64,000 bases of DNA, taken from assembly GCF_020745735.1 (NCBI RefSeq), contig NC_083426.1:12586001-12650000 (forward strand), written 5' to 3'. Shown one piece after another: positions 1 to 64,000 of this stretch. This DNA is from Hemiscyllium ocellatum (Eukaryota). Position numbers and translations under genes: made by a program. The notes beneath the pieces were generated by a model. That model searched no databases and had not been told where the DNA came from. It saw nothing but the letters and a program-made list of their open reading frames with translations. Position 1 is the first letter of the stretch. Every line of letters begins with the position of its first letter.

Positions 1-217
1 AACACAGCCAGATCAGCCAGGACCTTCTCAATGGCAGAGCAGGCTTCAAGGGCTGAAGGTCCCACTTCTGCATTATCGTTTCAGATTATACTTCCTAACA
101 TATACGTCACAGATATAGTGCAGTTTGTACAGAGATATAACGTATTAAGTGATATTTATTTGTATTAAGAACTTATTTTTTCTTCCAATTCCTGAAAAGT
201 TGAACATTTCTCCCCAG

Positions 218-538
218 CTTCATCAAATTTGTGGACAAACGAAAAAGTAACTGGAACTGTGGGAAGATCGATCACAATAAATTGTAGATATGACACATGG
301 TTCAAGTCCAACATGAAATACTGGTGTCTTGGTCGGTCTGCCCGTTGCTCATATTTGGTGAGAACAACTGATCCAGGTGGACAGCAAGGAAGAATGTCAA
401 TCAAAGATTACACAGCACAAGGAGTATTTGTTGTGACCATGGAGGATCTTCGCATCAAAGATGCAGGATGGTACAGCTGTGGTATTGATAGACAAGTTAT
501 TGATGAATTACGTGCTGTGAAGGTTGAAGTATCTGATG
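218..538 (+). CDS. Gene A exon: V-set Ig domain 1, CD300/pIgR type (phase 1-1)
   Basis: Acceptor ttctccccAG (216-217) and donor GTacat (539-540). Translation (A)SSNLWTNEKVTGTVGRSITINCRY...KYWCLGRSARC...DAGWYSCGID...VSD has the B/F-strand Cys plus the extra KYWC...C pair typical of CD300/pIgR V domains. Confidence 0.9.
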
Positions 539-849
539 GTACATTTCTCATTGATTTCTGTTAGTAATCTCTAATGAAATGTCTGATCAATGTTTTGTCT
601 GGGAGAAACCATGAACACTCCAATATCTCAAGGTGCCCCAGAAATGCTGATACTTGCTGGGGGGAACATAGGAACAGGAGGAGGCCATTCATCCTATTGA
701 TCCTGCCCCACACTTTGCTGCGATCATGGCTGATCGAACACTTCAATACCATTAATTTTTCCTCCCATTAATCATTAAAAATGTATCACCTTCTACTTTA
801 AATGTACAACTTAAAATCTGGTGAACCTATGATACACTCCATCTCTGGC

Positions 850-1560
850 AGTATTATCTTTTCTGAGATCAGGTGATCAAAACTGCAAACAATACTTCAG
901 GTGTGGTCTAACCAAGATCCTACACAACATCTGAAGCAAGAATTCTCAAATCCTCTTGTATTAAATGTTAATATTCCATTAGCCTTCCAAATAACTTGCT
1001 GCACCTGCAAGTTAGCCGTCAGTATCAGATAGACAAGGGCATCCAAGTGACTTTGCAAATCTGTACTTTCCAACATCTCACCATTTGAAAACTACACTGC
1101 ACATCAGCTCTTCCTACCAAAGTGGATAACCTCACATTTCTCCACATCATAGACCATTGACCAAAATCCTGCTCAATCATTAAGCATATCCAAATCCTCC
1201 TGAAGAAGTTTTGCATCTTCCTAACAACACATAATCCTTCTTTGCTTGTATCATCTGCAAAGTTGGGAATATTACATTTTGTTCCACATCCAAATCATTG
1301 ATATACATTGAGAAAAGCTGATCCTTGTGGAATCCCATTAGTCACAGCCTGCCAATGTGAGAAAGCTCAATTTATTCCTACTCTCTATTTTCTATCTGTT
1401 CACCAATCATCAATCCATGTCAGTACATTATGTCCTATACCTTGTGCTTCAACTTTGCAAACAAATCTCCTCTCCGGTTCATCTGAAAGGCCTTCTCAAA
1501 TTTCAAATGCTCTCTATCCATTAACTTAGCTTCATCAGTTTTGTTAGTAACCTTCTCAAA
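850..1560 (-). mobile_element. Decayed CR1-type LINE fragment (copy at ~43590-44300)
   Basis: RT-region remnants on the minus strand. Confidence 0.55.
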
Positions 1561-1984
1561 AAGTTCCAACAGTTCGTAAAACATAATTTTCCATTCACCA
1601 ATACACACTGACTACACAGCATTAATTCATTTTTATCCAAGTGTCCATTTATTATTATCTTTTTTGATACAGTCTAGCATTTTCCTCACAACTGATGGAT
1701 CAGTAAATCCTATTTTTCTCCTTTCTCCAATACATCATCTATCTCTATGAACACATTATTGACACTTTGGAATGCAGACTATCAGTTCTTGGGGATTTTC
1801 CAACTTTCATTAATTTCTCCAGTATATCCTTCTTACCAATACTAATGTCCTTCACCCCATCATTCTCACTTGTCAGTTGGATTTGTAAATCAACTGGATT
1901 TTTTGTATTTTCCTAACCAAAACTGTCACAAATTACTCATTTATCTGCTCTGCCATTTCTCCATTTGGTCTGTTAAATTAATAG

Positions 1985-2318
1985 AATAGAGTCGAATCCC
2001 TTCAGTGTGAAAACAGGCCCTTTGGCCCAACAGGTCTGCATTGACCATGTGAAGAGTAACCCACCCAGACCCATTCCCCTGTGGCTATTACTTGATTAAT
2101 ACCCCTAACCTACATGTCCCTGAACACTATGGGCAATTTAGCATGGCCAATTCATCTAAACTGCACATCTTAGATTTGTGTGAGAAACCAGAGCACCCAG
2201 AGAAAATACACACAGACACAAGGAGACTGTGTAAACTCCACCCAGACGGTTGCCCAAGTCTGGGATCGAACCCAGGTCCCTGTGAGGCAGCAGTACTAAC
2301 TATTGTGCCAACATGTCA
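1985..2318 (-). mobile_element. HE1-type tRNA-derived SINE (copy at ~44729-45062)
   Basis: Reverse complement shows A/B-box head (gttagtactgctgcctcac...gggttcgatccc), conserved body and CR1-like tail. Confidence 0.75.
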
Positions 2319-2949
2319 CCCATTCTCCTAACTCTCCTAACTCTGCTTTTAATGGACTCTTTGCTAAAAGTTGTTTTTCACAGCTGCAGAAGCTTTCAAC
2401 TTTATGTCTTCTTTGTTCGATTGCATTTGTATTCTCTTTTTTCCTTTGCAGTTTCAAGGTCCTCCTTGCTTAAAAAAACTTCCAATCCTCTGATTTCTGA
2501 TGGTTTTGGCCACCTTTTAGGCCTATTGTTTTAATCTTTTAAATCCTTGACTTTCTTTTATCTGTCACGGTTGATTTATCTTTCTTGAGTGGAATATTTT
2601 GTTGCTGTATGCCATGAAATAAGTCTTTAAAGACTCTCCATTGACTATCTTCTGTCCTGCCTTTTAATGTGCTTCTGTAATCCAGCGCAGAGTCGAGAGT
2701 GTGGTGCTGGAAAAGCACAGCCGGTCAGGCAGCATCCGAGGGGCAGAAGAATCAACATTTCAGCAATAAGCCCTGCATCAGGAATAATGCCCGAAACATC
2801 ACTTCTCCTGCTCATTGGATGCTGCCTGTGTTTTTCCAGCACCACACTCTTCCACTCTGATCTCCAACATCAGCATGTCCTCACTTTCTTCCAATCCAGC
2901 TCAGCCAATTTGTGCCTCTCTCTTTCTTAATTTTCCTAATTTTAAGAAC

Positions 2950-3900
2950 AACAGCATAAGAACAAAGTGCAGAAAGCGGCCGTTTGGCCCTTCGAGCCTA
3001 CTCCGCCCCTCAATAAGATAATGCCTAGTCTTTTTGTGGACTCAGCTCCACTTACCCACATTTTCACCATATCCCTTAATTCCTTTATGTTTCAAAAAGT
3101 ATCTACCTTAGCTATAAAAGGAATTACTGACGTAGCGTCAACTACTTCCCTGGGCAAGAAATTCCATAGACTAACAACCCTCTGGCTTCATGTAATAATC
3201 TATTTTTCCTACCAAATTGTATGACTTCACATTGGCTAACAGTGTATTCCATCAGCCAGATTTTTGCCCACTGATTCAATGTATCAAGTTTCTCTGCAAA
3301 GTTTCACAGTCCTCTGAACACGTTGCTCTGCCACTCATCTTCGTATCACTGGCAAATTTTGACACTGTGCATGTGGTCCCCAACTCCTCATCATCTACAT
3401 AAATTGGAAATAATTGTGGTCCTTGAGGCACACCACTAGTCACTGGTTGCCAGCCAGCATAGCACTCATTATCCCCACTCTTTGCTTCCTGTCAGTCAAC
3501 CAATCCTTGATACAAACTAATACTCTACCCCGAACACCAGGCATCCTTATCTTATTCAGCAGCCTCATGTGCAGCACTTTGTCAATGGCCTTTTAGAAAT
3601 CTAGGTACACCACATTCACTGGGTCCCCATTGTCTACCTTGATTGAAATGTCTTCACAGAATTCCAAAAGATTTGTGAAGCACAACCTGACCTTCATGAA
3701 CCCATGGGACAATTTATTTTGAGATGCCTTGCTATTCCTTCCTTGATAATAGACTCAAGCATCTTCCCCATTACATGGGCTAAGCACGCTGGTCTATAAT
3801 TCCCCACCCTCTGTCTACTTCCCTCGTTGAACAATACCGTGATGCAGAGAACCTTTGTCCCATCATGTCCGTGCTGGTCAACAAGCATCTATCTAACGTG
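2950..3900. mobile_element. Decayed CR1-type LINE fragments (copy at ~45690-46640)
   Basis: CR1 3' tail aacagcataagaac..; minus-strand GNYRP..L..VMGKMLESIIK motif. Confidence 0.6.
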
Positions 3901-4164
3901 ATCCCATGTTCCAGTACTTTGCCTATAGCCTTGTATGGTCTGGCACTTCAAGTGATCACTTAAATATATTCTCAAGTGTTCTGGAGGATCAATTACAGTC
4001 TGTTAATCTTTCAATTAATGCAATATTAAGTTGTTAATGGCATGGCTCTGTGGAGATTACAACATGAAAATACTTGGATGAAAAGATAGAAATATTGAAA
4101 TTTACAGAGTTATTTGATTTTTGGATCCTCAGTGAGTATCTGATCATTTGTTTCTTTCCCACAG

Positions 4165-4485
4165 AACCTGTGTCTGTCCCTGTAATTCGATTTTTAACAC
4201 CAAATATCTGGTGTTTTGAGAACCTAGTTTCTGTTTCCTGTGAGTCTGTCCAGGGATCCTTTCCCATTCGGTACACATGGTACGAAAGGACCCGATCTGT
4301 AGGTTCAACGATTTCTGAGAACAATATACTGGATCTACATTGTCAATTATTCAAACAACAATATAATCAATATTACTGCATAGCCTCAAACACTCAGGGA
4401 GAACAATACAGTGAAACGGTGAAAGTGACAATTGTCCACAGATCAGAGAGGAACTGCAGTTTTGTGGCACAGATTGGGAACCGAG
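4165..4485 (+). CDS. Gene A exon: C2-type Ig domain 2 (phase 1-1)
   Basis: Acceptor tttctttcccacAG and donor GTaaat. Translation (E)PVSVPVIRF...WCFE..VSCESVQGSFPIRYTWY...LDLHCQ...YYCIASN...RNCSFVAQIGNR; the CES.QGS.PI.Y.W motif is FcR/FCRL-like C2. Confidence 0.88.
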
Positions 4486-4984
4486 GTAAATAATACTTTC
4501 TGTTCAAGAAGTGCAGTTTGTTTGTTTTTATTTCATCTGTGCACTAATAGAATATAATGTATTCTCTATTTTGTGGTTACCTTTCTCCCAGACTAAATGT
4601 GTTTATATTGGAAGAGGAGTCAATTTAACTGGGCTTTCTTGAGTTAACACTGAGTGAGTTTGTTCTTCACTAAACAAATAAAATATTAATAATATAACAC
4701 ACATATACAGACATTGAGAGTATGAAGTGAGTCTAAAGAAAATAATAACAGTTAATTAAAGAGGCTGAGACTCTGAGTTGTTCATAAAGAGTGGATAGTA
4801 AAACATTACAGCCATGACAGTGGGTGTTAGTTGGAGCGCTGTGCAGTTGATTGAGATTCTTGGTGTTGAGCAGATTAATTGAAATTCATTTGTCAGGTTT
4901 GTTTTGACAAATGCTGGCTGGCAGCACTCGGAATAAGAAAGAGTTTAGGGTGAAGATTTGCTCACTGAGCTGTAGGCTTGATAT

Positions 4985-5022
4985 CCAGACGTTTCATTAC
5001 CTGGTGGTAACATCATCAGTGG
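4985..5022 (-). ncRNA. Minimal hammerhead ribozyme motif in the inverted arm
   Basis: Minus strand cca-CTGATGA-t-GTTAC(caccag)GTAAT-GAAA-C-GTC-tgg. Confidence 0.6.
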
Positions 5023-5508
5023 CGATCTCCAAGTGACACGAAGCTGTTGTCTCCTGCTTTCTATTTATATGTTTGTGGTTCCTGAGGTTTGTGGTGATGT
5101 CATTTCCTGTTCATTTTCTGAGGGGTTGATAGATGGTATCTAGATCTATGTGTTTGTTTATGGCGTTGTGGCTGGAGTGCCAGGCCTCTAGGAATTGTCT
5201 GGTATGTCTTTACTTAGCCTGTCCCAGGATAGATGTGTTGTCCCAGTCGAAATGGTGGGTTTTTTTGCCTCTGAGTGTACGGCTACAAGGGAGAGAGGGT
5301 CGTGTCTTTTTGTGGCTAGTTGGTGTTTGTGTATCCTGGTGGCTAACTTTCTTCCTGCTTGTCCTACGTAGTGTTTGTGGCAGTGCTTGCATGGAATTTT
5401 GTAGAAAACGAACAGGAAATGGCATCACCACAAACCCCAGGAACCCCATCCAGGAGAAAGATATAAATAGAAAGCAGGGGAAAACAGCTTCGCTTCTCTT
5501 GGAGGTCG

Positions 5509-5548
5509 CCACTGATGATGTTACTTAGCCAGGTAATGAAACGTCTGG
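5509..5548 (+). ncRNA. Minimal hammerhead ribozyme motif, second Penelope family (copy at 48249-48288)
   Basis: cca-CTGATGA-t-GTTAC(ttagccag)GTAAT-GAAA-C-GTC-tgg; core intact with entirely different stems. Confidence 0.65.
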
Positions 5549-6364
5549 ATATCAAACCTACAGCTCAGCGAGCAAACCAACACCCTAAACCTCAATCTGA
5601 GCTACAAACCTTCACAAACCTTACACAAAATAAGAAAGAGTGTAACCTCATTCTTTTCCCACAATGCAGGGATATTTAATGGCTGTTCACCAAACTGTGA
5701 CCTTCACATCACACTATCCACAGATCAGGAGATCTGACCACTGACACAGACAGAGAGCAGGATTGAATTTCACTTTTAACTCCTGCCTATGTGTATAACT
5801 GAAAGGGGAAAACCAAGAAAATGATCACTCAGCCAGATTGCTGACACTTCTCCCACCATGATCATAGCCTGAGATAATTCTAAGGAATGAATGAATGAAT
5901 GAGTGAGTGGATTAGCTTATGGAATGAATTAGCTTTATATTTACATACACACAATGAGTGCAGCGAAAAGGTTATATGTCACCACTTACAGTGACATCTT
6001 CGGTACAAAGGTATCTAGGTACAGCTGCTTTAGTTACAAACTCTCAGAAAATGGAAAATTAAAATGTTCAACATTGCTGAAATAAAAGACCAGAACAACG
6101 GTCTTCCAACCCATACCACGCCAACTGAACACATTTGCCTTGTTGTGTGTTTCTTCCTTTATGTCAATCCTTTTGAAGTTTATGTGACACACTGTTTTGC
6201 ACAAATTTTTAGCATCTCTCTCCACATATCCTCTGAATTCACATATGCAGTAATTTTGGCTTGATCAGTTGTCTTTAGAAATAAATATTGAAAGTAAAGT
6301 TCAATTTATAAGTGATTAAATGAAGTACAGCTGCACTTGTTGAAAATACTTTAAAAATAGAAAG

Positions 6365-6720
6365 TGGGAGTCATGGTGGTTCAGTGGTTAGATCTGCTGC
6401 CTCACAGAACCAGAGACCCAGGTGTGATTCCAGATTCAGGGAACTGACTGTGTTGGAGTTTGTACATTCTCCCTGTGTCTGCATGGGTTTCATCAGGGTG
6501 TCCGGGTTTCTTCCCACAATCCAAAGATGTGCGGGTTAGGTGAACTATCATGTTAAACAGCCCAAAGTGTTCAAGGATGTGTATGTTGAGTGGATTAGTT
6601 AGGGCGAATGTAGAGTCATAGGGGTAGGGGAATGGTTCTAGGTGGGTTGCACTTTGGATGGTCAGTATGGACGTTTTGGGCCAAATGGCCTGTTTCTACA
6701 CTGTAGGGATTTTATGATTC
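6365..6720 (+). mobile_element. HE1-type tRNA-derived SINE (copy at ~49105-49460)
   Basis: tggttcagtggttag (A box), ggtgtgattcc (B box-like), body ttctccctgtgtctgcatgggtttc, tail gggccaaatggcctgtttctacactgtagggatt. Confidence 0.8.
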
Positions 6721-7688
6721 ATTCCATGATCATGACACCCTGCCACCCTCGTTTACCGTCTCCCCACAAAAGTAGCAAATGCCCCTTGGAGAGTATTGGT
6801 CCTGATTCTTCTAGTTCATGACCTGTCCACCTTGTACAGATTCCATCTTCACCAGAATTGGACCAAGGCGTCAAGAGTCTAAATCCCTCTCTCCCCACAA
6901 TCAGGCAGCTGAGCCACTCCTGGTGCCATGGATGTGGCTTTCGCTGCATTCACCTGAGAACACATCTCCCCCAGCTGCATGGAAAAGGGAAAATCTATGA
7001 GAAAGGGAGACAGCCTCAGTGTGTTCCTGCACTCCCTGCCCAGTGTTTTCACTCTGTCTGAGTGATCTCCATTCCCTTTCTGTCAGTGCCCCCTCCACCG
7101 ACAGTGTAGTGACACCATTGCATGTGTTATCCATGAAGGTCTCAGCCTACTGGGTCCATCACAGTGACTCCAGATCACTGATGGCCATATCCAACACAGC
7201 CTAGCCATACACAACTGCCCTTGAACTTCCCTCATAGTCCCCTCTGCGGAACCCAAGCAATTCTGTTGCATTGTCTGCAAGACTACGTTACTAATAACAG
7301 TGCTTTGTAGAAGGAGTCTACTCTCTGTCTCTTTCAAAATTTAGTCCCTATCTGTAATTTTTTGAACTCCTCTTCAGTGACCCTCAAACTCTGCTGAGTG
7401 ATCAACTGAAATACTACAAAACACCCCATCTTGAGGCTATTTGATACAAACCCTGTTGCTGGGCAGAATTGAATGATGCGGTGGAAAAGCTTTGCAAATG
7501 AGTGCACATTGGATGTTACATTTCTCAGGCAATGCTGGTCTCCCTAACACAATTAGATGGATTTCACCACAAACTGCCTGAGTAGATGCGGTGGAAGGAT
7601 TCCTCTGTACTCAGTGGTAACTCATATTAAAAGTATCTGAATGTGTTGAGAAGCTATTTTCTGTTTGATGAATTCATTGTCTTTTCAG

Positions 7689-7997
7689 GTTCAGGTGTAG
7701 TGCCGGTGAAAAGTAAAGTAACAGGAGTTTTGGGAAGAGCGATCACAATAGACTGTCACTATGACCAATGGTCACAATGGTCTGTGAAAGTTTGGATGCG
7801 CCAGTGCTCTGTTTTAGTAAAATCAAGTGAACATCATGGACAACGAGGAAGGATGTCGATCACAGATAACACGACACAAAATAAATTTTCTGTTACGATG
7901 GAGGATCTTCGCTCAGAAGATGCAGGATGGTACAGCTGTGGTATTGATCAATCCGGCCTCATTTCAGTGTCTGCTATAGAGCTGCATATATCTGACG
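7689..7997 (+). CDS. Gene A exon: V-set Ig domain 3 with a 4-residue deletion in the C strand (phase 1-1)
   Basis: Acceptor cttttcAG and donor GTacat. Translation (G)SGVVPVKSKVTGVLGRAITIDCHY...VKVWMRQC...DAGWYSCGID...ISD; open frame, paralogous to domain 1. Confidence 0.85.
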
Positions 7998-9394
7998 GTA
8001 CATTTCTCAGTGATATCATTGATTATTCCCCATTGAGATGTAAGATTGATGTTTTATCTGTGAGAGAACATGACAGTTCCAGTACCCTGATGCCCCGTGA
8101 CAGTGAAAGGGTTTTGCATTTGTGGGGCGGGTAACTCAATGCTTTGCAAAAAGAATTGGAACCTTGTGGCCAAGATGACTGATCTAAAAACATCAAATTT
8201 GATGAAATGGAGTGCTGTCGTTCTTATCCTCCTTGTCCCTCCCACCAGCTAAAACATTGTGAGAGTTTACACCTCCATTCCCAATGGCTGCCTGCAGTCA
8301 TTTAACACTGAGTACAGAGGGAAGTGAATGGGGATGTGACTTTTGGTCCCTCAGCAGCAGTGGGCACCACTTGGACCTGAGCAAGTTCCCTGAAGGGGAA
8401 GAACCAGGTTCCAGTCTGGGACATGCTGTCAGTGCAGAGAGAGAGGGATGGGGCTCTGGGATGTGCTGTAATAGGTCATTCAGAGACATTTGAAGGAGAT
8501 TTTCCGCCACCAACCTTTTTGCTGATATTATTCAAGCCCATTGATATCACTCGGGAAGAATAGCCTCATACTGTCTTCAGTAGAATATCAGATTGATTTG
8601 ATCAAACAGCAGATTGGATTATTACACATCAAGGAATAGCTCATTGCATTACATCTAAGATACACAACTGCCTCTTGTGAGTCAATCAGGATCAACTTAG
8701 ATTAAGTATGCATTACTGCTTCAGCTAACATGAAGACAATCACTGAAACACTACTCGCTCTCTGGTGAACATATGCAGAACTTGTAGCCCACAAAGAGAC
8801 TCTAGTTAGCTTCTCCCAGGAACTGTGCTAAGGATGCGTCTGGTCACCAATATGTTTCGAGTATTCACTTGACGCAGAGATAAAGGAGAAATGTAACTCC
8901 ACACCCATTCACTCCGACAGAACAGGCTGACGAATGTTGAATGGGATTTTAGTCAGTAGAAACAGGAGACCCAACTGACTTATAGCTTAAAGTCATTGGC
9001 TCTGGGGACATTGAAGTAGACAGTAAATCTGACACAACATCCATTTACCCAGCATTTCTAGATTTCAGAATCCTAGAAACACAAACTGCCACCTCCTTAT
9101 GAATTTTTTAGTTAAAATATCCTTTTCAGTCACAGTGAAGCCAGACAAAGCAAATTTAAACTCTATGTTTAAGGCCAGAAAGCTTGTAACAAATATCTGC
9201 CAATTTATTGCCTTATTTTATTTCATTTTTTGTAAGTTTCTGTCCGACAGCTTTCCATTTGTAAATCAGACACTGAACCAGTTACAGTCTTTGATCTGCT
9301 CCTGAGAGAAAATATTGGCTCTGATTTCCATGTTGACACATGACCATCATCATTGCATTTGTCCTGATTTAGAGTTCTCCTAAGTTCTGATATA

Positions 9395-9885
9395 CAGTTA
9401 GTTCTGGGATAACGTACTCTTCGGCTGTGCGATTTGACGAGAACGTTGTTGAAGAATTAGGGAATGGTATTTTCAAGAACGTTTACCTCCTTTGTTACTC
9501 GCACATTTCCAGCAGGGATGGGTTTGCATGCTTCGTTCTGCACATACAGCGATGTCCGCACCAAAGTCTCCGCACTGTCCTGCACATGTGCTGATATCAG
9601 CTGCTGACAGAGCAGCTTTCCGTGAGAGGGACTGCACAGAGAGCAGCCTTCAGACATTTTTAAATGTACTGTGTTAAATTTACTTTTGTCTCATTGATAA
9701 ATATGATTTCCACCTTCATTCAGGCTGTGCTATACTTTGCGTTAGACTTTTGGGTGATATTTGAGCACTCTTGAGTGATATTTTTTGCCTGTCTGCCCTA
9801 ACCCCACTTTTCCCGTAGGCCCCATTATTTATATTCAGCGAGGTTTCACTGGAACACAACTATAGCATTATAGGGGAACCACCTG
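9395..9885. mobile_element. Tc1/mariner (Tigger/pogo-like) MITE (copy at 52135-52625)
   Basis: TA|CAGTTAGTTCTGGGATAACG ... CATTATAGGGGAACCACCTG|TA: imperfect terminal inverted repeats with TA duplication, no ORF. Confidence 0.65.
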
Positions 9886-10065
9886 TAATAGTAGACATGG
9901 GAAATCACTTTACCTGGAGTCCGGAGAGGTGTGGCGAGGGAGATATGTTGAGGATATTCCAACATACAAGCCCTGGATTAGATATAGAAGTTTAGAAATG
10001 TTAGAAAGAAGAAAGTACTTGAATGCTGTTCATGTGGTATCTGAATATCTACTTCTTTTCCCCAG

Positions 10066-10392
10066 ACCCTGTGTCTCTTCCTGAACTTAGATTTTTATCA
10101 TCTCCACCAAATGCGTCATGTTTTGGGAGCTCGGTGTCAATCTCCTGTGAATCTGTCCAGGGATCCCTCCCCATTCACTACACATGGTATGAAAGGACCC
10201 CATCTGAAGCTTCAAAGATCTCTAACACCAGTAAACTGGATCTACATTGTCAATCCTTCACACATCAACATCATCAATATTACTGCACAGCCTCAAATAC
10301 TCAAGGAGAAAAATCCAGTGAAATTGTTAATGTGTCAGTCACACACAGACCAGGGGAGAACTGCAGTTATGTGGCACAAATCAGCAACAGTG
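10066..10392 (+). CDS. Gene A exon: C2-type Ig domain 4 (phase 1-1)
   Basis: Acceptor cttcttttccccAG and donor GTaagt. Translation (D)PVSLPELRF...SCFG..ISCESVQGSLPIHYTWY...LDLHCQ...YYCTASN...ENCSYVAQISNS. Confidence 0.88.
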
Positions 10393-13150
10393 GTAAGTTA
10401 CACTGTAAACAAACAATATAATTGTCAAAATATAAATTTCTCACGAATTAGTTGCTGATTATATTCATGCAGTCAGTCTAAAAAATTGGAACTGGCCAAA
10501 TTTACTCCATCTGGTTTTCAATAGATCGGAACAAGACAATTTAGTTGAATAAGGATAAGATTATACAATGTCCCAAAAACATGGATAAACTTTGCAGAAA
10601 TTCCACTAATCCCAGAAAAATAAAATATCATCAAATTGATGAGTCTTCAACAGCTGAAATAGCTATTGTGACTTCCAGCTCCTGCATTCTCATTTAGGAT
10701 GGATGTCAGGAGAGAGTGTTAAAGAGTTTATCTAAAATGGAAGTGACTGAGCACAATCTCTGGACATCTAAAGCATTTACAGCCATTGCTTGTTGAAGTC
10801 TCCTCACTCCTGCAATACAGGAAGTGCAGCAATCAATCTGTCCAGAGACAACTCCCACAAACAGTAATGTGAAAATCACGAGATGACATCTTTAATTGGG
10901 GGATAAATATTATCCAGATACTGGAGTAACTGCACTATTCTTCTTCAAGATAGTGCCCTGGATCATTGACATTGATCAGAGTTGGCAGATGGAGTTTCAG
11001 TTTAACATCTTACCAAAAAGGTAGCACTGCCAGCCCTGCAGCACTCTTTCACCAACACACTGGAGTGAGAGCATTCAATTTTATGCTCAAACCCTGGCCC
11101 AGATATAAATATTCTTTGCAACATGGATTGCCGGCTGGAATATGTGTTAGAAACCGAGTTAATAATAATGTTTAAAAGGGAAGTGAAAGGATATTAATAA
11201 AATCAAAGAACTGTAGTTACTGAAAATCTGAAACTGACGAGAAACTGACTGTAGCAGAATCAAAATGGGTAAAGACTTGGTTCTGAGTTAAGGATGCCTT
11301 TACCATCATTGAATGTAACAGTTTAAACAGCAGGAACTGTTTCATCACTGTTGCTTTCAGTGAGGAACATTAGAATAATCAGACTAAAAGAGAAGTGCAT
11401 TTTTCCTGAGCAGCCGTATATATCTCCTTACTTACTCCAGTTATTGACAATGGACACATGCTTTAGCTTCAGAGAAGATCAGTGTCAGCAGCAAGTAAAC
11501 AAAAATTTACCCATAACCTACATTTGTACAAACTGATTTCTGATGTTAGTGGGTTGTGAATTCAAATTACCCTTCACAGATTAAATTCCATGTTGTCTGA
11601 CCCTGGAACAGTGCTCTATTGCTGGAGGGACTGTTGGGATGTTATGCTACAGACCATGACATCCTTCAGCTGGTATAATTCAAGGAAGAACAGGAAAATT
11701 CACTCAGTATTTCATCAACTTCACCCCTCAGTTAAGATGATGGAGAGCAGATTATCTGGTGATAACATTTCTGGGAATTTCTCATGTATGCAAATTAGCT
11801 TCTGTTTCCCCACGTCACAACCAGGATTACAATAAAGGGAAGAGCTTTGTGGGTTGTGTAGTATTTAAAGATGTGCTGAGGTTGTGAAAGTTGCAGGATG
11901 AGCACAATTTATTGGGAGATTTTGAATTAAATGAATGATCTGAATCACATCTGAGGCACTTCCCTGCAGGTTCAATGGATGTGGGGGCTTTTGCCTGATA
12001 CATCGAATTTCTTGCTCCTCGGAGGCTGCCTGACCCGTTGTGCTTTTCCAGCACCTCTCCAATCCAGGCTCAATGGATGTGAGGAACCTTGGAGACTTGC
12101 AATACAATCTGAACAGGGGAATATTGAATAAATATTGGTTATTTGTTCACTGACACTGATGGCAGAAATTCCTGGTCTAATATTTCCCTCCAGATACAGT
12201 GTGGAGCTGAACATCCTTTTCTATCATGGCTAGAATCAAAGTTATTAGGTCTCCAGAAATGCATTTTCTGCTGAATGTTTTATTCATTCACTGGATGTAG
12301 GGATCACTGGCTATGCCAACATTTATTTCCCATTCTGAATTGTTCAGAGTCAGCCACATTGCTGTGGGTCTGGAGTCACATGTAGGTCAGAGCAGGTAAA
12401 GATGGCAGTTCCTTTACCTCAAGGCCATCAGAACCAGATGGGTTTTTCCTGACAATCGACAACAGATTTGTGGTCACTATCAGGCTCTTAATTCCAGTTT
12501 CTTTTGTTTGATGAATTCAAATTCCACTATCTGAATGGCAGGGTTTAAAACCAGTTCCCCAGAACATTGCCAGGTCTCTGGATTAATAGTCAAGAGTAGA
12601 GTAGTGTACTGGAAAAGCACAGCAGGTCAGGCAACATCTGAGGAGCAGGAAAATCAACGTTTCAAGCAAAAGCCCACCATCAATGATGCTGCCTAACGTT
12701 CTGTGCTTTTCCAGCACCACTCTAATCCTGACTCTGATCTCCAGCATCTGCACTACTCACTTTCGTCTCTCTGGATTAATAGTCTAGCAATAACACCACT
12801 TGGTCATCATCTCCTCAAGTGATAAGGAGTGCCAGTTCTCTGACTGGAATTATGTGTTTGCAGAGGACACAAAGGGGATGTCGAGATTGGATTCCTTTAA
12901 CAGGCTCAGTAGGTAATGCTGTGCTCCCATCTGTGAGACATGGGAAACAATTAGAAACGATCGTGAAAGATGGGTCACTGACTGGTCACAGTGGGAACAT
13001 CCGGCTGGTGAGGGGGTGGACATTACACTGAGATTATGATTTCCAAATCCATTATATCAGACACGCGTTTCTTCCAATCTGACAATGTTGCTCTTTTGGT
13101 TAACTTTAGTAAAAAAAGGTTAATCTGAATGTTATTCTTTGTTTCAATAG

Positions 13151-13229
13151 GAGCTGATGACTGTTATAAAATTTCAACAGTATCATCGACAACTACAAAT
13201 TCAAACATCACGTCTCAACTTAATATAAG
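13151..13229 (+). CDS. Gene A exon: Ser/Thr-rich stalk (phase 1-2)
   Basis: Acceptor ttctttgtttcaatAG and donor GTacga. The 79 nt read (G)ADDCYKISTVSSTTTNSNITSQLNI(S); phases fit the flanking C2 and TM exons, and the exon is conserved in the duplicate. Confidence 0.75.
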
Positions 13230-13724
13230 GTACGACTATCTCAACGTTAGTGTTTGATGACTTCCATGTGATAGATTAAATCCTCTTGAAAACTGTTTTG
13301 TTATTCGGGATGGAAATCATTTACTATTTCACGACATAACTCTCAGAATGGAAATGGGGCTGGATTGACATCAGGCTGTGGCATTAGCTTCTCAACAAAT
13401 TGTGATTTTTGTGTTGGAAACAAGAACAAGAGGCAAACAGCTGCAGGTTGCTGGCCCTCAGATCCATTATTCATCACAATTACTTCACTACTACCTTGAT
13501 TGGATTTCATGAAGACTGTGAATGTCACATTGACCTTGCCCTTTTCCACCCCGGTGTGGTACTGAGGGAAATGTTGTTTCTCTGTGTGTTAATAAATCTG
13601 CTCAACCTTGGTGTCACTTGGGAGGAACACCTGGTCAACTTTGGTCAAATTTGCAGTGAGGAGACCTTCTTCTTGATGGTATTCTCAATGTGGTGTAGGA
13701 GATACCGGGTACCTTACAGTGCAG

Positions 13725-15780
13725 AGTCATAGATAGAGTCATAGACTCATACAGCTCAGAGACAGATCCTTTAGTCCAACTCGTCTGTGCTGACCAGACA
13801 TCCCAATCTGACCTAGTCCTATTGACCAACATTGGGCCCATATCCCTCTAAACCCTTCCTATTCATATACTCATCAGATGCCTTTTAAATGTTGCAATTG
13901 TACACACTTCCATCAAAGAAGCAAAAATATATAATCAAGGCAGAATGGAATATTGTTTTGAGGAGGTTTGTTCACATGATGGTATTTGATGTATCCTTTT
14001 GGCTGGTACAAGACATTAGGTGATTGTGAGTAATGGTGACAAGATATTTGAAATAGATCCTCCAGATGTTGACATTGCCATCGTATGTCTACAGGAAGGA
14101 TTTGTTAAACATGAGAGGATGCAGAAAAGATTCACAAGGATGTTGCTGATGTTGGAGGGTTTGAGTTAGAAGGGGAGTTGAATAGGCTGGGGCTTTCTTC
14201 CTTGAAGCTTTGAAGGCTGAGGGATGATATTACAGAGGATTATAAAGTCATGAGGGGCATGAATACATGAATAGCCACAGACTATTTCCGAGGGTGGGCG
14301 AGTCCAAAACTGGAGGACGTAGGTTTATGGTGACAGAGGAAAGATTTAACAAGGATCTAAGGGGCAACATTTTCATGCAGAGGGCACTGGCAGAGAAAGT
14401 AGTGGAGGTGAGTACAATGATCACTTTAAAAGACATCTGGGTGGATATATGAATAGGAAGGGTTTAGAGCGATATGGGCCAAATGCTGGCAAATGTAACT
14501 CGGGATGTCTGGTCAGTGTGCATGAGTTGGACTGAAGGTCTGTTTCCATGCTGTATGATTCTATGGCTCTATCTATGACTCTGTCAAAGATGAACAAAGA
14601 ACAAAGAAAATTACAGTATAAGAACAGGCCCTTCGGCCCTACAAGCCTGTGTTGATCCAGCTCCTTTATCTAAACCTGCCACCTATTTTCTAAGGTTCTG
14701 TCTCCCTCTGCTCCCTGCCCATTCATGTATCTGTCTAGGTACATCTTAAATGACACTGACATGCCCACCTCAACCACCTCTGCTGGCAATGCTTTCCAGC
14801 ACGCACCACCCTCTGCGTGAAGGACTTTCCATGCATATCTCCCTTAAACTTTTCCCCTCTCACCTTGAACTCATGTCCCCCTCGTAACTGAGTCCCCCAC
14901 GCTGGGAAAAACCTTCTTGCTATCCACCCAGTCGAGACCTCTCATGATTTTATAGACCTCAATCAGGTCCCCCAGCAACCTCCATCTTTCTAATGAAAAT
15001 AATCTTCATATACTCAACTTCCCTTCATAGCTAGCACCCTTCATTCCAGGTAAAATCCTGGTAAATCTCCTCTGCACCCTCTCCAAAGCATTCAAATCCT
15101 TTTGGGAATGTGTCAACCACAACCAAATGCAGTATTCCAAATGTGGTTGAACCAAAGTCTTATACAACTATAACATGACCTGCCAACTCTTGTACTCAAC
15201 ACCCCGTCCAATGAAGGAAAGCATGCTGTATGCCTTCTTGGCCACTCTATTGACCTGCGTTGTCATCTTCAGAGTACAATGGACTTGAGCATCCAGATCT
15301 CTCTGTACATCAATTTTGCCCAGGACTTTTCCATTTATCGTATTGTTCGCTCTTGAATTTGATCTTCAAAAACGCATCACCTCATATTTGCCCAGATTGA
15401 ACTTCATCTGGCATTTCCCTGCCCAACTTTCCAATCTATCTATATTCTGCTGTATTCACTGGCAGTCCCCTTCACTATCTGCTACTCCATCAATCTTAGT
15501 GTCATCTGCAAGCTTGCTAATCAGACCACTAATACCTTCCTCCAGATCATTTGTGTATATCACAAACAACAGTGGTCCCAGCACGGATCCCTGTGGAACA
15601 CCACTGGTCACAGGTCTCCACTTTGAGAAATTCCCTCCCACTACTACTCTCAGTCACCTGTTGACCAACCAGTTTTTTTATCCATGTAGCTAGTATTCCC
15701 TGGACCCCACGCGACTTCACTTTCTCCAACAGCCTACCATGTGGAACTTTATCAAATGTCTTACTGAAGTCCGTGAAGAT
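13725..15780. mobile_element. Cluster of CR1 LINE 3' fragments in both orientations (copy at ~56365-58790)
   Basis: ORF remnants [47 protein letters not shown]; (ctatga)n tails. Confidence 0.8.
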
Positions 15781-16119
15781 GGTGAGTCCTATTTTCACAG
15801 TCAGCCAATGATGGAAAAACTGGATGTTTATCTGGTGGCAGCTGGACCTTGTGTCATTTTAAGTCAATGCTTGATGGAGATCTTTCCATTTTCATTTGTG
15901 ATTCACCTACTCATTTTGCAGAATTCACTTCTCATTTCCACATTATTTGCCCAAGCTGCTGACAGTAAGTATAGGAAATGTTGTCTGTTATAAACACTGA
16001 GGAATTGAGCATTTGAATTTACGATGGTGGTAACAGAGTAAAAAGAAACAAAATATCAAACGCACTGGAAATGAGAAGTGAAATATCAGACAGAAGAGAC
16101 ATGATTGAATATGCATAAA

Positions 16120-17530
16120 GCCATGTTGACGATCCCTGATCAATCCTTGCCTTTCCAAATACATGTACATTCTGTCCCTCAGGATTCCCTCCAACAACTT
16201 GCCCACTACCAATGTCAGGCTCTCTGGTCTGTAGTTCCCTGGCTTGTCCTTTACCACCTTTCTTAAACAGTGGCACCACATTCGCCAACCTCCAGTCTGC
16301 CAGCACTTCACCTGTGACCGTTGATGATACAAATATCTCAGCAAGTCCACCAGTTTCCTCATTTCCCCTCCCCCCACCTTACCCCAGTTCCAACCCTCCA
16401 GCTCAGCACCATCTGCAATACGTGCCCCACCTGCCAATCTCCCTTACCACCTGTCCGCTCCACCCTCTTCTCTGACCTATCACCTTCATCCCCACCCCCA
16501 TTCACCTATTGTAATATTTGCTACCTTCTCCCCAGCCCAATCCCCCCATTTATTTTTCCACCCCGGAGGATTCCTGCCTCTATTCCTGACGAAGGGCTTT
16601 TGCCCGATGCGTCGACTTTCCTGCTCCTCGGATGCTGCCTGACCAGCTGTGCTTTTCCTGCACTACTCTAACCAAAATTACAGATCTGAGTCTGACATCA
16701 GTGGTGGGTAAGTTGTTGAAGGGGATTTTGAGAGATCCGATTTACAGGCATTTAGAGAGGCAAGAACTGATTCGGGATAGTATGTGGGAAATCGTGCGTT
16801 CTAAACTTGATTGAGGGTTTTGAGAATGCAGCCAAAAATGTTGCGAGAGTAGAGCAGTAGATGTTGTCTATATGGACTTTAGGAACAAGGTTCCACATGG
16901 TAGACTGAGTCATAAAGTTAGATCACATGGGATTCAGGGTGAGCTTGCCAATTGAATCAAAATTAGCTTGATAGCAGGAGAGACAGGGTGGTGGAGGGTC
17001 ATTTGTTTGGACTGGAGGCCTGTGATCAGTGGTGTTCTGCAGGGATCAGTGTAATTTATACAAGTAATTTGAATGAGAAATTAGAAGACATGGTTATTAA
17101 GTTCATGGATGGCACCAAAATTGGGACGTTTTCCCCTGGAGCGGAGGAGGTTGGGAGGTGACTTTATCGGGGTTTATAAAATCATGAGGGATCTAGATAA
17201 GGTGTTTAGCAAAGGTTTTTTGTTATGAGGCTGGGAGAGTTCAAAGTGAGGGGTCATGTTTTCGTGGTGAGAGGAGAAAAATGTGAAATGAACCTGAGGG
17301 GTAACATTCTCACTGAGAGAGTGGCTCATATGTGGAATGATCTGCCAGAGGACATGGGGGATGAAGGGGCAGTTGCAACATTAAAAAGACATTTGGATCA
17401 GTACATAAATAGGAAAGATTTGGAGGGTACGCGCCAAATGCAAACAAGTGGGACTGTTTTTTTGAGAAACTTGTTCATCGCGGATGTATTAAACTGCAGG
17501 GACTATTTCTGTGTCATATGAGTCTATGAC
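16120..17530. mobile_element. Mosaic of CR1 fragments at the duplication breakpoint
   Basis: GNYRPESLTLVVGKLLEGILRDR, GKLLKGILRD and RVAHMWNDLPE motifs. Confidence 0.7.
16335..16670 (+). mobile_element. Penelope-like 3' end fragment
   Basis: C-rich sequence similar to 62300-62617, ending in a decayed CTGACGA...GCCC hammerhead tail. Confidence 0.7.
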
Positions 17531-17620
17531 AGTGAATGGGATAATGAAGGGAAAAGTGTTAGTGGTTTCTGGCTTTTCCAATATAGTCAGTTTTCTAATA
17601 AATGTTTATTTCCCAAAAAG

Positions 17621-17890
17621 GAAAGTTTCCTGAACTTCAATTTTAATCACAACCAAATGTCTCATGCTCTGGGGGTTTAGTCACAATCTCCTGTGAGTCT
17701 GCCCGAGGATTCCTCCTCATTCACGTCACATGGTCTGAGAAGACCCCAACACAAGATTCAATGATCTCTGACACCAACAAACTGGAGCTACATTGTCAAT
17801 CCTTCACACAACAACATCATCAATATTACTGCATTGTCTCAATTTCTCAGGGAACAAAACCCAGTGAAATGGTTCATGTCTCAGTTCCCA
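17621..17890 (+). pseudogene. Decayed C2 Ig pseudo-exon
   Basis: Reads PELQF*SQPNVSCSGGLVTISCESARG...TWSEKTP..DSMISDTNKLELHCQSFTQQHHQYYC...QGTKPSEMVHVSV. In-frame TAA at 17644-17646; the NCSY end and donor are missing. Closest to the gene B C2 exon. Confidence 0.85.
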
Positions 17891-17974
17891 GTTATCTGTT
17901 GTTCAAGTCAGTAATAAATTAAACTGAAATTTAATTTTCCCACATAACTCACTATCTGTGCTGCTTTACTTTGC

Positions 17975-18885
17975 TACAATATACCAATGTCCTGTACAGC
18001 CGCAACATGACATCTCAACTCCTCTACTCAATACTCTGACCAATAAAGGAAAGCATACCAAATGCCTTCTTCACTATCCTATCTAGATGTGACTCCACTT
18101 TCAAGGGGCTTTGAACCTGCACTCCAAGGTGTCTTTGTTCAGCAACATTCCCAAGGACCTTACCATTAAGTGGATAAGTCCTGCTAAGATTTGCTTTCCC
18201 AAAATGCAGCACCTCACATTTATCTGAATTAAACTCCATCTGCCACTTCTCAGCCCATTGGCCCATCTGGTCTAGATTCTGTTGTAATTTCTGGAAGCCT
18301 CTTCACTGTCCTCCACACCTCCAATTCCACTGTCGGAGTATTGCGTGCAATTCTGGTCTCCTTTCTATCGGAAAGATATTGTGAAACTTGAAAGGATTCA
18401 GAAAGGATTTACGAGGATGTTGCCAGGGTTGGAGGATTTGAGTTATAGGGAGAGGTTGAACAAGCTGTGGCTGTACTCCCTGGAGCGTCGGAGGCTGAGT
18501 GGTGACCTTATAGAGGTTTACAAAATTATGAAGGGCATGGATAGGATAAATAGACAAAGTCTTTTCCCGAGGATTGGGGAGTCCAGAACTAGAGGGCATA
18601 GGTTTAGGGTGAGAGGGGAAAGATATAAAAGAGACCTCAGGGGCAATCTTTCCACACAGAGGGTGGTAAGTGTATGGAATGAGCTGCCAGAGGAAGTGGT
18701 GGAGACTGGTACAATTGCAGCATTTAAGAGGGATTTGGATGGGGATAAGAATAGGAAGGGTTTGGAGGGATATGGGCCGGGTGCTGGCAGGTGGGACTAG
18801 ATTGGGTTGGGATATCTGGTTGGCAGGGACAGGTTGGACCAAAGGGTCTGTTTCCATGCTGTACATCTCTATGACTCTATACTGC
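17975..18885 (+). mobile_element. CR1 LINE 3' end with inverted 5' segment
   Basis: Minus strand ~18326 to 17975 reads GQWAEKWQMEFN...AFGMLSFIGQSIE..; plus strand from ~18327 continues EYCVQFWSP...VWNELPEEVV; tail ctctatgactctat. Confidence 0.8.
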
Positions 18886-18968
18886 AGTGTAAACAGAAGA
18901 TAAATGTTTGAAACATCAAGCAATCTTGTTTCCTTCAAATGATTTTGTATTTCTTCTGTTTTACACAG

Positions 18969-19059
18969 TTACATTGTCTGGGATGTGATACGCTGGGTAC
19001 TCTTCACTCTCCTGGTGATTTCTTCTGTTTCAGTCACAATACTTACACAAAAACATTAG
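18969..19059 (+). CDS. Activating-type transmembrane exon with Asp/Arg and immediate stop (assigned to gene A; phase 2)
   Basis: Acceptor ttcttctgttttacacAG. Translation (S)YIVWDVIRWVLFTLLVISSVSVTILTQKH*, with TAG at 19057-19059 directly followed by donor GTgagc. It is the first phase-2 hydrophobic exon I found after the gene A stalk. Gene A exons plus a 37-nt leader total 1485 nt, in frame. Confidence 0.75.
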
Positions 19060-22000
19060 GTGAGCATCATGGCCTTTACAAGAATGATTTTGAGCACTCT
19101 AAGTTCCCCATCAATGAGGTGGCCCTGGGTGGAGGGGATTTGCAGCAGGAGACGCAGTTTGAGAAGAATGGGTTGACCATTTGGGACTGAGATGAGCGGC
19201 AATTTCTTCACTCAGAGGGTGATGGTTTGTTGGAATTCTCTGCCCCAGAGAGCTCTGGGGGGTCCAGCCTTGAGTGTATTCAAAACAGAGATCGATAATT
19301 TTCTGGTTAATAAAGTTAGGGAGGGACGTGGGGTTAGTGCAAGAAAACATGGTATTCAGGTGGAAGATCTGCTCTGATCCAGGTGAATGCTGACAGAGCC
19401 TAGTGGGGCAGAATGGCCTACTCTGGTCCTGCCTCATCTCTCTCCATGATGACCTCATGCTGTTAAACGCTGTCATTGTACCAGCCTCCACCACTTCCTC
19501 TGGCAGATCATTTCATAAATGCACATCCTCTGCATGAAAACGTTAATCCTCAGGTAATTTTGAAATAATTTCCTTCTCACCTTCAACCTCAGCCCTCTAG
19601 GTCTGGACACTCCCAGAAATGAAAAAGACCTTGGCTCTTCGCCCTGTCCATGCCCTCATTTAAATCTCACTGGATAACATAGTCATGTGTTCTAATCTGG
19701 AACAAAAACAATGTAAATGTTGTTGGGTAGAGAGACAAGAGAGTTAGTGTGTAAATGTTTGATTGGACAAAACCTTGTTACCTGTTAAAATATTAAGATA
19801 CATTTGTTGCTGTTCGAATGAATTGATCTGCTCAGCATTTATTGGTATGTACAGCTCCCAGGCAGACATTAATAAACATTTAAACGCAGAAACCTGAGTC
19901 TTGTCTGGTCTAAAAGGAAACACAGCATTGAAACCCCCTTTCTGGGGCTCTCATAGAACATAGAAGGCGTCAGAGAACAACAGGAGGTGGGGTTATCCCA
20001 AGTCACTGTCACTTTGTCATTCACATGCAGAGGGTTAGGGCTAATAAGGTCTTTGTAATTCTCAACGACATGATCTCTGATGGGAAATTAAGGACACAAT
20101 GGCAATAGAGAGAGAATTAACAGAAATGGTGAGATGACAAAAGATCATTGGATCCACAGGGACGGCAACAATAAAGAGAGGAAGAAGGATCATTCTACAC
20201 CACAGGTAGAGTCTGCTGTTAATTCACAGAAACAGCCCACTGCCTGTGTCTGCAGGATATGGAGCACCTTATTGAAACTACTAATTGTTCTGAAGAATAA
20301 TCAATGGACCCAAAACAGTAATTCTGCTTTCTCTCCACAGAAACAGTCAGACCAGCTGTGTTTCTCCAGCAATTTCAGTTTTTGTCACAAAGACACTCAG
20401 TTGACATTTCACCAATCCTGACCCAGTCGCTGCACAATAACTGTGTAAAATGACAGACACCCAATTACAGTGTCGGGGTGGAGACAGTAATTCATATTTT
20501 GGGAGGGGGAGAAGAGCTGCATTAAAAGTCTATGAATTTGAAACCTAGTCATGGCAATTGCATCCAGCGTGCATCCACTGATTCAGTCCTACCACTGGCA
20601 TCAACTTACACTTCAACAACAGGTCACTCATTGTCCAGAAATAAACATTACAGGTGATGGCCTCAAGCAATTATTGCCAACAACGTTGTTCACCCTCGGT
20701 GTCTCATTAACGACGTGAATGTAACCAGACAAGTACATTTTAAAGGGCCACTTGGGTTTGGTATTTCTGTAATGCACTGCATGGCAAACAGTGGAAGGCA
20801 GCAATCCTCAGTTACAATGGCCATACACTGAATTGTCAGTCTGTGAGGAGATAGTCTGTAATGTGTAAGGCTCCTTGGTTGTGCCAATGACATTTGAATG
20901 AAGATGCACACTTTGGACATCCCAATGGGGTTATGGCATGGACAACATTTCCCCTAAATTTTCACACACTCTCTCTCTCTCCCTCACACACAGACACAAA
21001 CATTTTCTCTGTCCCTCTCTCCCCCAATCTCCCTTGCTGCACACAAACACACCCACACAGAAGTCTATGGGGTGAACTCCATTTGCAAATTAGTATGTGC
21101 AGATACTTTCTATTTTGTTCAAAAAACACACAATCTATATGTAGCCAGTCAATGTGACATTTCCTAAATTCCTACCCGCACAATAAAACCAGTCTGACTC
21201 CATGTTGGTACACACTCTAACCTCATCCCTATAATACATTGTCTGAGCTGAGATATCATTTCTTTATTTACTGATAAGTCCTTAAGATATATCGGGGCGG
21301 TGACGAGAGAAATTCTGGGATTTACATATTAATCAATTGAAATCTGCATCCCATTCTACATGACCACAGACTTCACAGCAATCTCGGTTTCTCTAATACG
21401 TTGCATCCATTGTGTGACACTTTCATCTTTTCCTTATAGATGCTGTGCCCTATGTATCCTGCCCCACTGGCTACCTGACAAAAGAGTAGTGCTCTGAAAG
21501 CTTGTACTTTCAAATAAATCTATTGGACTATAACCTGGTGTTGTGTGATTTTCAGCTCTGTCCATCCCAGTCCAACAGCAGCCCCTCCACATCCTGAATC
21601 TTCTTGCCAGTGGCTCATATCCAGCAGACAGTGAGTGCTGAGCCTGAGTCTGAATGACAGTTGTTCACCTCTCCAAGGAGACAGCTAGACGTACGGCTCG
21701 GGATTGATAGTGATGGTTGATGCCTCCATCCCCATTGATCCAGTTTAAGGACTGTCTCTGACATACCGACCTGCTGTGATTGTGCTTGTCTCTGCATTTT
21801 CACAACTTCAATAAAATTACACCTGACAACTCTGAAGATTGAAGCCATTATCTTTATCCCACTACAATCACCTTTCCTTAGCCACTGACTCCACCCATCT
21901 CCCTGTCCAACAGAGCTCTATCCACGATATTGTTAGCTCCATTCTGAACTATTCCAACATCATTCCAGCTGGCCTTGAATCTTCCACCATACATCAACTT

Positions 22001-22414
22001 ACACTCATCCATATCTCTGCACCAGCTTTACAGCTTTGAAGGTGCTATATAAATGCAACTTGCCATATTCACAAACACATTAACATGGCAAGGCTTTGAA
22101 AGAAATAAACGTGCTTCTCAGCTTACTACTTTTATAAAGCTGCAAATCCACCTATCATTTTAAAACAATTTGAACTTTTATCCCAAACATCGCAATCCAA
22201 ATATATTTCAATAGAATTGACTCATTTTAAAATTTTATCCAATGAAAATTTAAATCTGGTAAAATAGTTTTCCACACAAAATTACTTTATAACTAAAAAT
22301 GTTTCTGCCTGCAGCATGCTGTGTGTGAATGGTTCATTATAAATGAACACACATTCAGTTTGGGCCCATTCCATTAAACTCTCAAACAGGTTCCTGGTCA
22401 ATGAGGAATGTAAC

Positions 22415-22912
22415 TGAGAATTATAGAATCCCTACAGTGCAGAAAGAGGCCATTTGGCCCATCTGGTCTGCACCAGCCATCTGAAGAACATCCCACCAGA
22501 CCCAGAACCCCACCCTGTTCCCATAGCATCACATTTCCCATGGCTAACCCACTGAGTCTGTACATCCCTGAACACAATGGGCAATTTAGCACGACCATTC
22601 AAACCAACCTGCACATATTTAAAGTTAAAAATCACACAACATCAGGTTACAGTCCAACAGTTTAATCTGGAAGTGCACGCTTTCGGAGTGCTGCTCCTTT
22701 GTCAGGTAGATGGAGGAGTAGGATCATGGGATACAGAATTTACAGCAAAAGATATTTAGACAGTGAGAGGAAACTGTAGCACCTGGAGGAAACACACACA
22801 GACACAGGGAGAACATGCAAACTGCACACAGTCACCCAAGGTTTGAACTGAATCCAGGTCATTGAGACTGTGAGGCAGCAGTGCTAACCACTGAGCCACT
22901 GTGCTGTCCATT
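22415..22912 (-). mobile_element. HE1-type SINE interrupted by a short Penelope-derived repeat (~22620-22755)
   Basis: SINE head at ~22880-22910 and tail at ~22420-22470 on the minus strand; internal insert catcaggttacagtccaac...gctttcggagtgctgctcc. Confidence 0.65.
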
Positions 22913-23619
22913 TTTGAGAAGTTGAGGTGTAGAAAACAAGTTTCCACACTTGTTGCATGGTTTGATGTTCATTGTTGTTTGACACAAGAAGAAAAAAAGT
23001 GTGAATATTATCGAGGGAGATGTGTGATAGATACCCATGGATGTACAATGAGACTCAGTGTTAGTTACTTTTGTCTGCAAATTGGAGAGAGAGCTGCCCT
23101 GGAACAGCACTTACTGGAGGCTAATGTTGTGGGCCCTGGTACATTTGAAGGACATTGTTGGATGTGGATTGAACAAACAGTGAACAGATGCCCTGAGCAG
23201 GATGTCATATGTCATCTGAATATGTCTGCAGCCACGTTTGCACAGCCACTGATAGAAATGGTCAGTGGAGAAGCATTCCGGAAAGGCAGGGTGGGGACAG
23301 TTTTCTTAGAGCCCACATCAGTTTTAATCAACAAGATACTGTGGATGGCACACTCTGGGTCATTCAAGGCTGTACTGAGAGTTTTCAGACCCAGCCCTTT
23401 GATCACAATCTCTGGGAAGGAAACCTCCTGGGACAGGCTCATGTCCATGTTGTGGGCGGATCACTGCACCATTCCAGAGCAAATGGGACATCCATCCGAA
23501 TGAGGGAGGGGCTTTGTGGCAGCTCCAGGTCCTGCAATTGTTTGTCTCAGAAGAACAGTCTTTTAAAAACTGCTGAGTGCCCATCTTCCAGGATAAGGAT
23601 TTTGAAATGAGTTTGAAGG

Positions 23620-24400
23620 AGTGTACTGTACCTTTAAGAGGGAGTGAAAGCTCGCAAACACCTGCCATGTCACAAAGTCTGCTGGAAAAATTAAAGTTGA
23701 AATGTTTTGGCTGTAACCTAGATACCTGACGTTTTTGTTCAGCAGTTCGAATTTCACCAGTCTGTTTAAATTATGCCCCAGGATACCAAAACCCAATCAA
23801 ATTTGAATTTTCATGTTTGGCAACATGGAACCAATGAGACAATCTGATGTTTTGGGGTATCAAAAGCAGGCATTTTGGACAGGTAGCCAGAAAAAGAGCA
23901 CTTTTTGCCATCAACAGACTGCTTTTTAAAACACTTGCTGAAAGGGGCCTTATTTTTCATAGGAAAAATCTGTGCAGTGGAAGACCAAAGATGACCAAAG
24001 AAGATCTACAGACAGAGGAGGATCAACACTGCTCTCTGGATTTGAAAATTGTTTTGCTGTAAATTTAATAGTTGCTTTATTGGATCAATATATTGCTATC
24101 GATTGGGCGGTTTATACCAAATCTTTAAGAGAAAGGATGCTTAGAGTTGTAAATAATTGTTGTTTAATGTTCATTTTAGAGCTAAATAATAAAATTGTCA
24201 TTTGTTTTCTTTAAATAGTAGAGTTTGGGTCATTCACCAGAGGGATCCTCACCTTGGAACTGAAGCTCACTCCCAGTTACTCCATCACAGCTCACTTCAC
24301 CCTGAAATTTCCCTCCGTTGTTGAGTTTGTTTTTTTGCTTGAAATCGGCCCCAGGGCTTATTTACTTGGATCTTGTGGAAATGGAGCAGAGGGTGTCCTT
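23620..24400 (+). mobile_element. Possible solo LTR
   Basis: Starts tgtactgtacctttaagag; CCAAT-like accaatgag, TATA-like ggtatcaaaag, AATAAA-like signal. Ends and target duplication not resolved. Confidence 0.3.
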
Positions 24401-24779
24401 CCCCTGTACACCCCAGAGTTCAGATCCTAACACAATAATTATTCAGCATCAACAGGAGGCAGATTCTGCAAACAAACAAAATATTCTAAAACATTCTATT
24501 TTAGCTCCATGATCATTTTTTGCAAAACAAATCTATATTTGTCAAACACCGTTGAAATGTTCTAACATGAGAGAACGAGCCACTTGTCATTCAGTTGAGA
24601 TTTCACTATAACTACTGACCTTGGGTCAACCTGATCTTCACCACCGAATCCTTTAACTGTCTTGATTTCAGAATTTTCTATTCTTTCAGTGAAAAATAAT
24701 TTAGTTCTTCTGTTAAACATAACTGATAGGAGAAAAAAATCTCCAGAATAAAATTTCAATCTCTGGCTCACTGTGGTTT

Positions 24780-24909
24780 CAGTCGCTGGCTTCCTTTATC
24801 CTCTTCCGTGTGTAACTTCTTGTAGACATTGCATTACACACTTATCACAATGTGAGAAACAAGAGCTGAGAGACTGACATCAATACTTGAACTGGTCTTT
24901 GTGAATAAA
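24780..24909 (+). promoter_or_regulatory. Putative proximal promoter/5' UTR of gene B (Ets and GATA motifs)
   Basis: Homologous to 34490-34625; CTTCC(T/G) Ets cores at 24790 and 24803, CTTATCA (WGATAR reverse) at 24841-24847; no obvious TATA box. Confidence 0.4.
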
Positions 24910-24949
24910 ATGATGTGGACTTTGATTCTCCTCATCTGTTCCATTCCCG
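24910..24949 (+). CDS. Gene B exon 1: signal peptide
   Basis: ATG ATG TGG ACT TTG ATT CTC CTC ATC TGT TCC ATT CCC G|GTgaat = MMWTLILLICSIP; joins to (V)SGA at 27727. Paralog of 34626-34662. Confidence 0.85.
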
Positions 24950-26170
24950 GTGAATGACCATCTGAGTTATATATTCAGATAATCAATGTTTGATAAAGTT
25001 TATGGTCTGGTATTTCCAGTCAAGTTGTTTAAATATCTGGAAGTTTGTAAAGGACCAAAGGAAGATTGTATGAAACAGTGAGGAACATTGTTATTGTTGT
25101 GACAAATGCTCAGAGTTCAATTCACATTCCAGCACATTTTGCAAAGGAATGTGTATTCTGATAAAGCCAAACAGTTTCAAAGTTAGAAATCACATAGCAC
25201 TAGGTTATAATCCAGCATGTTTATTTGGAAGGACTGGCTTTCGGAGCGCTGCTCCTTTGTTAGATAGCAACCTGATGAAGGAACAGTGTTCCAAAAGCTA
25301 GTAATTCTAATGAAACCTTTTGGACTATAATCTGCTGTTGCATTATTTTTAACGTCACCCAACCGAGTCCAACACTGTCACCTCCTCAAATAAGGTTCAC
25401 GATCAATCTACAAATCCTTCCAAAATGTCCATGGTAAGGAGCAGGACTGGGTAAGGTTCCAGGTCAGCCTTACACAATGCAGAGTGACACCCCTCACATT
25501 ACAGCGACTGGCTTCAGGTGAGTAACAAGCTGCAGAAAACAGACACAGCATGGACTTTGTCTGCCCCATGTGTCTCTAAATATGGAAGTCTTTGAGGTTT
25601 AAAGGAACAAATTTAAAAATACCCGAACAACATCACAAAATGCCATATCTTCTCCTGAACATATTATAATCCCATGCGACATAGTTCTCGATTTCTTTAG
25701 AGTGGCATTATTAATTATCAGAGAAATAAAAAAGGACCAAAAAATATTTCTTTAAAGTGAAAAAAGCAGCATAATCCTTTTAATTTGCCCAAAGTTTTAC
25801 ATGTTCAGTACATACTGAAAACTGGAGTGGGAACAAATTCTCAAAAAACACCATCTTAAATTTGCTTTTATTTCTTTTCTTTTTGAAGTGCAGTTCATTA
25901 AATATTGTTTTGTGAGGTTCTGTCGCAAAAGTAGGTGGTTGGTTTATATTTCTCTTCACAGAAAAAACCTTCTTCCTTCCAGTCCAACATGAATCAAGTT
26001 GCTTAATCTCTTTCATTCTCTTTGATTTATACATTACAATGTAACACTGCAATAAACTTATTGTTCATCATTACAATCTCTCCATTTAGGATCAAGAAAT
26101 TTTGAAACACTACGATAAAAATTCCCATTATCGCATTACTCTTGGCTACAAAACATTTAATTCAGATCCA

Positions 26171-26789
26171 TGAAACGTTCCTGCAAGATGTTTTTTGCTT
26201 TCGCTATGGAAAATAAAGAGCATAAAGGCATGTGAAGGGTTAAACATGAGGACTGGTGGAATGTTACAAGGATCTGTGGAATACTCCATCAGTCGGGTAT
26301 GGAACAATGGCAGTATCATTATGTTAGTTGGGCAGTATAATTAGGTTAGGTACCAACGGCAGCATAATCAGGTTAATCAAAGCACATGACATACAAGTGT
26401 TCGCATGATGTAATAGGGTCAACCTGGGGCTGAAGACCATTGTCACAGATGTAATAGTAAATATCTAATCACTATATAGTAAAGTAAGAATAAGTTTGAA
26501 GTATAAAAAAACCATAGCGGCAGAAGTAGAGACATAACATGAACGAACATCATTGGTTTGTTGCATAACTGCAGAAAGATAACCCTGACTAACACAATTG
26601 GACATGCTGATAAACCTGAAGAAAGCATGATAACTAAGAGATATTAAAAATAACAGACCCCGAGGTGCAGGGGCAATCATGAATTCGCTTTCTGATTGTT
26701 CAGGCTTTTGTTTGCAAATAAAAGATCATCTGCTTGAAGAACTCACCACGTCTCCTGGTAATTCTCCACGGTATCACCCACCAACTTCA
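26171..26789 (+). mobile_element. Possible solo LTR
   Basis: TGAA...TTCA termini, tataaaa and AATAAA near the 3' end; no target duplication found. Confidence 0.25.
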
Positions 26790-27726
26790 TGCAGAATACC
26801 TCATGGACAGAAACCTGAATTGTGCATCTCTCTGTTTGGTAATCCCCTTTCTTTTTAAAGCTTCCTGCTTCCAATGAGGTCTCTTTTTCCTCCCCTTCAT
26901 CACATTTAAACATTCATGTATCTTGCTCCCTGTCTCTTTTCTGAAAGTTATTAAAGTCGATCCAGTCATTAACAGGCTGCTCCTCTTCCACATCGGGACA
27001 CAATATGGCAGCAATGTGAACATTTTCTCATGAAGCATCTCATCCAGAACAATCTGTAAACTATTTCTGTTATTTTATTATCCATACAATGACAACAATG
27101 TGTAATTACAATTCATCCTGCCTTCACTGCCCTCCAGATCCTGCACATTGATCTCTCTCTCCCCTCATGAACCATCCTTTGCTGAGCTTCAATTCTCTTC
27201 CTTTCCCACTTGAGACCTCTCATCATCTTCCTGGATCACTTGTTGTATCACCCCCTTGAACCCTGAAAATTCAGCCCCTGATCCCACCATGAGTCCACAC
27301 ACACATCACCCCCCCCCACCCCTCTCCTTCCTGAATGAAAGCCTCCTTCTCCGGTTGGAGTAAGGACCCTTCAGCACCTGTGCCCTCCTTCACACTGATC
27401 CCCAGCCGACTCCAATCCAGGCCTATCACTCAGGCTGCTCTCCAGGGGGGCAACATTTCAATGATGTCACACACGGTGGAGTTAGAGCCCACAGCGGACA
27501 GCACAAACCCAATTTCAAGATTGTCCCAAAGCACAACCGGGAGGTAAGAAAATATCCCGACTGTTTCAATCATTCCCTGGGAATATGGAACAGCCTGAGG
27601 CTCAGATAAGGGTTTAAATGAATGATTACCTTCATCATATACCGGATGGAATGTAGTTGCTTTAAATGCATCTGTGTTTATTAAACATTTATCTCCAGTT
27701 TAATTTCTGAAATATTGTCTCCTCAG

Positions 27727-28034
27727 TTTCAGGTGCTTTTGGACAGAGAAACACATAACAGGAATTTATCACAATATCTTGTCACCACGTAGAAGGTGGT
27801 AGCAGCCACACATGAAATATTGGTGTCACGGATGGACTTGTTCATGTAATGTTATAGCACTGACAAATTGGCCAAATGGGAGAATATCAATCACTGATAA
27901 CAAAACACAAGGAATATTTCTTGTTACAATAAAGAATCATCAATAAGAAGATGCCGGATGGTACAGCTGTGGGATTCAGATTCCTGGTATTTACTCTGAC
28001 CCCATGTCTAATGTAAACCTGCACATCTCTGAAG
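27727..28034 (+). pseudogene. Gene B V-set Ig exon, disrupted
   Basis: Acceptor tctcctcAG and donor GTaact. Recognisable HMKYWCHGWTCSC...GRISITDNKTQGIFLVTIKNHQ*EDAGWYSCGIQ...LHISE, but with frameshifts near the 5' end, a deletion before the B strand and an in-frame TAA just before EDAGWYSC. Confidence 0.85.
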
Positions 28035-28172
28035 GTAACTGTTTCAGTGATTTTCTTAAATTACCCTTTGTTGATATGTGTGATCAGTGTTTTATCAAGG
28101 AAGAAAGGGGGTGACAAAGCGAGGAAGGGTATTTGTATATTCGATCTCTCAATAATTGTTTCTTTCCCACAG

Positions 28173-28496
28173 AAGCCGTCTCTGTTCCTGGGCTTCGATA
28201 TTTATCCCAAACAAATGTCTCATGTTCTGGGGGTTCAGTGACAGTCTCCTGTGAGTCTGCCCAGGGATCCCTCCCCATTCACTACACATGGTCTGAGAAG
28301 ATGCCATCACAAGATTCAAAGATCTCTGACACCAATAAACTGGATCTACATTGTCAATCCTTCACACGGCAACATCATCAATATTACTGCACAGCCACAA
28401 ATACTCAGGGAACAAAACCCAGTGAAATGGTTCATGTGTCAGTCAACAATGTAAGAGAGAAGAACTGCAGTTATAGGATACAGATCAACAGCATCG
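28173..28496 (+). CDS. Gene B exon: intact C2-type Ig domain (phase 1-1)
   Basis: Acceptor tttctttcccacAG and donor GTaagt. Open frame (E)AVSVPGLRY...SCSGG..VSCESAQGSLPIHYTW...LDLHCQ...YYCTATN...KNCSYRIQINSI. Confidence 0.85.
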
Positions 28497-28749
28497 GTAA
28501 GTGTGATGCAAACAATGTTTGTTTATTATCTCACTCTGGGAAACTGTAATTGATAAAATGCACTCCATTTGTTTCATTGTCAGTTCTGAACAAAGATAAT
28601 GGTTTACACTGTAGTTAGAAAATGAACAGGTTCATAAAATACTGCCCACAGCCTGCAGAAACATTGCAACAACTCCATTCTACATTGCAATCATTTGCTT
28701 CCTTCAACCAAAAACGTCACAAATGGGGGAGATACTAAACAAATATCTT

Positions 28750-29530
28750 GAATATTTTACTGTGGAGAAAGATATGGAGATTAGGAAACTCAGGGAAATA
28801 AACATTGATGTCTTGAAAATAGTACATGTTACAGAAGAGCAGTAGATGTTGTCTATATGGACTTTAGAAACAAGGTTCCACATGGCAGACTAATTCATAA
28901 AGTTAGATCTCATGTGATTCAGGTTGAGTTTGTCAATTGAATACAAAATTAGCTTAATGGCAGGAGACAGAGCGTGGTGGTGAAGGGTCGTTTTTTTGGA
29001 TTGGAAGCCTTTGACTAGTGGTGTTCCACAGGGATCGGTGTAATTTATATAAACAATTTGAATGAGAAATTAGAAGGCATAGTTCGTAAGTTCATGGATG
29101 ACACCAAAATTGATGGCGTTGTTGACAGTGACAAAGGTTATCTACAATTACGAAGGGATCTTGATCAATTGGGTCAATGGGCTGAGGAGTGGCAGAAGGA
29201 GTTTAATTTGGTCCAATGTGAGGTATAGCCTTTTGATAAAACAAACAAAGACAGGACTAATACAATTAAAAGTAGAGCCCTGGATAGTGCTGTCGAACAG
29301 AGAGACCCAGGGGATCTTTGAAATTTGCATCACAGGTGGACAGGGTGGTAAAGAAGGTATTTAGCATGTTTACTATCATTGCTCAGACCATTGAGGGGAG
29401 GAGTTGGAGCATTACGTTGAGCTAGTACAGAATAATGGTGAGGCCACTGTTGGAAACTACATACACTTCTAGTCCCACTGCTTTCAGCAAGTTATTATGA
29501 AATTGAAGAGGTTTCAGCAAAGATTTACCA
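28750..29530 (+). mobile_element. CR1 LINE fragments in gene B
   Basis: VYMDF..KVPHG, SGVPQGS and DDTK remnants. Confidence 0.7.
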
Positions 29531-29540
29531 AGATCAAAGT

Positions 29541-30045
29541 TTGTGAGAAGATTTGTAGCTCGGGTGCCCGTTGTTATGTTTCTGTTCGCCGAGCTGGGAG
29601 TTTTTGTTGCAAACGTTTCGGCCCCTTTCTAGGTGACATCCTCAGTGTTTGGGAAACTCCTGTGAAGCGCTTCTGTGCTGATTCCTTCGGCATTTAGAGT
29701 GATTTGAATCTGCTGCTTCCGGTTGTCAGTTGCTGTTCGCTGCAGTGGCTGGTATATTGGGTCCAGGTCGATGTGTCTGTTGATAGAATTTGTGGATGAG
29801 TGCCATGCCTCTAGGAATTCCCTGGCTGTTCTCTGTTTGGCGTGCCCTATAATAGTGGTGTTGTCCCAATCGAATTCGTGTTGTTTATCATCTGAGTGTA
29901 TGGCTACTAAGGATATCTGGTCGTGTCGTTTCGTGGCTAGTTGGTGTTCATGGATGCGGGTTGTTAGCTGTCTTCCTGTTTGTCCTATGTAGTGTTTTGT
30001 GCAGTCCTTGCATGGGATTTTTGTACACTACGTTGGTTTTGCTCA
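29541..30045 (-). mobile_element. Penelope-like 3' fragment (GIY-YIG domain)
   Basis: Minus strand NVVYK[frameshift]IPCKDCTKHYIGQTGRQLTTRIHEHQ...FDWDNTTIIG..REFLEAWHS. Confidence 0.8.
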
Positions 30046-30194
30046 GAGATTTCTCATAAATTCCAGTGAAATTTGTATTCAGTAAAAGTTTGACGAATAA
30101 ATGCATAGTCTCATTTTGGAGTAATTTCCACCAACCCCATACTTACTTGACATGCCCCAAACTATACTTTCCCAAGACTCCTTCCACCCCTCAG

Positions 30195-30280
30195 ACTCAT
30201 GGTGGGAATCGTGGATGCAATAGTGATGACTGTAGTTCAGTACATGATTATGCACACTGCACTACATGTTCAGTTTGAAG
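30195..30280 (+). CDS. Gene B candidate (degenerate) transmembrane exon (phase 2-1)
   Basis: Acceptor ccttccacccctcAG and donor GTtata. Reads LMVGIVDAIVMTVVQYMIMHTALHVQFE; length and phases match the gene C TM exon. It has polar residues, no basic stop-transfer cluster, and only a 52-nt intron to the next exon. Confidence 0.4.
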
Positions 30281-30332
30281 GTTATAAACATCCTGTTAAA
30301 TTTGCTTAAACAATTGTGTTGCAATGTTTCAG

Positions 30333-30385
30333 GTACCTTCTGCATCAGGTGTCATCAAAGAGCTAAGATTCTTAATGATGACCAG
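30333..30385 (+). CDS. Gene B short cytoplasmic exon (phase 1-0)
   Basis: Acceptor gcaatgtttcAG and donor GTaaga. Reads (G)TFCIRCHQRAKILNDDQ; same phases and position as gene C exon 63299-63345. Confidence 0.65.
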
Positions 30386-31179
30386 GTAAGAATAATAAAT
30401 ATTAACTTGCTGTGTATTGTTTAGAAATTTGCAGAACATAGGATTTACAGCACAGAAATCAGCTATTTGATCCATCCGCGACATCCTGGCTCTTATGCCC
30501 CATGCAAGACTTCTCCCACACCTCTTCATCTAACCCTTCCAATTCCCACTTCCAACTCCTTCTTTCTTCACATGCTGATCAAATTATCTCTTAAATTTCA
30601 CAATGTAACTTGACTCAACTCCTCCCTAAGAAAAAAGAAGTGGGCAATTCAGGAGAAACCTTGTTATCCAAAGATTGTCAGAAAGTGGAACTTATTGCCA
30701 TTAGGGGTCCTTGAGGCAAATACTGTAAATCCACTCAGAGGGGCAGCTGGATAAGCACAGGAGGGTGAAATGAATAGTAAGATATGTTGATGAGATTGGA
30801 TGAAAATGTATAGAGGAGGCTGGAGGAGAATTACTTTAGTACTGGGATGCATTACTTATTCTCCACTGGAAATAGAGTCATAGAAATGGACAGCACAGAA
30901 ACAGATCCTTCGTTCCAACCCATCCATGCCTCAGTCTATTTGGCCTCTCCATATAGCTCAAATCGTCCAACCCTGGTAACATCCTTGTCAATCTTTTCTG
31001 AATCTTTTAAGTTTCACAACTTCCTCCGATAGGAAGGGACCAGTACTGCACACAATAACAATTCATAATATCTTCTAATATACTGTATTGCTTAATAATA
31101 ATCAAGAAATTGCTTTCTCTTCGATATAACACCAATCACCATTCAAGTGAAAGAAAAGCACATTTTTTTTCAATTTTAG

Positions 31180-31491
31180 GGATTAGCATCAGTGGAAGAG
31201 AACTTGGTATATGCAAACATAAACCACATTCAAAGGAACACAGCAGAAAGACAGAGAGAGAGAAGAAGCAACTTGAAGAATGATGAAATCACATACGCAG
31301 TGTTGGCATTTCAAAAGAAATCTTCATCACTGAGAGGTGGGCTGGCAATGCACACAGGTGACAACTCAGACAGTGTCACCTACAGTGAGCTCAACTTTCC
31401 AAACCAACCGCCAAAGGGGAATAAAAAAGCCCCAAAACGCAACACCCCTCAGGAATCTGGAAGGGACGTTTATGATGATATTGATTTTTAG
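31180..31491 (+). CDS. Gene B terminal exon: cytoplasmic tail with three ITIMs
   Basis: Acceptor ttttcaattttAG (phase 0). Reads GLASVEENLVYANI...EITYAVL...SVTYSEL...RDVYDDIDF*; LVYANI, ITYAVL and VTYSEL fit (I/V/L/S)xYxx(L/V/I). Confidence 0.88.
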   Translation, partial: GLASVEENLVYANINHIQRNTAERQRERRSNLKNDEITYAVLAFQKKSSSLRGGLAMHTGDNSDSVTYSELNFPNQPPKGNKKAPKRNTPQESGRDVYDDIDF

Positions 31492-32539
31492 GAAAACCAT
31501 GATGAGATATTTGTACTGTTCATTTTTCCTTCTTTGCAATGCAGTTGTATTTAGTTTTGTCTGTTGTAAGCTGCCCGCACATTTACTTTGTCCAACTCCT
31601 TAGGACTTGATCCCAACAATTCCATGCTCAATCCAGTTTGGTTTCCTAAGCAGATGGAATTAATTTACCTTTTATTCCCAAGTCTGGGTCACTTGCATTA
31701 AATAACAAGAGCAGAAGTCTAAATACCTAGCTGTTTGGCAACCCAATCAGTCCCCACCTCCCTGTCTCCCCTCACTCTAACCTCGGAGTTCACAGATTCC
31801 AGGTTGGAGCTCCATTCCTGGAGCTAAGTTCAAGAATCAAACTTGACATGCTAGCACGGCACTATGGGACCCTAATGATTGTGTGATACAGACTTTGCAC
31901 ATTGTTAAAAAGAGATGCAAAAGTTAAAGTTTTTGTTCTACTTTCATCAGGATTAAGCCACAAGAAACTAAACTTCAAAAGGGAATATCAATATAAACAG
32001 CATGAGAAGAGAGTGCAAGTTGTTTGGCTAATGGTTGACATGGAGATGCAGCAGGAACTGATAACCAGCAAGCTTAACTGATTAAACTCAGACCAGCCAA
32101 GTAGGCTCTGATTGGTTAAGGCTGCAATGATTAGCAAAATGCATGATTCTCTCCTCAATTAAACAGGTGAGATGTACGGACATATTCATTTTTCCTGGAA
32201 AGAACAGAGCCCTCAGTAGTAATATATGTAATTTCTAGCCTGCACAAATGAATCACACTGCAAGCCCAGTGGATAATCTGAAACTGGTTTCCAGTGTGTT
32301 TCTGTGCACAGGTGGGACTGTTCAATATTGTTCAACAGCAGCATCATGTCTAATGTTGGATATGTCACCCTGGGATTACAGTATGGGCTTGTTAACATGA
32401 TTGGCTCACTGCTGGCCTGCAGTGTTGTCTGATATAGTCAGCCTACACACTTGGCATCACAGCAACATTAAAGCTGGCATTCCACAGTGTTTCTGGATTA
32501 TAAGTGACAGTAAAAACATCAGAGTGTGGCAGCAGCCTA

Positions 32540-33920
32540 GGGCCTGGAGTGGAGTCGGCCTGGAGTAGAGTGGAGTGGGTAGTGGGTGTGGGGCCTAGAA
32601 TAGAGTGGTGTGGACGGTGGGTGTGAGGTCTGGAGTAAAGTGGAGTGGGCAGTGAGTGGGGGTCCTGGAATAGAGGGGAGTGGGCGGTGGGTGGGGGTCA
32701 TGGAGAAGAGTGGAGAGGGTGGTGGGTGTGGGACCTGCAGTAGAGTGGACTGGGTGGTGGGTGTGACGCCTGGAGTAGAGTGGAGTGGGTGGTAGTTGGG
32801 GGACCTGGAGTAGAGTGGAGTGGGCAGTGGGTGGGAGGACTGGAGTAGAGTGGAGTGGGCGGTAGGTGTGGGGCCTGTAGCAGAGTGGAGTGGGTGGTGG
32901 GTGGGGTTCCTGTGGTAGAGTGGAGTGGGCATGGGTGGTGGTCCTGGAGTAGAGTGGAGTGGGTGGTAGGTGTGTGGCCTGGAGTAGAGTGGAGTGGCTA
33001 GTGGGTGTGGGTCCTGGAGTAGAGTGAGTGGGTGGTAGTTGGGGGGCCTGGAGTAGAGTAGAGTAGGCTGTGGGTGGGAGGCCTGGAGTAGAGTGGAGTG
33101 GGTGGTGGGTGTGGGGCCTGGAGTAGAGTGGAGTGGCTGGTGGGTGTGGGTCCTGGAGTAGAGTGGAGTGGGTGGTAGTTGGGGGGCCTGGAGTAGAGTA
33201 GAGTAGGCTGTGGGTGGGAGGCCTGGAGTAGAGTGGAATGGGTGGTAGGTGTGGGCACTGGAGTAGAGTGGAGTGGGTGGTTGGTAGGAGGCCTGGAGTA
33301 GAGTGGATTGGGCGGTGGGTGGAGGGTGTGGGGGTTGGAGTAGAGTGGAGTGGGCGGTGGGTGGGGGTCCTTGAATAGAGTGGAGTGGGTGGTGGGTGGT
33401 GAGTGTGGGGCCGAGAGTAGAGTGGAGTGGGCGGTGGGTGGCGGTTCTGAAGTAGAGTGAAGTGGGCGGTGGTGGGGGGCCTGGAGTAAAGTGGAGTGGG
33501 CGGTGGGTGGTGGGTGTGGGGCTGGGAGTAGAGTGGAGTGGGCAGTGGGTGGTGGTTCTGGAGTAGAGTGAAGTGGGCGGTGGTGGGGGGCCTGGAGTAG
33601 AGTGGAGTGGGTGGTGGGTGTGGGGTCTGGAGTGGAGTGGAGTGGGCGGTAGGTGGGGGGCATGGAGTAGAGTGGAGTGGGTGGTGGTTGGGGTCCTGGA
33701 ATAGATCGGAGTGGGCGGTGGGTAGGGGGGCCTGGAATAGAGCAGAGTGTGCAGTGGGTGATGGGTGTGGGGCCTGGAGTAGAGTGGGGTGGGTAGGGGG
33801 TGGGGATCCTGGAGTAAAGTGGAGTGGGCGGTGGGTGTAGGGCCTGGAGTAGAGTGGTGTGGGCGGTGGGTGTGGGGCCTGGAGTAGAGTGGAGTGGGCA
33901 GTGGATGGGGGTCCTGGAGC
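32540..33920 (+). repeat. G-rich minisatellite, ~35-bp unit
   Basis: Consensus about GGGGCCTGGAGTAGAGTGGAGTGGGTGGTGGGTGT, roughly 39 units; a ~140-bp higher-order duplication at ~33000-33245. Confidence 0.95.
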
Positions 33921-34489
33921 AGGGAGCGTGTCACAGATGATGGTCAGCGGTTTTCTTGCCTGATTGGGGTCAGCTCAGTGTGAGGGGAGAGAGAGAAACC
34001 ACATGTGGAAATCCCCCAGTGTGGAGAGACTGCAGGCTCGAGAAGGACTGTAATGTCTACCTTTTAACTTTATCTCTTTATTTCCCTAACATGTGTAATG
34101 AAGAACTGTCATGTAGAACTTTTAGATTTTTTCTTTTTTTCTCAATGTTTTGTACTAATCTATTTTAGTCCCTAAGGTTTGTAACAATATACTTTGTCCT
34201 AAGATGGCATCGTGCATGGCAACATCGTACACTTTTCACTGGACCCCTGTACTTTTGTACTTGAGCACACATGACAATAAAACCTCATTCTAATTCTAAT
34301 TCAGGATAAATAATGAGCTTTGATCACCATTGTCCCCAGCATCTGAACTCTTCACCACCTTGATTTCACAATTCTTTGTTCATTTAATGAAAGTTCATTT
34401 CGTTCTTCTTTTAAATATAACTGACAGGAAACTGTCCCTTCAGGGTCAGTTCTCTGATTCTCAACCAGTTCTCTTCTGGTTGAGTGTGG

Positions 34490-34625
34490 TTTCAGAAGCT
34501 GGTTTCCTATATCCACTTCCTCAATTAAATTGTTGGAGACTTTGCAGTTCACACTTATCTCAATGTGAGAAACAAGAGCTGAGGGACTGACATCAAGAAC
34601 TGAGCTGATCTTTGTGAACAAAACG
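34490..34625 (+). promoter_or_regulatory. Putative proximal promoter/5' UTR of gene C (PU.1-like and GATA motifs)
   Basis: CACTTCCTC (reverse GAGGAAGTG) at 34514-34522 and CTTATCT at 34554-34560; block conserved with the gene B upstream region. Confidence 0.45.
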
Positions 34626-34662
34626 ATGTGGACTTTGGTTCTCCTCATTTGTTCCATTCCCG
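34626..34662 (+). CDS. Gene C exon 1: signal peptide
   Basis: ATG TGG ACT TTG GTT CTC CTC ATT TGT TCC ATT CCC G|GTgagt = MWTLVLLICSIP; phase 1, joins in frame to 42962 (ASSNLW). Confidence 0.85.
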
Positions 34663-35339
34663 GTGAGTGACCATCTGATGACAATCAATGTTTGTTGAAG
34701 TCCACTGTCTGATTTAAACAGGACAGACACTGAAATATTTGTAGACGTGTAAAGGCAGAAAGGAAGATCTTGTCATACAGTGACAAAATCTTGAATTTGT
34801 GATTTTCTTACAGGACAATTAATGAAATATCGTTTTGTGATGCTCAGTTGCACAAGTAGACAATTGACGTAGATTTCTTTTTTTACGAAACCTTTTTCCT
34901 TTCAGTCTTGTGCTTTAACCAAGTTGATTATGCTTTTTCACTTCCATCAAATTTAACATTGCAATGTAGCACTGCAACAAAATTATTGTTCAACAGTGAC
35001 ATCTCGCCTTCATTCATAATCAAGCTGTTTTGACACAATCAAAATTAAAATTCCCAGTGTAACTCTAAAGTTGTTATTCACTCACTGTAATTGTCCAAGT
35101 CTTTTTGCAGATCTTTTGTTTTTTTCCTCACAGTGTGCACTCACACCGAACTTAGTCCCATCAGTTACACGTTGTGTTGTGATATACAATCTAATACTCA
35201 GAATACTCATTTACAAAATTTCCTGAGCACCCTTCAGTAACTGATATTCCTCTTTGTTTCCTATTTAATTTAATTCTTCTCGTCAAGCTCAGGTAATTAC
35301 ATTTCCCAATCAATTACTACATGGCTCTATCAACGGTCT

Positions 35340-35700
35340 GAAAGAGAGTACACATTACAGAAGAGGAGGTTCCTGACATTTTAAAACACATTACGGTAGA
35401 TAAATCCCCAGGGTCTTATCAAGTGTGTTTCAAAAGCACATTTGGGAGGCTTCGGAGGAAATTGTAGGGCCCCTAGCGCAGATATTCGTATCAGCGACAG
35501 CTGTGGGTGGGGTGCCGAGAGGTTGGAGTGAGGCGAATCTTGCAAAATTACTTAAGAAAGGCCACAGGGAAATGCCTGGGAACTTCAGATTGATCATCCG
35601 AACATCTCTTGTGGATAAGTTGTTAAAGGGGATTCAGACAGACAGGATGTACAGGCATGTGGTGAGGTAAGGACTCATTAGTAAAAGTCTTAATCGCTTT
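35340..35700 (+). mobile_element. CR1 LINE fragment
   Basis: WEASEEIVGPLAQIF...PGNFR...LVDKLLKGI. Confidence 0.65.
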
Positions 35701-35704
35701 GTGC

Positions 35705-36330
35705 ATGGTCTGGAACTGTATAAGACACAACACCGTGCAGGGACTGAAACTGTAGATGACACAACACCGTGCAGGGACTGAAACTGTACATGACACAACA
35801 CCGTGCAGGGACTGAAACTGTGCAAGACACAATACCGTGCAGGGTTCTGGAACTGTACGTGAAACAACACAGTGCACGGTCTGGAACTGTACATGACACA
35901 ACAGCCCACAGGGACTGGAAATGGACATGATACAACATCGTGCAGGGTCTGGAACTGTAAATGACACAACAGTGTGCAGGGTCTGGAACTGTACATGACA
36001 CAACACTGTGCAGGGTCAGGAACTGTACATGACACAACACTGTGCAGGGTCTGGAACTGTACATGACACCGTGCAGGGACTGGAACTGTACAAGACATAA
36101 CATCATGCAGGATCCAGAACTGTACATGACACAACACTGTGCAGGGTGTGGAACTGTACATGACACAACACCATGCAGGATCTAGAATTGTACATGACAC
36201 AACACTGTTCAGGGTGTGGAACTGTACATGACACAACACTGTGAAGGGTGTGGAACTGTACATGACACAACACAGTGTATGATCTGGAACTGTACATGAC
36301 ACAATACCGTGCAAGGTCTGGAAATGTGTG
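35705..36330 (+). repeat. Minisatellite, 34-bp unit
   Basis: Consensus CTGGAACTGTACATGACACAACACTGTGCAGGGT, about 18-19 units counted. Confidence 0.95.
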
Positions 36331-37319
36331 CATGCACCTTCTTGAGTGAGTGCACACTCACATTTGTCCTGTGTTCCCAATGTTAGTAGGCACTGTCTTA
36401 AGTTGTGAATTATTGACACATTTATTTTTTCAGCAGCATTAGACACTTATATTTTCAGCTTCTTTTCTTAGACATTTCAGGTTTGTTAGCATACTGTATG
36501 ATGTCAGTAACTACATCTGTAACACCCTTCTGGTAATAATTCTCTACAAGGAAACAAACTGGCAGAAAGCTGTGCTTTCTGTTGCAAAAATATCTGCAGC
36601 TAACAAGGAAAATGTGGATTCTGATTTTATTCACCATTCACTGCCCAGTGACTAACAGCCAGAATTGGTGAGTCAGAATGTCAGTATTGACTTAGGTCTT
36701 GTCTTTATCCTATTCAGCAGCGATGATTAAATACACAGAGACATATACAGGCACAGAATACTGAAGAGAAACGTTTGGATGAAGTCTTATACCTACTTTG
36801 TGTATACTATTCAATCTCAAAAATATTTACCAATTTATACTAATGCACATTAATCTTGTTGAATATCAAACATAGGTTCCTACTTCATTTTTTACAACAG
36901 GTGTGAGTAACATATAAGAAATGCAAGAGTAACATAGTTAATCTGTTAAAAGTGAACTTTTGCTTGCAATTTGCTATCCAATAGAAACTGAAGGCTGCAG
37001 TGGTAATGAAGCCTCTAAGGGAACAGTCCCTGAGTTTGTAATTGTTTCTGTTCTGCTGTTGAAATATTGCAGTTCTGTCAATGTCACTGCTCCTCAATCA
37101 CACACATTTTATACACAGTGCTACATCAGTAAGGTATCATTTTCCTTCCATTCTTTAGCTCTAAACAAGTGCATCCTCTCCAAATTAATGTTATGACTTT
37201 GGCTTCAGTGAAATTTGTGCAGGAGACTCTTCATGGCAGAACTGAAGAAATTGCACATTGGGCCCTTTGAGGTTGCTCCATCACAACAACATTATGGCTG
37301 ATCTCTCTCAACTCCTCTT

Positions 37320-38090
37320 GCCCACACAAGGCCGATATGGAGTCATAGAGTCACAGAGGTGTACAGAACAGAAACAGATCCTTCAGTCCAACTTGTCCAT
37401 GACGACTAGATATCCTAACCTAATCCAGTCCCATTTGCCAGCACTTTGCCCTTATCCCTGTGAACTCTTCCTATTCATATACCTGGACAGGAGCCTTTTA
37501 AATGTTGTAATTGTACCAGCGCCCACCATTTTCTTTGGCAGCTCATTCCATACATGCACCATCTTTGGTGTGACCCTTAGGTTCCTTTTAAATTTTGACC
37601 CTCTCAGCCTAAACCTGGGCTCTGGAGTTCTGGACTCCACTGCCACAGGGAAAAGACCTTGTCTATTTATCGTATGCATGCCTCTCATGATTTTATAAAC
37701 TTCAATAAGGTCACTCTTCAGCCTCTAACACACTGAGGAAAACATTCTTCAGCCCATTGACCCAACTGATCATGTTCCAATTGTACCCGGAGGTAACCTT
37801 CACTGTCCACTCCACATCCAATTTTGTTGTCATCTGCAAACTTACTAACTATACCTGCTACATTCACATCCAAGTCATTTATATAAATGATGAAAAGCAG
37901 TGGACCCAGCGTAGATCCTTGGGGCACTCCACTGGTCACAGACCTCCGGTCTGAAAAGTAACCCTTCACCACCACTCTCTGTCGTCTACCATCAAGCCAA
38001 TTCTGTATCCAAATGGTTAGTTCTTCCTGTGTTCCCTGATGTCTAATCTTGCTAACCAGTCTACAATGACGAACCTCTTGACAACCATGA
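37320..38090 (-). mobile_element. CR1 LINE 3' fragments
   Basis: SGVPQGSTLGPLLFIIYINDLD..SKFADD; VWNELPKKMVGAGTITTFKR. Confidence 0.75.
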
Positions 38091-38120
38091 CAACCTCTTG
38101 CCCCTTAGTTTAAACATATA

Positions 38121-38309
38121 CTGAAAATGTGTTGCTAGTTAAAGCGCAGCAGGTCAGGCAGCATCCAAGGAACAGGAAATTCGATGTTTCGGGCAAAAGC
38201 CCTTCATCAGGAATGATTCCTGATGAAGGGCTTTTGCCCGAAATGTCGAATTTCCTGTTCCTTGGATGCTGCCTGACTTGCTGCGCTTTAACCAGCAACA
38301 CATTTTCAG
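38121..38309. repeat. Near-perfect palindrome of two head-to-head Penelope-tail repeats
   Basis: 94-nt arms (38121-38214 and 38216-38309) around a single G; 4 mismatches by manual comparison. Confidence 0.92.
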
Positions 38310-41300
38310 CTCTGATCTCCAGCATCTGCAGACTTCACTTTTTACTTTAAACATATGCTCCCAGTCAATGCACACTCCATCAAAGGGAAACATTTCCTCC
38401 TGTCTTCCCTAACTATTCCCCCCTAATTTTATACATCTCAATCATATCCTCTCTCAATCTCCTATGCACCACAGAAACAAACCCGATCTTTCCAAATCTG
38501 TCATCATAACAAAAACTCACTTCTAAATTCAAATCTAAGGTGATAGACAGACTCCAGCCTAACTATGGTGTAATTGTTAGCGATAAACTTGGTTTGAGAG
38601 ATCATGACGTAGAATCAGTTTGGATGAAGAATAATTTGGGTAAAGAGGTCACTTGTGGGAGTGATTTCCAAATCCCTGAACAGCAGCTGTTATGTAAGGA
38701 GAATGCAAGTAGAAATTTCTGGGTGCATGTGATTAGGAGATGGCAATAACTGGGAGCGATTTTAATCTGTCTGATGGGGCTTTTGTGGAATGCTTTTCAG
38801 ATAGTTTCTTCAGCAATCCATTCATGAACTGAGCAGAAGGCTGGTATTTGTTATTGTGCCATGTGACAGGATTAATTAATGACCTCGGGGTCACAGCATC
38901 TCTGAATAGGAGGGACCACAGTCTGATTGCATTTCATACCCAGACACAGAAGAACAAAAGTTTTATAACACAAAGTATGAAATTAAAAAGCACATAAATT
39001 ATCCAGATACACAGTTTCAAAGAATCTTGCAACACGTAGCAAAACAATTTTTCAACTATTTTCCAACATTATCAATTTACAGCAATTCAAGTCCAGAAAA
39101 TGTACTCCTCCACATCAAATACTGATGTCCTTTCATCTCTCTTGAATGATTATTCCTAGTTTAGTTCCTCTGATCTATGTGAATATCTTACATGAATACT
39201 CACAAAACTGACAGTTTTAAATGTTTACATGCTCATACCCTACAAATTTCTAACCAATATCACCTGGTTTGAAATGTTTACAATCTACCATTCTGCTGAG
39301 ATAAATTATTCAGTGACTGCTCCGAAAAACTCCATTCGAGGCTCGAAAACATAATTCCTTCTCAACCCAGCGATGATACAGCAGAACTGACCAAAGACAT
39401 TTCAGCCTCCGATTGTTGCAAACTAAAATAAATTCATCACGAATCTGAACTGAACTGAAAGCTAATATTATAAACCTGCCATCCAGCAGCACAGTATAAA
39501 CAATTTTCAAATGATATACAACAAAGGGAATAGAAATACTTGCTTTCTGACCAATAATGGAATAAAGTCAGGTCTGCAAAGGGATTCTTACTTTCATTTA
39601 ATTTCAACAAAAGCTTTTCACTGACTTATCCAACAAGAATGGATAACTATTTTAAAATTCTGAACTCCAAAACTGATGTTAAGATCACATACCATCCTGC
39701 CTTGGAACTGTATCCCTGTTCCTTCACTGTTGCTGACTCAAAATCCTGGGAACAGCTGAATTGTATTTGAAGTTCGACCAAAACAGAAATCCAAGGTGCA
39801 GAGCCATCTCGGGGTTCTAGTGCATGAGTCACATGAAGTTAGACTGAAGGAACCAACAAGTGATTACGAAGGCTAACACATTGCTGTCCTTTAATACGAG
39901 AGAAACTGAATATAAAAGTGAGGATGCTATGTTTCAGTCAAAGAGGCCATTTGGGAGAGTACATCTTGAAAACTCCGTTTACTCTCCTAGGTGAGTCCAC
40001 TGATGGGACACTGGTTTAAAATTCAAGGTCACCTTTTTAATCTAGAGATGGGAAGAATTTTTTTTTGAGAACTGTCTGCCTCAGAAGTTGGTGAAGATGG
40101 AGAGATATTTGTGAGTCAAGAATCGAAGGATACTGGGGGAAATGGGAATGTGGGATTTGGAACACCAGCAAAATACTTTCTGTATGTTGTCCCTCTCAGA
40201 GAAGCTTGGCTCTGTCTGGCTCCATCCATTTTCTAAAGTCTGTCCTTATCCAGAAAGAACTCCATTCCTAGCAATCCCAATACTTTTCTTCTGAACAGTC
40301 TCTCCATTCAGAGAATTACTTCTTTTATCTTTCGTTCTTACTGCTTCCCCATGTGATTTTGTGAATAGTCCTGTGTTTACTCCCCTTGAGATCCAACTCA
40401 TTGATTAATCTCCAGATTTCTGAAACATCCTTTGTTAAACTTCAAATCTCTTCCTTTCTCCCGTTCCAAATCCTGCTGTAGTCCAGATTGGACTCAAGAT
40501 ATCGAGTGGGTTCAAATTATTTTAATAGTTTGCATGATGATGAATGAATTGGAGAAGAACTTCAAATGTACTTGATGTTGTGGCTTAAAACAAATATTGG
40601 CAATTCGAACCATAGGGTGTCTCAAAGCACTTTACAGGCAAGTATTCCTACGAGTTGTCATTGTTGTAATGATGAAAGTTTGTCAGCTCCTGAGTGTCCT
40701 GCAAGATTGCACAAACAGAAATATGACGTTAACTGGGTAATCTGTGTTTTTATAATTGTTGGTTGAGGGATAAAAGTTGACTATTTGACCCAGGGATTGC
40801 TAATTGTTCTTCATCACGCTAAGAGATTTGCAAACTCATGGATCTGCCTGTGGGGCGATCATGCTAATACAAGGCACTGTCAATCCAGTAAAACATACAA
40901 CCACACTCCAAATTAAATGACTGGCTCTGACATTTATGCTGAAAATGTGTTGCTGGAAATGCGGAGCAGGTCAGGTAGCATCCAAGGAGGTGGAGAATTG
41001 ATGTTTTGGGCATGAGCCCTTCTTCAGGAATCCTCTGATCTCCAGCATCTGCAGTCCTCACTTTCTCCTCTGACATTTATGGACACATTATGAATACGGA
41101 CAATGTACTATTAACATAAATTTTCATCACAAATTAAAAGTGAAGCTTCCAAGATCCTATTCCAGGTTGACAGCGAGAGGAGAGGGTGTAAGACTAATAT
41201 TTTCAATTTTAAAAGGCAACTGTGTGGACCTGAAAGCTGATCGAGCTGAAGGGAACTGGAGATAGGTCAGTACAGAAGCAGCTGCAGACAGTCAAAGTGA

Positions 41301-42961
41301 TATTCCAGAATACTCAGAACACATGCATTCCTCCTGGAAAGGAAAATTTTAAGGGGATGGCCCTGAAAGAGTTTATTAAACGTTAATCCCAAAACAAACA
41401 AACATTAACTCGCGAATTCCATCGTCAAGGCAGATAGTTCTGCAGAAATGTCATGGGTGGAAAACATTGGCAAAGAGACCCCAATTGTTCTGATCAAGAA
41501 TTCAAGTCACAAATCTGGAATTCAGTGATTTATCTCAAATCTTTTGTCTTCTGGCAATCTTAACTTTTTGTTAAATGTGATGATCTTTAATTTGGGAGCT
41601 GGCCAATGCATCTTGTTCTTTCATCAAGCAATAAAACCGAGATTTATTAAACAAAAGAACAAAAAGGATAAAAGAAAGTAAGTTGAGCTATCTGCTATGA
41701 AACAGCACTCTGAATAGACCACACAAAGTTATACACCTCAAAAACCGTAAGCTTTCTGTATTGTCACTCCTGCATTACATTTTGATTTCTTAGTGTGTGT
41801 TTTTACATTGATTATATGGATCAACTCGAATATTTGATTAACCAGCACACTCCTGCTCTCATAGGGGTCAGACAAAACAAAGTTTGAGGTACCCTTGATT
41901 TGGAAATTTCTCAAATTAAGTCTTGACATTAGAGTAATTGTATTTATGCAATTAAGTTGAGAAAATATACTTGCTTCTGATCCCCAACAGGTCTCCACCA
42001 AATCCTGTCTCAAAAGGTTTAGCTTACTGTATTTTTCTGAGGTAAAGTAAGTCAATAATTATTTGAATTGAAAGCTAGCAAGAGCCATTCACTATTTATT
42101 CACCCTGTCGTAAACTCCACAACATCAGCAATAATCTATGAACACTCCAGAAGGTATGCAGTTTCCTCTCTGCTCTCTGATAGGTGTGGATTAGATCATT
42201 ATTCTGGAAAGGTCACTCTGACGTTGTCTTTTATAACCCTGTCAATAACTATGTCACAAGAGTGACCAACACCCAAATGCCAACAGTTTGAAATCAGTTA
42301 AAAATGATACATATACATAATATTTACATCTATATATGTACAGAAACCTTTCATCACACCTCCCCATGAAGAAGATTGCAAATATATCATTCAGAGCCAT
42401 TATCATTTCATATCAAAAATAATTTTAAAAAACCTTAGTTTTATGTTCTTTTAATAGTAACAATAATAACATACATTGAGTTTAATGACAACCTTTTTGA
42501 AACATAATTCATTTGAATTACACAAATTGTGTTTTTTCAAACGTGTCTTGATAAACGATCCACTATGATAATGTCTACGCAGGCGCATGAATGATTTTTA
42601 AATTGCATGGTCAGAAAATTAAACTCCACAGAAGTAACCATAAATTTTTGTCCCAATTTTATTTCTAAGTAATCGAAAGGATTACAGCCCATATAGTTAC
42701 AGGAATCAAAGGCGATCAGGAATAAATGGGAAAGGGAAGTTCAGAACACAGCCAGATCAGCCAGGACCTTCTCAATGGCAGAGCAGGCTTCAAGGGCTGA
42801 AGGTCCCACTTCTGCATTATCGTTTCAGATTATACTTCCTAACATATACGTCACAGATATAGTGCAGTTTGTACAGAGATATAACGTATTAAGTGATATT
42901 TATTTGTATTAAGAACTTATTTTTTCTTCCAATTCCTGAAAAGTTGAAAATTTCTCCCCAG

Positions 42962-43282
42962 CTTCATCAAATTTGTGGACAAACGAAAAAGTAACTGGAA
43001 CTGTGGGAAGATCGATCACAATAAATTGTAGATATGACACATGGTTCAAGTCCAACATGAAATACTGGTGTCTTGGTCGGTCTGCCCGTTGCTCATATTT
43101 GGTGAGAACAACTGATCCAGGTGGACAGCAAGGAAGAATGTCAATCAAAGATTACACAGCACAAGGAGTATTTGTTGTGACCATGGAGGATCTTCGCATC
43201 AAAGATGCAGGATGGTACAGCTGTGGTATTGATAGACAAGTTATTGATGAATTACGTGCTGTGAAGGTTGAAGTATCTGATG
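42962..43282 (+). CDS. Gene C exon: V-set Ig domain 1
   Basis: Duplicate of 218-538 (offset 42744); identical translation and splice sites. Confidence 0.9.
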
Positions 43283-46200
43283 GTACATTTCTCATTGATT
43301 TCTGTTAGTAATCTCTAATGAAATGTCTGATCAATGTTTTGTCTGGGAGAAACCATGAACACTCCAATATCTCAAGGTGCCCCAGAAATGCTGATACTTG
43401 CTGGGGGGAACATAGGAACAGGAGGAGGCCATTCATCCTATTGATCCTGCCCCACACTTTGCTGCGATCATGGCTGATCGAACACTTCAATACCATTAAT
43501 TTTTCCTCCCATTAATCATTAAAAATGTATCACCTTCTACTTTAAATGTACAACTTAAAATCTGGTGAACCTATGATACACTCCATCTCTGGCAGTATTA
43601 TCTTTTCTGAGATCAGGTGATCAAAACTGCAAACAATACTTCAGGTGTGGTCTAACCAAGATCCTACACAACATCTGAAGCAAGAATTCTCAAATCCTCT
43701 TGTATTAAATGTTAATATTCCATTAGCCTTCCAAATAACTTGCTGCACCTGCAAGTTAGCCGTCAGTATCAGATAGACAAGGGCATCCAAGTGACTTTGC
43801 AAATCTGTACTTTCCAACATCTCACCATTTGAAAACTACACTGCACATCAGCTCTTCCTACCAAAGTGGATAACCTCACATTTCTCCACATCATAGACCA
43901 TTGACCAAAATCCTGCTCAATCATTAAGCATATCCAAATCCTCCTGAAGAAGTTTTGCATCTTCCTAACAGCACATAATCCTTCTTTGCTTGTATCATCT
44001 GCAAAGTTGGGAATATTACATTTTGTTCCACATCCAAATCATTGATATACATTGAGAAAAGCTGATCCTTGTGGAATCCCATTAGTCACAGCCTGCCAAT
44101 GTGAGAAAGCTCAATTTATTCCTACTCTCTATTTTCTATCTGTTCACCAATCATCAATCCATGTCAGTACATTATGTCCTATACCTTGTGCTTCAACTTT
44201 GCAAACAAATCTCCTCTCCGGTTCATCTGAAAGGCCTTCTCAAATTTCAAATGCTCTCTATCCATTAACTTAGCTTCATCAGTTTTGTTAGTAACCTTCT
44301 CAAAAAGTTCCAACAGTTCGTAAAACATAATTTTCCATTCACCAATACACACTGACTACACAGAATTAATTCATTTTTATCCAAGTGTCCATTTATTATT
44401 ATCTTTTTTGATACAGTCTAGCATTTTCCTCACAACTGATGGATCAGTAAATCCTATTTTTCTCCTTTCTCCAATACATCATCTATCTCTATGAACACAT
44501 TATTGACACTTTGGAATGCAGACTATCAGTTCTTGGGGATTTTCCAACTTTCATTAATTTCTCCAGTATATCCTTCTTACCAATACTAATGTCCTTCACC
44601 CCATCATTCTCACTTGTCAGTTGGATTTGTAAATCAACTGGATTTTTTGTATTTTCCTAACCAAAACTGTCACAAATTACTCATTTATCTGCTCTGCCAT
44701 TTCTCCATTTGGTCTGTTAAATTAATAGAATAGAGTCGAATCCCTTCAGTGTGAAAACAGGCCCTTTGGCCCAACAGGTCTGCATTGACCATGTGAAGAG
44801 TAACCCACCCAGACCCATTCCCCTGTGGCTATTACTTGATTAATACCCCTAACCTACATGTCCCTGAACACTATGGGCAATTTAGCATGGCCAATTCATC
44901 TAAACTGCACATCTTAGATTTGTGTGAGAAACCAGAGCACCCAGAGAAAATACACACAGACACAAGGAGACTGTGTAAACTCCACCCAGACGGTTGCCCA
45001 AGTCTGGGATCGAACCCAGGTCCCTGTGAGGCAGCAGTACTAACTATTGTGCCAACATGTCACCCATTCTCCTAACTCTCCTAACTCTGCTTTTAATGGA
45101 CTCTTTGCTAAAAGTTGTTTTTCACAGCTGCAGAAGCTTTCAACTTTATGTCTTCTTTGTTCGATTGCATTTGTATTCTCTTTTTTCCTTTGCAGTTTCA
45201 AGGTCCTCCTTGCTTAAAAAACTTCCAATCCTCTGATTTCTGATGGTTTTGGCCACCTTTTAGGCCTATTGTTTTAATCTTTTAAATCCTTGACTTTCTT
45301 TTATCTGTCACGGTTGATTTATCTTTCTTGAGTGGAATATTTTGTTGCTATATGCCATGAAATAAGTCTCCATTGACTATCTCCTATCCTGCCTTTTAAT
45401 GTGCTTCTGTAATCCAGCGCAGAGTCGAGAGTGTGGTGCTGGAAAAGCACAGCCGGTCAGGCAGCATCCGAGGGGCAGAAGAATCAACATTTCAGCAATA
45501 AGCCCTTCATCAGGAATAATGCCCGAAACATCACTTCTCCTGCTCATTGGATGCTGCCTGACCAGCTGTGTTTTTCCAGCACCACACTCTTCCACTCTGA
45601 TCTCCAACATCAGCATGTCCTCACTTTCTTCCAATCCAGCTCAGCCAATTTGTGCCCCTCTCTTTCTTAATTTTCCTAATTTTAAGAACAACAGCATAAG
45701 AACAAAGTGCAGAAAGAGGCCGTTTGGCCCTTCGAGCCTACTCCGCCCCTCAATAAGATAATGGCTAGTCTTTTTGTGGACTCAGCTCCACTTACCCACA
45801 TTTTCACCATATCCCTTAATTCCTTTATGTTTCAAAAAGTATCTACCTTAGCTATAAAAGGAATTACTGACGTAGCGTCAACTACTTCCCTGGGCAAGAA
45901 ATTCCATAGACTAACAACCCTCTGGCTTCATGTAATAATCTATTTTTCCTACCAAATTGTATGACTTCACATTGGCTAACAGTGTATTCCATCAGCCAGA
46001 TTTTTGCCCACTGATTCAATGTATCAAGTTCCTCTGCAAAGTTTCACAGTCCTCTGAACACGTTGCTCTGCCACTCATCTTCGTATCACTGGCAAATTTT
46101 GACACTGTACATGTGGTCCCCAACTCCTCATCATCTACATAAATTGGAAATAATTGTGGTCCTTGAGGCACACCACTAGTCACTGGTTGCCAGCCAGCAT

Positions 46201-46904
46201 AGCACTCATTATCCCCACTCTTTGCTTCCTGTCAGTCAACCAATCCTTGATACAAACTAATACTCTACCCCGAACACCAGGCATCCTTATCTTATTCAGC
46301 AGCCTCATGTGCAGCACTTTGTCAATGGCCTTTTAGAAATCTAGGTACACCACATTCACTGGGTCCCCATTGTCTACCTTGATTGAAATGTCTTCATAGA
46401 ATTCCAAAAGATTTGTGAAGCACGACCTGACCTTCATGAACCCATGGGACAATTTATTTTGAGATGCCTTGCTATTCCTTCCTTGATAATAGACTCAAGC
46501 ATCTTCCCCATTACATGGGCTAAGCACGCTGGTCTATAATTCCCCACCCTCTGTCTACTTCCCTCGTCGAACAATACCGTGATGCAGAGAACCTTTGTCC
46601 CATCATGTCCGTGCTGGTCAACAAGCATCTATCTACCGTGATCCCATGTTCCAGTACTTTGCCTAGAGCCTTGTATGGTCTGGCACTTCAAGTGATCACT
46701 TAAATATATTCTGAAGTGTTCTGGAGGATCAATTACAGTCTGTTAATCTTTCAATTAATGCAATATTAAGTTGTTAATGGCATGGCTCTGTGGAGATTAC
46801 AACATGAAAATACTTGGATGAAAAGATAGAAATGTTGAAATTTACAGAGTTATTTGATTTTTGGATCCTCAGTGAGTATCTGATCATTTGTTTCTTTCCC
46901 ACAG

Positions 46905-47225
46905 AACCTGTGTCTGTCCCTGTAATTCGATTTTTAACACCAAATATCTGGTGTTTTGAGAACCTAGTTTCTGTTTCCTGTGAGTCTGTCCAGGGATCCT
47001 TTCCCATTCGGTACACATGGTACGAAAGGACCCGATCTGTAGGTTCAACGATTTCTGAGAACAATATACTGGATCTACATTGTCAATTATTCAAACAACA
47101 ATATAATCAATATTACTGCATAGCCTCAAACACTCAGGGAGAACAATACAGTGAAACGGTGAAAGTGACAATTGTCCACAGATCAGAGAGGAACTGCAGT
47201 TTTGTGGCACAGATTGGGAACCGAG
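46905..47225 (+). CDS. Gene C exon: C2-type Ig domain 2
   Basis: Duplicate of 4165-4485 (offset 42740); identical exon translation. Confidence 0.88.
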
Positions 47226-50200
47226 GTAAATAATACTTTCTGTTCAAGAAGTGCAGTTTGTTTGTTTTTATTTCATCTGTGCACTAATAGAATATAATGT
47301 ATTCTCTATTTTGTGGTTACCTTTCTCCAAGACTAAATGTGTTTATATTGGAAGAGGAGTCAATTTAACTGGGCTTTCTTGAGTTAACACTGAGTGAGTT
47401 TGTTCTTCACTAAACAAATAAAATATTAATAATATAACACACATATACAGACATTGAGAGTATGAAGTGAGTCTAAAGAAAATAATAACAGTTAATTAAA
47501 GAGGCTGAGACTCTGAGTTGTTCATAAAGAGTGGATAGTAAAACATTACAGCCATGACAGTGGGTGTTAGTTGGAGCGCTGTGCAGTTGATTGAGATTCT
47601 TGGTGTTGAGCAGATTAATTGAAATTCATTTGTCAGGTTTGTTTTGACAAATGCTGGCTGGCAGCACTCGGAATAAGAAAGAGTTTAGGGTGAAGATTTG
47701 CTCACTGAGCTGTAGGCTTGATATCCAGACGTTTCATTACCTGGTGATAACATCATCAGTGGCGATCTCCAAGTGACGCGAAGCTGTTGTCTCCTGCTTT
47801 CTATTTATATGTTTGTGGTTCCTGAGGTTTGTGGTGATGTCATTTCCTGTTCATTTTCTGAGGGGTTGATAGATGGTATCTAGATCTATGTGTTTGTTTA
47901 TGGCGTTGTGGCTGGAGTGCCAGGCCTCTAGGAATTGTCTGGTATGTCTTTACTTAGCCTGTCCCAGGATAGATGTGTTGTCCCAATCGAAATGGTGGGT
48001 TTTTTTGCCTCTGAGTGTATGGCTACAAGGGAGAGAGGGTCGTGTCTTTTTGTGGCTAGTTGGTGTTTGTGTATCCTGGTGGCTAACTTTCTTCCTGTTT
48101 GTCCTACGTAGTGTTTGTGGCAGTGCTTGCATGGAATTTTGTAGAAAACGAACAGGAAATGGCATCACCACAAACCCCAGGAACCCCATCCAGGAGAAAG
48201 ATATAAATAGAAAGCAGGGGAAAACAGCTTCGCTTCTCTTGGAGGTCGCCACTGATGATGTTACTTAGCCAGGTAATGAAACGTCTGGATATCAAACCTA
48301 CAGCTCAGCGAGCAAACCAACACCCTAAACCTCAATCTGAGCTACAAACCTTCACAAACCTTACACAAAATAAGAAAGAGTGTAACCTCATTCTTTTCCC
48401 ACAATGCAGGGATATTTAATGGCTGTTCACCAAACTGTGACCTTCACATCACACTATCCACAGATCAGGAGATCTGACCACTGACACAGACAGAGAGCAG
48501 GATTGAATTTCACTTTTAACTCCTGCCTATGTGTATAACTGAAAGGGGAAAACCAAGAAAATGATCACTCAGCCAGATTGCTGACACTTCTCCCACCATG
48601 ATCATAGCCTGAGATAATTCTAAGGAATGAATGAATGAATGAGTGAGTGGATTAGCTTATGGAATGAATTAGCTTTATATTTACATACACACAATGAGTG
48701 CAGCGAAAAGGTTATATGTCACCACTTACAGTGACATCTTCGGTACAAAGGTATCTAGGTACAGCTGCTTTAGTTACAAACTCTCAGAAAATGGAAAATT
48801 AAAATGTTCAACATTGCTGAAATAAAAGACCAGAACAACGGTCTTCCAACCCATACCACGCCAACTGAACACATTTGCCTTGTTGTGTGTTTCTTCCTTT
48901 ATGTCAATCCTTTTGAAGTTTATGTGACACACTGTTTTGCACAAATTTTTAGCATCTCTCTCCACATATCCTCTGAATTCACATATGCAGTAATTTTGGC
49001 TTGATCAGTTGTCTTTAGAAATAAATATTGAAAGTAAAGTTCAATTTATAAGTGATTAAATGAAGTACAGCTGCACTTGTTGAAAATACTTTAAAAATAG
49101 AAAGTGGGAGTCATGGTGGTTCAGTGGTTAGATCTGCTGCCTCACAGAACCAGAGACCCAGGTGTGATTCCAGATTCAGGGAACTGACTGTGTTGGAGTT
49201 TGTACATTCTCCCTGTGTCTGCATGGGTTTCATCAGGGTGTCCGGGTTTCTTCCCACAATCCAAAGATGTGCGGGTTAGGTGAACTATCATGTTAAACAG
49301 CCCAAAGTGTTCAAGGATGTGTATGTTGAGTGGATTAGTTAGGGCGAATGTAGAGTCATAGGGGTAGGGGAATGGTTCTAGGTGGGTTGCACTTTGGATG
49401 GTCAGTATGGACGTTTTGGGCCAAATGGCCTGTTTCTACACTGTAGGGATTTTATGATTCATTCCATGATCATGACACCCTGCCACCCTCGTTTACCGTC
49501 TCCCCACAAAAGTAGCAAATGCCCCTTGGAGAGTATTGGTCCTGATTCTTCTAGTTCATGACCTGTCCACCTTGTACAGATTCCATCTTCACCAGAATTG
49601 GACCAAGGCGTCAAGAGTCTAAATCCCTCTCTCCCCACAATCAGGCAGCTGAGCCACTCCTGGTGCCATGGATGTGGCTTTCGCTGCATTCACCTGAGAA
49701 CACATCTCCCCCAGCTGCATGGAAAAGGGAAAATCTATGAGAAAGGGAGACAGCCTCAGTGTGTTCCTGCACTCCCTGCCCAGTGTTTTCACTCTGTCTG
49801 AGTGATCTCCATTCCCTTTCTGTCAGTGCCCCCTCCACCGACAGTGTAGTGACACCATTGCATGTGTTATCCATGAAGGTCTCAGCCTACTGGGTCCATC
49901 ACAGTGACTCCAGATCACTGATGGCCATATCCAACACAGCCTAGCCATACACAACTGCCCTTGAACTTCCCTCATAGTCCCCTCTGCGGAACCCAAGCAA
50001 TTCTGTTGCATTGTCTGCAAGACTACGTTACTAATAACAGTGCTTTGTAGAAGGAGTCTACTCTCTGTCTCTTTCAAAATTTAGTCCCTATCTGTAATTT
50101 TTTGAACTCCTCTTCAGTGACCCTCAAACTCTGCTGAGTGATCAACTGAAATACTACAAAACACCCCATCTTGAGGCTATTTGATACAAACCCTGTTGCT

Positions 50201-50428
50201 GGGCAGAATTGAATGATGCGGTGGAAAAGCTTTGCAAATGAGTGCACATTGGATGTTACATTTCTCAGGCAATGCTGGTCTCCCTAACACAATTAGATGG
50301 ATTTCACCACAAACTGCCTGAGTAGATGCGGTGGAAGGATTCCCCTGTACTCAGTGGTAACTCATATTAAAAGTATCTGAATGTGTTGAGAAGCTATTTT
50401 CTGTTTGATGAATTCATTGTCTTTTCAG

Positions 50429-50737
50429 GTTCAGGTGTAGTGCCGGTGAAAAGTAAAGTAACAGGAGTTTTGGGAAGAGCGATCACAATAGACTGTCACT
50501 ATGACCAATGGTCACAATGGTCTGTGAAAGTTTGGATGCGCCAGTGCTCTGTTTTAGTAAAATCAAGTGAACATCATGGACAACGAGGAAGGATGTCGAT
50601 CACAGATAACACGACACAAAATAAATTTTCTGTTACGATGGAGGATCTTCGCTCAGAAGATGCAGGATGGTACAGCTGTGGTATTGATCAATCCGGCCTC
50701 ATTTCAGTGTCTGCTATAGAGCTGCATATATCTGACG
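50429..50737 (+). CDS. Gene C exon: V-set Ig domain 3
   Basis: Duplicate of 7689-7997; identical translation including the C-strand deletion. Confidence 0.85.
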
Positions 50738-52805
50738 GTACATTTCTCAGTGATATCATTGATTATTCCCCATTGAGATGTAAGATTGATGTTTTATCTG
50801 TGAGAGAACATGACAGTTCCAGTACCCTGATGCCCCGTGACAGTGAAAGGGTTTTGCATTTGTGGGGCGGGTAACTCAATGCTTTGCAAAAAGAATTGGA
50901 ACCTTGTGGCCAAGATGACTGATCTAAAAACATCAAATTTGATGAAATGGAGTGCTGTCGTTCTTATCCTCCTTGTCCCTCCCACCAGCTAAAACATTGT
51001 GAGAGTTTACACCTCCATTCCCAATGGCTGCCTGCAGTCATTTAACACTGAGTACAGAGGGAAGTGAATGGGGATGTGACTTTTGGTCCCTCAGCAGCAG
51101 TGGGCACCACTTGGACCTGAGCAAGTTCCCTGAAGGGGAAGAACCAGGTTCCAGTCTGGGACATGCTGTCAGTGCAGAGAGAGAGGGATGGGGCTCTGGG
51201 ATGTGCTGTAATAGGTCATTCAGAGACATTTGAAGGAGATTTTCCGCCACCAACCTTTTTGCTGATATTATTCAAGCCCATTGATATCACTCGGGAAGAA
51301 TAGCCTCATACTGTCTTCAGTAGAATATCAGATTGATTTGATCAAACAGCAGATTGGATTATTACACATCAAGGAATAGCTCATTGCATTACATCTAAGA
51401 TACACAACTGCCTCTTGTGAGTCAATCAGGATCAACTTAGATTAAGTATGCATTACTGCTTCAGCTAACATGAAGACAATCACTGAAACACTACTCGCTC
51501 TCTGGTGAACATATGCAGAACTTGTAGCCCACAAAGAGACTCTAGTTAGCTTCTCCCAGGAACTGTGCTAAGGATGCGTCTGGTCACCAATATGTTTCGA
51601 GTATTCACTTGACGCAGAGATAAAGGAGAAATGTAACTCCACACCCATTCACTCCGACAGAACAGGCTGACGAATGTTGAATGGGATTTTAGTCAGTAGA
51701 AACAGGAGACCCAACTGACTTATAGCTTAAAGTCATTGGCTCTGGGGACATTGAAGTAGACAGTAAATCTGACACAACATCCATTTACCCAGCATTTCTA
51801 GATTTCAGAATCCTAGAAACACAAACTGCCACCTCCTTATGAATTTTTTAGTTAAAATATCCTTTTCAGTCACAGTGAAGCCAGACAAAGCAAATTTAAA
51901 CTCTATGTTTAAGGCCAGAAAGCTTGTAACAAATATCTGCCAATTTATTGCCTTATTTTATTTCATTTTTTGTAAGTTTCTGTCCGACAGCTTTCCATTT
52001 GTAAATCAGACACTGAACCAGTTACAGTCTTTGATCTGCTCCTGAGAGAAAATATTGGCTCTGATTTCCATGTTGACACATGACCATCATCATTGCATTT
52101 GTCCTGATTTAGAGTTCTCCTAAGTTCTGATATACAGTTAGTTCTGGGATAACGTACTCTTCGGCTGTGCGATTTGACGAGAACGTTGTTGAAGAATTAG
52201 GGAATGGTATTTTCAAGAACGTTTACCTCCTTTGTTACTCGCACATTTCCAGCAGGGATGGGTTTGCATGCTTCGTTCTGCACATACAGCGATGTCCGCA
52301 CCAAAGTCTCCGCACTGTCCTGCACATGTGCTGATATCAGCTGCTGACAGAGCAGCTTTCCGTGAGAGGGACTGCACAGAGAGCAGCTTTCAGACATTTT
52401 TAAATGTACTGTGTTAAATTTACTTTTGTCTCATTGATAAATATGATTTCCACCTTCATTCAGGCTGTGCTATACTTTGCGTTAGACTTTTGGGTGATAT
52501 TTGAGCACTCTTGAGTGATATTTTTTGCCTGTCTGCCCTAACCCCACTTTTCCCGTAGGCCCCATTATTTATATTCAGCGAGGTTTCACTGGAACACAAC
52601 TATAGCATTATAGGGGAACCACCTGTAATAGTAGACATGGGAAATCACTTTACCTGGAGTCCGGAGAGGTGTGGCGAGGGAGATATGTTGAGGATATTCC
52701 AACATACAAGCCCTGGATTAGATATAGAAGTTTAGAAATGTTAGAAAGAAGAAAGTACTTGAATGCTGTTCATGTGGTATCTGAATATCTACTTCTTTTC
52801 CCCAG

Positions 52806-53132
52806 ACCCTGTGTCTCTTCCTGAACTTCGATTTTTATCATCTCCACCAAATGCGTCATGTTTTGGGAGCTCGGTGTCAATCTCCTGTGAATCTGTCCAG
52901 GGATCCCTCCCCATTCACTACACATGGTATGAAAGGACCCCATCTGAAGCTTCAAAGATCTCTAACACCAGTAAACTGGATCTACATTGTCAATCCTTCA
53001 CACATCAACATCATCAATATTACTGCACAGCCTCAAATACTCAAGGAGAAAAATCCAGTGAAATTGTTAATGTGTCAGTCACACACAGACCAGGGGAGAA
53101 CTGCAGTTATGTGGCACAAATCAGCAACAGTG
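52806..53132 (+). CDS. Gene C exon: C2-type Ig domain 4
   Basis: Duplicate of 10066-10392; identical translation, one synonymous AGA/CGA change seen. Confidence 0.88.
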
Positions 53133-55793
53133 GTAAGTTACACTGTAAACAAACAATATAATTGTCAAAATATAAATTTCTCACGAATTAGTTGCTGATT
53201 ATATTCATGCAGTCAGTCTAAAAAATTGGAACTGGCCAAATTTACTCCATCTGGTTTTCAATAGATCGGAACAAGACAATTTAGTTGAATAAGGATAAGA
53301 TTATACAATGTCCCAAAAACATGGATAAACTTTGCAGAAATTCCACTAATCCCAGAAAAATAAAATATCATCAAATTGATGAGTCTTCAACAGCTGAAAT
53401 AGCTATTGTGACTTCCAGCTCCTGCATTCTCATTTAGGATGGATGTCAGGAGAGAATGTTAAAGAGTTTATCTAAAATGGAAGTGACTGAGCACAATCTC
53501 TGGACATCTAAAGCATTTACAGCCATTGCTTGTTGAAGTCTCCTCACTCCTGCAATACAGGAAGTGCAGCAATCAATCTGTCCAGAGACAACTCCCACAA
53601 ACAGTAATGTGAAAATCACGAGATGACATCTTTAATTGGGGGATAAATATTATCCAGATACTGGAGTAACTGTACTATTCTTCTTCAAGATAGTGCCCTG
53701 GATCATTGACATTGATCAGAGTTGGCAGATGGAGTTTCAGTTTAACATCTTACCAAAAAGGTAGCACTGCCAACCCTGCAGCATTCCTTCACCAATGCAC
53801 TGGAGTGAGAGCATTCAATTTTATGCTCAAACCCTGGCCCAGATATAAATATTCTTTGCAACATGGATTGCCGGCTGGAATATGTGTTAGAAACCGAGTT
53901 AATAATAATGTTTAAAAGGGAAGTGAAAGGATATTAATAACATCAAAGAACTGTAGTTACTGAAAATCTGAAACTGACGAGAAACTGACTGTAGCAGAAT
54001 CAAAATGGGTAAAGACTTGGTTCTGAGTTAAGGATGCCTTTACCATCATTGAATGTAACAGTTTAAACAGCAGGAACTGTTTCATCACTGTTGCTTTCAG
54101 TGAGGAACATTAGAATAATCAGACTAAAAGAGAAGTGCATTTTTCCTGAGCAGCCGTATATATATCCTTACTTACTCCAGTTATTGACAATGGACACATG
54201 CTTTAGCTTCAGAGAAGATCAGTGTCAGCAGCAAGTAAACAAAAATTTACCCATAACCTACATTTGTACAACTTGATTTCTGATATCAGTGGGTTGTGAA
54301 TTCAAATTACCCTTCACAGATTAAATTCCATGTTGTCTGACCCTGGAACAGTGCTCTATTGCTGGAGGGACTGTTGGGATGTTATGCTACTGACCATGAC
54401 ATCCTTCAGCTGATACAATTCAAGGAAGAACAGGAAACTTCACTCAGTATTTCATCAACTTCACCCCTCAGTTAAGATGATGGAGAGCAGATTATCTGGT
54501 GATAACTTTTCTGGGAATTTCTCATGTATGCAAATTAGCTTCTGTTTCCCCACGTCACAACCAGGATTACAATAAAGGGAAGAACTTTGTGGGTGGTGTA
54601 GTATTTAAAGATGTGCTGAGGTTGTGAAAGATGCAGGATCAGCACAATTTATTGTGAGATTTTGAATTAAATGAATGACCTGAATCACATCTGAGGGACT
54701 TACCTGCAGGTTCAATGGATGTGGGGAATCTTGGAGTCTAGCAATTCGATCTGAACAGGGGAATATTGAATGAATATTGGTTATTTGTTCACTGACACTG
54801 ATGGCAGAAATTCCTGGTCTAATATTTCCCTCCACATACAGTGTGCAGCTGAAGCTCCTTTTCCATCATGGCCAGAATCAAAGTTATTAGGTCTCCAGAA
54901 ATACTTTTTCTGGTGAATGTTTTATTCATTCACTGGATATAGGCATCACTGACTAGGCCAACATTTATTTCCCATTCTGAATTGTTCAGAGTCAGCCACA
55001 TTGCTGTGGGTCTGGAGTCACATGTAGGTCATATCAGGTAAGGATGGCAGTTCCTTTCCCTCAAGGACATCAGAACCCGATGGTTGTTTCCTGACAATCG
55101 ACAACAGATTTGTGGTCACGATCAGACTCTTAATTCCAGTTTCTTTTGTTTGATGACACTGGAATTCCACTATCTGCAAGGCAGGGATCAACACAGCTCC
55201 CCAGAGCATTGCTGGGTCTCTGAATTAATAGTCAAGATTAGAGTGGTGTACTGGAAAAGTACAGCAGGTCAGGCAGCATCTGAGGAGCAAGAAAATCGAC
55301 GTTTTGAGCAAAAGCCCACCATCAATGATGCTGCCTAACGTTCTGTGCTTTTCCAGCACCACTCTAATCCTGACTCTGATCTCCAGCATCTGTTCTACTC
55401 ACTTTCGCCTCTCTGAATTAATAGTCTAGCAATAACACCACTTGGTCATCACCTCCTCGAGTGATGAGAAGGGCCAGTTCTCTGGCTGGAATTATATGTT
55501 TGCACAGGACACAAAGGGGATGTTGAAATTGGATTCCTTTAACAGGCTCAGTAGGTAATGCTGTGCTCCCATCTGTGACATATGGGGAACAATTAGAAGC
55601 GATCGTGAAAGATGGGTCACTGACAGGTCACAGTGGGAACACCCGGCTGGTGAGGGGGTGGACATTACACTGAGATTATACTTTCCAAATCCATTATATC
55701 AGACAGGCGTTTCTTCCAATCTGACAATGTTGCTCTTTTGGTTAACTGTGATAAAAAAAGGTTAATCTGATTGTTATTCCTTTGTTTCAATAG

Positions 55794-55872
55794 GAGCTGA
55801 TGACTGTTATAAAATTTCAACAGTATCATCGACAACTACAAATTTAAGCATCACGTCTCAACTTGGTATAAG
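55794..55872 (+). CDS. Gene C exon: stalk (phase 1-2)
   Basis: Acceptor ttcctttgtttcaatAG and donor GTacga. Reads (G)ADDCYKISTVSSTTTNLSITSQLGI(S). Confidence 0.75.
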
Positions 55873-57967
55873 GTACGACTATCTCAACGCTATTGTTTGA
55901 TGACTTCCATGTGATAGATTAAATCCTCTTGAAAACTGTTTTGTTATTTGGGGTGAAAATCATTTACTATTTCACGACATAACTCTCAGAATGGAAATGG
56001 GGCTGGATTGACATCAGGCTGTGGCATTAGCTTCTCAACAAATTGTGATATTTGTGTTGGAAACAAGAACAAGAGGAAAACAGCTGCAGGTTGCTGGCCC
56101 TCAGATCCATTATTCATCACAATTACTTCACTACTACCTTGATTGGATTTCATGAAGACTGTGAATGTCACATTGACCTTGTCCTTTTCCACCCCGGTGT
56201 GGTACTGAGGGAAATGTTGTTTCTCTGTGTGTTAATAAATCTGCTCAACCTTGGTGTCACTTGGGAGGAACACCTGGTCAACTTTGGTCAAATTTGCAGT
56301 GAGGAGACCTTCTTCTTGATGGTATTCTCAATGTGGTGTAGGAGATACCAGGTACCTTACAGTGCAGAGTCATAGACTCATACAGCTCAGAGGCAGATCC
56401 TTTGGTCCAACTCGTCTGTGCTGACCAGACATCCCAATCTGACCTAGTCCTATTTACCAGCATTGGGCCCATATCCCTCTAAACCCTTCCTATTCATATA
56501 CTCATCAGATGCCTTTTAAATGTTGCAATCATATACATTTCTATCAAAGAAACAAAAATATATTATCAAGGCAGAATGGAATATTGTTTTGAGGAGGTCT
56601 GTTCACATGATGGTATTTGATGCGTCCTTTTGGCTGGTACAAGACATTAGGTGAGTGTGAGTGATGGTGACAAGATGTTCGAAATAGATCCCTCAGATGT
56701 TGACGTTGCCATAGTATGTCGACAGGAAGGATTTGTTAAACGTGAGTGGATGCAGTAAAGAATGTTGCTGAGACTGGAGGGTTTAAGTTAGATGGAGAGT
56801 TGAATAGGCTGGGGCTTTTTTCCTTGAAGCTTTGGAGGCTAGGGATGACCTTACAGAGGATTATAAAGTTGTGAGGGCCATGGATACGTGAATAGCCACA
56901 GTCTATTCCCTTGGGTGGGGGAGTCCAAAACTGAAGGACATAGGTTTAAGATGAAAGAGGAAAGATTTAACAAGGATCTAAGGGGCAACTTTTTCATGCA
57001 GAGGGCAGTGCAGGTACAGAACACTGTCAGAGGAAGTAGTGGAGGTGGGTACAATGATCACATTTAAAAGGCATCTGGATGGATATATAAATAGGAAGGG
57101 TTTAGAGCGATATGGGCCAAATGCTGGCAAATGCAACTCGGGATGTCTGGTCAGTGTGCACGAGTTGGACTGAAGGTCTGTTTCTATGCTGTATGATTCT
57201 ATGGCTCTATCTATGACTTTGTCAAAGAAGAACAAGGAACAAAGAAAATTACAGCACAGGAACAGGCCCTTCAGCCCTCCAAGCCTGCACTGATCCACAT
57301 CCTCTACCTAAACCTGCCACCTATTTTCTAAGGGTGTGTACCCCTTTGCTCCCTGCCCATTCATGTATCTGTCTAGATACATCTTAAATGACACTATCAT
57401 GCCCACCTCTACCACCTCCGCTGGCAACGCATTCCAGCATGCACCACCCTCTATGTGAAGGACTTTCCACACAATTCTCCCTCAAACTTTTCCCTTCTCA
57501 CCTTGAACTCATGAGCCCCTAGTAACTGAGTCTCCCACTCTGGGTAAAAGCTTCTTGCTATCCACCCGGTCTGTACCTCTCATGACTTTGTAGACTTCAA
57601 TCAGGTCACCCATCAACCTACGTCTTTCTAATGAAAATAATGCTAATCTACTCAACCTCCCTTCATAGCTAGTGTCCTCCATTCCAGGCAACATCCTGGT
57701 AACCTCCTCTCCACCCTCTCCAAAGCATCCACATCCATTTGGTAATGTGGCGACCAGAACTGTATGCAGTATTCCAAACATGACCGAACCTAAGTCTTAT
57801 ACAACTGTAACATGACCTGCCGACTGTTGTACTCAAGAACCCGTCAGATGAAGGTAAGCAATCCGTATGCCTTCTTGACCACTCTATTGACCTGCATTGC
57901 CACCTTCAGGATACAATAGACCTGAAAACCCAGATCTCTCTTTACATCAATTTTCCCCAGGACCTTT

Positions 57968-58335
57968 CCTCATTTTCCTCATTTCTGCTCCCCCCACTTA
58001 CCCCAGTTCCAACCTGCCAATTCAGCCTATCCTTATGCCCAGTCCTACATGCCATTCGTCCTTCCCACCTATCCGATCCACCGTCCTCCCTGACCTATCA
58101 CCTTCATCCCAACCTCCATCCACCTATTGCACTCTCAGCTACCTTCTCCCAGCCCCACCGTCCTCCCATTTATCTCTCCACCCCGGAGGCTCTCTGCCTC
58201 ATTCCTGATGAAGGGATTTTGCCTAAACCATCAATTTTCCTGTTCCTCGTATGCTGCCTGGCCTGCTGTGCTTTTCCAGCATCACTCCAATCTAGACTCT
58301 GATCAACAGCATCTGTAGTCCTCACTTTTGCCCTT
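57968..58335 (+). mobile_element. Penelope-like 3' fragment present only in copy 2
   Basis: Similar to 62300-62617; interrupts a CR1 fragment that is contiguous in copy 1 (~15325). Confidence 0.7.
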
Positions 58336-58856
58336 TTCCATTTACTGTACAGTTCACTCTTGAATTGGATCTTTCAAAATGCATCACCTCGCATTTGCCC
58401 AGATTGAACTCAATCTGGCATTTCTTTGTCCAACTTTCCAATCTATCTATATTCTGTTGTATTCTCTGGCAGTCCCCTTCACTATCTGCTACTCCATCAA
58501 TCTTAGTGTCATCTACAAACTTGCTAATCAGACCACCAATACCTTCCTCCAGATCATTTATGGATATCACAAACAACAGTGGTCCCAGCACGGATCCCTG
58601 TGGAACACCACTGGTCAAAGCTTCCACTTTGAGAAGCTCCTTACCACTTCCACTCTCAGTCACGTGTTGCCTAGGCAGTTTTTTTATCCATCTAACTAGT
58701 ACACGCTGGACCCCATGCGACTTCACTTTCTCCACAGCCTACCATGTGGAACCTTATCAAATGCCTTACTGAAGTCCATGGAGATGGTGAGTCCTATTTT
58801 CACAGTTAAAATTTACAGAACACCAGGTTATAGTCCAACAGGTTTAATTGGAAGCA

Positions 58857-58891
58857 CACTAGCTTTCGGAGCGACGCTCCTTCATCAGGTG
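58857..58891 (-). ncRNA. Minimal hammerhead ribozyme motif, third family
   Basis: Minus strand cac-CTGATGA-a-GGAGC(gtc)GCTCC-GAAA-G-CTA-gtg; palindrome AGCT, CUA triplet. Confidence 0.6.
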
Positions 58892-59571
58892 ATTGTGGAG
58901 GGCTCAATCGTAACACAGAATTTATAGCCGGCATCTCCAAATCATGCCTATTTTCACAGTCAGCCAATTGTGGAACAACTGGGTGTTTATCTGGTGGCAG
59001 CTGGAACTTGTGTCATGTTAAGTCAATGCTTGATGGAGATCTTTCCATTTTCATTTGTGATTCACATACTCGTTTTGCAGAATTCACTTCATATTTCCAC
59101 GCTATTTGCTCGAGCTGCTGACAGTAAGTATCAGAAATTGTCGTCTGTTATAAACACTGAGGAATTGAGTCTTTGAATTTCCAATGGTTCTAACAGAGTA
59201 AAAAGAAACAAAATATCAAACACAATGGAAATGAGAAGTGAAAATTAAACAGAAATAGAGAGTGGTGGATGCACACAGCAAGTCAGACCATATGTTTGGA
59301 GAAAATAAATAAGGAGCTCTGCTAAAGATCTGGCCAATATTTATTTGGTCATATCTCATTGTTACTCGTGAGATTTTTCTCCATAGATATTATGCACTTC
59401 ATCTCCTGTTTCAGACACTATCAAACATTCAAAAGTCCTTCCTTAACTGTAAAATGCTGAGGGCCATTCAAAGGTCATGAAAGGTGCTATATAAATGTTA
59501 AAGCCTCCTTTCTTTAAACAAGTGCCCAATTGTGAACCCACACTGACCCTTTCCTGTTCTCTGTATCACAG

Positions 59572-59660
59572 TCTGGTTTACATTGTGGTCGGTGCACTGG
59601 GGGCCATGATCATTGTTTTTGCTGTTTCTCTGCTTTTGTACCTGAGGCAAGTTAAGAAGG
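59572..59660 (+). CDS. Gene C exon: uncharged transmembrane segment (phase 2-1)
   Basis: Acceptor ttcctgttctctgtatcacAG and donor GTaagt. Reads (S)LVYIVVGALGAMIIVFAVSLLLYLRQVKK(G); hydrophobic helix with no charged residue, followed by basic stop-transfer residues. Confidence 0.88.
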
Positions 59661-60994
59661 GTAAGTGTCGCTTTCTCCTTAATCATTTCATGAAATGTCA
59701 ATCGCTTGCTATATGAATTGTAATTCATTGTAAATAGCAAACATTAATTAACAAATTGGAGTAACTTGTTCCACCTTCTGGTCCAGATGGATATAAGCTA
59801 GAAGAATAATAATTAATGTTTCTCACTAATAAGAGGTGGAGTCTGGAGGAAGGGGAAGTCTACATTGGTTTAGACTGACAGAAGTGAATGACAGGAAGTG
59901 ATTTGGTCAATTGAAATTTAGATAGACCTTTATGTAATGTATTGTTGAAATATGTACATTACAATTGCAAGTATTGAGGACTTCATAAGTGGAATTTCTC
60001 CCATTTGATCCAATAGTAATCAGTTGCAGTCAATTTCAGGAGCAGTACTTCCTCTCTAAGAGAATTAGATGGAGAGTCAGATGCCCAATATTGACCGATT
60101 CCTGATGAAGGGCTCTGGCCCAAAACGTTGAATTTCCTGTTCTTAGGATGCTGCCTAACCTGCTGTGCTTAAACCAGCAACACATTTTCAGCTCTGATCT
60201 CCAGCATCTGCAGACCTCACGTTTTACTTGAATATTGACTGATTGCCCAGTTTGTTTCTGGATTCTCTGTAGGATCTTGTCAGGGTAAAATCTGATGGAA
60301 AACTCAGCAGTTGTGCCAGCATTTGTGGGAAGAAAGCAGAGTTAACATTTTGGGTCCAGTGTCTCTTCATCTTCATCTGCCAGACCTGCTCAGCTTCTCC
60401 AGCAACCTCAGGTCTTTTCCAGATCTCCAGCATCTGCAGCTCTGTATTTTATAAAATCTAATGAGGTTTAGTTTACTGTCAAGTAGATCTCTGTTAAGAC
60501 CAAGATGATTCTTTCTCTACTATTTCTGTTTATTTAAGGGGAAATCTCTCAGTGAGTGGTCTTTTCCTATGAATGCCTGAATTCCCCAAGTTCCCAACAA
60601 TCTATTGGTTTCTGCTTTCAATGCACCCAGTATCTGAGTGTTCACAACTGTCTGGGAGAGGCTTCTGAAGTTTCACTCATCTTTGTGTGAATACATTTTG
60701 CCCAATCTCGGTCCTAATTTGGCCCACCCTTTATTCTGAGACCGTGACACTCAGCTCCAGGATCCCTGGCCAAAAGAAACAGTTTATCAACGTTTGCCTG
60801 TCAAGTCTGGCGTGGTGGCTGAGTTGTTAGTACTGCTGCCTCACACAGCACTAGAGACCCAGGCTTGATTCCAGCCTCGGGTAACTGTGTGGAGTTTGCA
60901 TATTCTCCCTGTCTGCATGGGTTTTCTCCGGGTGGTCCAGCTTCCTCCTCCAGTTCAAAGATGTGCAGGTTCAGTGGGTTGGCCATGTTTCATT

Positions 60995-64000: not shown

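Follow-up and report, generated by a model that had tools for sequence, protein, structure and literature searches.

Mammalian paired receptors that are matched by gene conversion are well studied, with examples in the Siglec, CD300, KIR and CEACAM families, and the usual explanation for them is an arms race in which the inhibitory partner is exploited by pathogens. In primates, SIGLEC11/SIGLEC16 and SIGLEC5/SIGLEC14 are linked inhibitory and activating genes in which the 5' parts of the ectodomain, their introns and upstream DNA have undergone repeated gene conversion, with the result that paralogues cluster within a species in the converted part while the 3' part keeps the paralogous topology (PMC5701461, PMC4042635). 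The converted regions of these pairs are fragmented along the gene (PMC5701461). Primate CD300A/CD300C combine an ITIM-bearing inhibitory receptor with an activating partner that has a charged anchor, and their lineage-specific shared motifs have been ascribed to gene conversion by which the ligand-binding domain is preserved (PMC12447643). Modular domain immune-type receptors (MDIR) of the clearnose skate are mentioned in PMC3031540; in the literature that was searched, the skate MDIR work concerns cDNAs, and no concerted evolution of activating and inhibitory members is described at the level of the locus.

We analyzed a 64,000-nucleotide stretch of the Hemiscyllium ocellatum (epaulette shark) genome, referred to below as the window, which contains a tandem activating/inhibitory pair of MDIR/CD300/pIgR-like receptors, genes A and C. 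The analysis supports the conclusion that the ectodomain exons and their introns have been homogenized between older paralogues with different signaling ends. This is based on four independent lines of evidence, namely a stepped divergence profile, clustering of paralogues within species, a mosaic breakpoint in gene A, and the contrast between intron divergence among species and that between the paralogues. As in the SIGLEC pairs, the two shark genes are linked, the homogenized ectodomain includes the introns, paralogues cluster within species and the pattern is fragmented. There are also clear differences: the Ig family is not the same and the host is a shark and not a primate, the shark tract is at least 14.8 kb long and covers four Ig exons versus about 2 kb in SIGLEC11/16, and the shark genes lie 42.7 kb apart in direct orientation versus about 9 kb. 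The shark pair resembles CD300A/CD300C in having a CD300-type V-set and a charged-anchor receptor opposite an inhibitory partner, although the mammalian proteins have one V domain where the shark proteins have V-C2-V-C2, and the mammalian evidence consists of protein motifs over about 112 amino acids, whereas that from the shark is a genomic tract with dated strata. The skate MDIRs belong to the same protein family and likewise form a multigene family in which activating as well as inhibitory members occur, and they have CD300/TREM/pIgR-like domains. Homogenization by gene conversion is a known mechanism that is seen here in a new lineage and family.

Structure of the two receptor genes

Gene A extends from about -8 kb relative to the window to 19.06 kb and gene C from 34.6 kb to past 64 kb, with all features on the + strand. 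The V-C2-V-C2 ectodomains of the two genes are identical at 426 of 426 amino acids. Specifically, exons V1 (V-set, phase 1-1; 218..538, twin 42962-43282), C2a (4165..4485, twin 46905-47225) and V2 (V-set; 7689..7997, twin 50429-50737) show no differences, and the last Ig exon, C2b (10066..10392, twin 52806-53132), has the only difference found in the four Ig exons, one synonymous change at 10089. A fifth exon common to both copies codes for a stalk (13151..13229, twin 55794-55872; phase 1 in, phase 2 out). It sits in the diverged part and has four nucleotide and three amino acid differences.

Both V exons match the Pfam V-set model at 46 bits versus a cut-off of 26. The match to skate MDIR3 has an E value of 4.5e-146 with about 50% identity over 81% coverage, MDIR5 and MDIR2 are also matched, and the NCBI names of relatives are pIgR-like or Fc receptor-like 5. 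Within the set of 116 homologues at E<=1e-30, MDIR names from UniRef are carried by P0182, P0197 and P0239, and none of the 116 is named as a Siglec. Judged by the names of these homologues the genes are not Siglecs, and the parallel with Siglec-5/14 and Siglec-11/16 that had been drawn in the initial annotation applies to the evolutionary mechanism and not to the gene family.

The signaling ends are different. The predicted anchor exon of gene A (18969..19058) is of activating type, with Asp and Arg in the helix, a four-residue tail and a TAG stop immediately 5' of GTGAGC. It is compatible in phase with the stalk exon and is 80-88% identical to the anchor exons of family members P0224, P0032, P0185 and P0164; gene A would be expected to signal via an adaptor. 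The last intron of gene A also contains a C2 pseudo-exon with an in-frame stop (17626..17886), which is left over from an activating gene of V-C2-TM structure. Gene C has a probable leader exon (MWTLVLLICSIP, phase 1 donor; 34626..34662), an uncharged anchor exon with a basic stop-transfer sequence (59572..59660) that is unrelated to that of gene A, and a first cytoplasmic exon (63299..63345), the remainder of the tail being past the window. The gene C anchor is identical at 29 of 29 residues to that of the C. plagiosum inhibitory orthologue P0248, and its first tail exon is identical at 16 of 16 to the beginning of the ITIM-bearing tail in C. punctatum model P0151. Chiloscyllium tails sharing that start carry IVYSSI, VIYADL and AIYANV; the corresponding ITIM exons of gene C would lie beyond the window, and gene C is predicted to be inhibitory on the orthology of its tail to these ITIM tails. 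Orthology between species holds for both the anchor and the tail exons. Two annotation problems are flagged by this analysis, as the RefSeq model of gene A uses a different acceptor and is without a membrane anchor, and the protein collection that was searched contains no model that matches gene C.

A stepped divergence profile between the copies

Self-BLAST and a global MAFFT alignment pair positions 1-16095 with 42745..59254. Positions 1-11986 and 42745-54726 are 99.38% identical, with 54 substitutions and three indels (1 nt at 2472, 11 nt at 2624 and 8 nt at 2825). Near-identity from 1 to ~11.0 kb across all four Ig exons and their introns, with a cluster of indels at ~2.4-3.0 kb, had been noted by eye and is borne out by this alignment. 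Beyond 11986 identity drops to about 91% as far as 16095/59254. Specifically, it is 90.75% for 12065-15332 versus 54707-57969, 88.6% for 15302-15801 versus 58312-58806, and 90.6% for 15788-16095 versus 58947-59254. Copy-specific insertions of 98 nt at 11985 in copy 1, and of 370 nt at 57963 and 154 nt at 58793 in copy 2, agree with the dense differences and insertions that had been described from ~11.85 to 16.1 kb. Past 16095/59254 no homology between the copies was detected by either method within the window; as the initial annotation had stated, homology ends ahead of the two unrelated membrane-anchor exons.

The fall in identity that had been placed just after the last Ig exon is real, but it takes the form of a staircase with an island and not of a single step. 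The core of the near-identical tract (1..10925, matching 42745-53665) has 29 substitutions in 10.9 kb, or 0.07-0.8% divergence, contains the four Ig exons with their introns and continues upstream past the window start. It is followed by an intermediate zone (10926..11986) with 1.9% divergence to 11.85 kb, climbing to 5% over the final 135 nt, and then by an older stratum containing the stalk exon (12065..13325; 5-7.6%), a 0.55 kb island of low divergence (13326..13875; 1.1-1.8%), and the oldest stratum (13876..16095; 10.7-14.7%), which has many indels and is mostly interspersed repeats. A depth table shows that high-copy interspersed repeat makes up much of 11.85-12.8 kb and 13.6-15.9 kb. Uniform divergence, which had been named as an outcome that would refute conversion, is contradicted by a Poisson change-point model in which at least three to five segments are strongly favored (BIC of 3697 for one segment versus 2977 for four to five). 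Even within the near-identical core there is significant heterogeneity, since the 2.8 kb sub-block 2601-5375 has 0.8% divergence versus 0.1% on both flanks (permutation p<=0.001). The island probably arose through a separate conversion or a patchy one. Conservation does not explain it, as sequences from relatives B and C differ from copy A by 5.3-6.1% across pieces that span it.

The sharp step coincides with an insertion found only in copy 1, a 78-nt fragment of a high-copy repeat (11987..12064; repeat depth about 1e4) that is flanked by 20-nt direct repeats, or target duplications, at 11967-11986 and 12065-12084. The left repeat matches copy 2 exactly, while the right repeat differs at 2 of 20 positions. 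A contig from relative B runs from 11623 into this copy-A-only insertion and reaches 12011, which indicates that the insertion-bearing lineage is older than the species split.

On the 5' side, the alignment begins at window position 1 and the end of the near-identical tract is off the window. The 22,011-nt gene span of P0002 puts the first exon at -2820, in exact agreement with 39924 - 42744, so that the tract extends at least 2.8 kb upstream of the window and is at least 14.8 kb in total. Interlocus conversion tracts are usually under 1-2 kb. A tract far above the classical length indicates either that several exchanges took place or that conversions came after a founding unequal crossover. 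The initial annotation had described a homogenized ectodomain inside an older duplication. The homogenization and its 3' boundary stand, and nesting of the near-identical tract in an older duplication is seen on the 3' side, the 5' boundary being off the window.

Within-species clustering and the mosaic ancestry of gene A

The two 4-Ig copies of C. punctatum share 96.9% identity with one another, 93.4-93.9% with the C. plagiosum inhibitory orthologue and 90-92% with the H. ocellatum pair. The protein tree has the topology ((HocA,HocC),(Cpl,(Cpu,Cpu))) with support of 100/98 for the C. punctatum pair; the C. punctatum proteins used are fused automatic models, and the second 4-Ig copy is a putative activating gene. 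An all-inhibitory clade, the topology expected from orthology, is rejected for the 4-Ig ectodomain (AU p=0.006), in agreement with the proposal that paralogues within a species would cluster for the Ig exons. Clustering of the C. punctatum pair suggests that homogenization recurs in other lineages. The 4-Ig ectodomain protein is 8-10% diverged between genera, and thus evolves quickly. In the 3' introns, where orthology was compared using a few short Logan contigs, a few contigs from relatives resemble copy A more closely than copy C does, with 2.9% versus 11.7% divergence at 14128-14333 as one example.

A three-sequence comparison with a third shark paralogue, P0249, reveals that the ancestry of gene A is mosaic. 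In exons V2 and C2b there are 14 sites where A and C agree against P0249 and none where A and P0249 agree against C, while in the stalk region the corresponding counts are 0 and 4 (Fisher p=3.3e-4). The breakpoint thus falls between exon 4 and the stalk exon.

Origin of the homogenized tract

We consider it probable that an old duplication was followed by recurrent non-allelic exchange that homogenized the Ig part of this activating/inhibitory pair. The 5' parts of genes A and C would derive from the old duplication, with the oldest surviving stratum, at about 11-15%, predating the separation (roughly 5%) from Chiloscyllium-like relatives. One copy would then have been overwritten repeatedly through non-allelic homologous recombination between the direct repeats, in exchanges that always spanned the Ig exons and ended at varying points in the intron after exon 4, which would leave a staircase of ages. 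The latest large exchanges may have halted at the copy-A-only repeat insertion, where heterology would block extension of the heteroduplex. The outcome would be the same four-domain ligand-binding face on both receptors with opposite signaling, and selection for matched ligand specificity may have retained the converted versions. The 3' part of gene A groups with other activating paralogues, a weak hint that conversion ran from the inhibitory to the activating gene.

The presence of this signature in an MDIR/CD300-like family of sharks, apparently in at least two hemiscylliid genera, suggests that the strategy is either as old as jawed vertebrates or readily arising. With its dated strata and transposon-marked boundary, the locus is a clean natural record that can inform the length and endpoints of non-allelic exchange. 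A more far-reaching and rather doubtful extension is that homogenization aimed at the ectodomain is ancient and recurrent in the MDIR/CD300-like family of cartilaginous fish, through exchanges that span at least 15 kb, begin 5' of the Ig exons and have 3' ends set by transposon heterology barriers. If so, the dated staircase could serve to gauge how often conversion occurs and how long its tracts are in a genome that evolves slowly.

Among the alternatives, the one that survives best, although we regard it as unlikely, is that gene A is a young hybrid made by a single unequal crossover or segmental duplication, with its 5' part from gene C and its 3' part from an activating paralogue. The step at 11,986 would then be the point where the crossover joined a tandem duplication of roughly 42.7 kb, with no recurrent conversion. 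The great length of the tract and the location of its 5' end outside the window are consistent with such an event, as is the grouping of the gene A stalk region with P0249. H. ocellatum contigs also reveal a third sequence about 3% from the copy A 3' region; as this is near the 1.9% of the tract tail, a lone unequal crossover could have yielded a hybrid gene A with a core that was homogenized later. However, a single event predicts uniform divergence where 0.07%, 0.8%, 1.9%, 5-7.6%, an island of 1.1-1.8% and 11-15% are observed, and P0249 is not a near-identical twin of gene A, as it has about 220 nt differences over the V2-to-stalk span and is 87% identical in C2b. That the C. punctatum pair also clusters together, apart from the C. 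plagiosum orthologue, argues against it as well.

Far less probable is an assembly artefact, in which one 12 kb locus or two haplotypes were placed twice or were homogenized by polishing. Core divergence, at about 0.1%, is in the range of allelic heterozygosity, and the public run data are low-coverage contigs. Against this, the 54 substitutions and three indels that separate the copies form a structured pattern, and each copy runs without a break into a diverged 3' part of its own. In an independent sample from H. ocellatum there are both H1-type and H2-type contigs, both 3' types occur in it together with copy-A-type tail sequence, and sample S1 has both letters at diagnostic site 11057 among the matches listed. 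In addition, an independent assembly of another species has a similar near-identical 4-Ig pair.

The coding Ig exons could be constrained, but one duplication followed by purifying selection or low mutability over 1-11 kb has almost nothing to recommend it, since introns make up more than 85% of the tract and are as similar as the exons between genes A and C, which indicates that the similarity arose at the DNA level and not from protein constraint, and since the same introns are about 5% diverged between species versus 0.2-2% between the paralogues. Specifically, in intron segments where A and C differ by 0.2-2%, with the island and the tract-tail zone included, the divergence of relatives B and C from copy A is 3.4-6.1%.

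Divergence profile of the two copies

We compared the activating-type gene A and the inhibitory-type gene C by self-comparison of the window and by global alignment of 1-16400 with 42745-59600. Both comparisons show 99.38% identity between 1-11986 and 42745-54726, where the copies are set apart by 54 substitutions and by three indels, at 2472 (1 nt), 2624 (11 nt) and 2825 (8 nt). Identity is 90.75% between 12065-15332 and 54707-57969, two more blocks are 88.6% and 90.6% identical, and the last homologous position is 16095/59254. This bears out the initial annotation, which had described a near-identical Ig-exon part followed by falling identity and an end of homology, and the copy-specific insertions that it mentioned are also real (98 nt present only in gene A, 370 nt and 154 nt present only in gene C). 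There are no N bases and no soft-masking in the window. The proposed step down in identity just after the last Ig exon was confirmed as a fall, but the profile is a staircase rather than a single step. Specifically, divergence is 0.12% in 1-2600, 0.79% in 2601-5375, 0.07% in 5376-10925, 1.9% in 10926-11851, 5.2% in 11852-11986, 5-7.6% in 12065-13325, 1.1-1.8% in a low-divergence island at 13326-13875 and 10.7-14.7% in 13876-16095. Uniform divergence is rejected by Poisson change-point analysis, with a BIC of 3697 for one rate versus 2977 for four or five segments, and rate heterogeneity is significant even within the near-identical core (permutation, p<=0.001). CpG hypermutability does not account for the 0.8% sub-block at 2601-5375, where only 5 of the 22 changes are in a CpG context, and constraint does not account for the island, as related species are 5.3-6.1% diverged over pieces that span it.

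Contig matching at 85% likeness showed that 11.85-12.8 kb and 13.6-15.9 kb are rich in high-copy repeats. The sharp fall in identity near 11,986 lies at a 78-nt piece of a high-copy repeat that only gene A carries (11987-12064), bordered by 20-nt direct repeats, the left of which matches gene C exactly while the right differs at 2/20 positions. This coincidence, together with the divergence of the right repeat, suggests that the latest exchanges reached this heterology and halted there. At the other end, the first window position is already part of the alignment of the copies, and the tract therefore has its 5' end outside the window. The automatic model of gene A, P0002 (NCBI XP_060700982.1, 'Fc receptor-like protein 5 [Hemiscyllium ocellatum]'), has a gene span of 22,011 nt that puts its first exon at -2820, which is exactly 39924 minus 42,744, and the 22 residues of this exon are identical in gene C. 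An apparent 88% identity, which would make this leader-like exon diverged between the copies, results from alignment across the splice site. The matching offset and identical residues indicate that near-identity with no net indel reaches at least 2.8 kb upstream, giving a tract of at least 14.8 kb. Classical interlocus conversion tracts are far shorter than this.

Proposed homogenisation and alternative readings

Four tests bear on the history of the two copies; the sequencing runs compared are low-coverage contigs throughout. The constraint test used contigs of two related species, relative B and relative C (the latter not to be confused with gene C), with ~17% shared 31-mers. For both the intron that follows exon 4 and the island, these relatives are 3.4-6.1% diverged from gene A, whereas gene A and gene C differ in the same segments by only 0.2-2%. 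This indicates that the introns evolve at a normal between-species rate, yet the paralogues are nearly identical. With respect to phylogeny, C. punctatum has two 4-Ig copies (inside models P0152 and P0151), and these share 96.9% identity, compared with only 93.4-93.9% to the inhibitory orthologue of C. plagiosum and 90-92% to the H. ocellatum pair. The ectodomain tree for H. ocellatum (Hoc), C. plagiosum (Cpl) and C. punctatum (Cpu) is ((HocA,HocC),(Cpl,(Cpu,Cpu))), and a topology that unites the inhibitory genes in one clade is rejected (AU p=0.006). The second C. punctatum copy would be the activating one, a label taken from a fused automatic model.

The mosaic test compared genes A and C with a third H. 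ocellatum paralogue, P0249 (XP_060700980.1). Across exons V2 and C2b there are 14 sites at which A and C agree against P0249 and none at which A and P0249 agree against C, while the counts for the stalk exon and its read-through are 0 and 4, respectively (Fisher p=3.3e-4 for the contrast). These counts place a breakpoint between 10392 and 13151. Finally, in the 3' part the copies are 11-15% diverged, which is above the interspecies value of ~5%. A relative B contig extends out of unique sequence into the insertion found only in copy A, and at 14128-14333 a relative C contig is 2.9% diverged from gene A, whereas genes A and C differ by 11.7%. Taken together, the constraint, phylogeny, mosaic and 3'-age tests support an old duplication in which the Ig-exon part would have been overwritten repeatedly. 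The gene-conversion reading of the initial annotation is thus supported by the stepped divergence, the within-species ectodomain clustering, the mosaic sites and the old 3' part, with three refinements, namely several events, a 5' boundary off the window and a possible founding crossover.

In such a crossover, which is possible, unequal exchange would have made gene A a hybrid of an inhibitory-type 5' part and an activating-type 3' part. H. ocellatum contigs that are ~3% diverged from the 3' region of gene A point to a third locus close to its 3' half and fit this origin, but the younger strata require later conversions even given a founding crossover. An assembly artefact behind the near-identical copies is unlikely, as the differences between them are structured, the flanks are particular to each copy, an independent sample contains both 3' types and the assembly of another species shows this pattern too.

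The repeated overwriting proposed here for genes A and C follows the pattern described for SIGLEC11/16, where the converted region takes in the ligand-binding exon and upstream DNA, converted regions are fragmented, and paralogues cluster within species in the converted region while the 3' region retains a paralogous topology (PMC5701461). The SIGLEC11/16 conversion tract is ~2 kb (PMC5701461), in contrast to at least 14.8 kb in the shark pair. The pattern has also been described for SIGLEC5/14 (PMC4042635), and primate CD300A/CD300C, which have a V-domain type in common with the shark genes, show a like pattern at the protein level (PMC12447643). No report of such conversion in cartilaginous fish or in the MDIRs (modular domain immune-type receptors) was found in the literature searched. 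The shark pair is of moderate interest on account of the lineage it occurs in, the length of its tract and its dated staircase.

With regard to other family members, the C2b motifs IFCE and PSQDSK occur in the C. punctatum inhibitory copy and in H. ocellatum P0164 and P0250 and are absent from their nearest relatives, a distribution suggestive of a patchwork of exchanges that involved more than two members.

Structure of gene A and gene C

Four Ig exons of phase 1-1 make up a V-C2-V-C2 series in the shared region, specifically V1 (218-538 in gene A, 42962-43282 in gene C), C2a (4165-4485, 46905-47225), V2 (7689-7997, 50429-50737) and C2b (10066-10392, 52806-53132). All splice sites of these exons are intact in both copies, both V exons pass the Pfam V-set threshold, and the sole difference between the copies within the Ig exons is a synonymous one at 10089. 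A fifth shared exon, of 79 nt, codes for the stalk (13151-13229, 55794-55872); it belongs to the diverged part, with 4 nt and 3 aa differences between the copies. The anchor exon of gene A (18969-19058) is predicted to be spliced in phase, has Asp and Arg in its helix and a four-residue tail, and ends in a stop codon immediately 5' of a GTGAGC donor. It is the family-wide activating-type anchor exon and is 80-88% identical to the anchor in several annotated H. ocellatum and Chiloscyllium proteins. An RNA search with this exon gave only runs presumed to be RNA, with 0.19-0.26 of its words. Gene C has an uncharged anchor exon (59572-59660) that matches the anchor of P0248, the inhibitory orthologue in C. 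plagiosum, at 29/29 residues, and a tail exon (63299-63345) identical at 16/16 residues to the start of Chiloscyllium tails with three ITIM-like tyrosine motifs. These different anchors and tails on ectodomains that are identical at 426/426 residues argue that genes A and C form a putative activating/inhibitory pair sharing one ectodomain.

Internally, V1 and V2 are 51% and C2a and C2b 61% identical as protein, with flanking intron DNA alignable at 70-77%, so that the V-C2-V-C2 ectodomain (218-10392) is, as judged from these alignments, an internal duplication of a V-C2 unit. An inverted repeat of ~180 nt with 85% identity is present in intron 2 of both copies (4943-5119/5403-5590 and 47683-47859/48143-48330). 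The segment between its arms, 5098-5400, resembles 29724-30021 downstream of the gene B C2 exon (74-75%). Each of the two has a hydrophobic ORF, and 5098-5400 is possibly a relic anchor exon of the duplicated V-C2 unit or a repeat element.

Over 18969-19190, the P0002 model from RefSeq takes an inner acceptor at 19033/19034 and runs out of frame through the donor into a 53-aa tail without a membrane anchor; the acceptor at 18968 is in phase and gives the family's conserved activating anchor as a predicted splice. The first exon of P0002 (MLCFSQ..., ~-2820) does not encode a signal peptide. A probable leader for gene C, MWTLVLLICSIP, is located at 34626-34662, and 2 kb past it a second leader-like ORF (MWILILFTIHCP..., 36612-36670) with a GTGAGT donor downstream may represent a leader exon, either decayed or alternative. 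The gene C exons (34626-64000) appear intact, no H. ocellatum model with four Ig domains, stalk, uncharged anchor and ITIM tail is present among the P0002 homologues, and gene C may be unannotated or mis-modelled.

Family identity, gene B and repeats

The V2 exon, used as query in a full HMMER scan, retrieved P0002. Relatives in many sharks and rays are annotated as pIgR-like or Fc receptor-like, and include clearnose-skate MDIR3, MDIR5 and MDIR2 at ~50% identity. The homologues include no Siglec. An earlier account (PMC3031540) describes the MDIRs as receptors with CD300/TREM/pIgR-like domains that form a multigene family with both activating and inhibitory members. In this cluster, automatic models often fuse neighbouring receptor genes, as in C. 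punctatum P0151 and P0152, C. plagiosum P0248 and H. ocellatum P0032, P0175 and P0185, for example as an anchor exon, read-through, the next leader and the next ectodomain. Family counts and architectures in shark annotations are thus unreliable.

Between the two copies lies gene B (24913-31488), where the NCBI annotation calls no gene. It consists of a leader (24913-24948), a V exon disrupted by two stops and an internal deletion (27737-28033), a C2 exon that is intact and lies only ~140 nt downstream of the V exon (28172-28500) and an ORF (31180-31488) containing the three ITIM-like motifs LVYANI, ITYAVL and VTYSEL. Gene B is probably a pseudogene. Two minisatellites (32557-33919 and 35701-36327) were placed between gene B and the gene C leader, one with a G-rich 35-nt unit in ~38 copies (GC 57%, GC skew +0.61) and the other with a 34-nt unit in ~18.6 copies. 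The gene C intron between the anchor and first tail exons contains a 501-aa ORF that is retrotransposon-like by appearance (60885-62387), and smaller reverse-transcriptase-like fragments are present at 15547-16437 (minus strand), 16848-17123, 18345-18800 and 28809-29361.
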